A DNA stretch of 64,000 bases from an uncultured delta proteobacterium (GTDB taxonomy: Bacteria; Desulfobacterota; RBG-13-43-22). The stretch's first letter is position 1, and every line of letters begins with the position of its first letter. The stretch is from NCBI GenBank assembly GCA_963743305.1, contig CAVUPH010000017.1, positions 75,073 through 139,072 on the forward strand, in the 5' to 3' direction. The notes below the pieces were generated by a model. The model was not told the origin of the DNA and ran no database searches. It was given only the letters and a program-made list of their open reading frames with translations. Shown piece after piece: positions 1-64,000 of the stretch. A program made the translations under genes and the position numbers.

Positions 1-984
1 GGGCCGGTGATTCCCGATGTGGCCAAGGCTAAGCTTGAATTTACCGCCCTGGGACGAATCCGGATTTATAGCGGGGTGGTGGACATGGGCCAGGGGAATA
101 GTTCGACCTATGCACAGATGGCCGGGGAGATTCTGGCCCAACCCCTTTCCCGGTTGGAGTTGGTCCTGCCGGACACCGCCAGAACGCTCCCCTGCGGATC
201 GGCCTCGGCCAGCCGCACGACCTACACCTTCGGGCAGGCCCTCATCGGCGCCGCCGTCCGGTTGAAGGAACGGCTTCTGGAAAAGGCGGCCGATTTCCTG
301 CACACCATGGATCTGGAAGCGTTGGAACTGGTCAGCGGCGGAGTCAGACACCGGCCCACGGGTTGGCTGGTACCCTTGGCCCAGTTGTCCCGGGAATTTT
401 CTCCGGAGGAGCGCTTCGTGGTCAATGAATTTCAAGCCCCGGTGGCCGCCGAGACGCCGACCCGGGACCCAGCCTTGAGGCTGCACGGGATCCCCCATCT
501 CATTTTTTCCCATGGGGTTCACCTGGCGGCCATCGAGGTTGATACCCTGACCGGGGCCATCGAGGTCCGAGACTATCTGGCGGTCAGCGATTGCGGGCGG
601 ATCGTCAACCCTCAGGTTTTTGAGCAACAGATCCAGGGCGGTATCGTGCAGGGGCTGGGGTACGCCCTGCTGGAAGAGTTTAAAGCGGAAAAGGGAAAGG
701 CGAAGACGACTACCCTGTCCACCTACCTTATTCCCACCGCCCTGGACTGTCCGGAGATGACTTCCCTGGCCGTGGAGATTCCGGAACCCACGGGCCCCTT
801 TGGACTCAAAGGCGCCGGGGAAATCGCCATTGACGGCCCGTTGCCCGCGGTGGCCAATGCCTTGGCCGAAGCCTGTGGGATCAGGATCAAGCAAACGCCG
901 CTGAACCCGGAGAGGGTGTTGGGGGCCCTGCGGGAGAAGGAAGAGGGAAGTGGGGAGATGGAAGAAGGAAGCAGAAAGTGGTAG
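1..984 (+). CDS. Xanthine dehydrogenase/aldehyde oxidoreductase family molybdopterin-binding large subunit, C-terminal part (5' end outside window)
   Basis: Motifs DMGQG, SASRTT, QIQGGIVQGLG and GPFGLKGAGE; followed by the 2Fe-2S and FAD subunits. Confidence 0.9.
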   Translation, partial: GPVIPDVAKAKLEFTALGRIRIYSGVVDMGQGNSSTYAQMAGEILAQPLSRLELVLPDTARTLPCGSASASRTTYTFGQALIGAAVRLKERLLEKAADFLHTMDLEALELVSGGVRHRPTGWLVPLAQLSREFSPEERFVVNEFQAPVAAETPTRDPALRLHGIPHLIFSHGVHLAAIEVDTLTGAIEVRDYLAVSDCGRIVNPQVFEQQIQGGIVQGLGYALLEEFKAEKGKAKTTTLSTYLIPTALDCPEMTSLAVEIPEPTGPFGLKGAGEIAIDGPLPAVANALAEACGIRIKQTPLNPERVLGALREKEEGSGEMEEGSRKW

Positions 985-1049
985 GACGCGATCGGTGAGC
1001 GCGCCGCCTCTTGGAGAGGGCAGAGGAGAGAAAAGAGTGATAAACAGTC

Positions 1050-1080
1050 CGTCATGGCGAGCGAAGCGAAGCAATCTCCC
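1050..1080 (+). repeat. Half copy of a CGTC-type REP-like palindrome (CGTCATGGCGAGCGAAGCGAAGCAATCTCC)
   Basis: The same core recurs at ~5525-5597, ~25031-25140 and ~57569-57670. Confidence 0.7.
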
Positions 1081-1098
1081 GGGTCGAACTTCTGAGAT

Positions 1099-1566
1099 AT
1101 GAAAATTAAGCTTTTCTTTACTCTAAATCAAAAACCCGTTGAACTGGAAACGAACAGTGACCGGCGGGTGGTGGATCTGCTGCGCGAAGAACTGGGCTTG
1201 ACCGGCACCAAGGAGGCCTGCGGATCCGGGGAGTGCGGGGCCTGCACCATTCTGCTGGACGGCGAAAGCCGGCTGGCCTGCCTGATGCTGGCCGCCCAAT
1301 TGGAAGGCCGATCCGTTATCACCATCGAGGGCCTGGGATCGGAGGCCAGGCCCCATCCCCTCCAGCAGGCCTTTGTAGCGCAAGGGGCTGTCCAGTGCGG
1401 CTATTGTACGCCGGGGATGATTCTGGCTTCCGAGGATCTGCTGGCGCGCAACCCCCACCCGAGCCGGCAGGAGATCCGGGAAGGGTTGAGCGGCAATCTC
1501 TGCCGCTGCACCGGCTACCAGAAGATTGTGGACGCCGTGGAAGCGGCCTCCCGGAAAGAGGATTGA
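1099..1566 (+). CDS. (2Fe-2S)-binding small subunit (CoxS/XdhC-like)
   Basis: GTKEACGSGECGAC, QCGYCTPG and GNLCRCTGY. Confidence 0.95.
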   Translation: MKIKLFFTLNQKPVELETNSDRRVVDLLREELGLTGTKEACGSGECGACTILLDGESRLACLMLAAQLEGRSVITIEGLGSEARPHPLQQAFVAQGAVQCGYCTPGMILASEDLLARNPHPSRQEIREGLSGNLCRCTGYQKIVDAVEAASRKED

Positions 1567-1570
1567 GGGG

Positions 1571-2476
1571 ATGCGTTCCGTTTTTCTTCCCCAAAAACTG
1601 GAGGAACTTTGGCCCCGGCTGGAAGATTGTTCCACGTCCCTGTATGCCGGGGGAACGGACCTGCTGGTCCGGCTCCGGGAAGGCGCCCTCAAAGCGGGAA
1701 ATCTGGTTTGTCTGGAGCGGCTGGCCGAACTTAAAAAAGTGGAAGACTTGGGCGATGCGGTCCGGATCGGGGCGGTCTGCACCCATACCCAACTGCTGGC
1801 CGATCCGCTCGTCCGGCGGCATTTCCCGATCCTCATCCGGGCGTTAAGGGTCTTGGGTTCCCCGCCCATCCGCCACCAAGGGACGATCGGGGGGAATATC
1901 GGGACCGCCTCACCGGCCGGGGACACCCTGGGACCTTTATATGCCCTGCGGGCGGAGGTGGAGCTCCGGACCCGGGAAACAGCCCGACGTTTGCCCATCG
2001 AGGATTTTATCCAGGGTCCGGGGCGAACCGTTATGCTGAGCGGAGAAATCATCACCGGGGTCCGGATTGTTAAATGCCCGGCTTTCAACCTCCACCATTA
2101 TGAAAAAGTGGGACAACGACGGGCCCTGGCCATCGCCATCGCCGGATTGGCGGTTTTGATGCGGGTCGGCGGGGATCAGACTATTGAAGAGGTCCGACTG
2201 GCCTGGGGGAGTGTCGGGCCGACGGTGGTTACTTCCGCCCCCGTGGAGGCCCTACTGCGGGGCCGGCCCCTAAGTCCGGAGGTCCTGCGGGAAGCCGCCG
2301 ATTTGGCTCGTCAAGTGGTGGCCCCCATCGATGATTTACGGGCCAGCGCCGACTACCGCCGGGAGGTGGCGGGTAATCTTCTGCGGCGCTTGCAGCTTTA
2401 TTCCCCTTCGGCTACCGAGCGGGAGGAGACGCTTTCCCTTAACCTTCTTCCCCGGCCGGGGGCGAGGGCGGAGTAA
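1571..2476 (+). CDS. FAD-binding medium subunit (CoxM/XdhB-like)
   Basis: AGGTDL, IRHQGTIGGN, ASPAGD and PIDDLRASADYRR; ATG at 1571 follows GAGGGG. Confidence 0.92.
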   Translation: MRSVFLPQKLEELWPRLEDCSTSLYAGGTDLLVRLREGALKAGNLVCLERLAELKKVEDLGDAVRIGAVCTHTQLLADPLVRRHFPILIRALRVLGSPPIRHQGTIGGNIGTASPAGDTLGPLYALRAEVELRTRETARRLPIEDFIQGPGRTVMLSGEIITGVRIVKCPAFNLHHYEKVGQRRALAIAIAGLAVLMRVGGDQTIEEVRLAWGSVGPTVVTSAPVEALLRGRPLSPEVLREAADLARQVVAPIDDLRASADYRREVAGNLLRRLQLYSPSATEREETLSLNLLPRPGARAE

Positions 2477-2487
2477 GGGGGGCCAGG

Positions 2488-3666
2488 ATGCCTACCTCAT
2501 CTCCGCTCTGGACGAAGAATTTTCTCTTCTTTAACGGGGCTGTCTTTCTGGCCTTCGCCAATCTGGCCGCTTTTTTTTACTTGGAAGAATATCTTCGTAC
2601 CCTGCCCATCGACCCCCGTTGGTTCGGACTGTTGATCGGCCTTTTTGCGGCGGTCTCGCTGGTCCTGCGTCCCTTCCTCAGCCTCCTGCTGCGTCCGGAC
2701 AACACGCGTCGGTGGATCTTCCTCAGCACCCTGGGGGTCATGGCCGCGTTGGCCGCCTATGGCTGGCCGAAGAGCTTTTCTTCCATGGGCCTCCTGCGGT
2801 TGTTTCACGGGGCAGCGCATGTGATTCTGGCCACGGCCCTGTTTACCGGTCTGGTGCAGCGCATCCCTCCCTCGAAAAGCGGGCAGGCTTTCGGGCTCAT
2901 TTCGATTGTCACGCTCCTTCCCTATGCCGTCATCCCTCCCTTTTTAAAGGCGCTTATGGGAACTTTGGGAGGCTATCCGCAGGTGTTGGCCTTTCTGGGG
3001 TTAACCATGGCCCTCATATTCCCCTTGGTTCTTCTTGACCGGGACCCGGTCCCAGGGGATGCCGGTCCCGAAAAAGCACGCCTGACCTCCAAAGAACTCC
3101 GGGAAAATTTTAAGGATTTGCGTATCGGGTTGATTCTTTCGGCCATGTTGTTATTCTATAGCGGGTATGCCGTCGTCTTCTTTTTTCTGGCCGGCTTTGC
3201 CCGAAAAGTGGGATTAGCTCAGGCCGGCTGGTTTTTCACCCTGTCCACCATCGGCGAGATCGGGATCCGGCTGGTGGGCTCTTCCGGGTTTGACCGCAGG
3301 AACAAGCGCGGCTTGGTGACCGGCGCATTGGTGGCGGTAGCCGCCGGCTATTTTTATTTGCCCCGGGTGACTACCGAGGGCTGGTTGTTCATTTTGGGCG
3401 GCTTTCTGGGATTGGGCTGGGGGGTGGCGATGCCCGTTTTGAATGCCTTGCTTTTTGATTGTTCCACCACGAGGCTGCGGGCCTTTAACACCAACCTGGG
3501 CCTGCAGATGTTCCAGACCGGATTTTTTGTCGGACCGCTTCTTGGGACTTTTATCTTGCAGCAGGGGGGGTATGAAGGGCTGTATTATTTCTGCGCAGTC
3601 CTGGTCGTGGGTTCCGCCGTTTTGATGTTCCGACTTCCGGAGAAAAAGGAGAATGAACGTGGCTGA
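2488..3666 (+). CDS. MFS transporter
   Basis: 392 aa with ~12 hydrophobic segments; LWTKNF start and LLRLFHG motif. Confidence 0.85.
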   Translation: MPTSSPLWTKNFLFFNGAVFLAFANLAAFFYLEEYLRTLPIDPRWFGLLIGLFAAVSLVLRPFLSLLLRPDNTRRWIFLSTLGVMAALAAYGWPKSFSSMGLLRLFHGAAHVILATALFTGLVQRIPPSKSGQAFGLISIVTLLPYAVIPPFLKALMGTLGGYPQVLAFLGLTMALIFPLVLLDRDPVPGDAGPEKARLTSKELRENFKDLRIGLILSAMLLFYSGYAVVFFFLAGFARKVGLAQAGWFFTLSTIGEIGIRLVGSSGFDRRNKRGLVTGALVAVAAGYFYLPRVTTEGWLFILGGFLGLGWGVAMPVLNALLFDCSTTRLRAFNTNLGLQMFQTGFFVGPLLGTFILQQGGYEGLYYFCAVLVVGSAVLMFRLPEKKENERG

Positions 3667-4687
3667 ATTAGTGATTGAACCCGATCAAACCTGGGAAGTG
3701 GACCAGTTTCGCCCCGAGGATGCCGAGGGCGTGGCCCGCTTGTTTCTTCAGGTCTACGGGGAAGGGTACCCCATCAGGACCTTTATCGATCCATCCCTTT
3801 TGATCGAGGAAAACGCCAGCCAGCGGACCATTTCGAGCGTGGCCCGTACCCCGAAGGGAGATATAGTCGGACATAATGCCATTTTTAACTCCGCGCCGTT
3901 CAAAGGTCTCTATGAATCCGGAGCGGGGGTGGTTCATCCCCTCTACCGCGGCGGGGCCGGAATCTTTGCGCAGATGGCCGCCCACGGACTGGACCTGGGG
4001 AAGAACAGATTCAAAATAGCGGGCTTGTTCGGCGAATCGGTCTGCAATCACGTCTTCTCCCAGCGGATGTGCGCCAAACTGGGAGCGGTGAACATGGCCG
4101 TGGAGGTGGACCTGATGCCGGCGGAGGCTTATTCCCGGGAGCAGAGCGCTCGGGGGCGGGTATCGTCGCTTTTGGATTTTATTTTTATCCAATCTCAGCC
4201 GCAGACGGTTTTTATACCGCGGGTTTATGGCGAGGCCCTTGATTTTATTTACGGAGGATTGACCGACGAACGGACCCGCCGACCGGCGACGACCCCAATT
4301 CCGGATGATTTAACAACCGAATTTAAAACGCAAATCTTTGATTTCGCCCAGGTGGCGCGACTTGCGGTTAAACAGGCGGGCGGGGATTTCGACCAAACGC
4401 TGGAAGGGATGGAAAAAAATTTTGAGGCCCAGGGCGTGGTTGTAATCCAGGTCTGGTTGAATCTGTCCTGGCCTTGGGTTGGTGAGGTGGTGGATCGATT
4501 GCGGGCCCGGGGATATTTTTTGGGAGGGCTGCTGCCCCGCTGGTTCGATTCCGACGGGTTGCTCATGCAAAAAATAGCCGCCAGCCCCGGCTGGGAGGAT
4601 ATGCAGATTTATCATGAGCGGGCCCAAAGGATCGCGGCCTTCGCCCGCACTGATTGGGAAGAAACCAAGGAGAAAGGTTATTCATGA
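3653..4687 (+). CDS. GNAT-like acetyltransferase-fold protein
   Basis: RPEDAEGVARLFLQVYG and VVHPLYRGG (acetyl-CoA-loop-like); overlaps both neighbours. Confidence 0.55.
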   Translation: MNVAELVIEPDQTWEVDQFRPEDAEGVARLFLQVYGEGYPIRTFIDPSLLIEENASQRTISSVARTPKGDIVGHNAIFNSAPFKGLYESGAGVVHPLYRGGAGIFAQMAAHGLDLGKNRFKIAGLFGESVCNHVFSQRMCAKLGAVNMAVEVDLMPAEAYSREQSARGRVSSLLDFIFIQSQPQTVFIPRVYGEALDFIYGGLTDERTRRPATTPIPDDLTTEFKTQIFDFAQVARLAVKQAGGDFDQTLEGMEKNFEAQGVVVIQVWLNLSWPWVGEVVDRLRARGYFLGGLLPRWFDSDGLLMQKIAASPGWEDMQIYHERAQRIAAFARTDWEETKEKGYS

Positions 4688-5025
4688 TGAACATTAAATC
4701 AAAAAAGGAAGAGGGTATTTTAACGGTTTCGGTTGACGGCAAAATTGATGGCGCCACTTCGCCTGAGCTGGAAAGCCAATTGAAGGACTGGCTGGATCAG
4801 GGGGAGACGAAGGTCATCCTGGACCTGCAGGAAGTCTACTACATCAGCAGCGCCGGTCTCCGAGTGGTCCTGATGGGGGCGAAACGCCTCCAAAACAAGG
4901 GCCGCCTGGTGCTGGCCGGCCTTAAACCCGAGGTGAAGGAAATCTTTGAAATGGCCGGGTTCGATACCATTCTGGATTTCTATGATCAGCCGGGAACGGC
5001 TAAAGAAATCCTGCTGCAAGGATAG
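4684..5025 (+). CDS. STAS-domain anti-sigma factor antagonist
   Basis: LDLQEVYYISSAGLRV with the phosphorylatable Ser; ATGA overlap with the upstream stop. Confidence 0.9.
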   Translation: MMNIKSKKEEGILTVSVDGKIDGATSPELESQLKDWLDQGETKVILDLQEVYYISSAGLRVVLMGAKRLQNKGRLVLAGLKPEVKEIFEMAGFDTILDFYDQPGTAKEILLQG

Positions 5026-5445
5026 TTGGGGGCGGACGTGCGGAGAACCTGGCCGGCGGTCCCGGATTCGGTGCCTGAAATCTGTCAATGGGTTTATGAC
5101 GCGGCCCAGAGAGCGGGTTTCCCCGAACAGGAGGCCGAGCGCTGGGAGTTGGCCGTGGAAGAAGTGGCCATCAATATTGTTCATTACGCCTACGGGAACG
5201 GCCCGGTGGGAACGATTGAGCTGGAAGCCGGCTTCTCAACCTCTGGAATGACCGTTCAAATCTCGGATACCGGCCTATCCTTCAACCCGCTGGCGGCCCC
5301 GGAACCCAAAATCGGGGCCGCCCTGGAAGAGAGGGAAATCGGGGGACTGGGAATCTACCTGGCGCGGAAGGTGGTGGACCGGATCCACTATGAGCGGCGG
5401 GACGGGAAAAATATCCTGACCCTGAGCAAACAACTTCCCCTTTAA
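5026..5445 (+). CDS. RsbW-like anti-sigma factor / Ser kinase (HATPase_c)
   Basis: LAVEEVAINIVHYAY, ISDTG and GGLGIYL; the TTG start is uncertain. Confidence 0.88.
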   Translation: MGADVRRTWPAVPDSVPEICQWVYDAAQRAGFPEQEAERWELAVEEVAINIVHYAYGNGPVGTIELEAGFSTSGMTVQISDTGLSFNPLAAPEPKIGAALEEREIGGLGIYLARKVVDRIHYERRDGKNILTLSKQLPL

Positions 5446-5524
5446 TGTTTATGTAAAAAGATCTTGTTCTATCACACTAACCCCCATGCCTGCCTAAGCG
5501 GGCACCCACGAAGCATGAAAATAT

Positions 5525-5597
5525 AAGCAATCTCCCGAAAGCTTTTAGCATCACCCCAGCTTGTCCGAGGGATTGCTTCGCTTCGCTCGCAATGACA
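5525..5597 (-). repeat. CGTC-type REP-like palindromic element
   Basis: AAGCAATCTCC...GGGATTGCTTCGCTTCGCTCGCAATGAC inverted arms. Confidence 0.7.
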
Positions 5598-5627
5598 GAC
5601 TATTTGAAAACGAAAAAGAGAATCGAG

Positions 5628-6524
5628 ATGGAGGATCGAATTCCAGAAGTCTACGGACTGGGCCAGTGTTCGCTGGATTATATCGGGAAGATTTCTGGCT
5701 ATCCCCCGGCGGACAGCAAGTGTGAATTTACCGGATTGGCGGTTCAAGGCGGAGGGCCGGTGGCCACGGCCCTGGCCGCCCTCTCCCGCTGGGGGATACT
5801 CTGTACCTTTGCCGGGGTGATCGGGGATGACCCTTTTGGCAAGCAGATCCGGGCCGGTCTGGAAAGGGAAGGGATCGACCTTCAGGGGTTGTTGATCCGG
5901 AAAGGGTTCGAGTCCCAGTTCGCTTTTATAGCCGCCGAGTCCGGGTTGGGGAGGCGGACGATTTTCTGGCAAAGACCCACCGGTCCGCCGCCCGCTCCCG
6001 AAGAACTGGATTTTGATTTGATCCGCCGGGCGAAGGTCTTTCACACGGACGGCTTGTTTCCTGAAGCCTCCCTGGCGGCGGCCAAAGCGGCCCGGGAGGC
6101 CGGGGTGCCGGTGATCGTGGACGCCGGATCGCTCCGGGAAGGGATGCTGGATTTGGCCCGTCTAAGCGATTATTTCATTGCCTCATCCGCCTTTGCCCGT
6201 TCCCTGGCAGGGAAGGGTGACCCCTTGGCGGCCTGTCGGGAAATAGCCGCCGTATGTCCCGGTTTGGTTGGGCTCACTTTGGGGAAAGAGGGTTACCTGG
6301 CCCTGGATCGTGGCCGAGTGATCCGCCGCCCGGCTTATCCGGTGGAGGCGGTGGACACCACCGGTTGCGGAGATGTGTTCCATGCCGGGTTTATTTATGG
6401 GGTGCTTAAGAGTTGGACCGTGGACCAAAGCCTGGATTGGGGGGCCTGGGCCGCCTCACGGGTGAGCCTGAAGCTTGGCGGACGGGCCGGGATACCGCCA
6501 TTGCCCGAGTGGGTTAACCAATAA
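5628..6524 (+). CDS. PfkB/ribokinase family sugar kinase
   Basis: GGGPVATAL and VDTTGCGDVFHAG signatures. Confidence 0.92.
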   Translation: MEDRIPEVYGLGQCSLDYIGKISGYPPADSKCEFTGLAVQGGGPVATALAALSRWGILCTFAGVIGDDPFGKQIRAGLEREGIDLQGLLIRKGFESQFAFIAAESGLGRRTIFWQRPTGPPPAPEELDFDLIRRAKVFHTDGLFPEASLAAAKAAREAGVPVIVDAGSLREGMLDLARLSDYFIASSAFARSLAGKGDPLAACREIAAVCPGLVGLTLGKEGYLALDRGRVIRRPAYPVEAVDTTGCGDVFHAGFIYGVLKSWTVDQSLDWGAWAASRVSLKLGGRAGIPPLPEWVNQ

Positions 6525-6626
6525 AAATGAGCGAGATTATTCATTTCACAGGGAATAAATCTGCTTGCCCCTAAAGATGGAATGCGATACAATCTTTTAG
6601 ATATAGATACAAGGAGATGAAATACG

Positions 6627-6866
6627 ATGCCCCTTAGCTTAAGAATCAATCCAGACAAGGAAGAAATCATCCGCAAAGCGGCGGCCAAAAAAGGCAAAAG
6701 CAAGACCTCTTTTATTTTAGAAGCCGTGGATGAAAAGCTGGGTCTGCATAAATCCCGGGAACAGGTTGTCCGGGAGCTGGCCGGCTGGATGACCCATGAA
6801 GAGGCTGAGGATTTGCGCCGGACAACCGAAGTCTTTCAGCGGGTTAGCAAAGGGGATTGGGATTGA
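6627..6866 (+). CDS. Ribbon-helix-helix antitoxin (VapB/DUF1778-like)
   Basis: LSLRI..EEIIRKAA..KSKTSFILEAV RHH pattern; AAGGAG RBS; overlaps the PIN gene. Confidence 0.75.
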   Translation: MPLSLRINPDKEEIIRKAAAKKGKSKTSFILEAVDEKLGLHKSREQVVRELAGWMTHEEAEDLRRTTEVFQRVSKGDWD

Positions 6867-7261
6867 AATTAGTCCTGGATACCAATAGTTACTCGGATTA
6901 TGCGGAGGGCCTGACCGAAGTAGTGGAGGCGATCGTACAGTACGGCCAATCCCTTTATCTTCCGGCCATAGTCTTGGGAGAACTGACGTATGGTTTTTTA
7001 AAAAGCAGCCGCCAGGACTATTGCGAAAAAAAAATAAGGCAATTCATCAATAGACTGCAGGTTGAGATTATCTCGGTGGATGATGATGTGGCCCGTAAAT
7101 ATGGTTTGATCTATTTGGCACTTCAGAAAAAGGGGGCCAAGATTCCGATTAATGATGTCTGGATCGCTGCCTGCTGCATGGCGGTTGGCGGTGTGCTCCT
7201 GACCCGAGACCGTCACTTCCAGCGGATTGAACAGATAGAAACCATTTTTTTGGATTATTGA
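6863..7261 (+). CDS. vapC: PIN-domain toxin
   Basis: LVLDTN, LGEL and IPINDVWIAA..LLTRDRHF. Confidence 0.9.
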   Translation: MKLVLDTNSYSDYAEGLTEVVEAIVQYGQSLYLPAIVLGELTYGFLKSSRQDYCEKKIRQFINRLQVEIISVDDDVARKYGLIYLALQKKGAKIPINDVWIAACCMAVGGVLLTRDRHFQRIEQIETIFLDY

Positions 7262-7286
7262 TAAAAAGGATTAATAGGAGGTAACG

Positions 7287-7613
7287 ATGCGAAAACGAAT
7301 TCGGAAAAAATTATGCTTGGGTGAATTTCAGGAGTATGGGTTTGAAGTGCAGTTTCGTCTTCCGCCCGACTCAAGCGATCAGGACCAGGAGGCTTTTTTC
7401 AACGCCTTCTGGGACGAGGCCATCGATGGCCAGGGCTTAATATTCGACGGCGGTTGCGGCACGGACTGGGATATCTTTATCACCCTGGCCGACCGCGGCT
7501 CGGCCAAAGAAAGCCACCGGAAGCTGGTCGAGGATTGGCTGCGGAATTCTCCCTTGGTTTCGGAAATTAAGGATCGGACCCCTGGTCGATGCCTGGAATT
7601 AATCGGAACTTGA
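7287..7613 (+). CDS. yggL: YggL family protein (probable +1 indel near 7571; the other frame ends IGPLVDAWN*)
   Basis: RKRIRKKLCLGEFQEYGF N-terminus; AGGAGG RBS. Confidence 0.75.
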   Translation: MRKRIRKKLCLGEFQEYGFEVQFRLPPDSSDQDQEAFFNAFWDEAIDGQGLIFDGGCGTDWDIFITLADRGSAKESHRKLVEDWLRNSPLVSEIKDRTPGRCLELIGT

Positions 7614-7792
7614 TATGTTTTAATTCTATCTGTCGTAATCCCGATCGGTTATTTTTATTCCTTTTTTTCTAGAGCTTCAACCATATTGAAAAGGCCACTG
7701 TTCGTTTCGCCACCGGAGGAATATGCAAAAAATGCATATTGCTTTCTCCATAAGGAAAGAGGCGCGAAGTTAAAAATGGCAGAGCAGGGCAC

Positions 7793-9932
7793 ATGACCGA
7801 CGGTTTCAAAGACATCGAAAAGCTCGAGACCGCTCTTTGGGAGGCGGCGGACAACCTGCGGGCCAATTCCAAGCTCACTTCCAGCGACTACTTCATGCCG
7901 GTCTTGGGAGTGATCTTCCTCCGTCACGCCGCCAACCGTTTCGAGGAGGCCAGACGACAGATCGAGGAGGATCAGGCGGCCGGCCGGATGCCCAAACGAA
8001 AAGTGGTGCCGGCCGATTATCTGCGCCGCCGCGCCCTCTGGCTCCCTGAGACCGCCCGTTATGACCGGATCATGGAGCAGGCCGCCGTCGGCGGCAGCGA
8101 CCTTCCCGGCCTGGTGTCCGAAGCTATGACCGCCATCGAGGAGGCCTTCGAGCCGCTGCAGGGTGTCCTTCCCAAAGATTACGGAATCTTCGAGCCCAAG
8201 GTGCTGGAAGACCTGATGCGGCTCTTCAATAGCGAGCAGATCAAACAGGCCACCGGCGACGTCTTCGGCCGCATCTATGAATACTTCCTGGCCAAGTTTT
8301 CCGTCCAGAAAGCCCACGACAACGGGGAGTTCTTCACTCCCTCCTCCCTGGTCCAGACCATTGTCAATGTCATCGAGCCCGATCACGGCATTGTCTTCGA
8401 CCTGGCCTGCGGCTCGGGCGGCATGTTCGTCCAGTCCAGCCACTTCATCGAACAGGAGGGCGGCGATACGGCCAAGAAGGTGGTCTTTTATGGCCAGGAG
8501 AAGAACCGCGACACCATCCGCATCGCCCAGATGAACCTGGCCGTCCACGGGTTGGAAGGCAAGATTGCCGAGGCAATCACCTATTACCAGGACGAGTATG
8601 CCCTGGCCGGCAAATGTGATTTCGTGATGGCCAATCCGCCTTTCAACGTCGATCTGGTGGATGCCGAACGGATCAAGATCGACCCGCGCCTCCCTTTCGG
8701 GCTCCCGGGGGTGAACAAGCAGAAGAAGGTCTCCAACGGGAACTATCTCTGGATTTCCTATTTCTGGAGCTACCTGAACGAAAAGGGCCGGGCTGGTTTC
8801 GTCATGTCTTCCCAGGCCTCCAGCGCCGGGCACGGCGAGAAAGAAGTCCGACGAAAGATCGTCGAGACCGGGGATGTGGACGTGATGATTTCCATCCGCT
8901 CCAATTTCTTTTATACCCGATCCGTCCCCTGCGAACTCTGGTTTTTCGACCGGACCAAACCCCCCGAGCGACGGGACAAAGTGCTGATGCTCGATGCCCG
9001 AAACATTTACCGCAAAGTTACCCGCAAGATTAACGATTTTTCCCCGGAACAGATGCGCAACCTTTCGGCCATCGTCTGGCTTTATCGGGGGCAATCGGAT
9101 CGTTTCCTGTCTCTAGTAAGAAATTACTTGCATTCAGTGTGCGAGGAAGGCGCAGCCATTCCGGAAAAGCTGGCTATCTTCGAAAAGACACTAACTGAAT
9201 TGCGCCAGCGTTTTGTGACGCTCGAAAAAACCGTTGCTGAGGTCTGAATAAATCGAAGATGAAAAGAAAAAGTCCCTGGCCGAAGCCGGTACGGAACTCA
9301 ACGAAACCGGAAAATCCTACAAAATCGACAGGGACAACCTGCTGACCGACCTTGGGGGTTTCCTGAAACGATTCGCCTCATCATTGCCGGAAAAAAATGA
9401 TCCCCAACACAGAGCTCGCCGGATGTTCGAACCGACTGCCGAACGGATCAAGGGGCTTATCAAGCAAGTGGACTTGCTCTACAAGTTGGCCGCCCAGGTG
9501 GCCAACCTGGGAGCGGAATTCTCCCTCACCCCCGGGAACGGGGGAGAGCGGGGTGAGGGGGCGCCTTATGAACGCCGCGCTACGGGCAGGCTGGTAAAAC
9601 AGCTCGATGGAGAGCGCAAAGCAGCCGTTGAACAGCTCAAAAGGGCCGTTTACTTCCATAGACAGGTGATCTGGCTGCAGGATCGTTTCCCCAAGGCCGA
9701 ACTGGAGGCCGTACTGGGGCTGGTGAAGCTGGTGGATGTCAAGGAAATCGAAGCGGCCGATTGGAGCCTCACTCCCGGCCGCTACGTCGGCGTTTCTCCG
9801 CCCGAGGAAGACGAGGACTTCGACTTCGAACAGACCCTGCGGGATATTCATACCGAGTTGGCCGACCTCAACAAGGAGGCAGGAGAATTGGCGGCGAAGA
9901 TTCAGGAGAACTTCGAGGAGTTGGGGATATGA
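7793..9932 (+). CDS. hsdM: Type I R-M methyltransferase subunit (frameshift at ~9247)
   Basis: LWEAADNLR, GEFFTP, DLACGSGG and ANPPFN; C-terminal WSLTPGRYVG in a second frame. Confidence 0.92.
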
Positions 9933-11059
9933 AGAAACAGATTCGGACGACCCCGGCGGCCAATGCTCCGGATCGTAAATCAAGGGGCAGAATACGCGAA
10001 GACGCCTCGTTCCCAGTGGCACCGCCTCACGAGAGCTTACCCGTCAGCTACGCCTCCGTTCTCGGTGAGATCAAACAACGTATCCAGGCAGAGCGGCTGC
10101 GGGTTATTATGGCCGCCAATTCGGCCATGATCATCCTGTATTGGGACATCGGTCGACTGATTTTAGATCGTCAAGAGCGTGAGAGCTGGGGCGCCAAGGT
10201 TATTGATCGGCTCTCCGCCGACCTGCGCGAAGCCTACCCGGATATGGGCGGATTATCTCCACGTAACCTCAAATATATGCGCGCTTTTGCGGCGGCCTGG
10301 CCGGACTCGTCAATTGTGCAACGGGTCGTTGCACAAATTCCCTGGAGGAGTAATATTGCCCTCCTGGACAAGTTGGATGATCCCGCCATTCGGCAATGGT
10401 ATGCCGAAAAAACAATCGAACATGTCTGGTCACAACCGGTCCTTTGCTTTCAGATAGAATCCCAACTCCATTCCCGCCAGGGCAGGGCCGTAACAAACTT
10501 CGCCGCAACCCTTCCACCCGCTGACTCGGATATGGCGGCACAAGTCTTTAAAGACCCCTACCTCTTTGACTTTCTGGGCACCGCCGATCCACGCCGCGAA
10601 CGGGAGATCGAGCAGGCCCTCATCGATCATATCCAGCGCTTTCTCCTCGAACTCGGCGCAGGCTTTGCCTTCGTCGGGAGGCAGATCCATCTTGAATTTG
10701 CGAGCAACGACTATTACCTCGATCTCCTCTTTTATCACCTGAAACTGAGATGTTACGTCGTGGTGGAACTGAAGGCCGTCCCTTTCGACCCGGGTTTTGT
10801 CGGCACCATGAACATGTATCTCTCCGCGGTGGACGACCTGTTACGACACACTGACGATAAACCCTCCATCGGACTAATTCTATGCCGTTCGAAAAATAAA
10901 CTGGTGGTGGAGTACGCTTTGCGCAATTTCAGGAAGCCAATCGGTGTTGCCGAATGGGAGACCAAAATCGTTAAGAAACTCCCAAAGGAATTCAAAGGGA
11001 GCCTTCCTACCGTAGAAGAGATTGAAGCGGAATTGACGTGGGATAGACGATTAAAATGA
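9929..11059 (+). CDS. YhcG/DUF1016 PD-(D/E)XK nuclease
   Basis: YWDIG, KDPYLFDFL, LLELGAGFAFVGRQ, DLLFYH and VVVELK. Confidence 0.92.
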   Translation: MKKQIRTTPAANAPDRKSRGRIREDASFPVAPPHESLPVSYASVLGEIKQRIQAERLRVIMAANSAMIILYWDIGRLILDRQERESWGAKVIDRLSADLREAYPDMGGLSPRNLKYMRAFAAAWPDSSIVQRVVAQIPWRSNIALLDKLDDPAIRQWYAEKTIEHVWSQPVLCFQIESQLHSRQGRAVTNFAATLPPADSDMAAQVFKDPYLFDFLGTADPRREREIEQALIDHIQRFLLELGAGFAFVGRQIHLEFASNDYYLDLLFYHLKLRCYVVVELKAVPFDPGFVGTMNMYLSAVDDLLRHTDDKPSIGLILCRSKNKLVVEYALRNFRKPIGVAEWETKIVKKLPKEFKGSLPTVEEIEAELTWDRRLK

Positions 11060-11115
11060 TCGATATAGCGGAACTGGTGGGGAAGGCCCAAGAGAACTTC
11101 GAGGAATTAGTATGA
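11056..11115 (+). CDS. 19-aa mini-ORF MIDIAELVGKAQENFEELV, a copy of the HsdM C-terminus
   Basis: ATGA overlaps with both the yhcG stop and the hsdS start; matches the HsdM end GELAAKIQENFEELGI. Confidence 0.55.
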   Translation: MIDIAELVGKAQENFEELV

Positions 11116-12251
11116 TTGGGAAAACTCTAACCATACTCTCAGACGTATGCGAGTCTATACGCTACGGCTACACGGCCTCAGCCAATCTTGATCCTTGCGG
11201 GCCGCGCTTCCTGCGCATCACTGACATTGTCCCCGATTCCCTGGACTGGGAAACGGTACCGTACTGCGAGATCGATGAAACCGACAGGGAGCGATTCGCT
11301 CTTGCGGTCGGTGACATTGTCGTTGCCAGAACGGGGGCGACTGTTGGATACGCGAAGCTCATTCGCGAACCGGTGGACGCTGTATTCGCTTCGTATTTGG
11401 TCCGCTTCCGGGTGGATACCACAAAGGCTGATCCAGCATATATTGGCAGGCTTGTCGAATCCCACGATTACAAGTCGTTCGTTAAATCCAGGATCGGCGG
11501 AGCCGCCCAACCCAACGCGAGCGCTCCGGTGCTCGGGAGCTTCGAGTTTCCCTTGCCGTCCCGGCACTCGCAGGAGCGCATCGCCGACATCCTCTCCGCC
11601 TACGACGACCTGATCGAGAACAACCGGCGTCGGATGGTGCTGTTGGAGGAGGCGGCGCGGCAGCTTTACCGGGAGTGGTTTGTCCGTCTCCGCTTTCCCG
11701 GGCATGAGCATACCCGGATTGTTGATGGCGTGCCCAAGAGATGGGAACGGATAGCATTTGAAAACGCCCTTGTCCTTCAACGTGGTTTCGATCTCCCCGT
11801 TCAGCTTAGGGAAGATGGTGATGTGCCAATTTATGGCTCGACTGGTATCCTCGGATTTCACAGTAAAGCGAAGGTTACTGGTCCAGGTGTAGTTACTGGA
11901 CGAAGCGGTACGCTTGGGGAAGTAAAGTACGTTCCGGTTGATTTCTGGCCATTGAACACATCTCTATGGGTTAAGGAGTTCAGAAGGGCCACGCCATTTT
12001 TTTCTCTATTTCTAATGCGAGAGATGGACCTAAAGAAGTATAATGGCGGAGTGTCAGTACCTACACTGGATCGGAAAACCGTCCATAAAACCCAAATTTT
12101 AATCCCTTCAAAAGACCTGCTTATGTTGTTTGACAATTTTATTAACCCGCTATTTCAGCAAGTTAACATTTTAAGCGGTCAAACCGAAAAACTAAGAACA
12201 GCCCGCGATATGCTCCTCCCTCGTTTGATGAACGGGGAGATTGTACTATAA
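11112..12251 (+). CDS. hsdS: Type I R-M specificity subunit
   Basis: Two TRDs with conserved helices QERIADILSAYDDLIENN and LRTARDMLLPRLMNGEI. Confidence 0.93.
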   Translation: MIGKTLTILSDVCESIRYGYTASANLDPCGPRFLRITDIVPDSLDWETVPYCEIDETDRERFALAVGDIVVARTGATVGYAKLIREPVDAVFASYLVRFRVDTTKADPAYIGRLVESHDYKSFVKSRIGGAAQPNASAPVLGSFEFPLPSRHSQERIADILSAYDDLIENNRRRMVLLEEAARQLYREWFVRLRFPGHEHTRIVDGVPKRWERIAFENALVLQRGFDLPVQLREDGDVPIYGSTGILGFHSKAKVTGPGVVTGRSGTLGEVKYVPVDFWPLNTSLWVKEFRRATPFFSLFLMREMDLKKYNGGVSVPTLDRKTVHKTQILIPSKDLLMLFDNFINPLFQQVNILSGQTEKLRTARDMLLPRLMNGEIVL

Positions 12252-12272
12252 CGCTGTTACTGCTTAAGAAGG

Positions 12273-13373
12273 ATGGCGTCTATGAATAACCTATACAAGC
12301 TAAAAATCGAGGGGTTCAAGTCTATAAAGAGTCAGGAGCTTGAGTTCGCACCCCTTAATGTTTTTATTGGGGGGAATGGGGCTGGCAAATCCAATCTAGT
12401 CAGCGTATTCCATTTCCTTCGGCGGATAGTCGACCAAGAGCTTCAAACATATACCGGTGAAGCAGGGGGGGCTAACGCCATACTCTACTTCGGCCGCAAG
12501 AAGACAGATAAACTCTCCATGAGAATTGAATTTCGCCCAGGCAGCGATGCGAACATATATGAGTTTGTTTTAATTCCGACGGATGATGATCGGTTTATCT
12601 TTGAGCGCGAAAATGCCTATTACTGGGCGACGGATCGGTTCGATGCCACTTACTTAGCCGATTCCTGGAAAGCTCACCGAGAGGCTCGAATTATAGAGGA
12701 GAAAAATCCGTCGCCGCCTACGTACGCGACCATCTGGAAAGCTACCGCATTTACCACTTTCATGATACCAGTCCTTCCGCTGCGGTAAAACAAACCGGTG
12801 ATGTGGCCGACAACCGGTTTTTACGACCCGATGCAGGCAATCTCGCCGCCTTCCTTTATAGGCTTCAGCAAAAACAACCTGATCATTTTGAAAATATCGA
12901 AGATACGGTAAGACAAGTGGCGCCATTTTGGGGACATTTCAAGCTGGAGACATCCCTCCTAAACCCCGATAGAAATTCGTCTGAATGGGAAGAAAAGGGG
13001 AGCGATGACCTATTTCAATGCCTCGGCACTTTCGGATGGAACCTTACGTTTTATCTGCCTATCGACTCTCCTTCTTCAGCCGACCTTGCCTTCGCTCATT
13101 CTCATCGACGAGCCGGAACTGGGGCTTCACCCGGCCGCCATCCAGGTCCTCGCCGGACTCCTCCAATCTGCGGCCACACGAACCCAATTGATTGTGGCCA
13201 CCCAGTCGGTGACCCTTATCAACCAATTACAACCGGAACACGTCTGGGTGGTGGGCCGGGAAGACGGCCAAAGTATTTTCCGCAACTTGAAGTCGGCAGA
13301 TATGTCTGAGTGGCTCGAAGATTATGGTTTGGGAGAATTGTGGGAGAAGAATATCTTTGGAGGCCGTCCTTGA
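12273..13373 (+). CDS. ABC/AAA_21-type ATPase (split by frameshifts)
   Basis: Walker A GGNGAGKSN, signature LSDGTLRF and Walker B LIDEPELGLHP across three frames. Confidence 0.85.
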
Positions 13374-14029
13374 TGAAACGCGTTCTTGTGCTTGTGGAAG
13401 GACAAACCGAGGAACGTTTTATAAAAGACGTGGTAGGGCCTCACCTTGAAGCAAAGGACATATACGCCATCCCAAAAGTCGTGACGACCAAACGAGTTAA
13501 GCAAGGGCCTGATTTCAAGGGCGGCATTACCGATTATCAGAAGGTCGAAAACGATTTGAAACGGCTTCTTGGGGATTCAGATGCGGCTCTTATCACCACC
13601 TTTATAGACTATTATGGTCTTCCCCTGGAATTCCCAGGTATGGCTACCCGTCCGATAGCCTCCCCGCTAGAGAGGGCAAAACATGTGGAGATTGAATGGA
13701 AACGTCGGATAGACCACCCTCGTTTTCTATCCTATTTAATGACCCACGAATTTGAAGCTCTTTTATTCTCCAAACCAGAAGAACTGAGTAGAGCGCTTTA
13801 TCAATCGGATTTGGGGCCAAAACTCAAAACCATCAGAGATTCATTTCCAACTCCTGAAGAAATTGACGATGATCCATTGACTGCTCCCTCGAAAAGAATA
13901 TTGCGCCTCCTCCCGGCATACCAGAAGACCGTTCATGGTCCGCTGGTAACCAGACGCATAGGTTTGGAAACCTTGCGTCGCGAATGTAGGCATTTCAATG
14001 ACTGGCTTTTAAAGCTTGAAAGTATTTAG
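13373..14029 (+). CDS. DUF4276 family (Toprim-like) protein
   Basis: LVEGQTEERF, IDYYGL, HEFEALLF and TAPSKR; coupled to the ATPase. Confidence 0.8.
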   Translation: MKRVLVLVEGQTEERFIKDVVGPHLEAKDIYAIPKVVTTKRVKQGPDFKGGITDYQKVENDLKRLLGDSDAALITTFIDYYGLPLEFPGMATRPIASPLERAKHVEIEWKRRIDHPRFLSYLMTHEFEALLFSKPEELSRALYQSDLGPKLKTIRDSFPTPEEIDDDPLTAPSKRILRLLPAYQKTVHGPLVTRRIGLETLRRECRHFNDWLLKLESI

Positions 14030-14044
14030 GATCAATAGGCTTAG

Positions 14045-17000
14045 ATGATCACCGACATCAACAGCGAAGACCGCCTGGTCCAGCAGACGTTTGCCGAGCA
14101 TCTGCACGATAAACTCGGCTGGGACAGCGTCTATGCCTGGAACCAGGAAACCTTCGGACCGAACGGCACCTTGGGGCGGACCAGTGAGCGCGAAGCGATC
14201 CTGATGCGTGATCTGCGAAGGGCGGTGGCCGACCTCAATCAGGAATTGCCGGAAACGGCCCGGGATCAGGCGATAGAAAAACTTACCCGGGTGGACTATT
14301 CCCGATCACTGTTGCAGCATAACCGGGAATTCTATGGTTTCCTCCGAAATGGCGTTCCGGTGGATTGGCGCGATACCCAAGGGGAGACGAAGCACGCCCG
14401 GGTGCAGGTCATCGATTTCCGGAATGCGGCCAATAATCGGTTTCTCGCGGTTCGGGAACTGAAATTCCAGGGAATGCGGGTCCCCCACTATAATGTCCGG
14501 GCGGACCTGGTCTGCTTTGTCAATGGCTTGCCGCTGGTTTTCATTGAACTGAAGGCAGTTTACAGGAACATCCGGCAGGGGTTCGATAATAATCTTACCT
14601 GGTACCTCGACCCGAACGTCGTTCCCCAGGCCTTTCATCACAACGTCTTTCTTATCGTCAGCAACGGCGACCGGGCCCGTTACGGATCTATCACCAGCCG
14701 CTGGGAGCACTTTGTCGAGTGGAAGCGCAATTCAGAAAAGGAAAAAGGCCGCCTGGAGGCCGAGGCCCTGCTGGAAGGGATGCTCGCCAAGGAAAATTTG
14801 CTCGATATCATTGAGAATTTTATTCTGTTTGACGACAGCCGGCCCGGCGGAACCCGTAAGATTATCGCCAGGAACCATCAGGTGCTGGGGGTGAATAACG
14901 CCGTCGCCTCGGTTCAGCGGCAGGAAGAACTTAAGGTGGAGTTTCCAATGGACCGAAGGCTTCTTTCTTATACTTATACCGTTCCTGTATCCGAGATAAA
15001 AATCGCCGCGCGAAGAAGGTAAAGGAGATGGGGCTCCGTATTGATCCTCAAAGACAGAAACCTGGAGGAACTACCCCTGGTGAAGCGGGCGCATCCGGAC
15101 CTTGGCCGGTTGGGGGTTTTCTGGCATACCCAGGGCAGCGGCAAATCCTATTCCATGGTATTCTTTACCGAGAAAGTCCGGCGGGTGGTACCGGGGAACT
15201 TCACCTTTGTCATCATGACCGACCGGGATGATCTGGATGATCAGATCTGGAGGACCTTTATCGGTTGCGGGGCGGCGGATGAGAAGAATCCGCGAGCCAA
15301 GTCCGGTGACGACCTCAAAACACTCCTTTCTGAAAACCACCGGTTTATTTTCAGCCTGATCCACAAGTTCAACCAGGAGGTGACCGAACCCTATAGCGAC
15401 CGGGACGACATCATCGTCATCTCGGACGAAGCCCACCGGACCCAGGCCGGGAAGTTTGCCCGCCATATGCGACTGGCGTTGCCGAACGCCTCTTTCATCG
15501 GCTTTACCGGCACCCCGCTGTTCAAACACGACCATCTGACCAAGCGAATATTCGGAGGGTATGTCTCGCGCTACGACTTCAAACGTTCTGAGGAGGACCA
15601 TTCCACGGTCAGGCTGGTCTACGAAAATCGGGGAGAGAAGCTGGGTATTGCCCGGCTCGACCTGAACGATCGAATCGCTTCGAAGATTGAGGAGGCGGAA
15701 CTGGATCCGGATCAGGCCGCGTTGTTGGATAAATTGCTGGGCCAGGATTATGAGGTCATAACGGCCGATGATCGACTGGACAAGCTGGCTGAGGATTTTG
15801 TCGAGCATTGCTCCACCCGGTGGGAATCCGGCAAATCGATGCTGGTTTGTATTGACAAGATCACCTGCGGCCGGATGTATCAAAGGATCAAGCCCCGCTG
15901 GGAGGCCAAACTGGCGGTTCTTAAAACCGTTATCCGGGAAAAGGAAGCGGAATTAGCCAATAGTTCGGACCCGGACGAAATACAGCGGATAGACCGGGAT
16001 CTTGAAAAACTGCGGGGACAAGTGGGTTGGATGGGGACCACCATCATCGAGTTCATCATCAGCGAAGCGCAACACGAAGTACGCGATTTTAAAAAGTGGG
16101 GGATCGATATCATTCCTCATCGGGAGGTTATAAAGACAGGTTTCCAAACGCCGGACGGTAAGCGGGTGGCCGTGGATGATGCCTTTAAAGACCCGGAGCA
16201 TCCTTTTCGAATCGCCATTGTCTGTGCCATGTGGCTGACCGGCTTTGACGTGGAATGTCTGTCCACCCTTTATATCGACAAACCCATGAAGGCCCACACC
16301 CTGATGCAGGCCATCGCCCGGGCCAACCGGGTGTATCCGGGGAAGGACTGCGGCGTGATCGTCGATTACAGCGGGATGCTCAAAAGTCTGCGGGAGGCCT
16401 TGGCCCAGTATGCCTTGGGAGACGATGAGCAGGAAGAAACAGGAGGTGAACTGGTTGCCCCGATTGAAGAACTGGTAGTGGCCCTGGTTCAGACGCTGGA
16501 GTCGGCGGAAAATCATCTCCGGTCACTAGGGTTTGAACCGAGCAAGGCTGAAAGGGGCCAAGGGATTTGACCGGATTCAGGCTCTACGCGACGCCGTCGA
16601 GGCCCTTTATTCATCGGACGAAGCCAAGCGCCGGTTTGAAATTATGGCCCGACAGGTCTTTATTCGATTTAAGGCGCTGCTGATGGAACCCAGTGCCTTT
16701 GCTTATATCGAACGACACGACAATATTGAAACGATTTACAAGAAACTGGAAGAGAAAAGAGATACGGCCGATGTGACCGAGGTTTTAAAAGAACTGCATC
16801 GGATCGTCAACGAAGCCATCCGGGCCCAGGAACCGGGGGATGATCATGCCGAAGGGCTTACCGTGGACCTGAGCCGGATCGATTTCGTCAAGTTGCGTGA
16901 CGAGTTCGCCAAAAAAATAAAACGAAAGCATACCGCCTTGCAGGACATCCGGGAGATCGTGGAAAAGAAGCTCCAGCAGATGTTGGCCCGAAATCCGCAG

Positions 17001-17466
17001 CGAATGGACTATTACAAAAAATATCAGGAGATTATCGCTGACTACAACCGAGAAAAGGACCGGGTGACCGTAGAGGAGACCTTTGCCAGGCTTTTTGATC
17101 TGGCCAACAATCTGGACGCCGAACAAAAGCGGGCGGTGCAGGAAGGATTGAGTGAGGATGAGTTGGCGCTTGTTCGATCTGCTTTTTAGAGATAATATCA
17201 GCAAAGCCAGACCGGGAAAAGCTCAAACAGGCCAGCCGGACTCTCCTGGCTTCGCTCCAGGAATTGATCAAGCCTATGCCGACCTGGACGCAAAACTCCC
17301 AGACCCAAGCGGAGGTCAAGGTCTGGTCCTCGATACCCTTTGGGAAAAACTGCCGCGGCCGCCCTTTACCGAAGAAGATGCGGAAACACTTGCAGAGCGG
17401 GTTTATGACTTTGTCTGGCAGCAGAGTGCCGGGGGTCGGTTCTTGGAAAATATGAGGGCGGCCTGA
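14045..17466 (+). CDS. hsdR: Type I restriction endonuclease R subunit (several indels)
   Basis: DLVCFVNGLPLVFIELK, WHTQGSGKS, DEAHR, GFTGTP, MWLTGFD and QAIARANR. Confidence 0.92.
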
Positions 17467-17550
17467 TCTAAACCCTGTTAGCCTTATTGGCCAATGGGTT
17501 TGAAACCGAAAATCATAGAAATGGGGTAGGTAAATGGCAACCGAGGCTAA

Positions 17551-17698
17551 GGATCTGTAAACAAATAACCTTGACAAAGCGGCCCGACAACCGTTCACCC
17601 TGAGCTTGTCGAAGGGTGAAGGATACGGCCATGCTTCGACAGGCTCAGCATGAACGGAGATATCAGCGGTATTGTACAGCTTATTTTTTGACGGGTTC
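17551..17698. mobile_element. Non-autonomous miniature element with imperfect 18 bp TIRs, TAA target duplication and an internal REP-like hairpin
   Basis: GGATCTGTAAACAAATAA versus TTATTTTTTGACGGGTTC; TAA at 17548-50 and 17699-701; internal CCGTTCACCCTGAGCTTGTCGAAG...CTTCGACAGGCTCAGCATGAACGG. Confidence 0.65.
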
Positions 17699-17759
17699 TA
17701 AGTTAAAAGAGTTGGAAAAAATTGCCGAAGAAATGAACGCTATTGACCGGACCAAGCTT

Positions 17760-17881
17760 CTGGGCAACCCGGTGGTCTTTATCGGCCCTAATAATTCAGG
17801 GAAGACCTCGGCCTTGCAGGCCCTGGCGCTCTGGGAGATCGGCCTTAAGAAATGGAATGAAAAACGTGAAGGCAAGTCGGC
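17760..17881 (+). pseudogene. Duplicated N-terminal fragment of the downstream ATPase gene
   Basis: Close match to 18561-18681 (LGNPVVFIGPNNSGKTSALQALALWEIGLKKWNEKR). Confidence 0.85.
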
Positions 17882-17913
17882 GAAGCGTGCTCCAAAAGAG
17901 GGAGGGTATTTAA

Positions 17914-18228
17914 TTGGTCAATGAAGAACTGCTAAAGATTGTCGTAAAGCGATTGGCTGATAATTTCCACCCCCAAAAAATAATCCTTTTTGGTTCCCAA
18001 GCCAAAGGAACGGCGGATGACCGCAGCGATGTTGACCTTCTGGTCATCTGTCCGATCAAAGGGTCCCGAAGGGGGAAAATGGTGGCTATGGATCGTTCCC
18101 TGCGGGGGTTGGGGTTGGCCAGGGATATCGTTCTTCTTACGCCGGAAGAGTATGAGCGGGACCGCTTTATACCGGGGACCATCGCCCGACCGGCCTCGCA
18201 AGAGGGGAGGGTTCTATATGAATCCTAG
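17914..18228 (+). CDS. Minimal nucleotidyltransferase (MNT antitoxin)
   Basis: IILFGSQAKG..SDVDLLVI motif. Confidence 0.88.
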   Translation: MVNEELLKIVVKRLADNFHPQKIILFGSQAKGTADDRSDVDLLVICPIKGSRRGKMVAMDRSLRGLGLARDIVLLTPEEYERDRFIPGTIARPASQEGRVLYES

Positions 18229-18468
18229 TGATGTTGAAATCCGCATACATATAATATTTCCAGGCTCTTGGAACTCTGCGCCGAAAAAGCAGATTGGCCG
18301 GGAACGGTTTTGGAAGCGGAGGAATTGACCCCTTACGCCATAACCACCCGCTATCCTGGAGAGGATGAAAGGGTTACGAAACAGGAGGCCTTGAGGGCGA
18401 TTTATATTTCCGAAAAGGTTCGAAAAATAATTAGAAAAGTTTTAAGAAAGGATGGATTAAATTATTAA
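18218..18468 (+). pseudogene. HEPN-domain toxin remnant (internal deletion)
   Basis: ATG 18218 overlaps the MNT end, then jumps frame to PHTHNISRLLELC...LTPYAITTRYPG; N-terminal HEPN helices are missing. Confidence 0.7.
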
Positions 18469-18503
18469 AATGCGTTCTTCCATATTTATTTAGAGGGTTT
18501 TTT

Positions 18504-20245
18504 ATGCTTACCAAATTAACCATCCATAATTTTAAGCGGTTTGGCGCGGTGGAGATCGAGCTGGGAAATCCGGTGGTCTTTATCGGCCCCAACAATTCGG
18601 GAAGACCTCGGCCTTGCAGGCCCTGGCTCTTTGGGAGATCGGTCTTAAAAAATGGAATGAAAAACGCAAAGGCAAATCGGCTCCGGAAAAGCGGCCGGGG
18701 GTGACCATCAACCGGAAAGACCTGGTCTCCATCCCCGTTCCGGATGCCAACTTGTTGTGGCGGGATCTGCACGTTCGGGATGTTCAGAAAAGTGAAGGGA
18801 AGCCGCAGACAAAAAATATCCGGATCGAGATTGTCGTGGAGGGTATCACTAACGATAAATCCTGGGTCTGTGGGTTGGAATTTGACTATGCCAACGAGGA
18901 GTCTTTTTACTGCCGCCCGCTCCGGTCAGGCGAATCGGAGGGCGAGCCGGGCCGCATGGTTATTCCGGACGAAGCCGAGTTGGTGCAAACGGCCTTTCTG
19001 CCCCCCATGTCCGGTTTGGCGGCCAATGAAACCCGTCTGGATGACGGGGCCATTAATGTCCGGGTCGGGGAAGGAAGGACAGCCGAGGTTCTGCGGAACC
19101 TTTGCCAAAAAGTTTTTGAGCGTCAGAACGGTTGCTGGGACAGGATGGTCGGGCAAATCCAGTCACTTTTCGGAGCGGACTTGGATGTCCCCCAATATAT
19201 TCCCGAACGCGGGGAAATCAAACTAAGCTACAAAGAAAATGGAAGATCCTACGACTTGTCCTCTTCCGGCAGAGGGTTGCAGCAGACCCTTCTGCTTCTG
19301 TCTTATATGTATGCCAACCGGGGGGCCGTTTTATTACTGGATGAACCCGACGCCCATCTGGAAATCCTCCGCCAGCGGCAGATTTACCAACTGCTGATCG
19401 ATGTGGCCCGGGAAAACGACAACCAGATAATCGCCGCCAGCCATTCCGAGGTGCTGCTTAATGAGGCCGCTGAGAGAGACGTGGTGGTGGCCTTTGTGGG
19501 AACCCCTCACCGGATGGATGACCGGGGCAGTCAGGTTCTGAAGGCCCTGAGGGAAATTGGGTTCGAGCATTATTATCAGGCGGAACAAACCGGATGGGTC
19601 CTTTATCTGGAAGGCTCTACGGACCTGGCCATTCTCAGGGCTTTGGCGGAAAAAATCGGCCATGAGGACGCGATTCGAGTGCTGAACAAACCATTTGTCC
19701 ACTATATCCGAAATCAGCCGCAGGAAGTCTTAAGGCATTTTCACGGCTTAAGGGAAGCCACCCCAAAGTTAATGGGTGTGGCCATTTTTGACCGGCTGGA
19801 GCAGGAAATTCCCGCTATTAATGGAGTAGAGTGCCTGGAGTGGCGGCGAAGAGAGATCGAAAATTACTTGTGCTACATAGAAACACTTTTTGAATATGCC
19901 AAGGCCACGAGCCAAGTCGATTCCATCGGCCCCCTTTTTGCCGCCGGGGAAGCCTCCCGCCGAATGAAGGCGATGGAAGAGGCCATAGAGGAAGTCACCC
20001 GGGCCATGGAGACCTTTGGCAAAGGTTCCCCTTGGGACGTTAATACCAAGGTCAGCGACGATTTTCTGGATCCCCTGTTCAGGTCCTATTTTAGGAGACT
20101 GGGGCTCTATAATGTAATGGCCAAGAAAAATTTCCATGAACTGGCTTACTTTGTCCCGGAAGATAAGATTGACCCGGAAGTGAAAGAGAAACTGGATGCC
20201 TTAGTCAAAGTGGCCAATTCAGCCAAGCCGTTTGAAAACCAATAG
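18504..20245 (+). CDS. ABC-ATPase-Toprim fusion (OLD/PARIS-like); 1-bp deletion at ~18600
   Basis: GPNNSGKT, SSSGRG and LLDEPDAHL, then YLEGSTD, IFDR and REIENYL. Confidence 0.8.
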
Positions 20246-20258
20246 AAAATATCTATTG

Positions 20259-20412
20259 ATAACCTCGCAAAAAATCAAAAAACGACTTTCTGCTCGGCGG
20301 GGGATGGCTTCCCCTCCCCCGCCATTTGAAATGAATTCAAATGGTGCCACCCCTACCCCAGCCCGGCGCTTAATCTCGCCCGGGCTGTTGACGGACTTTT
20401 TGCGAGTCCGTC
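20259..20412. mobile_element. 154 bp MITE-like element, copy 1
   Basis: TIR CTCGCAAAAA.TC / GACTTTTTGCGAG and three internal hairpins; second copy at 54001-54154. Confidence 0.75.
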
Positions 20413-20432
20413 TCTATTGACTGTTTGTGTGG

Positions 20433-22874
20433 ATGGAAAATACTGAGGATTTCAAAAAGCAACTGGATAAGGCCCTGAATGAGTGCGCTCGCCTGAAGGC
20501 TGAAAATGACCGGTTGCGCCGGAGGCTCGGTGGTATCCCGGAAGGGGAACATTTGACTCCTGAAAAGACCCTTGCAGAACCCAACCTTCCTTTCACGCCA
20601 GCGGCCTTTAAGATTACCAATGATTCTCCTCCGAAAGAAAAAATAGGCCTCTTTAAAAGTCTTTTCCGCGGCCGGGAAGATGTTTATCCGGTTCGCTGGG
20701 AGCGGAAGGATGGCCGGTCCGGGTATTCTCCGGCTTGCGTTCTCGAATGGAAAAGGCCCCTGTGCGGGAAACCGCTGGTAAAATGCGGGGACTGCCGCCA
20801 TCGAAAATTCTTGCCGGTTACTGAGGAAGTCCTCCACCACCATCTTATTGGGAAGCACACCATCGGGGTGTACCCCCTGCTTCCGGATGAAACCTGCTGG
20901 TTTCTGGCTGTCGATTTCGACCGGAAGACCTGGCAGGAAGACGCCGGGGCTTTTATGGCCACCTGCCAAAAGATGGCCATACCGGCGGCCCTGGAAAGGT
21001 CCCGCTCCGGGGAAGGGGGACATGTCTGGCTGTTCTTCCAAAGTCCGGTTTCGGCCTCCCTGGCTCGAAAATTGGGCTGCGCGATCCTGACCCGCACCCT
21101 GGAGGAACGGCATCAACTCGGCCTGGATTCCTACGATCGTTTCTTCCCCAACCAGGATACGCTGCCCAAGGGCGGATTTGGCAATCTGATCGCCCTTCCT
21201 TTGCAGTGGGGCCCCCGGGAAACGGGGAACAGTGTTTTTTTGAATCCGGATGGAGTCCCCTATCCGGACCAGTGGGTTTTCCTGTCCGGTCTCGACCGGC
21301 TCCCGGTTGAGATCGTGGAAGCACGGGTTGGTGAGGCCTCCCGGGCCGGGAAAATAATATCCGTTCGACAAATCCCGACCGATGAACAGCTCGAGGAAGA
21401 TCCTCGGCCCGATTTCCCTTCCGGAAGCAGAACGGCAAGACCCCCGGCCGGACCTTGGCCGAAACAGATCCGTCTGGTGATCAGTGATTTGATCTATATC
21501 GAAAAAGAGGGTTTGCCCCCGTCCATGCTCAACGCCTTAACCCAGTTGGCGGCCTTTCAAAATCCTGAGTTTTACCGGGCTCAGGCTATGCGCCTGCCGA
21601 TCTTTAATATTCCCCGGATCATTTGCTGCGCGGAGGATTTTCCCCAACAGATCGGCCTGCCCCGGGGATGCCTGGAAGAGGTGTTGCGTTTCTTTGAAGA
21701 TGGCGGCACCGCCGTGACAATCGATGATCGACGAAATGAGCCCACCCCGATCAGGGTTCATTTTCTCGGGGAACTCCGTCCCGATCAGGAAGAGGTGGCT
21801 AGAAACCTATTGGGCTATGAAAATGGGATCCTTTCCGCCCCCACCGCCTTTGGTAAAACGGTCATCGCGGCCTGGGTCATTGCCCAAAGGAAGGTCAGCA
21901 CGCTGGTTCTGGTCCATCGAAAACAGCTCCTGGATCAGTGGCGGGATCGATTAGCCGATTTTCTGGATCTGCCCAAAAGTGAAATCGGTCAGATCGGAGG
22001 GGGAAAAGGGCAGCCGACCGGGGTGATCGACGTGGCGGTCCTTCAAAGCCTGGTTCGAAAAGGCGTGGTTAAGGATATCATTTCCGAATATTCACAGGTT
22101 ATTGTGGACGAGTGCCATCATATCCCGGCCTTCAGCTTTGAGCAGGTCTTAAAGAAGGCCAGAGCCCGATTTGTCCTGGGCCTGACGGCTACCCCAATCC
22201 GGAAAGACGGCCACCAGCCCATACTAATGATGCAATGCGGTCCCGTACGGTCTAAGGGGCAGGCCAAAAAAAGCGTTCAGGATGATCCCTTTGAGCATGT
22301 GGTCCTTCCGCGCTTGACCGAATTCAATATACCTCCCCATAAAGATCTGACCATTCAGGAAATCTATAACGCTATGCTGTTCGATCAGGCCCGAAATGAC
22401 TTGATTTTCGATGATTTGTTAACCGCCCTGGAAGCCGGCCGATCTCCCCTTTTACTGACCGAACGAACGGAACATCTCGACCTGCTGGCCGGAAAGCTCA
22501 AAAACTTCGCCAGGAATATGATTATCTTGAAGGGCGGCATGGGGAAGAAGCAACGGACCGCCGTCAACGAACAAATGAAGTCCATCCCGGACCGGGAAGA
22601 GCGCCTGATACTGGCCACCGGCCGGTACATCGGCGAGGGGTTTGACGATGCCCGCCTGGATACGCTGTTTCTGGTCATGCCCATCTCCTGGCGGGGCACA
22701 CTGCAACAATATGTGGGACGTTTGCATCGACTCCATGACAATAAACGGGTGGTGCAGGTTTATGATTATGTGGATAAAAAAGTCCCGATGCTGATGCGGA
22801 TGTACCACAAGCGGCTGATCGGCTATAAGGCCCTTGGCTATAAATTAGAAATACCAAGTGGCCGGCAAGCTTAA
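20433..22874 (+). CDS. AEP primase-like domain (TOTE-type) fused to a superfamily II helicase
   Basis: FLAVDFD, ERSRSGEGGHVW and GNLIALPLQ; APTAFGKT, DECHH, GLTATP and QYVGRLHR. Confidence 0.85.
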   Translation: MENTEDFKKQLDKALNECARLKAENDRLRRRLGGIPEGEHLTPEKTLAEPNLPFTPAAFKITNDSPPKEKIGLFKSLFRGREDVYPVRWERKDGRSGYSPACVLEWKRPLCGKPLVKCGDCRHRKFLPVTEEVLHHHLIGKHTIGVYPLLPDETCWFLAVDFDRKTWQEDAGAFMATCQKMAIPAALERSRSGEGGHVWLFFQSPVSASLARKLGCAILTRTLEERHQLGLDSYDRFFPNQDTLPKGGFGNLIALPLQWGPRETGNSVFLNPDGVPYPDQWVFLSGLDRLPVEIVEARVGEASRAGKIISVRQIPTDEQLEEDPRPDFPSGSRTARPPAGPWPKQIRLVISDLIYIEKEGLPPSMLNALTQLAAFQNPEFYRAQAMRLPIFNIPRIICCAEDFPQQIGLPRGCLEEVLRFFEDGGTAVTIDDRRNEPTPIRVHFLGELRPDQEEVARNLLGYENGILSAPTAFGKTVIAAWVIAQRKVSTLVLVHRKQLLDQWRDRLADFLDLPKSEIGQIGGGKGQPTGVIDVAVLQSLVRKGVVKDIISEYSQVIVDECHHIPAFSFEQVLKKARARFVLGLTATPIRKDGHQPILMMQCGPVRSKGQAKKSVQDDPFEHVVLPRLTEFNIPPHKDLTIQEIYNAMLFDQARNDLIFDDLLTALEAGRSPLLLTERTEHLDLLAGKLKNFARNMIILKGGMGKKQRTAVNEQMKSIPDREERLILATGRYIGEGFDDARLDTLFLVMPISWRGTLQQYVGRLHRLHDNKRVVQVYDYVDKKVPMLMRMYHKRLIGYKALGYKLEIPSGRQA

Positions 22875-22946
22875 ATGATTCGTAGACCAGGGTTGATAGA
22901 TTCTGTCTTTATCGATATAATTATGCTGAAGAGGTACTTATTCCCT

Positions 22947-23213
22947 ATGAATTACCTGAAAGCCGCATTTTGGGACTACCCTCAGTTTACCGAGGAGGCA
23001 ACGCTCCGGGCTTGTTTGCAGGAGCGGAAGGATACCACCTTGTATTTTTGGCTAATGAGTAGATTTCTGGAATACGCTCGGGTCGTGGATACCCTGAAAT
23101 TTTTTGCGATAGACGAAATTGCCGGACAATTGTCCAGGCTGAAGCTTCGGCCCTATACCCGAATAAAATGGACCCGGATGGTCGAGATCTATGGAACCTC
23201 TTCAGGAAAATAA
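22947..23213 (+). CDS. Small putative antitoxin (FWDY motif) of an AbiE-type pair
   Basis: AAFWDY..RFLEY pattern; overlaps the nucleotidyltransferase gene. Confidence 0.55.
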   Translation: MNYLKAAFWDYPQFTEEATLRACLQERKDTTLYFWLMSRFLEYARVVDTLKFFAIDEIAGQLSRLKLRPYTRIKWTRMVEIYGTSSGK

Positions 23214-23880
23214 AGCCGGTTACGCCTCGGCCGCCCAACGGGAGGTTTTACTGAGCCTAGTGGAACACCCGACCATTCGTGATGTTTCATTTCTGACCGG
23301 CGGGACGGCCCTTTCCGTTTTTTATCTCAGTCACCGTGTATCGGATGATATCGATTTGTTTTCCGTTGAACCGATTGATTTGCCGGAGTTGGATTTTTGG
23401 ACTAAGACCCGCTGGGGGGCGCGCTGTTCCCAACTCCGGAAGAGCCCCCAATTCCTCTCCCTATTAATCGACGGGGTTAAGGTCGACCTGGTAATAGACC
23501 CTCTTTCTTTTCGAGATCCACGGCAACGATTCGAGTTCGATAGCCAGAGATCTCTTCAGGTGGACACTCTGTCCAACATTGCCTCCAATAAACTCACCGC
23601 CGTCGTGAGTAGAACGGAACCAAAAGATTATGTCGATTTGTATTTGATCCTCAAGATTTTTCCTGAATATAGGTTGGAAGGCCTTTATCAAAAAAGTCGT
23701 TTGAAAGATGCTATCTTTGATGACCCACCAACGGCTGCTTTTCAATTGGAGACCGGTGTTGCTTTTTTAAAGGAAAACCCATCTCTTAAGCCAAAGATGA
23801 TCAAGGAATTAAATTGGGAGGATCTTTTCGATTTTTATAGGCGGTTAACTCGCTGGGTCTATGACTTGGTCAAACTGTAA
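23191..23880 (+). CDS. AbiEii/AbiGii nucleotidyltransferase toxin
   Basis: LTGGTAL..HRVSDDIDLF and NKL..RTEPKDYVDLY. Confidence 0.88.
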   Translation: MEPLQENKAGYASAAQREVLLSLVEHPTIRDVSFLTGGTALSVFYLSHRVSDDIDLFSVEPIDLPELDFWTKTRWGARCSQLRKSPQFLSLLIDGVKVDLVIDPLSFRDPRQRFEFDSQRSLQVDTLSNIASNKLTAVVSRTEPKDYVDLYLILKIFPEYRLEGLYQKSRLKDAIFDDPPTAAFQLETGVAFLKENPSLKPKMIKELNWEDLFDFYRRLTRWVYDLVKL

Positions 23881-23889
23881 CTTTTCCAA

Positions 23890-25023
23890 ATGGAACCACT
23901 ACCGACATTAACCCCGATTCCCGCAGCGACTGCCTGCTGACCCTCCAAGGCCCCGGCTCAGGTGAGCCCGCCCCGGATGGATCAGCCTTTCGTGATTGGC
24001 CGGATCACTACCCCTGTGGGTGAGGTGCCGCAGGTTTCTTCCGAACTGACGCCGGCCGATCGGTGGGGCGCGGTCAAGGCTCGCTGGGGGGTGGGACGGA
24101 TGCATTTCACCGTCGATCCCGGGCTGTATGCCCTGGGAAATCCCAACGGAGAATCTTCGGTCCTGGTTACCGCCAATTACAAAATGAGCTTCGACGCCCT
24201 GCGTCGGGCCTTGCCCGGTCTGGAGGCCTGGATTCTGGTGCTGGATACCCGAGGGATCAACGTCTGGTGCGCCGCCGGCAAGGGCACCTTCGGGACCGGG
24301 GAACTGGTTGGGAGGATCCAGAGTAGTGGTTTGGAGCAAGTCGTTAAACGTCGAAAAATAATCTTGCCGCAGTTGTCCGGTCCGGGCGTGGCCGGTCATC
24401 AGGTGAAAAAAATGTCAGGCTTCCAGGCGGTCTTCGGGCCCGTCCGGGCCTACGACCTGCCTGCTTATCTTTCGGCCGGCTGCCGGGCCACCCCGGACAT
24501 GCGCCGCAAGACCTTCACCCTTCGGGAACGGGCCGTCCTGATCCCCGTGGAGCTGGTGCAGGCCCTCAAGCCCGCTTTGCTGGTCATGCTGGCCTTTTTT
24601 CTGCTAAGCGGTCTTGGAGGATCGGCCGGATATTGGACCAATCTCGGGCATAATGGCCCCTGGTCGGTACTGGGTATCCTATCGACCCTGTTGACCGGAG
24701 CCGTATTGACACCCCTATTACTGCCCTGGGTCCCCGGCCGGGCTTTTTCACTCAAAGGTTGGATTCTTGGTCTGGCTTCGGCCTGGGGCTTTATACTCTT
24801 GCGGGGATTTTCTCCAAGAAGCGGATTTCATCCGTTGGAAGCCCTGGCCTGGCTGCTCCTTTTGCCGGCCTTATCGGCCTACCTGGCCATGAATTTTACC
24901 GGGGCCTCGACCTATACTTCCCTTTCCGGGGTCAAGAAGGAAATGCGCTGGGCCGTGCCCCTGGAAATCGGTTTTGGTGCTGCCGGTTTAATACTCTGGG
25001 TGGCGGCGCGATTTTATTTTTAA
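23890..25023 (+). CDS. hgcA: Mercury methylation corrinoid protein with an N-terminal Cys-Sec extension (TGA 23938-23940)
   Basis: Cap-helix motif NVWCAAGK, TANYKMSFD, C-terminal TM helices and MNFTGASTYTSLSGV; the upstream ATG is in frame through TGC-TGA. Confidence 0.95.
23949..23972 (+). promoter_or_regulatory. Candidate SECIS hairpin of hgcA
   Basis: GGCTC-AGGT-GAGCC at 23955-23968; the loop starts 20 nt after the TGA. Confidence 0.6.
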
Positions 25024-25030
25024 AAAGTCA

Positions 25031-25140
25031 TGTCATTGAGAGGAGCGAAACGACGAAGCAATCCCCGAGTCAGCTTATGGTGTTCCCTAAGCTTGCCATG
25101 GAGATTGCTTCCCCCGGATCGAGTCCGGGGTCGCAAGGAC
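25031..25140 (+). repeat. REP-like palindromic element between hgcA and hgcB
   Basis: GTCATTGAGAGGAGCGAAACGACGAAGCAATC...GATTGCTTC...TCGCAAGGAC. Confidence 0.7.
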
Positions 25141-25176
25141 ATAGGTATTTTATACTCGGATTAAGGGTGAGACGTT

Positions 25177-25515
25177 ATGGCGGAATTGATTTATCTCAAA
25201 AATGTGGTGACCCTGCGACTGGATCCGGAAAAATGTACCGGTTGCGGGACCTGTCTGGAAGTCTGCCCCCGACAGGTGCTGGCTTTGAACGGGAAGAAGG
25301 TCCGGATCGCCAACCGGGATGCCTGCATGGAATGCGGGGCTTGCGCCCTGAATTGTCCTTTCGCCGCCCTGGCGGTCGAAGCCGGAGTGGGTTGCGCGGC
25401 GGCCGTGATCAATTCCGCCCTGGGGCGTAGCGGTGACTCCTGTTGCTGCGTTATCGAACCGAAGAAACCCGGGTTATCCCCCGAACCGGTATCTCAAAAA
25501 CCCTCCTGCGGTTAG
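25177..25515 (+). CDS. hgcB: Mercury methylation ferredoxin
   Basis: Two CxxCxxCxxxCP motifs including CMECGAC, plus GVGCA and C-terminal CCC; directly after hgcA. Confidence 0.95.
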   Translation: MAELIYLKNVVTLRLDPEKCTGCGTCLEVCPRQVLALNGKKVRIANRDACMECGACALNCPFAALAVEAGVGCAAAVINSALGRSGDSCCCVIEPKKPGLSPEPVSQKPSCG

Positions 25516-25626
25516 ACCTCCTTTTTCTTTTTTCCCCACCGCGATTTCTTCGGCCTTGATAAAAAAACCCTCAAAAGGTATGTGATAGGGATAGGATCAA
25601 CGGACATGGGGGAGGGGAAGGCCATT

Positions 25627-28303
25627 ATGAGCATCCACCATTTGGATAAATTCTTCCATCCCGTCTCGGTGGCGGTGGTCGGTGCCAGCCCCCGGGAGGG
25701 AACTATTGGGGCGGCCCTGGTTAAAAATATCCTCGCCGGAGGGTATGGCGGAAAGCTTTTTTTAGTCAATCCGCAGCATAAGGAGATTCACGGGTTGTCC
25801 GTCTCGCCGACCTTATCCCAAATCCCGGATGCCGTCGATCTAGCGGTCCTAGCCACCCCCCTTCCAACGGTCCCCAAGATTATGGAGGAGTGCGTCCGGA
25901 AACAGGTGAAGGCGGCGGTGATTATCTCCGCCGGAGGCAAAGAGACCGGGGAGTCCGGAACCCGATTGGAAACACAGATTAGGGAGACGGCCCATCGCGG
26001 CGGTGTCCGTGTTATGGGTCCCAACTGTCTCGGAGTGGTCTGTTCAGATGGCCGCCTCAACGCCAGCTTTGCCAGCCATATGCCTCTTCCGGGGAAAATG
26101 GCCTTTGTCTCCCAGAGCGGCGCCATCTGCACGGCCATTCTGGACTTGTCCCTCAAGGAGCAGATCGGCTTCAGCCATTTTGTCAGCGTGGGTTCCATGC
26201 TGGACGTGGACTTCGGGGACCTGATTGATTTTCTGGGAAACGATTCCCGGGTAACCAGCATTGTCCTCTATATCGAGAGCCTGACGAATTTTCGGAAGTT
26301 CATGAGTGCGGCCCGGGCGGTTTCCCGGGTGAAACCGATCATCGTCTTGAAATCAGGCCGCAGTCCGGCCGGGGCTAAAGCGGCTTCCTCTCATACCGGG
26401 GCTTTGGCCGGAGAAGATGCCGTGTATGAGGCGGCCTTCCAGCGGGCCGGCATCAAGCGGGTGCATACCGTGGCCGAACTATTTGACTGCGCCGAGCTGC
26501 TGGCCAAACAACCCCGTCCCACCGGCTCCGGGCTGATCATTATCACCAATGCGGGCGGACCGGGCGTCATGGCCGCCGATGCCCTGGCCGAATACGGACT
26601 GGAGCCGCTGGCCCTCAAACCGGAAACGCTGGAACGGCTGAACGAAATTTTACCGCCCTTCTGGAGCCGGGGAAATCCCGTGGATATCCTGGGTGATGCC
26701 GACGTGGAGCGGTTCCGCCGGACCGTCGCGGTCTGCCTCCGGGACCCCGGGATTAATGGGCTGCTCGTAATGACCGCCCCGCAGGCCCTGACCGACCCGA
26801 CCGCCATCGCCGAGGCCTTGACCCCCATGCTTTCCGGGAGCCGCTGTCCAATTTTTACGGTTTGGATGGGCGGCCGCGATGTGGAGCGAGGTCGGGAGGT
26901 TTTCAACCAGGCCGGGATCCCCACTTATGAAACGCCGGAACAGGCGGTCCGGGCCTTCTGGCACCTGGTATCCTATAAACGGAACCTGGAGTTGCTACAG
27001 GAGATACCGCCCAAGCTGCCCACCATTCTGAAATACGATCAGGAGCGAGCGCGAAAAATCATCGACCGGGCGCTCCGGGAAAAAACGGAGACATTGACCG
27101 AGATCGAAGCCAAAGCCCTGCTTTCAGCATACGGGATACCGGTTAACCGGACCGAGGCGGCCTCCGAGGCGGAGGCGGCGGTTAAGCTGGCCGAGGCCAT
27201 GGGGTATCCGGTGGTTTTGAAAATCCTGTCCCGGGATATCCTCCATAAAACCGATGCGCGCGGAGTGGAACTCAATCTTCAGCACGCCGAAGACGTCCGG
27301 CAGGCCTTTGAACATATCCTGGCCCGGGCCCGGGCCTATGATCCCCGGGCCCGGTTGGAAGGCGTAACCGTTCAACCGCTGGTGCGGCGTTCGGATTATG
27401 AACTGATCCTGGGCAGCAAAAAGGATCCGGATTTTGGCCCGGTCATTCTTTTCGGCCTGGGCGGGATCATGACCGAGGTGCTGAAAGATCATGCCGTCGC
27501 CCTGCCCCCCTTAAACCGGCTGCTGGCCCGTCGCCTGATTGAAAGCACCCGCGTTTATAAACTGCTGAAGGGGTATCGTAACCGTCCTCCGGCCGACTTG
27601 CCTCTGCTGGAAGAGATCCTGATCCGCCTGTCTCAACTGGTGACGGATTTTCCTGAAATCACGGAGATGGATATCAACCCGTTGATTATGGATCCGGAAG
27701 GCGCCTGGGCCGTGGATTGCCGGGTGCTCATCGGACGCTCGGATGTGGTCTCTCCGAAGCATCTGGTGATCAGCCCCTATCCCAACCAGTATGAAAAGAC
27801 TCTGATCAGCCGGGGAGGAATACCCTCTTTGGGTCCGGCCCATCAAACCGGAAGATGCCCCATTGCTGGTGGGCCTTTTCCGGGTGTTGTCGACCCGAAG
27901 CATTTATTTCCGATTTTTCCGGCCCCTCAAGGAGATTCCTCCGGACCTGCTGGTCCGGTTTACCCAGATCGATTACGACCGGGACGTGGCCCTGGTGGCG
28001 ATCGATCAAAATGGTGAGGGGGAACGGATGCTGGGTGTCTCTCGGTTGATGGGCGATCCCGACGGAATCGAGGCGGAATTCGCTGTGCTGGTGGGGGATC
28101 CCTGGCAAGGAAAAGGGATCGGAGCAGCCCTGCTGGAAAGCTGTCTGGCTATCGCCCGGGAGCGTGGATTCCGATCTATCTGGGGGATCGCTTTGAAGGA
28201 AAACACCCAGATGCTGGAATTAGGCCGGCTGCTGGGCTTTGAAATCGCCTACGAGCCGGGGGCGGGTGAATATACCTTGCGACTGGACCTAAATAAGAAA
28301 TAA
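25627..28303 (+). CDS. Bifunctional acyl-CoA synthetase (NDP-forming)-like / GNAT protein acetyltransferase (Pat type); frameshift at ~27830
   Basis: GPNCLG, SQSGA, SHTGALAG, NPVDILGDA and ATP-grasp HKTD; GNAT LVGDPWQGKGIG in the next frame. Confidence 0.9.
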
Positions 28304-28313
28304 AGGAATACGG

Positions 28314-29711
28314 ATGCTGACCATTGTCCTATTAGTTATCGATCTGATTTTTTTGGTTGGGGCCGGATTGTTTACCCATGAAAGCCTGCGGGAAAAAGAG
28401 CCGCGGGCGCCAAAATTCGGGGTCGCCGCGGTCTTTTTCCATCTGGGGTTGGCGGTACTCATTCTGACTGTCCCGCCCAGTCGACCCTTCCTGGCCGTGT
28501 TCTTCGGAATCCTGGTATTCCTTTTCCTCCTTTTCCTGATACCGGGAAAATCCAATCCTCGGGCCTTGAAGGGGACGGAGGGATACGCGGTCGGTCCGGT
28601 GACCCGTTTCGACGAGCGGGATATTGTCTTCGCTCGTAACCGTTCCCTGCCGCCGGGATCAGAACAATATCGACAATATTATGATCAGCATCCGGACAAG
28701 GAAGAGGTCGATGCCCGGAGGCGGGAACGGGGCGGTCCTATCGGACGTCCGGGGTCCATCGACAACGGGTATCCTCCCAATGTTTCTATGATCCTGGCTT
28801 CCTTCGCCCTCCCGGGTTTCCTGGCCGGCCAGGCGCTGGGGATGCCTGATCCTGCCAAGGCGCCGGTATCGCTGAATTCGAAGGAAGCTTCCGAAATAGT
28901 CAAAGGATTTGCCCGCCATCTGGGGGCCGCGCTGGTCGGGATCTGCCGGGTTAACCCCCTCTGGGCTTATTCCCACCGGGGAGAAATCTTTAATAATAAC
29001 TGGGAGGATTGGGGGAAAGAAATCGGCCAACCACTGCCCTATGCGGTAGTCATCGCCACGGAGATGGACCTGGAAAACGTCGGCGCCGGTCCTCATACGC
29101 CGGCCCTGGTGGAGAGTTCGGCCAACTATGCTTTAGGAGCCTATATCACCACCATCCTGGCCCAATGGTTCGGAGGCCTCGGCTATCGGGCAGTGGCCCA
29201 CCATAACCGGCACTATGATCTGCTTCTGGTGCCCCTGGCCGTTGAAGCCGGTTTGGGCGAATTGGGACGGCACGGCTATTTGGTGGCGGATCAACTGGGT
29301 CCCCGGGTTCGGCTGTTTGCCGTGACGACGGACATGCCCCTCCAAGCGGACCGTCCCATTGATAAAGGGGTCGAGGCCTTCTGTCGCACCTGTAAGAAAT
29401 GCGCCACCGCCTGCCCATCCCGGTCGATCCCCCTGGAAAGGATGACCGTCCAAAACGGGCTGGAGCGGTGGAAGCTGAACGAAGAGACCTGTTTCGATTA
29501 CTGGGGGAAGGTCGGCACGGACTGCTCGGTTTGTATGGGGATCTGTCCCTTCTCCCGGCCCAACCGCTCCGTCCACCGGAGCGTGAAATGGCTGCTGCCC
29601 CGGTCCTGGCTGGCCCAACGAATTCTGCCCCATCTGGATAATTGGATCTATGGCCAAAAGTGGAAACCCAGGGCGGTGGCGCCCTGGGTGCAATATTTAT
29701 GGGATCGCTAG
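28314..29711 (+). CDS. Reductive dehalogenase-like cobalamin/2x[4Fe-4S] protein with N-terminal TM helices
   Basis: GAALVGI, AGLGELGR, GPRVRL..VTTDMPL, FCRTCKKCATACP and CSVCMGICP. Confidence 0.75.
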   Translation: MLTIVLLVIDLIFLVGAGLFTHESLREKEPRAPKFGVAAVFFHLGLAVLILTVPPSRPFLAVFFGILVFLFLLFLIPGKSNPRALKGTEGYAVGPVTRFDERDIVFARNRSLPPGSEQYRQYYDQHPDKEEVDARRRERGGPIGRPGSIDNGYPPNVSMILASFALPGFLAGQALGMPDPAKAPVSLNSKEASEIVKGFARHLGAALVGICRVNPLWAYSHRGEIFNNNWEDWGKEIGQPLPYAVVIATEMDLENVGAGPHTPALVESSANYALGAYITTILAQWFGGLGYRAVAHHNRHYDLLLVPLAVEAGLGELGRHGYLVADQLGPRVRLFAVTTDMPLQADRPIDKGVEAFCRTCKKCATACPSRSIPLERMTVQNGLERWKLNEETCFDYWGKVGTDCSVCMGICPFSRPNRSVHRSVKWLLPRSWLAQRILPHLDNWIYGQKWKPRAVAPWVQYLWDR

Positions 29712-29718
29712 CATTTTT

Positions 29719-30345
29719 TTATTTTTGAATCAGGGGGAGTAAGATTACATAGGGGGGCAAGGCAATGTGAGCTGGAACAGCTATGATCGGGACGCCATCC
29801 GTCCCGGCCTCGAGCGCGCGTACGGGCGCTCCCGAAGTGATCATGAACGTAACGGTATCCAAGGTTGCCGAAAGGGACCGCTTGCCGGATCCGGAGGCCA
29901 CCACCGCAGAGACGCGATAGATCCCATAGTCCACGCCGGCGGTACTCAGCACCAGCAGAAAATTGCCGGAACCATCGCAAGGGACGTTCGGCGGGAGCGG
30001 AATATCATTTACCAGGATGAGGACTTGAGCGTTGGGCGGAAACCCTGCTCCCCGGAGAGTGAAAAAGCTGCCCACTTCTCCGGAGCCGTAATTGATGTTG
30101 ATCGTCCGAGTATTTCCGGTGACTACCTCCAGGTTGATCCGGTTCCCGGCCTGGTCATAGACATAACGGATGGTACCGCTGCTGCCGTAATCGGCCTTGA
30201 CCAGTTGCCCGTTCTGGTCGTAGGAGTACGTGATGGTCATCGTCGCGCTCCAGGCCGACGACGGTCTGAATACGGCGGCGGCTAAAAATAAGATGAACAA
30301 CGCTGCCCAGGCCGATGTCGTTCCGATCCTCAATATCCGATCCAT
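29719..30345 (-). CDS. Exported protein with a short YD-repeat unit and a beta-rich domain
   Basis: Signal peptide ending AWSA; YSYDQNGQL..YVYDQAGNR; C-terminal YVILLPLIQK. Confidence 0.7.
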   Translation of the reverse strand: MDRILRIGTTSAWAALFILFLAAAVFRPSSAWSATMTITYSYDQNGQLVKADYGSSGTIRYVYDQAGNRINLEVVTGNTRTININYGSGEVGSFFTLRGAGFPPNAQVLILVNDIPLPPNVPCDGSGNFLLVLSTAGVDYGIYRVSAVVASGSGKRSLSATLDTVTFMITSGAPVRALEAGTDGVPIIAVPAHIALPPYVILLPLIQK

Positions 30346-30431
30346 AGAATTATTACCTCGTGATTCTCAAGCCTTTCCTGATAGGCGTCCATCCAAGGAA
30401 ATTCCTCTGAGCATTAGCTCTCCTGTTTCTC

Positions 30432-40225: not shown

Positions 40226-41761
40226 ATGAAAACCCAACCCCTGTTAGTTACCGGGTCAACCGGTTATGTGGGCGGCCGGCTGGTGCCTCAACTGCTGCAA
40301 GCGGGGTACCGGGTGCGGGCGCTGGGGCGTTCCCTTTCCAAACTGAAAGGACGCCCCTGGGGCAACCATCCTCTGGTGGAGTTGGCCCCCGGCGACGTGT
40401 TGGACCGGGCTTCCCTGGTGGAGGCTGGCCGCGGTTGCTGGGCGGCGTTCTACCTGGTCCACTCCATGATCGCCGACCCCAAAGGCTACACCGAGACCGA
40501 CCGGACAGCCGCTCAGAATATGGTGGAGGCGGCTTCCGCCACCGGTCTGAACCGGATCATCTATCTAGGAGGTTTGGGGGGGAAGGACGATCCCCATCTG
40601 AGCGAACATTTACGTTCCCGCTACGAAGTGGCCCGCATCCTGCAATCCGGCCCGGTCCCGACCACCTTTCTGCGGGCGGCCATGATCCTGGGCGCCGGAA
40701 GCGTTTCCTTTGAAATTCTCCGCTACCTGGTGGAGCGGTTGCCCATTATGATTACCCCGCGCTGGGTAGACACCCGGGTTCAGCCCATCGGCATTCGGAA
40801 TGTCCTCAATTACCTGCAGGGCTGTCTGGAGCACGAGGAGGTCCTGGGACAGACCTTTGATATCGGGGGGCCGGAAGTGATCAGCTACCGCCGGCTTTTT
40901 CAAATCTACGCCGAAGAGGCCGGCCTGCGAAAGCGGATCATCCTTCCGCTTCCTTTTTTTACGCCCAGCGTGAGTTCCTACTGGATCCATTTGATTACGC
41001 CGGTTCCTTCTTCCATCGCCCGGCCCCTGGCCGAAGGACTGCGCAACGCCGTCACCTGCCATGACAACCGCATCCGCGAGATTATCCCCCAGGAGCTGTT
41101 GGATTGCCGTCAGACCATCCGTCTGGCCCTGCAGCGGATTCAGCAGGAGCGGGTCGACACTTGCTGGATGGATGCCAGTGCGGCCATTACTCAGGAATGG
41201 ATCTATTGCGGGGACACGCCTTATGCGGGGGGGACGACCCTGGAGCTGGGATACACCATTCAGATTCAGGCTTCCCCGGAAGAGGTCTGGAAACCGTTGG
41301 AAAAAATCGGCGGGAAAACCGGCTGGTATTTCGGAACCGGACTCTGGAAAATCCGGGGCTGGTTCGACCGGTTCACCGGCGGAATCGGATTCCGGGCCGG
41401 GCGACGCCATCCTTCGGAATTGCGGCCCGGAGATGCCCTGGACTTCTGGCGGGTGCTGGAGGCCGTTCCGGGGGAACGCCTGCTGCTCCTGGCGGAAATG
41501 AAGGTCCCGGGACAAGCCCTGCTGGAGTTCAAGATCAAGCCCCTGGCCCAGGGGGTTACCGAACTGCAGCAGGTGGCCCGTTTCCTGCCCAAGGGGCTGG
41601 GTGGGATCCTCTACTGGTACAGCTTTGACCCCTTTCATCGCCTGCTGTATCCCCGGATGCTGAAAGCCATCGCCCGCTCCATCTCCCGGCCCATAGTTCG
41701 AGGGCCCGAAAGGGTGGCGGGCCGGAAAGATCCCCCACCCGGGAAGCGCCGGGAGAACTAG
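40226..41761 (+). CDS. YbjT-like atypical SDR with a DUF2867 domain
   Basis: VTGSTGYVGG, HLRSR, IGGKTGWY, LDFWRV and AEMKVPG. Confidence 0.88.
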   Translation: MKTQPLLVTGSTGYVGGRLVPQLLQAGYRVRALGRSLSKLKGRPWGNHPLVELAPGDVLDRASLVEAGRGCWAAFYLVHSMIADPKGYTETDRTAAQNMVEAASATGLNRIIYLGGLGGKDDPHLSEHLRSRYEVARILQSGPVPTTFLRAAMILGAGSVSFEILRYLVERLPIMITPRWVDTRVQPIGIRNVLNYLQGCLEHEEVLGQTFDIGGPEVISYRRLFQIYAEEAGLRKRIILPLPFFTPSVSSYWIHLITPVPSSIARPLAEGLRNAVTCHDNRIREIIPQELLDCRQTIRLALQRIQQERVDTCWMDASAAITQEWIYCGDTPYAGGTTLELGYTIQIQASPEEVWKPLEKIGGKTGWYFGTGLWKIRGWFDRFTGGIGFRAGRRHPSELRPGDALDFWRVLEAVPGERLLLLAEMKVPGQALLEFKIKPLAQGVTELQQVARFLPKGLGGILYWYSFDPFHRLLYPRMLKAIARSISRPIVRGPERVAGRKDPPPGKRREN

Positions 41762-41766
41762 CGCCC

Positions 41767-43116
41767 ATGCATCCGGAACGTCTTCGTCTTCTTAAAGAGG
41801 GCCCGACTGGAAAAGGACCGGTTATTTATTGGATGAGCCGCGACCAGCGGACCCGGGACAACTGGGCGCTGCTCTATGCCCAGGATCTGGCCGTTCGGGC
41901 CAAGGCCCCTCTGGTCGTGGTCTTTTGCCTGGTTCCGGAATTCCTGGGGGCGGCTCCACGTTCCTATGCCTTTATGCTGGAGGGGTTGCGGGGGGTGGAA
42001 AGCAACCTGGTGAAGCGGCGGATAGCTTTTCATCTTCTCCGGGGAACTCCGGAGGAGGTGCTGCCGCGCTTTACCCGGACGATCCAGGCCGGCGCCCTGG
42101 TTACGGATTTCGATCCTCTGCAACTCAAACGACTCTGGAAATCAGGCGTGGCCCGGCTAATTGAAATCCCCTTTTACGAAGTAGACGCCCACAATATTGT
42201 TCCCTGCTGGGTTGCTTCCCCTAAACAGGAATACGGGGCCTACACCCTGCGGCCCAAGATTCAACGGCTACTATCCGAATTTCTGGAAGACTTCCCCCCT
42301 TTAAGAAAACATCCTTTTTTCTTGAAGGAAGCAACGAAGGAAACCGACTGGCCCCGGGTGATAGCGGCCCTGGCGGCGGATCCCGCGGGCCTTTCGCTGA
42401 ACGCTTTCCGTTCCGGTGAAAAGGCCGCCCGACGGACCTTGAAGGCCTTTCTCGAAAACCGGTTACCCGCTTATGATCCCAACCGCAATGATCCTCTGGA
42501 AAACGGGCAGTCCGGCCTTTCACCGTACCTTCATTTCGGCCAGATTGCCGCCCAGCGGGTCGCCCGGGAAGTGCAGCAATGCGCCGCCCCGGCTCAATCC
42601 AAGAAAGCCTTTCTGGAGGAATTGATTGTCCGGCGCGAACTGGCGGACAATTTCTGCTTCTACAACCCCTGCTATGACCTCGTGGAAGGCTTCCCCGCCT
42701 GGGCCCGGGCCACCCTGGACCGGCACCGACGGGACCCGCGGGATTATCTGTACACTAGGAAACAATTCGAGCTGGCCCGAACCCACGACGACTTATGGAA
42801 CGCGGCGCAGCGGGAAATGGTCCGGACCGGCAAGATGCACGGTTATCTGCGCATGTACTGGGCCAAGAAGATCCTGGAATGGACGCCTTCACCGGAGGAA
42901 GCCCTGAAAATCGCCATCACCCTCAATGACCGCTACGAGCTGGACGGCCGCGACCCCAACGGCTACACCGGAATCGCCTGGAGCCTCGGCGGGGTCCACG
43001 ATCGCCCCTGGGGTGAACGCCCGATTTTCGGAAAAATTCGTTATCTGAGTTCCAACGGTTGCAAATCCAAGTTTGACGTGAAAGGGTATATCCAAAAGCA
43101 ATCCATCGACCAATAG
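41767..43116 (+). CDS. phr: Class II CPD photolyase
   Basis: YWMSRDQR..DNWAL, LSPYLHFGQ, GKMHGYLRMYWAKKILEW and DGRDPNG. Confidence 0.95.
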   Translation: MHPERLRLLKEGPTGKGPVIYWMSRDQRTRDNWALLYAQDLAVRAKAPLVVVFCLVPEFLGAAPRSYAFMLEGLRGVESNLVKRRIAFHLLRGTPEEVLPRFTRTIQAGALVTDFDPLQLKRLWKSGVARLIEIPFYEVDAHNIVPCWVASPKQEYGAYTLRPKIQRLLSEFLEDFPPLRKHPFFLKEATKETDWPRVIAALAADPAGLSLNAFRSGEKAARRTLKAFLENRLPAYDPNRNDPLENGQSGLSPYLHFGQIAAQRVAREVQQCAAPAQSKKAFLEELIVRRELADNFCFYNPCYDLVEGFPAWARATLDRHRRDPRDYLYTRKQFELARTHDDLWNAAQREMVRTGKMHGYLRMYWAKKILEWTPSPEEALKIAITLNDRYELDGRDPNGYTGIAWSLGGVHDRPWGERPIFGKIRYLSSNGCKSKFDVKGYIQKQSIDQ

Positions 43117-43125
43117 CGAGGTTAC

Positions 43126-44081
43126 ATGGGGATGGCATCAAAAATTAGAATAGGAATCAGTTCTTGTCTGTTGGGCAATGCCGTGCGCTACGACGGCGGT
43201 CACAAGGGGGACCGGTTTTTGACCGATACCCTGGGCCGGTACGTGGATTTTGTGGCGGTCTGCCCGGAGGTGGAAGTCGGGTTAGGCATTCCCCGGGAGG
43301 CCATGCGGCTGGTGGGGGATTTGAGCCGCCCCCGTTTGCTGACCGTTCGCAGCCGGATCGATCATACGGAACGGATGAGGGACTGGGCCAAAAAAAGGGT
43401 GAAAGAACTGGAAAAGGAGGGTTTGTGCGGGTTCATCTTTAAAAGCGATTCTCCCAGCAGCGGCCTGGAACGGGTGAAGGTTTACGATCAAAAGGGGATG
43501 CCGGTGAAAAAGGGGGTGGGTCTCTTCGCCCAAGTGTTTAGAGACCATTTTCCCCTGTTGCCGGTAGAAGACGAAGGGCGCCTCCATGATCCCCTGCTGC
43601 GGGAAAATTTTATCGAGAGTATTTTTATCTGGAAGCGTTGGCGGGAGATGGGCGAGCAAAAAGAGGCAAGGGCGGATTGGTCGATTTTCACAGCCGTCAC
43701 AAACTGCTGATCATGGCCCACAGCCCCAAGCACTATCAGACCCTGGGGCAATTGGTGGCCCAGGGCCAGGGGCTTTCGCTGGACGATTTGCTTCTTGAAT
43801 ACCAGAAAACGCTTTCCTCGGCTTTAAGACAAAAACCTACGAACAAGAAAAACGTCAATGTGCTGCAACATATTTTGGGATATTTTAAAAAGGATCTTGC
43901 GCCGGATGAGAAGCAAGAGGCTCTGGAATGTATCGAAAATTACGCGCGAGGGTTCGTGCCCCTGATCGTTCCGGTTACGCTGATGAATCATTATATCCGC
44001 AAATATCAGCAGCCGTATTTAAAAGACCAGTATTATTTGAATCCCCATCCCCTGGAGCTGCAGTTGCGGAATCATGTCTGA
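43126..44081 (+). CDS. DUF523 (TudS-like) + DUF1722 (YbgA) protein; frameshift at ~43660
   Basis: GISSCLLG..VRYDGGH, CPE, SPSSG and EDEGRL; FHSRHKLLIMAH and NVLQHILGYFK. Confidence 0.9.
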
Positions 44082-44170
44082 GACCGGGAGGAAAGAAGTC
44101 TTTCGCCCTTAGTCCGTCCAGCAGTCCGAAAGCAGGCGCTCCGGGCAGTCAGAGCGAAGCGACGAAAAGA

Positions 44171-44659
44171 TCAGACCTGAAACTCCAGAACCTCCTGAAA
44201 TTGGGATACCACGATATAGTTCTCTGTTCTTATTTTGATCAAGGCGCTGTCCGGGGCGTCAACAAAGGCTGAGAGGTGAGGGTGTTTGGACAGGAAAAGC
44301 TTCCTGAAAGCTGGTCTTTCTTCCGGGGAGACTTCTTCGGCTGCCCCCAGAGCCGTAACCGAAAAAGCCTCTTGAAAATCAACGGCCCGGTTGGATCGGT
44401 TGTCCATCAGCAGGGAAACCCGGCCGTCGGCCATCAGGTTATGATATTTACGGGTTATTTTGGAGGTCGCCACGACCAAGGTTTTCAAGTCCGGAGTGGC
44501 GGCGAAGGCCATCAGACTCAGGTAGGGGCGGTGAATCTCTGGGGTGGCCAGCACCGCCAAGCGCTGCCGGGCGAATAATTCCCGGACCTGGTTCTTGGCG
44601 TTGAAAACCCTTCCCTGACGATTGTCGTCCGACACGGCTTTATCCCTCTTGTTCATCAA
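44171..44659 (-). CDS. Pyridoxamine 5'-phosphate oxidase-like FMN-binding protein
   Basis: LAVLAT..PYLSLMAF..TRKYHNL..VSLLMDNR. Confidence 0.85.
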   Translation of the reverse strand: MMNKRDKAVSDDNRQGRVFNAKNQVRELFARQRLAVLATPEIHRPYLSLMAFAATPDLKTLVVATSKITRKYHNLMADGRVSLLMDNRSNRAVDFQEAFSVTALGAAEEVSPEERPAFRKLFLSKHPHLSAFVDAPDSALIKIRTENYIVVSQFQEVLEFQV

Positions 44660-44707
44660 ATGTTAGGGATAAATTCTCAGGTTGAAAGGTATAGGCACCT
44701 GGCGGGG

Positions 44708-44742
44708 TTGAGCAGAAGCGGGGACGCCCCGCTTCTGCTCAA
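44708..44742. terminator. Perfect 16 bp hairpin downstream of the HU gene
   Basis: TTGAGCAGAAGCGGGG-ACG-CCCCGCTTCTGCTCAA; no clear U-tract. Confidence 0.45.
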
Positions 44743-44955
44743 TACTGCTTATCCCATTTGTTGGCAGGAGGGTTGAAACCGGCAAGGTCTTCCGGTGGTG
44801 GTCCGATTCCCTCTCAATTGAAAAAGGTCGATCTGCTTTAGGCCCCGGGCAAACTATCCATTCGATGCGGGCTTCGGAGGAAGATGCGGCTTTGGGAACT
44901 TTAAATCCCTTTGCCCGTGAGCTTAGGCCGATTAAGCGGAAAATGATAAATGCGC

Positions 44956-45264
44956 TTATTTCTTTTTTGCCGGGACGACGGCATCCTTAAAAGCTTTGGC
45001 CATGCGCATTTTAATAACGGTCTTGGCCGGAATTTTGATGGGTTCGCCGGTTTGAGGATTCCGACCGGTTCGGGCTTTGCGTTTGGAAAGGACGAGTTTG
45101 CCGATGCCGTGAAGTGTAAAAGCCCCGGTTTTCTTGGTTTCAGTGACAGCCAGGCTGGCCAATTCATCCAGGACGGCATTGGCCGTGCTTTTGGTCAATT
45201 GAAATTTTTCGGCGAAATAAGCCACCGCTTGCGCCTTGGTCATGGGTTTTTTGGGGGTCGCCAT
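44956..45264 (-). CDS. hup: HU family DNA-binding protein
   Basis: RKARTGRNPQTGEPIKIPAK; AAGGAGG RBS. Confidence 0.92.
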   Translation of the reverse strand: MATPKKPMTKAQAVAYFAEKFQLTKSTANAVLDELASLAVTETKKTGAFTLHGIGKLVLSKRKARTGRNPQTGEPIKIPAKTVIKMRMAKAFKDAVVPAKKK

Positions 45265-45407
45265 ACTTTTTTTCCTCCTTTAATGGGATTTAGGTAATAA
45301 ATAGTTGAATTTTATAATGGGAAAAGCCGGTTCGGTCAAGAAAAAAATAGAACCCGGACAGGAAAAAAGATTTTACTTCAATCGCTGAACTCGAAGATAA
45401 TAGCTAA

Positions 45408-46073
45408 ATGATCGCGAATTCGGATTTGGAAGAGCAGCCAGTCACCGGCATTCTCTTGATGGCGGGGTTAGCGAGCCGCCTGGGTTTTCCCAAGGCCCTG
45501 CTGCCTTATGGGCGGAAGGTTCTGGTAGAGCAGGTTTTAGAGCAGACCCTGGCGTCCCGATTGGACCGGGTGATCCTGGTCCTGGGCTGTCAGGCGCCTA
45601 GGATCCTTTCGGCCCTTCGATCTTTTGCGAGGATCCCCAGGCTGGAAATCGTGGTCAACCAGCGGTACGACCGGGGTTTAAGCAGCTCTATCCGGGCCGG
45701 GTTGCGGTTTTTGGACCCTTCTTCCCAAGGAGCGATGTTTATTCTCGGGGACCAGCCCCTTTTAAGAACCGCAACCATTAATCGCTTGATTCAGACCTTC
45801 AGAAGGAACCATTTTCCTATCGTGGTCCCGCTTTATGGCGGGCGGCCTGGAAACCCGGTCATTTTCGGGCGGGCGTTGCTGCCCGAGCTGCAACGCCTGC
45901 GCGGCGACACCGGCGGCCGGGAAATTATCAGGAAAAATCCGGATCGGGTTCTGACCATCCCGATACGCCCCCAATATATCGGCTGGGATGTGGACACCTG
46001 GGAGGATTATGCTCGAACCCGGAGGTTCTTTTCTCCCACCAGTGAAAAACCGATTTTCAGAGGTGACTCCTGA
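45408..46073 (+). CDS. Molybdenum cofactor cytidylyltransferase-like nucleotidyltransferase
   Basis: LMAGLASRLG.PKALL, GLSSSI, LGDQP, GNPVIF, GDTGGR and DVDT. Confidence 0.85.
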   Translation: MIANSDLEEQPVTGILLMAGLASRLGFPKALLPYGRKVLVEQVLEQTLASRLDRVILVLGCQAPRILSALRSFARIPRLEIVVNQRYDRGLSSSIRAGLRFLDPSSQGAMFILGDQPLLRTATINRLIQTFRRNHFPIVVPLYGGRPGNPVIFGRALLPELQRLRGDTGGREIIRKNPDRVLTIPIRPQYIGWDVDTWEDYARTRRFFSPTSEKPIFRGDS

Positions 46074-48640
46074 TCAGGATATTTCTTCTTTTAATCCGGA
46101 GGCATTATTCCCAGGCTTGGAGACAATCGGGATTGACGATCCTGGGACTGGGATTAGGGGTTTCCGTTTTTATCAGCATCCATTTGGCGGTGGGCGCCTG
46201 CCTATCCTCTTTCAAAAGCACCGCCCAGGCCGTTTCCGGTCTGGCCCAATGGCAGATTATTCAAGAAGGCCGCGGTTTGGATGAAGGCCTTTTCCCGGTC
46301 ATTAAGGCCCACCCGGCTGTCCAGGCGGCCGCCCCGGTGGTAGAGCTCCAGGTCCCCCTTCAAAATCACCCCGGCCTGGTCCTCTGGATTATGGGGGTGG
46401 ATTTTTTCAATGAAGCCCAGGTTCGTACCCACGCCCCTTCGCTGACCTCGTTGCGGGAACCGGATTTCTTGTCCCTTATTCTTAGCCCCCGGGCCATCGC
46501 TTTGAGCAGGGACCTGGCCCGGCGATTAACGGTCCGACCGGGTTCATCTCTGGGCGTTTTGATCAACGGACACCCACAAACCCTTAGGGTGACCGCCTTG
46601 ATCGACCCGGAGGGTCCGGCCCGGGCACTGGGGGGCCATTTTGGGGTAATGGATATCGCCCAGGCGCAGGAATTAATGGGGAAAATCGGACGACTGGATC
46701 GCATCGATCTGGTGTTGAAGCCAGAATATCCACCGACCGCTGCGATCGAAAGTCTGCAAAAAATGCTGCCTCCCGGGGCCTCCCTCCTTCAGCCCTCAGA
46801 ACGCCAGGCGGGTACGGAACGTATGGTGCGCTCCTACCAGCTTAACCTGCTGGCCCTGAGCTTCATCGCCGTCCTGGTCAGCATGTATCTGATGTACAAT
46901 GTGACCGCACTTTCGGTGGTTCGCCGCAGGAAAGATCTGGGCATACTCCGGTCCTTGGGGATGTTGCCGAAGCAGATCCTGCATTTAATTCTTTGGGAGT
47001 CGGCCGGATACGGGCTGCTGGGGGGACTCTTGGGCATCGGAGGCGGCTATCTGCTGGCCCGGGTGATCCTGGGGACCATCAGTCAAACCATCAGCGACCT
47101 CTATGTGCTGGTGGGGGTAACGGAAATACCTTTTAGGCTGCCGGAAATGGCTTTGTTCCTGGTGGGAGCCGTTGGGGTGGCGCTGGTCTCGGCCTACGTT
47201 CCGGCTCGGCAGGCCTCGCGTTTGCAGCCCCGGGAGATCATCTCCCAGGGGCCGGGGACTCTCTCCCCACCGCCATCCCGGAAGGGAAGTTTTTTTTGGG
47301 CCGGATCGATCCTGTTGATCCTAACCGGTTTACTCCTTTTTATCCCGCCCTGGCAGGGGCTGCCCTTGGGGGGTCTGCTGGCCACCCTCACTTTGATCCT
47401 GGGATTTTCATTGTGGCTTTCCCCCGTAACCCACAAAATCCTGACCCTCATTACTCCGGCCCCAGCCAAACGGAGGAAACGCCGGAATCATCGGTATTTG
47501 GGCTATCTCTATTTTGATTATGCCTTGGATAAAATGGCGGTCTCGATGGCGGCTTTAATGACGGCCATCGCCATGCTGATCAGCGTTTCCATTATGATCA
47601 ACAGCTTCCGCCAAACGGTAGACCAATGGATTGATCAATCCATCAGCGGGGACCTGCTGGTCGGTCCGGTTTTTCCCTCCAATCAGGGCGATTTTCAGTT
47701 TTTAGAGCCGGAGGTCATTGCGGGGATCGAAAGGCGGGCGGAGGTAAAGGATATTTACTACTATCGAAGCGTTCTGACGGCTTCCCAGGGCCGGCCGATC
47801 CGCCTCTGGGCCGGTAATCTAGCGGTCATTGAGCGGTACAGTCGGTTGGCGTTCACCGCTGGAAATCCCGAAGAAATCTACCGGCAGGTCTTATCCCGGG
47901 AGGCAGTGATCCTCTCGGAGGTTTTAGCCAATCGGCTAAAGGTCGGGCCCGGGGACTCGGTTACCCTGTTAACCGCCTTTGGGCCTCACTCCTTTAGGAT
48001 CGCCGGGGTTTTTTACGATTATCGGACCGAGGGTGGCGGGGTTTGGATCGATCGGGCGGTTTTTTTAAAATGGTGGCAGGATGAAAGGGTCAACGGGGTG
48101 CGTCTTTATTTAAAGGATCCCGGCCGGCTGTCCCAAGTCCGGGAATCGTTGTTAAAGCAGTTCTCCGACCGCTATGAACTGGTGGTTATTTCTCACCGGG
48201 AGCTGCGGGAACAAATACTGCGGATTTTTGACCAGACTTTTCAAGTTACCTATGCCCTGGAGGCAATCGCCATCCTGGTGGCCTTCCTGGGCATTATCCA
48301 CACCAGTTCCATCTTGATTCTTTTCCGGGAAAAGGAGTTTGGAATTTATAAAGCGCTCGGGGCATCGCCCGGGCAGGTCCGAATAATGGTTCTCACGGAA
48401 ACCGGGCTGATGGGTTTTTTTTCGTTTCTCTGGGGTGGATTGTCCGGGACCTTATTGTCCCTCATTTTGATCCTGGTGATTAACAAGCAGTCCTTTGGCT
48501 GGACGATTCAATTGCACTGGTCATTGGGTGTTTATGGGCAGACCCTGATCCTCATCCTGATCAGTTCTGTCTTAGCCGGACTGGTCCCGGCTTCCATCGC
48601 CCTGCGAACTAAAATGGAACAGCAGATTCGGGATGAATGA
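46070..48640 (+). CDS. FtsX/MacB-like ABC permease (AttF/G type); start uncertain
   Basis: Two periplasmic plus TM repeats; MDIAQAQ, RRKDLGILRSLG and INKQSFGWT. Confidence 0.85.
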   Translation: MIRIFLLLIRRHYSQAWRQSGLTILGLGLGVSVFISIHLAVGACLSSFKSTAQAVSGLAQWQIIQEGRGLDEGLFPVIKAHPAVQAAAPVVELQVPLQNHPGLVLWIMGVDFFNEAQVRTHAPSLTSLREPDFLSLILSPRAIALSRDLARRLTVRPGSSLGVLINGHPQTLRVTALIDPEGPARALGGHFGVMDIAQAQELMGKIGRLDRIDLVLKPEYPPTAAIESLQKMLPPGASLLQPSERQAGTERMVRSYQLNLLALSFIAVLVSMYLMYNVTALSVVRRRKDLGILRSLGMLPKQILHLILWESAGYGLLGGLLGIGGGYLLARVILGTISQTISDLYVLVGVTEIPFRLPEMALFLVGAVGVALVSAYVPARQASRLQPREIISQGPGTLSPPPSRKGSFFWAGSILLILTGLLLFIPPWQGLPLGGLLATLTLILGFSLWLSPVTHKILTLITPAPAKRRKRRNHRYLGYLYFDYALDKMAVSMAALMTAIAMLISVSIMINSFRQTVDQWIDQSISGDLLVGPVFPSNQGDFQFLEPEVIAGIERRAEVKDIYYYRSVLTASQGRPIRLWAGNLAVIERYSRLAFTAGNPEEIYRQVLSREAVILSEVLANRLKVGPGDSVTLLTAFGPHSFRIAGVFYDYRTEGGGVWIDRAVFLKWWQDERVNGVRLYLKDPGRLSQVRESLLKQFSDRYELVVISHRELREQILRIFDQTFQVTYALEAIAILVAFLGIIHTSSILILFREKEFGIYKALGASPGQVRIMVLTETGLMGFFSFLWGGLSGTLLSLILILVINKQSFGWTIQLHWSLGVYGQTLILILISSVLAGLVPASIALRTKMEQQIRDE

Positions 48641-48718
48641 ACCTTTGGAAAACCCTTTGGCCGTTCCCCGCAGCTTTAGCGGATAGACCGGTGGACCCAC
48701 CCAAAAGGGAGAAGCGTC
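48641..48718 (+). repeat. Degenerate 3' fragment of the 330 nt element (copy C)
   Basis: ACCTTTGGAAAACCCTTTGGCCG...ACCCACCCAAAAGGGAGAAGCGTC. Confidence 0.65.
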
Positions 48719-48762
48719 GAAAAAATAGTCGAAAGAATATTAAGGATCGAAGGAAGAACTAA

Positions 48763-49882
48763 ATGAAACGGTGGGGAATCATTGGCGCTATTTTTTTTGT
48801 AGGCCTCGTTTGGCAGTGGCTAAGCCCGGGGCAGGACCAGGCAGCCGAGGGGTTCAAGCCGGCCTTGCCGGGGAGGGCCTTTGTCTTTCCCGAGGATCAC
48901 CGGGTCCACCGGGATTATAAAACCGAGTGGTGGTACTATAACGGCCAGTTGCAGGACGCCGAAGGTCGTCGTTACGGGTATCAACTGACTTTTTTTCGTG
49001 TGGGGATAAGACCCGGTCCGGTTTCCAGCCAGGGATCCCGCTGGCGTGTTCGAGAGGTCTACCTGGCCCATTTGGCCGTCACCGATGTCGATCGGAAAAG
49101 ATTTTCTTATGCCGAAAAAATCAGTCGGGGGAATCTAGGTTTAGCCGGAGCGGAAACCGGACGCTATCGGGTCTGGATAGAGGATTGGAGCGTGGGCGAA
49201 GAGGGGAAGGCCCAGGTTTTAAGAGCCGGTGACCGGAGTTTGGGCTTGGTACCTTCAGACTTTTCCTGGGAATCCACCCGTGATCCATGGGACGGACGGG
49301 ATCAGCCGGAAAGGGGCTGGAACCGGGCAGGCTTCCCATTACTATTCCCTAACCCGAATGGCCACTCGGGGGCAGATCACCCTCAACGGGAGATCGGTTA
49401 AAGTTCAGGGGCTAAGCTGGATGGATCACGAGTTCGGGAGCAACCAGCTTCAGCCCGGCCAGATCGGCTGGGACTGGTTTTCCTTGAACCTGGGGGATCA
49501 GGCGGAATTAATGCTCTATCAGATTCGAGAAGGGAATGGACAAATCGGTCCGTATTCCAGCGGAACGATGGTCTCCAGGGGCAGGATTCTCCAATCGTTA
49601 TCCCGGCGGGATTTTTCCATTGAGGTGCTTAGGACCTGGAAAAGTCCCCACAGTCAGGCTACCTATCCGGCAGGCTGGCAGATCGCTATCCCCCGACAAC
49701 AGCTAATCCTGCGGTTGACGCCGGTATTGGACGACCAGGAGTTGATGACCATGAAAAGCACCCGGGTGACTTATTGGGAGGGCCTGGTGGACGCGGAGGG
49801 AACCTATCGGGGACAGCCCATCAAAGGCCAGGGCTATGTGGAGATGACCGGATACGATCGGCGTTTCGCGCCCCGCTTGTGA
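48763..49882 (+). CDS. AttH/CrtC-like lipocalin-fold protein; frameshift at ~49255
   Basis: EWWYYNG, YQLTFFR, WMDHEF, GWDWF, YWEG and GYVEMTGY. Confidence 0.88.
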
Positions 49883-49893
49883 CCAAAAAAAGC

Positions 49894-49921
49894 TTGACAA
49901 TTAAGGTAGTTTAAATAAGAT
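49894..49921 (+). promoter_or_regulatory. Candidate sigma70 promoter
   Basis: TTGACA-16 nt-TAAGAT. Confidence 0.5.
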
Positions 49922-50009
49922 GAAACCGTCCAAAAAGACGGTTGAAAAGGTCAAAAAGCTCTTCGTGAGCTAAATAATCAAATCATAACGCGAGTGGAGG
50001 TAAAAACCT

Positions 50010-50678
50010 ATGTTAATTAAAGGGTGGATGACCAGCGATGTCATGACCATTGATGAAGACACCTCGATGATGAAAGCCTCACAAATTATGAAGGAGAATA
50101 ATATCCGCCGGCTGCCGGTCATGCATAAAGGCAAGTTAGTGGGTATGATTACCGACCGGGATATCAAGGAAGCCTCTCCCTCCAAAGCCACCACCTTGGA
50201 TGTCCACGAACTGTATTATTTGCTCTCCGAGTTAAAGGTTAAAGACATTATGAGTAAAAACGTCTTCACCATCGGTCCGGAAGAAACGGTGGAGAAGGCG
50301 GCCGTGAAGATGCTGGAGCACCGGATATCCGGACTTCCGGTGGTCAACGATAAGGGGAAGGTCGTCGGGATGATTACCCAAGGGGATATTTTTAAAGTCC
50401 TGGTTTCGCTGACCGGGATTTATCGCGGCGGAATTCAATTTGCCTTCAATTTAGAGGATCGTCCGGGATCGATTAAAGAGGTGGGCGACCTGATCCGGAA
50501 GCACGGCGGAAGGATGGTCAGCATTTTAACCTCTTACGACATGTGCGATGAGGGCTGCCGCCATGTCTATATTCGGATCAAGGATATTCCTGAGGATAAA
50601 CTAAAGGCCTTGACCGATGATTTGGATAAGAATTTTATCCTCCTCTATACGGTTCAGGATTCGCTGAAAGACGTCTAA
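50010..50678 (+). CDS. CBS-pair + ACT domain protein (AcuB family)
   Basis: IRRLPV..GMITDRDIKEASPSKATTLD and EDRPG. Confidence 0.9.
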   Translation: MLIKGWMTSDVMTIDEDTSMMKASQIMKENNIRRLPVMHKGKLVGMITDRDIKEASPSKATTLDVHELYYLLSELKVKDIMSKNVFTIGPEETVEKAAVKMLEHRISGLPVVNDKGKVVGMITQGDIFKVLVSLTGIYRGGIQFAFNLEDRPGSIKEVGDLIRKHGGRMVSILTSYDMCDEGCRHVYIRIKDIPEDKLKALTDDLDKNFILLYTVQDSLKDV

Positions 50679-50705
50679 TTTTTTAAAAATTTATTTTGAG
50701 CCCTG

Positions 50706-50751
50706 AGCCCCGTATTCTTCTTCCAGAGAAAGAATACGGGGCTTTGTTTTT
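50706..50751. terminator. Intrinsic terminator between convergent genes
   Basis: AGCCCCGTATTCTT..AAGAATACGGGGCT followed by a T-rich tract. Confidence 0.8.
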
Positions 50752-53048
50752 TAGGGTATCCAGGAGACGGCTCCCCCTTCGACCGGCAGGGCTTCCTCCG
50801 GGGCCTTAAAGGCTTCCAAAACAGTGTTTCCTCCCACTCCCCGCAAGGGTTGGAAAACGATCCCGGACGGGACTGGAAATTCTTCGGCCAGGGCATTGGC
50901 CAGCGCTTTTTGAAAGAATTCCAGGATGATCGGACTGGCCGCCTGGGCTCCGGTCTCTCCGGCCCCCAGCGTGGCGAGGTTATCCAGACCCACCCAAACC
51001 CCGGCGGTCACCTGTGGGGTGAGGCCCATAAACCAGGCATCCCGAAAATCGTTGGTTGTGCCGGTTTTCCCGGCCACCGGTCGGCCCAAAGCCTTCAGGC
51101 GCCAACCCGTCCCCTCTTTAACTACCCCCTCCAGCAAGTGCGTTATAATATAGGCGGTGTTGGGTGCCATGACCGGTTCGGGTTGAGGCTGGTGAAGGTA
51201 AATAGCCCGGCCCAGATGATCCATGATTCTGGTGATATAAAAGGGGAGCACCCGATTTCCCCCATTATTAAAACAGTTGTATGCCGTGACCATTTCCGCC
51301 AGGGAGACCGCCGAGGAACCCAGGGCCAGGGAAAGATTGGGATAAAGGGGCGAGGTGATCCCCAACTGCTGGGCATAGCGAATAGCATATTCCACCCCAA
51401 TGCGCTGGAGGATGCGGATGGAAACGATATTTCGCGATTGAATCAACCCGGTGCGCAACAACGTCGGTCCATTAAACTTATGGTCGAAATTTTGTGGTGA
51501 CCAGGGGTTGTTGCCTCCGAAGACCAGAGGGGTGTCCATCAGGACCGAAGCCGGTGTCAGGCCCTTGTCCAAACCCGCCGCATAGATGATCGGTTTAAAG
51601 GCCGAACCGGGCTGCCTCTTGGCCTGGGTGGCCCGATTAAACTCGGTCTGGCTGTGATCTTTTCCGCCCACCAGGGCCTTAATCGCTCCGGTGGTCTTGT
51701 CGATACAGATCAGGGCGGCCTCGACGGGATTTTGTTCGGCCAGGGACAGATAGGGCTTCCCTGGATCTACCCGGAAATTCAAGACATCCCCTTCCCGGAA
51801 TAAAATGACACTCCTCCCGCCGGCGGTTGATTCGTCATCCGCGGAAGAATTCTTGGGTTCCGCGGTTCGCTGGGGCAGCGGGAACACCCCCCACTCCCGG
51901 CCAAGGCACACTCGGGCCGTTTTCTCGATCGGATCGATTTGGACGATAATGCCGGTCCGCAGCGGACCGTTTTTTTTCGAACCGTTGGCCGGCGGGCGAG
52001 CCAACTGCTGGCAGTAGGCCTCGATCTTGTCGGGGGGGATTTGCCGAAGCGGTTTGGCATAAAGGTGGCGCAAGTAAACCGCCCGGGTCCCGTTCTCCAC
52101 CGCTTCCCGGGCGGCTTTTTGAAATCCGGATTCGATGGTGGTGTAAACGGTGAGCCCGGCTTGCAGGACAAAATCCGAGCCGTAGTTCTGATACAAAAAT
52201 TTGCGGACCATGTCGCTGAGATGGGGGGCGACGGCGCCGGTACTATCCGACCCCCGGGCAAAGGTTAGCGGAAACTGCTCCGCCGCTTGCGCCTCCTGGG
52301 AGGACAGATAACCCTCCTCCACCATTCGTTTTAATACGTAGCGCTGTCGATCCTTGGCCCGCTGGAAATTCAACAAGGGCGAATAGCGACTGGGCGCCTG
52401 CGGAAGCCCGGCCAACATGGCGCTCTCGGCCAGGTTGAGCTCCTTGGATTTCTTACCGAAATAGGTCTGGGCGGCCGCCTCCACTCCGTAGGCTCCATGC
52501 CCCAGGTAGATCTGGTTGAGATAGATATAGAGAATGTCCCGCTTGGATAGGTTTTGATCCAGCCGGTAGGCCAGGAAGGCCTCCTTGATCTTTCGGGAGA
52601 AACTTTTCTCCGGGGAGAGGAGCAGGGACTTGGTCACCTGCTGGGTAATGGTACTGCCACCTTGAACAATTTCACCGGCCCAGATATTTTTCCAGAAAGC
52701 CCGCAGAATGCTTATAAAATCAAGCCCTCCGTGCTGAAAGAAACGGGAGTCTTCCGAGGCGATAAACGCCTGAATGAGTTGCGGCGGGAGTTCGGTGAGC
52801 GACACCAAAATTCTTTTTTCTTTATAGAGAAAGCCGATCGGAGCGCCATCGGCCGCCAGGATCTGGGTAGCCAAAGGAGGCTGATAGTCCTCCAGGGAGC
52901 GGATGTCGGGCAATTGATAGACCAGCAAGAGGTAGTACAGTCCGGCCAAGGTAAAAACGGCACCGAAAAAGGCGGTAAAAAAGAAGAAAACCTTGAGGGC
53001 CTTAAATCTTGATGATCGGGGGGGGCGACGCGCTGGTTTAGTGGGCAT
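50751..53048 (-). CDS. mrcA: Class A penicillin-binding protein (PBP1A)
   Basis: EDSRFFQHGG, GGSTITQQ and RKIKE; SAFK, SRN and KTG. Confidence 0.93.
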   Translation of the reverse strand: MPTKPARRPPRSSRFKALKVFFFFTAFFGAVFTLAGLYYLLLVYQLPDIRSLEDYQPPLATQILAADGAPIGFLYKEKRILVSLTELPPQLIQAFIASEDSRFFQHGGLDFISILRAFWKNIWAGEIVQGGSTITQQVTKSLLLSPEKSFSRKIKEAFLAYRLDQNLSKRDILYIYLNQIYLGHGAYGVEAAAQTYFGKKSKELNLAESAMLAGLPQAPSRYSPLLNFQRAKDRQRYVLKRMVEEGYLSSQEAQAAEQFPLTFARGSDSTGAVAPHLSDMVRKFLYQNYGSDFVLQAGLTVYTTIESGFQKAAREAVENGTRAVYLRHLYAKPLRQIPPDKIEAYCQQLARPPANGSKKNGPLRTGIIVQIDPIEKTARVCLGREWGVFPLPQRTAEPKNSSADDESTAGGRSVILFREGDVLNFRVDPGKPYLSLAEQNPVEAALICIDKTTGAIKALVGGKDHSQTEFNRATQAKRQPGSAFKPIIYAAGLDKGLTPASVLMDTPLVFGGNNPWSPQNFDHKFNGPTLLRTGLIQSRNIVSIRILQRIGVEYAIRYAQQLGITSPLYPNLSLALGSSAVSLAEMVTAYNCFNNGGNRVLPFYITRIMDHLGRAIYLHQPQPEPVMAPNTAYIITHLLEGVVKEGTGWRLKALGRPVAGKTGTTNDFRDAWFMGLTPQVTAGVWVGLDNLATLGAGETGAQAASPIILEFFQKALANALAEEFPVPSGIVFQPLRGVGGNTVLEAFKAPEEALPVEGGAVSWIP

Positions 53049-53255
53049 GGGGTGCGTTTGGTGAGGGTCGGTTATCCTTCAGGAATAAAAATGCCGGTAT
53101 TGTCCGCTGGGACCTATTATTTGTCGGTTAGAAGATGGCTCAACAACCGACCATTATAGCTGGACGAGGGGGCGGGATCAACTGTAAAAGCCCGGACCGG
53201 CACCGACCGGAAAGGTCAATCCTCTGAAACAAGGCTGGCCGGTAGCTTGAGTCGG

Positions 53256-53999
53256 TCAAAAATCGAAGAGATCCGGCACCCGAGCGATCACCTGCTCCAA
53301 CGGTGTTTGATTCCCGGATTGGAGCAGATCCCGAACGAGGGTGAATTTCAATTGGACTGCTTGGGAAAGACCAAAGATTAAGGCGGCGGTTAAAAAACTC
53401 ATATCCCGGATATAGCCTTCCTGAAAGTGCCGGTGCCGTGGATTCAGTTCTTGGGACCGGTCTTCAACCCGGTCGGCGGCTTGGAGCAGGTCTTCATCGG
53501 ACGTCTTCCGCGGCCCGATGGTTTCCACGGCAGTACAATAAGCCACCCGATGGCCGGTCACCTCTTCGGGCAGGGGAACCCCCAGGTTCCTCCATTGTTG
53601 AACCACATTTCTTTTTATCAAGCGGGCCTGATGCGCTATCTGCCGATAATGGCCCTTCGACCAGAGACCATAGGCCCGGCAGCCAAAAAAACGACTGGGA
53701 TAAATCAGGCATTCCCGGTCTTCCAGGAAGGGGCAGCCGATAATCTCGGTCGGGTTGATAAAGAAATAGCGGCTGATTTTTTGAGTAAGCTCTTTCCGCC
53801 GGGCGGGGGGGAATCTTCTGATTTGGTCCAGGACTTCCAGGGCTTCCAGAAGGGACATTTCCGGCAGGAGGGAACAGCACAGGGCGCGGCGTTGGCAGGA
53901 CGTATCCGGCAATTGGGAATAGATATTCCTTAGATCCTGCCGCTGTCCTTGAGAATTGAAGATCAGCTCCCGCAGGTCCGGGATAGTCAGGGGAGTCAT
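53256..53999 (-). CDS. YkgJ-like cysteine-cluster protein
   Basis: CQRRALCC and CPFL..CLIYPSRFFGCRAYG. Confidence 0.78.
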   Translation of the reverse strand: MTPLTIPDLRELIFNSQGQRQDLRNIYSQLPDTSCQRRALCCSLLPEMSLLEALEVLDQIRRFPPARRKELTQKISRYFFINPTEIIGCPFLEDRECLIYPSRFFGCRAYGLWSKGHYRQIAHQARLIKRNVVQQWRNLGVPLPEEVTGHRVAYCTAVETIGPRKTSDEDLLQAADRVEDRSQELNPRHRHFQEGYIRDMSFLTAALIFGLSQAVQLKFTLVRDLLQSGNQTPLEQVIARVPDLFDF

Positions 54000-54000
54000 A

Positions 54001-54154
54001 ATAACCTCGCAAAAAGTCAAAAAGCGACTTCTTGCTCGGCGGGGGATGGTTCCCCCTCCCCCGCCATTTGAAGTGAATTCAAATGGTGCCACCCCTACCC
54101 CAGCCCGGTGCTTCCTCGCGCTCGGGCTGATGATGGACTTTTTGCAAGTCCATC
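54001..54154. mobile_element. 154 bp MITE-like element, copy 2
   Basis: Colinear with 20259-20412. Confidence 0.75.
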
Positions 54155-54169
54155 ATTGACCGGTGGTCT

Positions 54170-54815
54170 TTAATAACCCAGGTTTTCCCCCACCAGTTTC
54201 ACCTGGAGGCGATCTTTAACGGCTTGGCCTTCGATGATAGACCACATGTTGCAGATACGGGTCGGGAGTGTGGCAATCACTGCAGAGGCCGGTTTCTTTG
54301 CAGGGGTTATTGATATTCAGCCGGATGCAATTCATGGGGGCGGCCACCTGTTTGGTCCGGTCCATGGCCTCTTGCAGGGTCAGGGCCACTTTGTTCATCC
54401 CGACTACCAAGATGACTTTCTTAGGGCCAAAGGTCATCGCCGCCACCCGGTTTCCCATGCCGTCCAAGTTCACCAGCCTTCCATCCAGGGTAATGGCATT
54501 GCTGCTGGCGATCATGAAATCGGCGGTCAGCCCCCGGCGGCGCATCTCGAGGCCTTCTTCCGGGGAATATTCCGGAAGGTAGGGGTCGATCACGGTAATT
54601 CTGGGATTGGCCTTCAACCGTTCCCACAGCCCCATTTCCACCAGGGATGTGGACCCGCAGCGGAAAACCGAGGAACCGTCCGGGATCAGGGCCGCCACTT
54701 CCTCCCGGGCCTGGGCGATGGTCTGGGCATAGCTCCCGGCCATACGTCGTTTTTCCAGGGCCTTGATAATCTGTTGCGCCAACTTTTCCTTAAAAATTTC
54801 TTGCGGAGTCGCCAT
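54170..54815 (-). CDS. LUD-domain (lactate utilisation-like) protein; indel at ~54263
   Basis: SNAITLDGRLVNLDGMGNRVAA, VGMNK and PCKETGLCSDC; the other frame continues RICN..LVGENLGY*. Confidence 0.85.
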
Positions 54816-54854
54816 GAAGTCCTCCTATGTGTTTGATTTAATTTTTGGTTAAAA

Positions 54855-54980
54855 CTCGAAAATCCGAATTTCGAAATCCGAAACAAATTCAAATGATCAA
54901 ATTTCCAAAATATTCCTGTTTTGATCATTTGGATTTTGGACCTTCGTGCTCGTATCGGATTTCGTGCTTCGGATACGGGT
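54855..54980. repeat. Heptamer-based palindromic intergenic repeat (AAATCCG/AATTTCG arm and GGATTTC/GCTTCG arm)
   Basis: ATCCGAATTTCGAAATCCGAAAC..CAAATGATCAAA / TTTGATCATTTG..TCGGATTTCGTGCTTCGGAT. Confidence 0.7.
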
Positions 54981-54983
54981 ACC

Positions 54984-55448
54984 TCAAATCAAGTTTTTCA
55001 GGCGTTCCTGAAGATCGCGGCGGTGTCTTTTTTCTTCCTCGATAATGAGCCGGAGACTATCACGGCCCTGGGCCATTTCAACAAATGGCTCCAGCATTTC
55101 GTAAAAAACAACCGTGTCCTGCTCGAACTCCGCGGCTATCCGCAAAACGGCTTGGAGATCCGGAACCCGGGCGAGATCCAGGTCGTCCAGAGAAAAGGCC
55201 TTTTCCCCCAGGATGTTCTGAAACAGCTCTCGGCCCATGGCTTCCAAGTTCTTGTCTGCCGGTATGGTCCCCACCCGGCTTTTAAGATCGGTGAACCAGC
55301 GCTGATGCTCCAGTTCCTCATCCGCCAGACGGCCGAGCAGGTCCGCCAGGAAGGGATCGGAGGTCTCTTGTCGAGCCCGGCGATAGGTGCTTTCTCCGTT
55401 TTTTTCAATCTGTACGGCAATTTCAATAATTTCGCTTATGGTAAACAT
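54984..55448 (-). CDS. Ferritin-like/rubrerythrin family protein
   Basis: AVQIEKNG..Y, LADEELEH, EQDTVVFY and IIEEEKRH. Confidence 0.88.
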   Translation of the reverse strand: MFTISEIIEIAVQIEKNGESTYRRARQETSDPFLADLLGRLADEELEHQRWFTDLKSRVGTIPADKNLEAMGRELFQNILGEKAFSLDDLDLARVPDLQAVLRIAAEFEQDTVVFYEMLEPFVEMAQGRDSLRLIIEEEKRHRRDLQERLKNLI

Positions 55449-55493
55449 ATGATTCTATCTCGGTATTCGACGATTCACGGAAGCACAACAATT

Positions 55494-55819
55494 AGGTTGT
55501 TCGCCCTTTTTGGTGGGTGGCCACAATATGGTATAAAAGCCTGAAATCGGATCTCCTTGGCCTCCGGGTCTCGGCGAAAGGGTTTTCTCCCGTTCAGGCG
55601 GGACTTTTTAAGTTCAAACCCGGCCCCCATGTCATCAAATCTTCCAGGTGGCAGGGCCGACCGGGGAGGTGTCAACAGACTCGGAGTATGGGCCTGCTTT
55701 AAATAAAGTTAGTAACATAGGCCCGGATTCGAAGTCTGGAGCACCTTTGGAAAGCCCTTTCGCCGAGACCCGGAGGCCATACCGGATATAGGGGTACCCA
55801 CCCAAAAGGGCGAAGCGTC
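55494..55819 (+). ncRNA. ~330 nt structured multicopy element, copy B
   Basis: Outer IR TTCGCCCTTTT.GGTGGGT/ACCCACCCAAAAGGGCGAA; perfect 25 bp inner stem 55558-55582/55755-55779. Confidence 0.6.
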
Positions 55820-55831
55820 CAACAATAAAAC

Positions 55832-55861
55832 TTGACAGGTAAAAGGCTGTTCCACTAAATT
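55832..55861 (+). promoter_or_regulatory. Candidate sigma70 promoter
   Basis: TTGACA-18 nt-TAAATT upstream of the CoA-transferase. Confidence 0.45.
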
Positions 55862-55939
55862 TATTAAATATTTCGAAGGGTGTCAATTCCTAAACCGGGA
55901 GTGTTTCGGTTCCTGGGTTTAAGGGTTAAGGAGAAATTC

Positions 55940-57130
55940 ATGGATCCGTTAAGTCAGATAACCATCCTTTCATTAGAACAAGCCACGGTGCTGCCCTATT
56001 TGACCTTCCGGTTGGTCCAGGACGGTGTCCAGGTGATCCGCCTGGAGCATCCGGTCTTTGGAGACCCCAATCGCATGGTGGGGGATAACGTCCTCCAGGA
56101 AGAGCGGATGTTCAGCTATTTTATGGCCATTAATGCCGGGAAAAAGGCCTTGACCTTAAACCTGGGCGTTCCGGAGGGACAGCAGATTCTGAAAGACCTG
56201 ATTGTGAAACTGAAGGTCGATATTTTTGCCACCAACCAGCTTCCCCGAAACTACGCCAAGCTAGGCATCGATTACGAGATACTCAAAAGCGTTAAGCCGG
56301 ATTTGATCTGGCTGGGAATCACTGGGTTCGGCCCGGACAGCAACGAGGCGGCCTATGATCCGATACTACAGGCCCGGGGCGGCCTGATGGAGCTGACCGG
56401 GGAAGCGGACGGGGAACCCCAGGTCCTGGGCATTCCGCTGCCGGATATGGGAGCCAGCGAACACGCCTACGGCCTGCTGATGAAGGCCTTGTTTCGTCGA
56501 CAGGCCACCGGACAGGGGAGCCGGATCGACCTGTCCATGTTCGAAAGCACCGTCTCCTGGCTGACCGTGCCCATCACCCTGAGCCGGTCCTTCGGCAAGA
56601 AGATCACTCGGCGGGGAAACACCCATGAGTTCTTTGCCCCGGTTTCAGTCTACCCCACGGCCGACGGCTACGTTTATGTGGCCGGAGGCAACGACAAGCA
56701 GTGGAATGCCCTGACGCAGTTACCCGGTTTCGAAACATTGGCCCAGGAGGGATACCGGAAAAACACCGGCCGGATCGCCGAAGTAAAGAGGCTGAATCAG
56801 GAGATCAGCGCCATTACCCGAAAATTCGAGAGCAGCGAATTAATCAATCTATTTAATCAAATCGGGGTGCCGATTTCCGAGATTCATGGTATAGACCAGG
56901 TGGTTCAGGACCCCCTGGTCGCTCGTAATTTGTTACGAACCAAAGATCCGAAGACCGGAATGGAAATCACCCTGGCCCCGCCGCCCCACATGACCGAGTA
57001 CCTGAAATCCAGCGGTGGTCAGCTTACCTTTCCGCCCCGTTTCGGGGAGCATAATGGAGCCATTTACGGGCAGGTGTTAGGTCTAGGCCCGGACCAAATC
57101 AATGAAATGAAAGAAAAGGGGATCATTTAA
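55940..57130 (+). CDS. Family III (CaiB/BaiF) CoA-transferase
   Basis: GDPNR, INAGKKALTLNL, ITGFG, AYDPILQARGG and GEHN; AAGGAG RBS. Confidence 0.9.
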   Translation: MDPLSQITILSLEQATVLPYLTFRLVQDGVQVIRLEHPVFGDPNRMVGDNVLQEERMFSYFMAINAGKKALTLNLGVPEGQQILKDLIVKLKVDIFATNQLPRNYAKLGIDYEILKSVKPDLIWLGITGFGPDSNEAAYDPILQARGGLMELTGEADGEPQVLGIPLPDMGASEHAYGLLMKALFRRQATGQGSRIDLSMFESTVSWLTVPITLSRSFGKKITRRGNTHEFFAPVSVYPTADGYVYVAGGNDKQWNALTQLPGFETLAQEGYRKNTGRIAEVKRLNQEISAITRKFESSELINLFNQIGVPISEIHGIDQVVQDPLVARNLLRTKDPKTGMEITLAPPPHMTEYLKSSGGQLTFPPRFGEHNGAIYGQVLGLGPDQINEMKEKGII

Positions 57131-57133
57131 TCC

Positions 57134-57544
57134 ATGACCACTGAGCAGAAAATCAATCGAAAAATAAGGATCTTGATCGCCAAACCGGGATTGGACGGCC
57201 ATGACCGGGGCGCCAAGGTCATGGCCCATGCCCTGCGAGATGCCGGGATGGAGGTTATTTACACCGGTTTGCACCAGACCGTGGAGAGCATCGTCCAGGC
57301 GGCTCTCCAGGAGGCGGTAGATGTGGTCGGCCTGTCCATCATGTCCGGGGCCCATTTGCCCATCAGCAAAAAACTGATGGCCTTGATGGCCGAGAAGGGG
57401 CTCCAGGACCGAATGGTCCTGGTGGGCGGGGTGATTCCCAAGCGGGACATCCCGGCTTTGAAGGATCTGGGGGTGGCCGGCGTGTTTCCCGGAGGGACTC
57501 CATTCAAGGTGCCGATCGAGTTTATTCGAAGTAGTTTAAATTAA
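57134..57544 (+). CDS. Stand-alone cobalamin-binding subunit of an acyl-CoA mutase
   Basis: AKPGLDGHDRGAK (DxHxxG), SIMSGAH and GGVIP. Confidence 0.92.
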   Translation: MTTEQKINRKIRILIAKPGLDGHDRGAKVMAHALRDAGMEVIYTGLHQTVESIVQAALQEAVDVVGLSIMSGAHLPISKKLMALMAEKGLQDRMVLVGGVIPKRDIPALKDLGVAGVFPGGTPFKVPIEFIRSSLN

Positions 57545-57568
57545 AACGAAAATAGTGTCGAACCCCCG

Positions 57569-57670
57569 CTGTCATGGCGAGCGGAGCGAAGCAATCTCCT
57601 GGCCGAGCCTAGGGGAATCGTTTTGGCTGGAGGGAGAATTGCTTCGTTGCTCTCCGTTCTCGCCAGGACT
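57569..57670 (+). repeat. REP-like palindromic element
   Basis: GTCATGGCGAGCGGAGCGAAGCAAT...ATTGCTTCG...CTCGCCAGGAC. Confidence 0.7.
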
Positions 57671-57790
57671 ATAATTTTTTTCATCTAAAGATGAAGGGGA
57701 TAATTTGCTTCCCCTCCAATCGAGCGGCTAAAATCACCTTGCCCCGATCTTTATTTTATATCCCAAGGGCATCCATTTCGCTGGTTCCAC

Positions 57791-59164
57791 ATGTCCGAGC
57801 CTCATAAGATCCGCCTGCTGGTCGTTGACGACGAAAAGAACCAACGGGAGCTGTTGCAGGGTTTTCTGCAAAAAGAAGGCTACCCTGTCCAAGCGGCGGA
57901 AGGCGGGGAAGCCGCGCTCGAATGGCTGAAAGAAAGCGGCTGCGAAGTGGTGTTCACCGACCACAAGATGCCCGGCATGGATGGAACCACCCTGCTCCGG
58001 GAAATCAAAAAACGGCATCCTGAAACGGTGGTGGTCCTGATGACGGCCTACGGCACGGTGGAGAAGGCCGTCGAGGCCATGAAAACGGGCGCCTATGACT
58101 ACCTGACCAAGCCCATTGATCTGGACGAACTGTTGATCTTATTAGGGCGGATCGAGAGCAGTCTGCTGCTGACCTGGGAGGTGAAGCAGCTTCGTCAGGA
58201 ACTGAAAACAAAATTCAGCTTTGAAGGATTGATTACCCAGAGCGCCAGGATGGAGGATGTCCTCTCCCTGGTGGCCCGGGTAGCCCCCAGCCAGTCTACG
58301 GTGATGATCCGGGGGGAGAGCGGGACGGGCAAAGGACTGCTGGCCCGGATCATCCATTACCATAGCCCCCGGTCTTCCGGTCCGCTGGTGACCCTCAATT
58401 GCGCGGCTATCCCGGAGAACTTGCTGGAAAGCGAGCTCTTCGGTCATGAAAAAGGGGCGTTTACCGGCGCGATTTCCCAGCACCAGGGAAAATTTGAACA
58501 GGCCCAGGGGGGGACGCTTTTTTTGGACGAGATCGGCGACCTATCCCCGGTGCTCCAGTCCAAGCTGTTGCGGGCCGTTCAGGAAAGGGCTTTTGAGCGG
58601 GTAGGAGGCAGCAAGACCATCGAGGTGGACGTCCGGCTGATCTCGGCCACCCACCAGGACCTGGAGCAACTCATGCGGGAAAACCGCTTCCGGGAAGACC
58701 TGTACTACCGCTTGAACGTGGTCTCCCTCTTCCTTCCGCCCTTGCGGGAACGGAAAGAGGATATCCCCATCCTGCTGGATCATTTTCTGAAAAAATTCGG
58801 CCGGGCCAATAGAAAAGAGAATATCGAAGTATCCAAGGAGGCCCGCGACCTGCTCCTGCGCCACGATTACCCGGGTAATATCCGGGAACTGGAAAACCTG
58901 GTTGAAAGGGCCGTGGTCCTGGCCCGGGACAATCTGATTACTTCCCGGGAGATCCCTTTCCATTTAAAGGAGGGCCGGGATGAGTCGGAGTCGCCGCCCC
59001 CGTCGTCCTCCGATCTCCCCCTGATGGAACAGTTGGACGCCCTGGAAAAGTACCTGATCCGGCAGGCCTTGAATGAAACCGACGGGGTCCAGACCCGGGC
59101 GGCCGAAAAACTCGGCGTCAGCGAACGGGTGCTGCGTTATAAACTTAAGAAATACGGGATGTAA
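57791..59164 (+). CDS. Sigma54-dependent response regulator (NtrC family)
   Basis: Receiver VVDDE..DHKMP; [21 protein letters not shown] and FREDLYYRL; HTH. Confidence 0.95.
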
Positions 59165-59219
59165 GGGGTCCAGGGGTCCGCTGGACCATAATTTGGGGAT
59201 CCTAAGGAGGTTTTCCTCG

Positions 59220-59432
59220 ATGGAATACACGGCAATAGTGGAGCAAAAAGGCAGTTGGTGGGTAGGATGGATCGAAGAGGTCCCGGGTGTAAACTGCCAG
59301 GAACGCAGTCGGCGAGAGCTACTCGAAACCTTACGCGTGACTTTGCAGGAGGCCATTGATTTCAATCGCCGAGACGCTATAGCCGCAGCGGGACCAGGGT
59401 ATGCGGAAGAGAAGATAGCCGTTTTCCCATGA
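59220..59432 (+). CDS. hicB: HicB-family antitoxin
   Basis: WVGWIEEVPGVNCQ..ELLE; AAGGAGG RBS. Confidence 0.85.
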   Translation: MEYTAIVEQKGSWWVGWIEEVPGVNCQERSRRELLETLRVTLQEAIDFNRRDAIAAAGPGYAEEKIAVFP

Positions 59433-59617
59433 AACGCTCGGGGCTGCTGAAACACCTCCGGGCGGAAGGCTGCGAGTTCATCAGGGAAGGGGCCAGACAT
59501 TCTTGGTGGGGAAATCCGGCCCAAAACAAACGTTCCTCAATTCCTCGGCACAGAGAAATCGACGACGATCTTGTAAAGAAGATATGCAAGGACCTTGGGA
59601 TAAAATCCACAAAGTAA
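59429..59617 (+). CDS. hicA: HicA-family toxin
   Basis: REGARHSW..IPRHREI..KICKDLGI; ATGA overlap. Confidence 0.88.
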   Translation: MKRSGLLKHLRAEGCEFIREGARHSWWGNPAQNKRSSIPRHREIDDDLVKKICKDLGIKSTK

Positions 59618-59761
59618 GCCTCAGGTATCTATCCACCACCGACACGAGAGACCTCCAAAGATTTTTGATTGAGAAACAAGCAATCGGAGCAAAGCAGGTC
59701 AACTACGCAGCTTTGCCGCCCACTTAACCGCACCGATGTGAACAATAGGAAGAACGACTAA

Positions 59762-60125
59762 ATGGAGAAATACCTGCGCTCAACTGAAATCATCGACTGG
59801 ACCCAGACGGACGTTTTCCGGCTGGCCGGTTCGCTGGCCGCTCAAAATAGAGATAAAACGGAAATCGCCAAGCGCTGTTTTGAATGGGTGCGGGATAAAG
59901 TTAAACACAGCTATGACTACCAATGTTCTCCGGTCCCAGTTTACACCACCGATCGAGCGTTTGGGGGCCTTCCGCCTGGGCCTTCCTGGCGAGGCCGACC
60001 TGCCCGAGATCTGGACGGATCCCCTACCGGTGGTGGTTGAGGCCCTTCGATCTTACTCAACCTGGGATGCGCTTTGGGAAAACCTGCCCGATATAGAATT
60101 ATTGCCGGGAAGGGAGATCAAGTAA
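59762..60125 (+). pseudogene. Transglutaminase-like gene with the catalytic middle deleted
   Basis: N-terminus YL..TEIIDW..FEWVRD..HS.D joins out of frame to the C-terminus QFTPPIE..DPLPVVV; no catalytic Cys segment. Confidence 0.7.
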
Positions 60126-60183
60126 CCGCCGGGTGCCGTGGATCGAATAATTTGGGCCAGACCCGAATCCCCAGGAGACCTCG

Positions 60184-64000: not shown

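What the first reader, a model, noticed from the sequence alone, without database searches (positions are those of the whole stretch)
55494..55819. ~330 nt multicopy structured element with compensatory base changes
Seen: copies at 39488-39816 (minus) and 55494-55819 (plus), and a 3' fragment at 48641-48718. Each full copy has a ~19 bp outer IR, a perfect 25 bp inner stem and three internal hairpins. The inner stem differs between copies at three positions, all compensated (GGCCATCTGG/CCAGATGGCC versus GGCCTCCGGG/CCCGGAGGCC). An internal stem covaries (TGTTTC/GAAGCA versus TGTCATC/GGTGGCA) around a conserved loop AAATCTTCC. G-U pairs work on only one strand. There is no convincing ORF, and all copies lie sense to and upstream of a gene. 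Inference: a large structured RNA, or an ssDNA-folding non-autonomous element mobilised in trans. I cannot assign it to a family.
Basis: partly seen in the sequence, partly recalled or inferred. Interest (0 to 1): 0.75.

Follow-up and report, generated by a model that had tools for sequence, protein, structure and literature searches.

The report
ISL3-type MITE with a flipping core
This 325-base repeat is a small jumping DNA element (a MITE) that lacks its own enzyme; its 'compensated' stem is best explained by one arm being copied onto the other while the middle flips, not by a new structured RNA.

Summary
The copies and stems are real, but the element is a MITE, not a demonstrated RNA. It runs from GG to TC/CC (55495-55819 +; 39488-39815 -). 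It has 24-bp imperfect terminal repeats and AT-rich target duplications, mostly 8 bp: 19 of 27 full copies have at most 1 mismatch, against 21 of 702 in a cross-copy control. A related genome has the empty site of copy A. A profile from 14 independent ISL3 ends ranks the five window ends 1, 2, 3, 8 and 17 of 127,952 positions. The ~149-nt core between the 32-bp inner arms is inverted in 6 of 27 copies, and these are not one clade (p-AU 3e-6). Orientation to genes is unbiased. Best reading: a non-autonomous ISL3-type element moved in trans, whose inner arms are homogenised and whose core is flipped by template switching or recombination. The cognate transposase was not found. The core is constrained in blocks and has a weak G-U bias, which remains unexplained.

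The parts
55495..55819 (+). Copy A, full MITE, 325 bp
   Evidence: empty orthologous site in L011
55486..55494 (+). Left target duplication of copy A (9 bp; 8 of 9 match the right one)
   Evidence: present once at the empty site in L011
55820..55828 (+). Right target duplication of copy A
55495..55518 (+). Left terminal inverted repeat of copy A, ISL3-type
   Evidence: rank 2 of 127,952 with a profile of 14 ISL3 ends
55558..55589 (+). Left arm of the 32-bp inner inverted repeat, with a variable 4-nt window at arm positions 6-9
55590..55747 (+). Core (158 nt here, 149 nt in most copies): degenerate palindrome with conserved blocks; inverted in 6 of 27 family copies; here it carries an extra small hairpin at 55588-55603
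55748..55779 (+). Right arm of the inner inverted repeat
55796..55819 (+). Right terminal inverted repeat of copy A (ends GTC; departs from the GG start of the ISL3 ends fetched)
   Evidence: rank 8 of 127,952
39488..39815 (-). Copy B, full MITE, 328 bp, between a small desulfoferrodoxin-domain gene and a UroD-family gene
   Evidence: ends rank 1 and 3
39816..39823 (-). Left target duplication of copy B (8 bp, perfect; contains the stop codon of the upstream gene)
39480..39487 (-). Right target duplication of copy B
39561..39718 (-). Core of copy B; inner arms at 39719-39750 and about 39529-39560
48639..48718 (+). Fragment C: decayed right end (inner arm plus terminal repeat), cut at the inner arm; the same truncated fragment sits at the orthologous site in L042
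   Evidence: end rank 17

Best explanation
[quoted passage not shown] Step 1 (shown): copies insert at new intergenic AT-rich sites and duplicate 8 bp (sometimes 7 or 9) of the target. Step 2 (inferred): an ISL3-family DDE transposase encoded elsewhere recognises the 24-bp ends and moves the element in trans, probably through a circular intermediate as reported for ISL3 members. Step 3 (pattern shown, cause inferred): the body is a degenerate palindrome. Its two 32-bp inner arms, 149 nt apart, are repeatedly copied onto each other by template switching or intramolecular recombination. The same events invert the core and, when they fail, delete it. This produces the 'compensatory' changes without selection on an RNA. 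Step 4 (inferred): conserved blocks in the core and inner arms are cis sites needed for amplification (transposase or host-factor binding on double-stranded DNA), which would explain why full length is conserved.
For: Target duplications: 19 of 27 full copies have at most 1 mismatch (17 of 8 bp, 1 of 7, 1 of 9) against 21 of 702 cross-copy pairs; targets are 88% A+T. Empty sites: copy A is absent in L011 with one target copy; the L042 full copy is absent in the window and L011; the L011 derivative is absent in the window and L042; the L006 derivative is absent in L052. ISL3 link: the only IS recognised among the 55 scan loci is an ISL3 (L032 and L055, two copies of one 1378-bp element with perfect 8-bp duplications; NF033550 303.7 bits, cut-off 180), and the scan motif falls on its first base. 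A profile from 14 ends of 7 other ISL3 elements, L032 left out, ranks the five window ends 1, 2, 3, 8, 17 of 127,952. ISL3 make 8-bp duplications and may prefer AT-rich DNA (PMC3469429, passages). Arm copying: the inner IR has 49 cells changed identically on both arms against 25 on one arm (26 copies; copy B left out for an indel), with 13 types of the variable window; the outer IR has 1 two-sided against 29 one-sided (26 copies, L035 left out). Private two-sided changes at otherwise fixed positions occur in 8 of 26 copies. Inner-IR mismatch is 25 of 832 against 32 of 213 in the duplications. The core is inverted in 6 of 27 copies: 6 changes on the tree, one clade rejected, p-AU 2.8e-6. One of the six crossed over in the outer IR instead (L017), which fits a homology-driven process. 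Template switching homogenises IR arms (PMC5941160, passages) and inverts spacers (PMC8604942, start of abstract only).
Against: No cognate transposase was found: tblastn with the L032 protein hits nothing in the window or in the 42 delta-proteobacterial loci, and Pfam finds no transposase in 63 window ORFs. The right end starts GAC (read inward) and the left has G at position 5, where the ISL3 ends fetched have GG and C. End profiles of other 8-9-bp families (IS1, IS256, IS1595, IS6) were not built. The core is more constrained than a passive spacer: 49 of 149 columns invariant against at most 34 in 100 uniform-rate simulations, with changes clustered (0 of 5000 permutations as high). A weak one-strand G-U bias remains (15:4, or 15:12). 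Cell counts are not independent events, and conversion between copies could blur the tree. The duplications are A/T runs that may mutate faster than the arms.
Confidence: 0.8

Rival explanations
1. A large structured RNA (cis-regulatory or trans-acting) kept by selection on its fold.
For: Fold z-scores -12.3 and -9.8. Block conservation of the core. Ten invariant positions form a 5-bp stem. G-U vs A-C events are 15:4 at pairs whose consensus is Watson-Crick. The core folds better as RNA on one strand in 21 of 27 copies.
Against: Only two pairs, both in the perfect inner IR, exceed the simulated null (48.2 and 46.5 against a maximum of 32.4 in 100 simulations). The internal stems show no covariation. 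The core is inverted in 6 of 27 copies. Orientation to genes is unbiased. The consensus fold is better on the opposite strand (-24.3 vs -20.8), and mean z-scores differ little (-2.4 vs -2.0). Duplications and empty sites explain the copy number.
Confidence: 0.07
2. A MITE moved by another DDE family that makes 8-9-bp duplications (IS256/Mutator-like, IS1, IS1595, IS6; family traits recalled, from no call).
For: The right end departs from the GG start of the ISL3 ends fetched. No ISL3 transposase lies near any copy. Duplication length varies from 7 to 9.
Against: The independent ISL3 end profile picks the element ends out of the whole window. The scan motif landed on the first base of an ISL3 and on no other recognised IS.
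Confidence: 0.08
3. The inner arms are recombination sites for a dedicated invertase, the variable 4-nt window is the overlap that must match between partners, and the MITE carries a mobile phase-variation switch.
For: The variable window is matched between arms in 103 of 104 cells at positions 6-9, between conserved blocks. Inversion recurs; 5 of 6 events lie in the inner IR. The outer IR is not homogenised.
Against: One inversion crossed over in the outer IR (L017). Two-sided changes also hit the conserved arm positions in 8 copies. No sigma-70-type promoter was found inside copy A. Core orientation is not linked to gene direction (8 vs 11, p 0.65). Many copies are deleted at the inner stem, as expected of an unstable IR.
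Confidence: 0.08
4. An ssDNA element moved by a HUH enzyme (IS200/IS605-like, REP/RAYT-like or IS91-like).
For: Many hairpins; strong DNA folds on both strands.
Against: These systems do not duplicate the target (own knowledge), whereas this element does, with empty sites to prove it. No such enzyme was found among 63 window ORFs.
Confidence: 0.02

Closest known systems
ISL3 family insertion sequences (L032/L055 here; ISRta1- and ISAtc1-like elements fetched)
   Same: End motif, about 24-bp imperfect terminal repeats, 8-bp AT-rich target duplication (PMC3469429 passages; ISPpu12a 24/21 IR and 8-bp DR in PMC4133298 passages).
   Different: No transposase; 325 bp; right end starts GAC; nested 32-bp inner IR and an invertible core.
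Prokaryotic MITEs: Chunjie (Geobacter), TIME, Correia, ERIC, bcr1
   Same: Short, multicopy, intergenic, with terminal repeats and direct repeats, stable predicted folds and truncated copies. Compensatory changes are reported for bcr1 and inversion for Correia (PMC10969869, PMC3184786, PMC4133298; passages).
   Different: Chunjie is 178-235 bp with 21-bp TIRs and 9-bp DRs and is A+T rich (its sequence was not compared); TIME is Tn3-derived with 5-6-bp DRs. In the passages read, none is ISL3-derived and none has a core flipping between internal arms.
Template-switch correction of inverted repeats
   Same: Arm homogenisation, multi-base two-sided changes, spacer inversion (PMC5941160 passages; PMC8604942 start of abstract).
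   Different: The spacer here is 149 nt, longer than the 70-bp limit used in PMC5941160, so recombination between the arms may contribute.

Membership tests
MITE (prokaryotic) | Short (<500 bp), multicopy, no transposase | tested here: met
   27 full copies of 302-332 bp, 74-99.7% identical, no conserved ORF
MITE (prokaryotic) | Terminal inverted repeats | tested here: met
   24-bp imperfect ends; positions 6-24 match in 465 of 494 cells
MITE (prokaryotic) | Target-site duplication | tested here: met
   19 of 27 with at most 1 mismatch vs 21 of 702 control
MITE (prokaryotic) | Filled and empty orthologous sites | tested here: met
   four sites
MITE (prokaryotic) | Mobilised in trans by a cognate transposase | not testable with these tools
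   needs a transposition assay; no partner found in the DNA held
ISL3-derived element | ISL3-type end sequence | tested here: met
   ranks 1, 2, 3, 8, 17 of 127,952; right end deviant at positions 2 and 4
ISL3-derived element | 8-bp AT-rich duplication | tested here: met
   17 of 19 clear duplications are 8 bp; 88% A+T
ISL3-derived element | Autonomous ISL3 with the same ends in the host | tested here: inconclusive
   none in the window or in 42 host loci; whole host genomes were not searchable after the single scan
ISL3-derived element | Better fit to ISL3 than to other 8-9-bp families | not tested
   no end profiles were built for IS1, IS256, IS1595 or IS6
Structured ncRNA | Match to an Rfam family | tested here: not met
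Structured ncRNA | Significant covariation outside the perfect IR | tested here: not met
Structured ncRNA | Strand-specific fold (G-U bias) | tested here: inconclusive
   15:4 or 15:12; consensus fold better on the other strand
Structured ncRNA | Discrete transcript | not testable with these tools
   no expression data
HUH-mobilised ssDNA element | No target duplication (recalled trait) | tested here: not met
   duplications present
Site-specific invertible switch | Recurrent inversion between fixed inverted repeats | tested here: met
   6 of 27, not one clade; 5 in the inner IR, 1 in the outer
Site-specific invertible switch | Dedicated recombinase and both states in one population | not testable with these tools
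   needs raw long reads and genetics

The most novel reading that the evidence does not exclude
The MITE carries a functional cargo. Its constrained 149-nt core folds on one strand (a small RNA, or an ssDNA signal used during copy-out transposition), and it is switched on and off by inversion between the 32-bp inner arms, whose variable window works as a pairing code unique to each copy. That would make it a mobile, self-contained phase-variation module spread by an ISL3 transposase.
Probability: 0.1. Interest if true: 0.7.

Novelty: new member of a known kind. Interest (0 to 1): 0.32.

Why it matters
As it stands it is a new MITE family with two useful traits. First, it ties a MITE to ISL3, a family whose mechanism was described as undetermined in PMC3469429 (2012); the conserved inner blocks are a ready map of candidate cis sites. 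Second, it is a natural record of arm-to-arm copying over a 149-nt spacer, and a caution for RNA discovery: perfect 'compensation' in a long stem can come from DNA copying. Insertions sit in promoter and intercistronic DNA (copy A ends 12 bp before a -35-like box), so a co-transcribed 32-bp stem could alter neighbouring transcripts, as reported for Correia and ERIC (PMC10969869 passages); that is untested here.

Tried and rejected
Rfam by gathering score and by E-value: nothing real. blastn of copy A against plasmids and phages: no match; the 36-base left end gave 4 chance-level plasmid matches. tblastn for an ISL3 partner in the window and 55 loci: only L032 and L055. Of the 13 scan loci outside the three delta-proteobacterial genomes, L041 holds a true right end, L032 and L055 are ISL3, L010 looks like a lone ISL3-type end, and the other 9 do not match the element profile and are taken as chance. 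One search used a mis-registered structure and is discarded; replace it. L061 was left out of the ISL3 profile because its ends were not found, and L032 because the scan pattern had selected it. Left out of the 27-copy set: truncated copies, five internal-deletion derivatives with both ends (71-140 bp), the 236-bp L049, a near-full copy cut by the edge of L025, and duplicates in overlapping loci. A fixed distance to -35 boxes was not evident by eye in the flanks and was not tested further. Literature searches for an ISL3-derived MITE or a MITE with an invertible core: 11 papers listed, one of them searched by term, no such element in the passages shown; nothing relevant or no papers. The library lacks most subscription papers and ISfinder was not available, so absence from print is not shown. 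No supplements were read. Metagenome and viral contig collections stayed unchecked. Protein-homologue, fold and complex tools were not used, since no element protein exists.

Full report
Observation. The two full copies and the fragment exist (77% over 351 aligned bases, E 1e-74) and fold far better than shuffles (z -12.3, -9.8). The outer 19-bp IR, the perfect 25-bp inner stem and its three compensated differences are as described. Rfam gives nothing. Pfam finds no transposase in 63 window ORFs.

Ends. This puts the ends at 55495-55819 and 39488-39815.

Family. One exact-pattern scan of the genome collection gave 55 loci, 42 of them in three uncultured delta-proteobacterial genomes. They yield 25 full copies, 27 with the window's two, of 302-332 bp and 74-99.7% identity, plus many truncated and deleted forms. 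The scan finds only copies with an exact motif, so these are lower bounds. In 19 of 27 copies the flanks match with at most one mismatch (17 of 8 bp), against 21 of 702 cross-copy pairs; targets are 88% A+T. Orthologous regions show four filled/empty pairs, including copy A itself, which is absent in L011 where the target occurs once. Mobility with target duplication is therefore shown.

Which transposase. The only IS recognised among the scan hits is a 1378-bp ISL3 (L032, L055), with the motif on its first base and perfect 8-bp duplications. To avoid circularity I fetched 8 other ISL3 regions, found both ends in 7, and built a profile without L032. It ranks the five element ends in the window 1, 2, 3, 8 and 17 of 127,952 positions. 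ISL3 make 8-bp duplications and may prefer AT-rich DNA (PMC3469429, passages); they are listed among families with circular intermediates (bioRxiv 10.1101/2023.06.07.543989, passages). Against: no ISL3 gene lies in the host loci held, the right end departs from the GG start, and other families' ends were not scored.

The compensation. The inner IR is 32 bp. In 26 copies (copy B left out for an indel) 49 cells are changed alike on both arms and 25 on one arm; arms within a copy are 97% alike, against 89% between copies. Arm positions 6-9 vary most, with transversions, yet mismatch in 1 of 104 cells. Eight copies carry private two-sided changes at otherwise fixed positions, and a diverged copy in L025 has a three-base block changed on both arms. 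The outer IR has 1 two-sided change against 29 one-sided. The core between the arms is inverted in 6 of 27 copies; these need 6 changes on the tree and are rejected as one clade (p-AU 2.8e-6). One of them crossed over in the outer IR. Many truncated copies break at the inner stem. Homogenised arms, flipped spacer and deletions together are what template switching or recombination between IR arms gives (PMC5941160, passages; PMC8604942, start of abstract). Cells are not independent events, so the p-values overstate the case.

The RNA test. With all cores turned the same way, only two column pairs exceed the maximum of 100 tree simulations, both in the inner IR. RNAalifold's covariation term is -0.11. 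Copies lie in all orientations to genes (gene calls from a simple codon model). So the RNA reading is not supported.

What is left open. The core is not a neutral spacer: 49 of 149 columns are invariant against at most 34 under uniform rates, in blocks. It is itself a degenerate palindrome (34 of 59 mirror positions identical; 1 of 2000 shuffles as high), and conservation correlates between mirror positions on opposite strands (rho 0.33, p 0.01), which suits double-stranded binding sites. A G-U over A-C excess on one strand (15:4, p 0.02; 15:12 with the terminal pair; stems chosen after seeing the data) keeps a single-strand role possible. The shorter derivatives with both ends were each seen once while full length is conserved, which hints that the core is needed to amplify; this is inference from a partial sample.

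Verdict. A new family of ISL3-type MITE, about 325 bp, with nested inverted repeats and a core that flips. MITE status is shown; the ISL3 partner and the copying mechanism are inferred. Searches found no report of an ISL3-derived MITE or of a MITE with an invertible core, within a library that lacks most subscription papers. Novelty: new member of a known kind. Interest 0.32.

Noticed in passing
window 20259-20412 and 54001-54158; also L012, L024, L028, L034, L036: A second repeat of about 154 nt (90% identical copies, several hairpins), absent at the orthologous site in L042; probably another mobile element.
   Followed up: partly
window 1042-1082, 5559-5605, 57569-57608: Three REP-like palindromic repeats, also in L007 and L025; the label REP-like is recalled, from no call.
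   Followed up: no
window 48639-48718 vs L042 5940-6022: The same truncated fragment sits at the orthologous site, but the L042 copy is close to the family consensus while the window copy differs at many positions; this suggests conversion between copies or uneven decay. L011 has a different palindromic repeat at this site.
   Followed up: partly
L005 5704-6022 and L052 5721-6022: Two copies in the same intergenic region of two genomes, with different target duplications and both with an inverted core; either independent insertions at a hot spot or a local hop.
   Followed up: partly
window 55588-55603; L030, L044, L006: An optional small G+C hairpin at the same place at the start of the core in 3 of 27 full copies and one derivative; in copy A it is followed by a T run and scores as a terminator-like site.
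   Followed up: partly
L041 6001-6047: A true right end of the element in a contig binned as Chloroflexia: transfer across phyla or misbinning.
   Followed up: no
L032 6001-7378, L056 113-1502: ISL3 elements whose transposase frame appears to begin in another frame upstream of an A run, which suggests a programmed frameshift.
   Followed up: no
window 7793-23880: A defence-like island: type I restriction-modification genes (some split), AAA/AbiEii-type ATPases with a duplicated start (17760-17881 and 18561-18681), a TOTE primase-helicase and an AbiEii nucleotidyltransferase.
   Followed up: no
window 29719-33782 (-) and 62515-63894 (-): RHS-repeat proteins, and a tyrosine recombinase with two SAM-like stretches at the window edge; no link to the element was seen.
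   Followed up: no
window 39817-40080 (-): An 87-aa protein with a Lys/Ala/Pro-rich start and a desulfoferrodoxin N-terminal domain; its stop codon lies inside the target duplication of copy B.
   Followed up: partly
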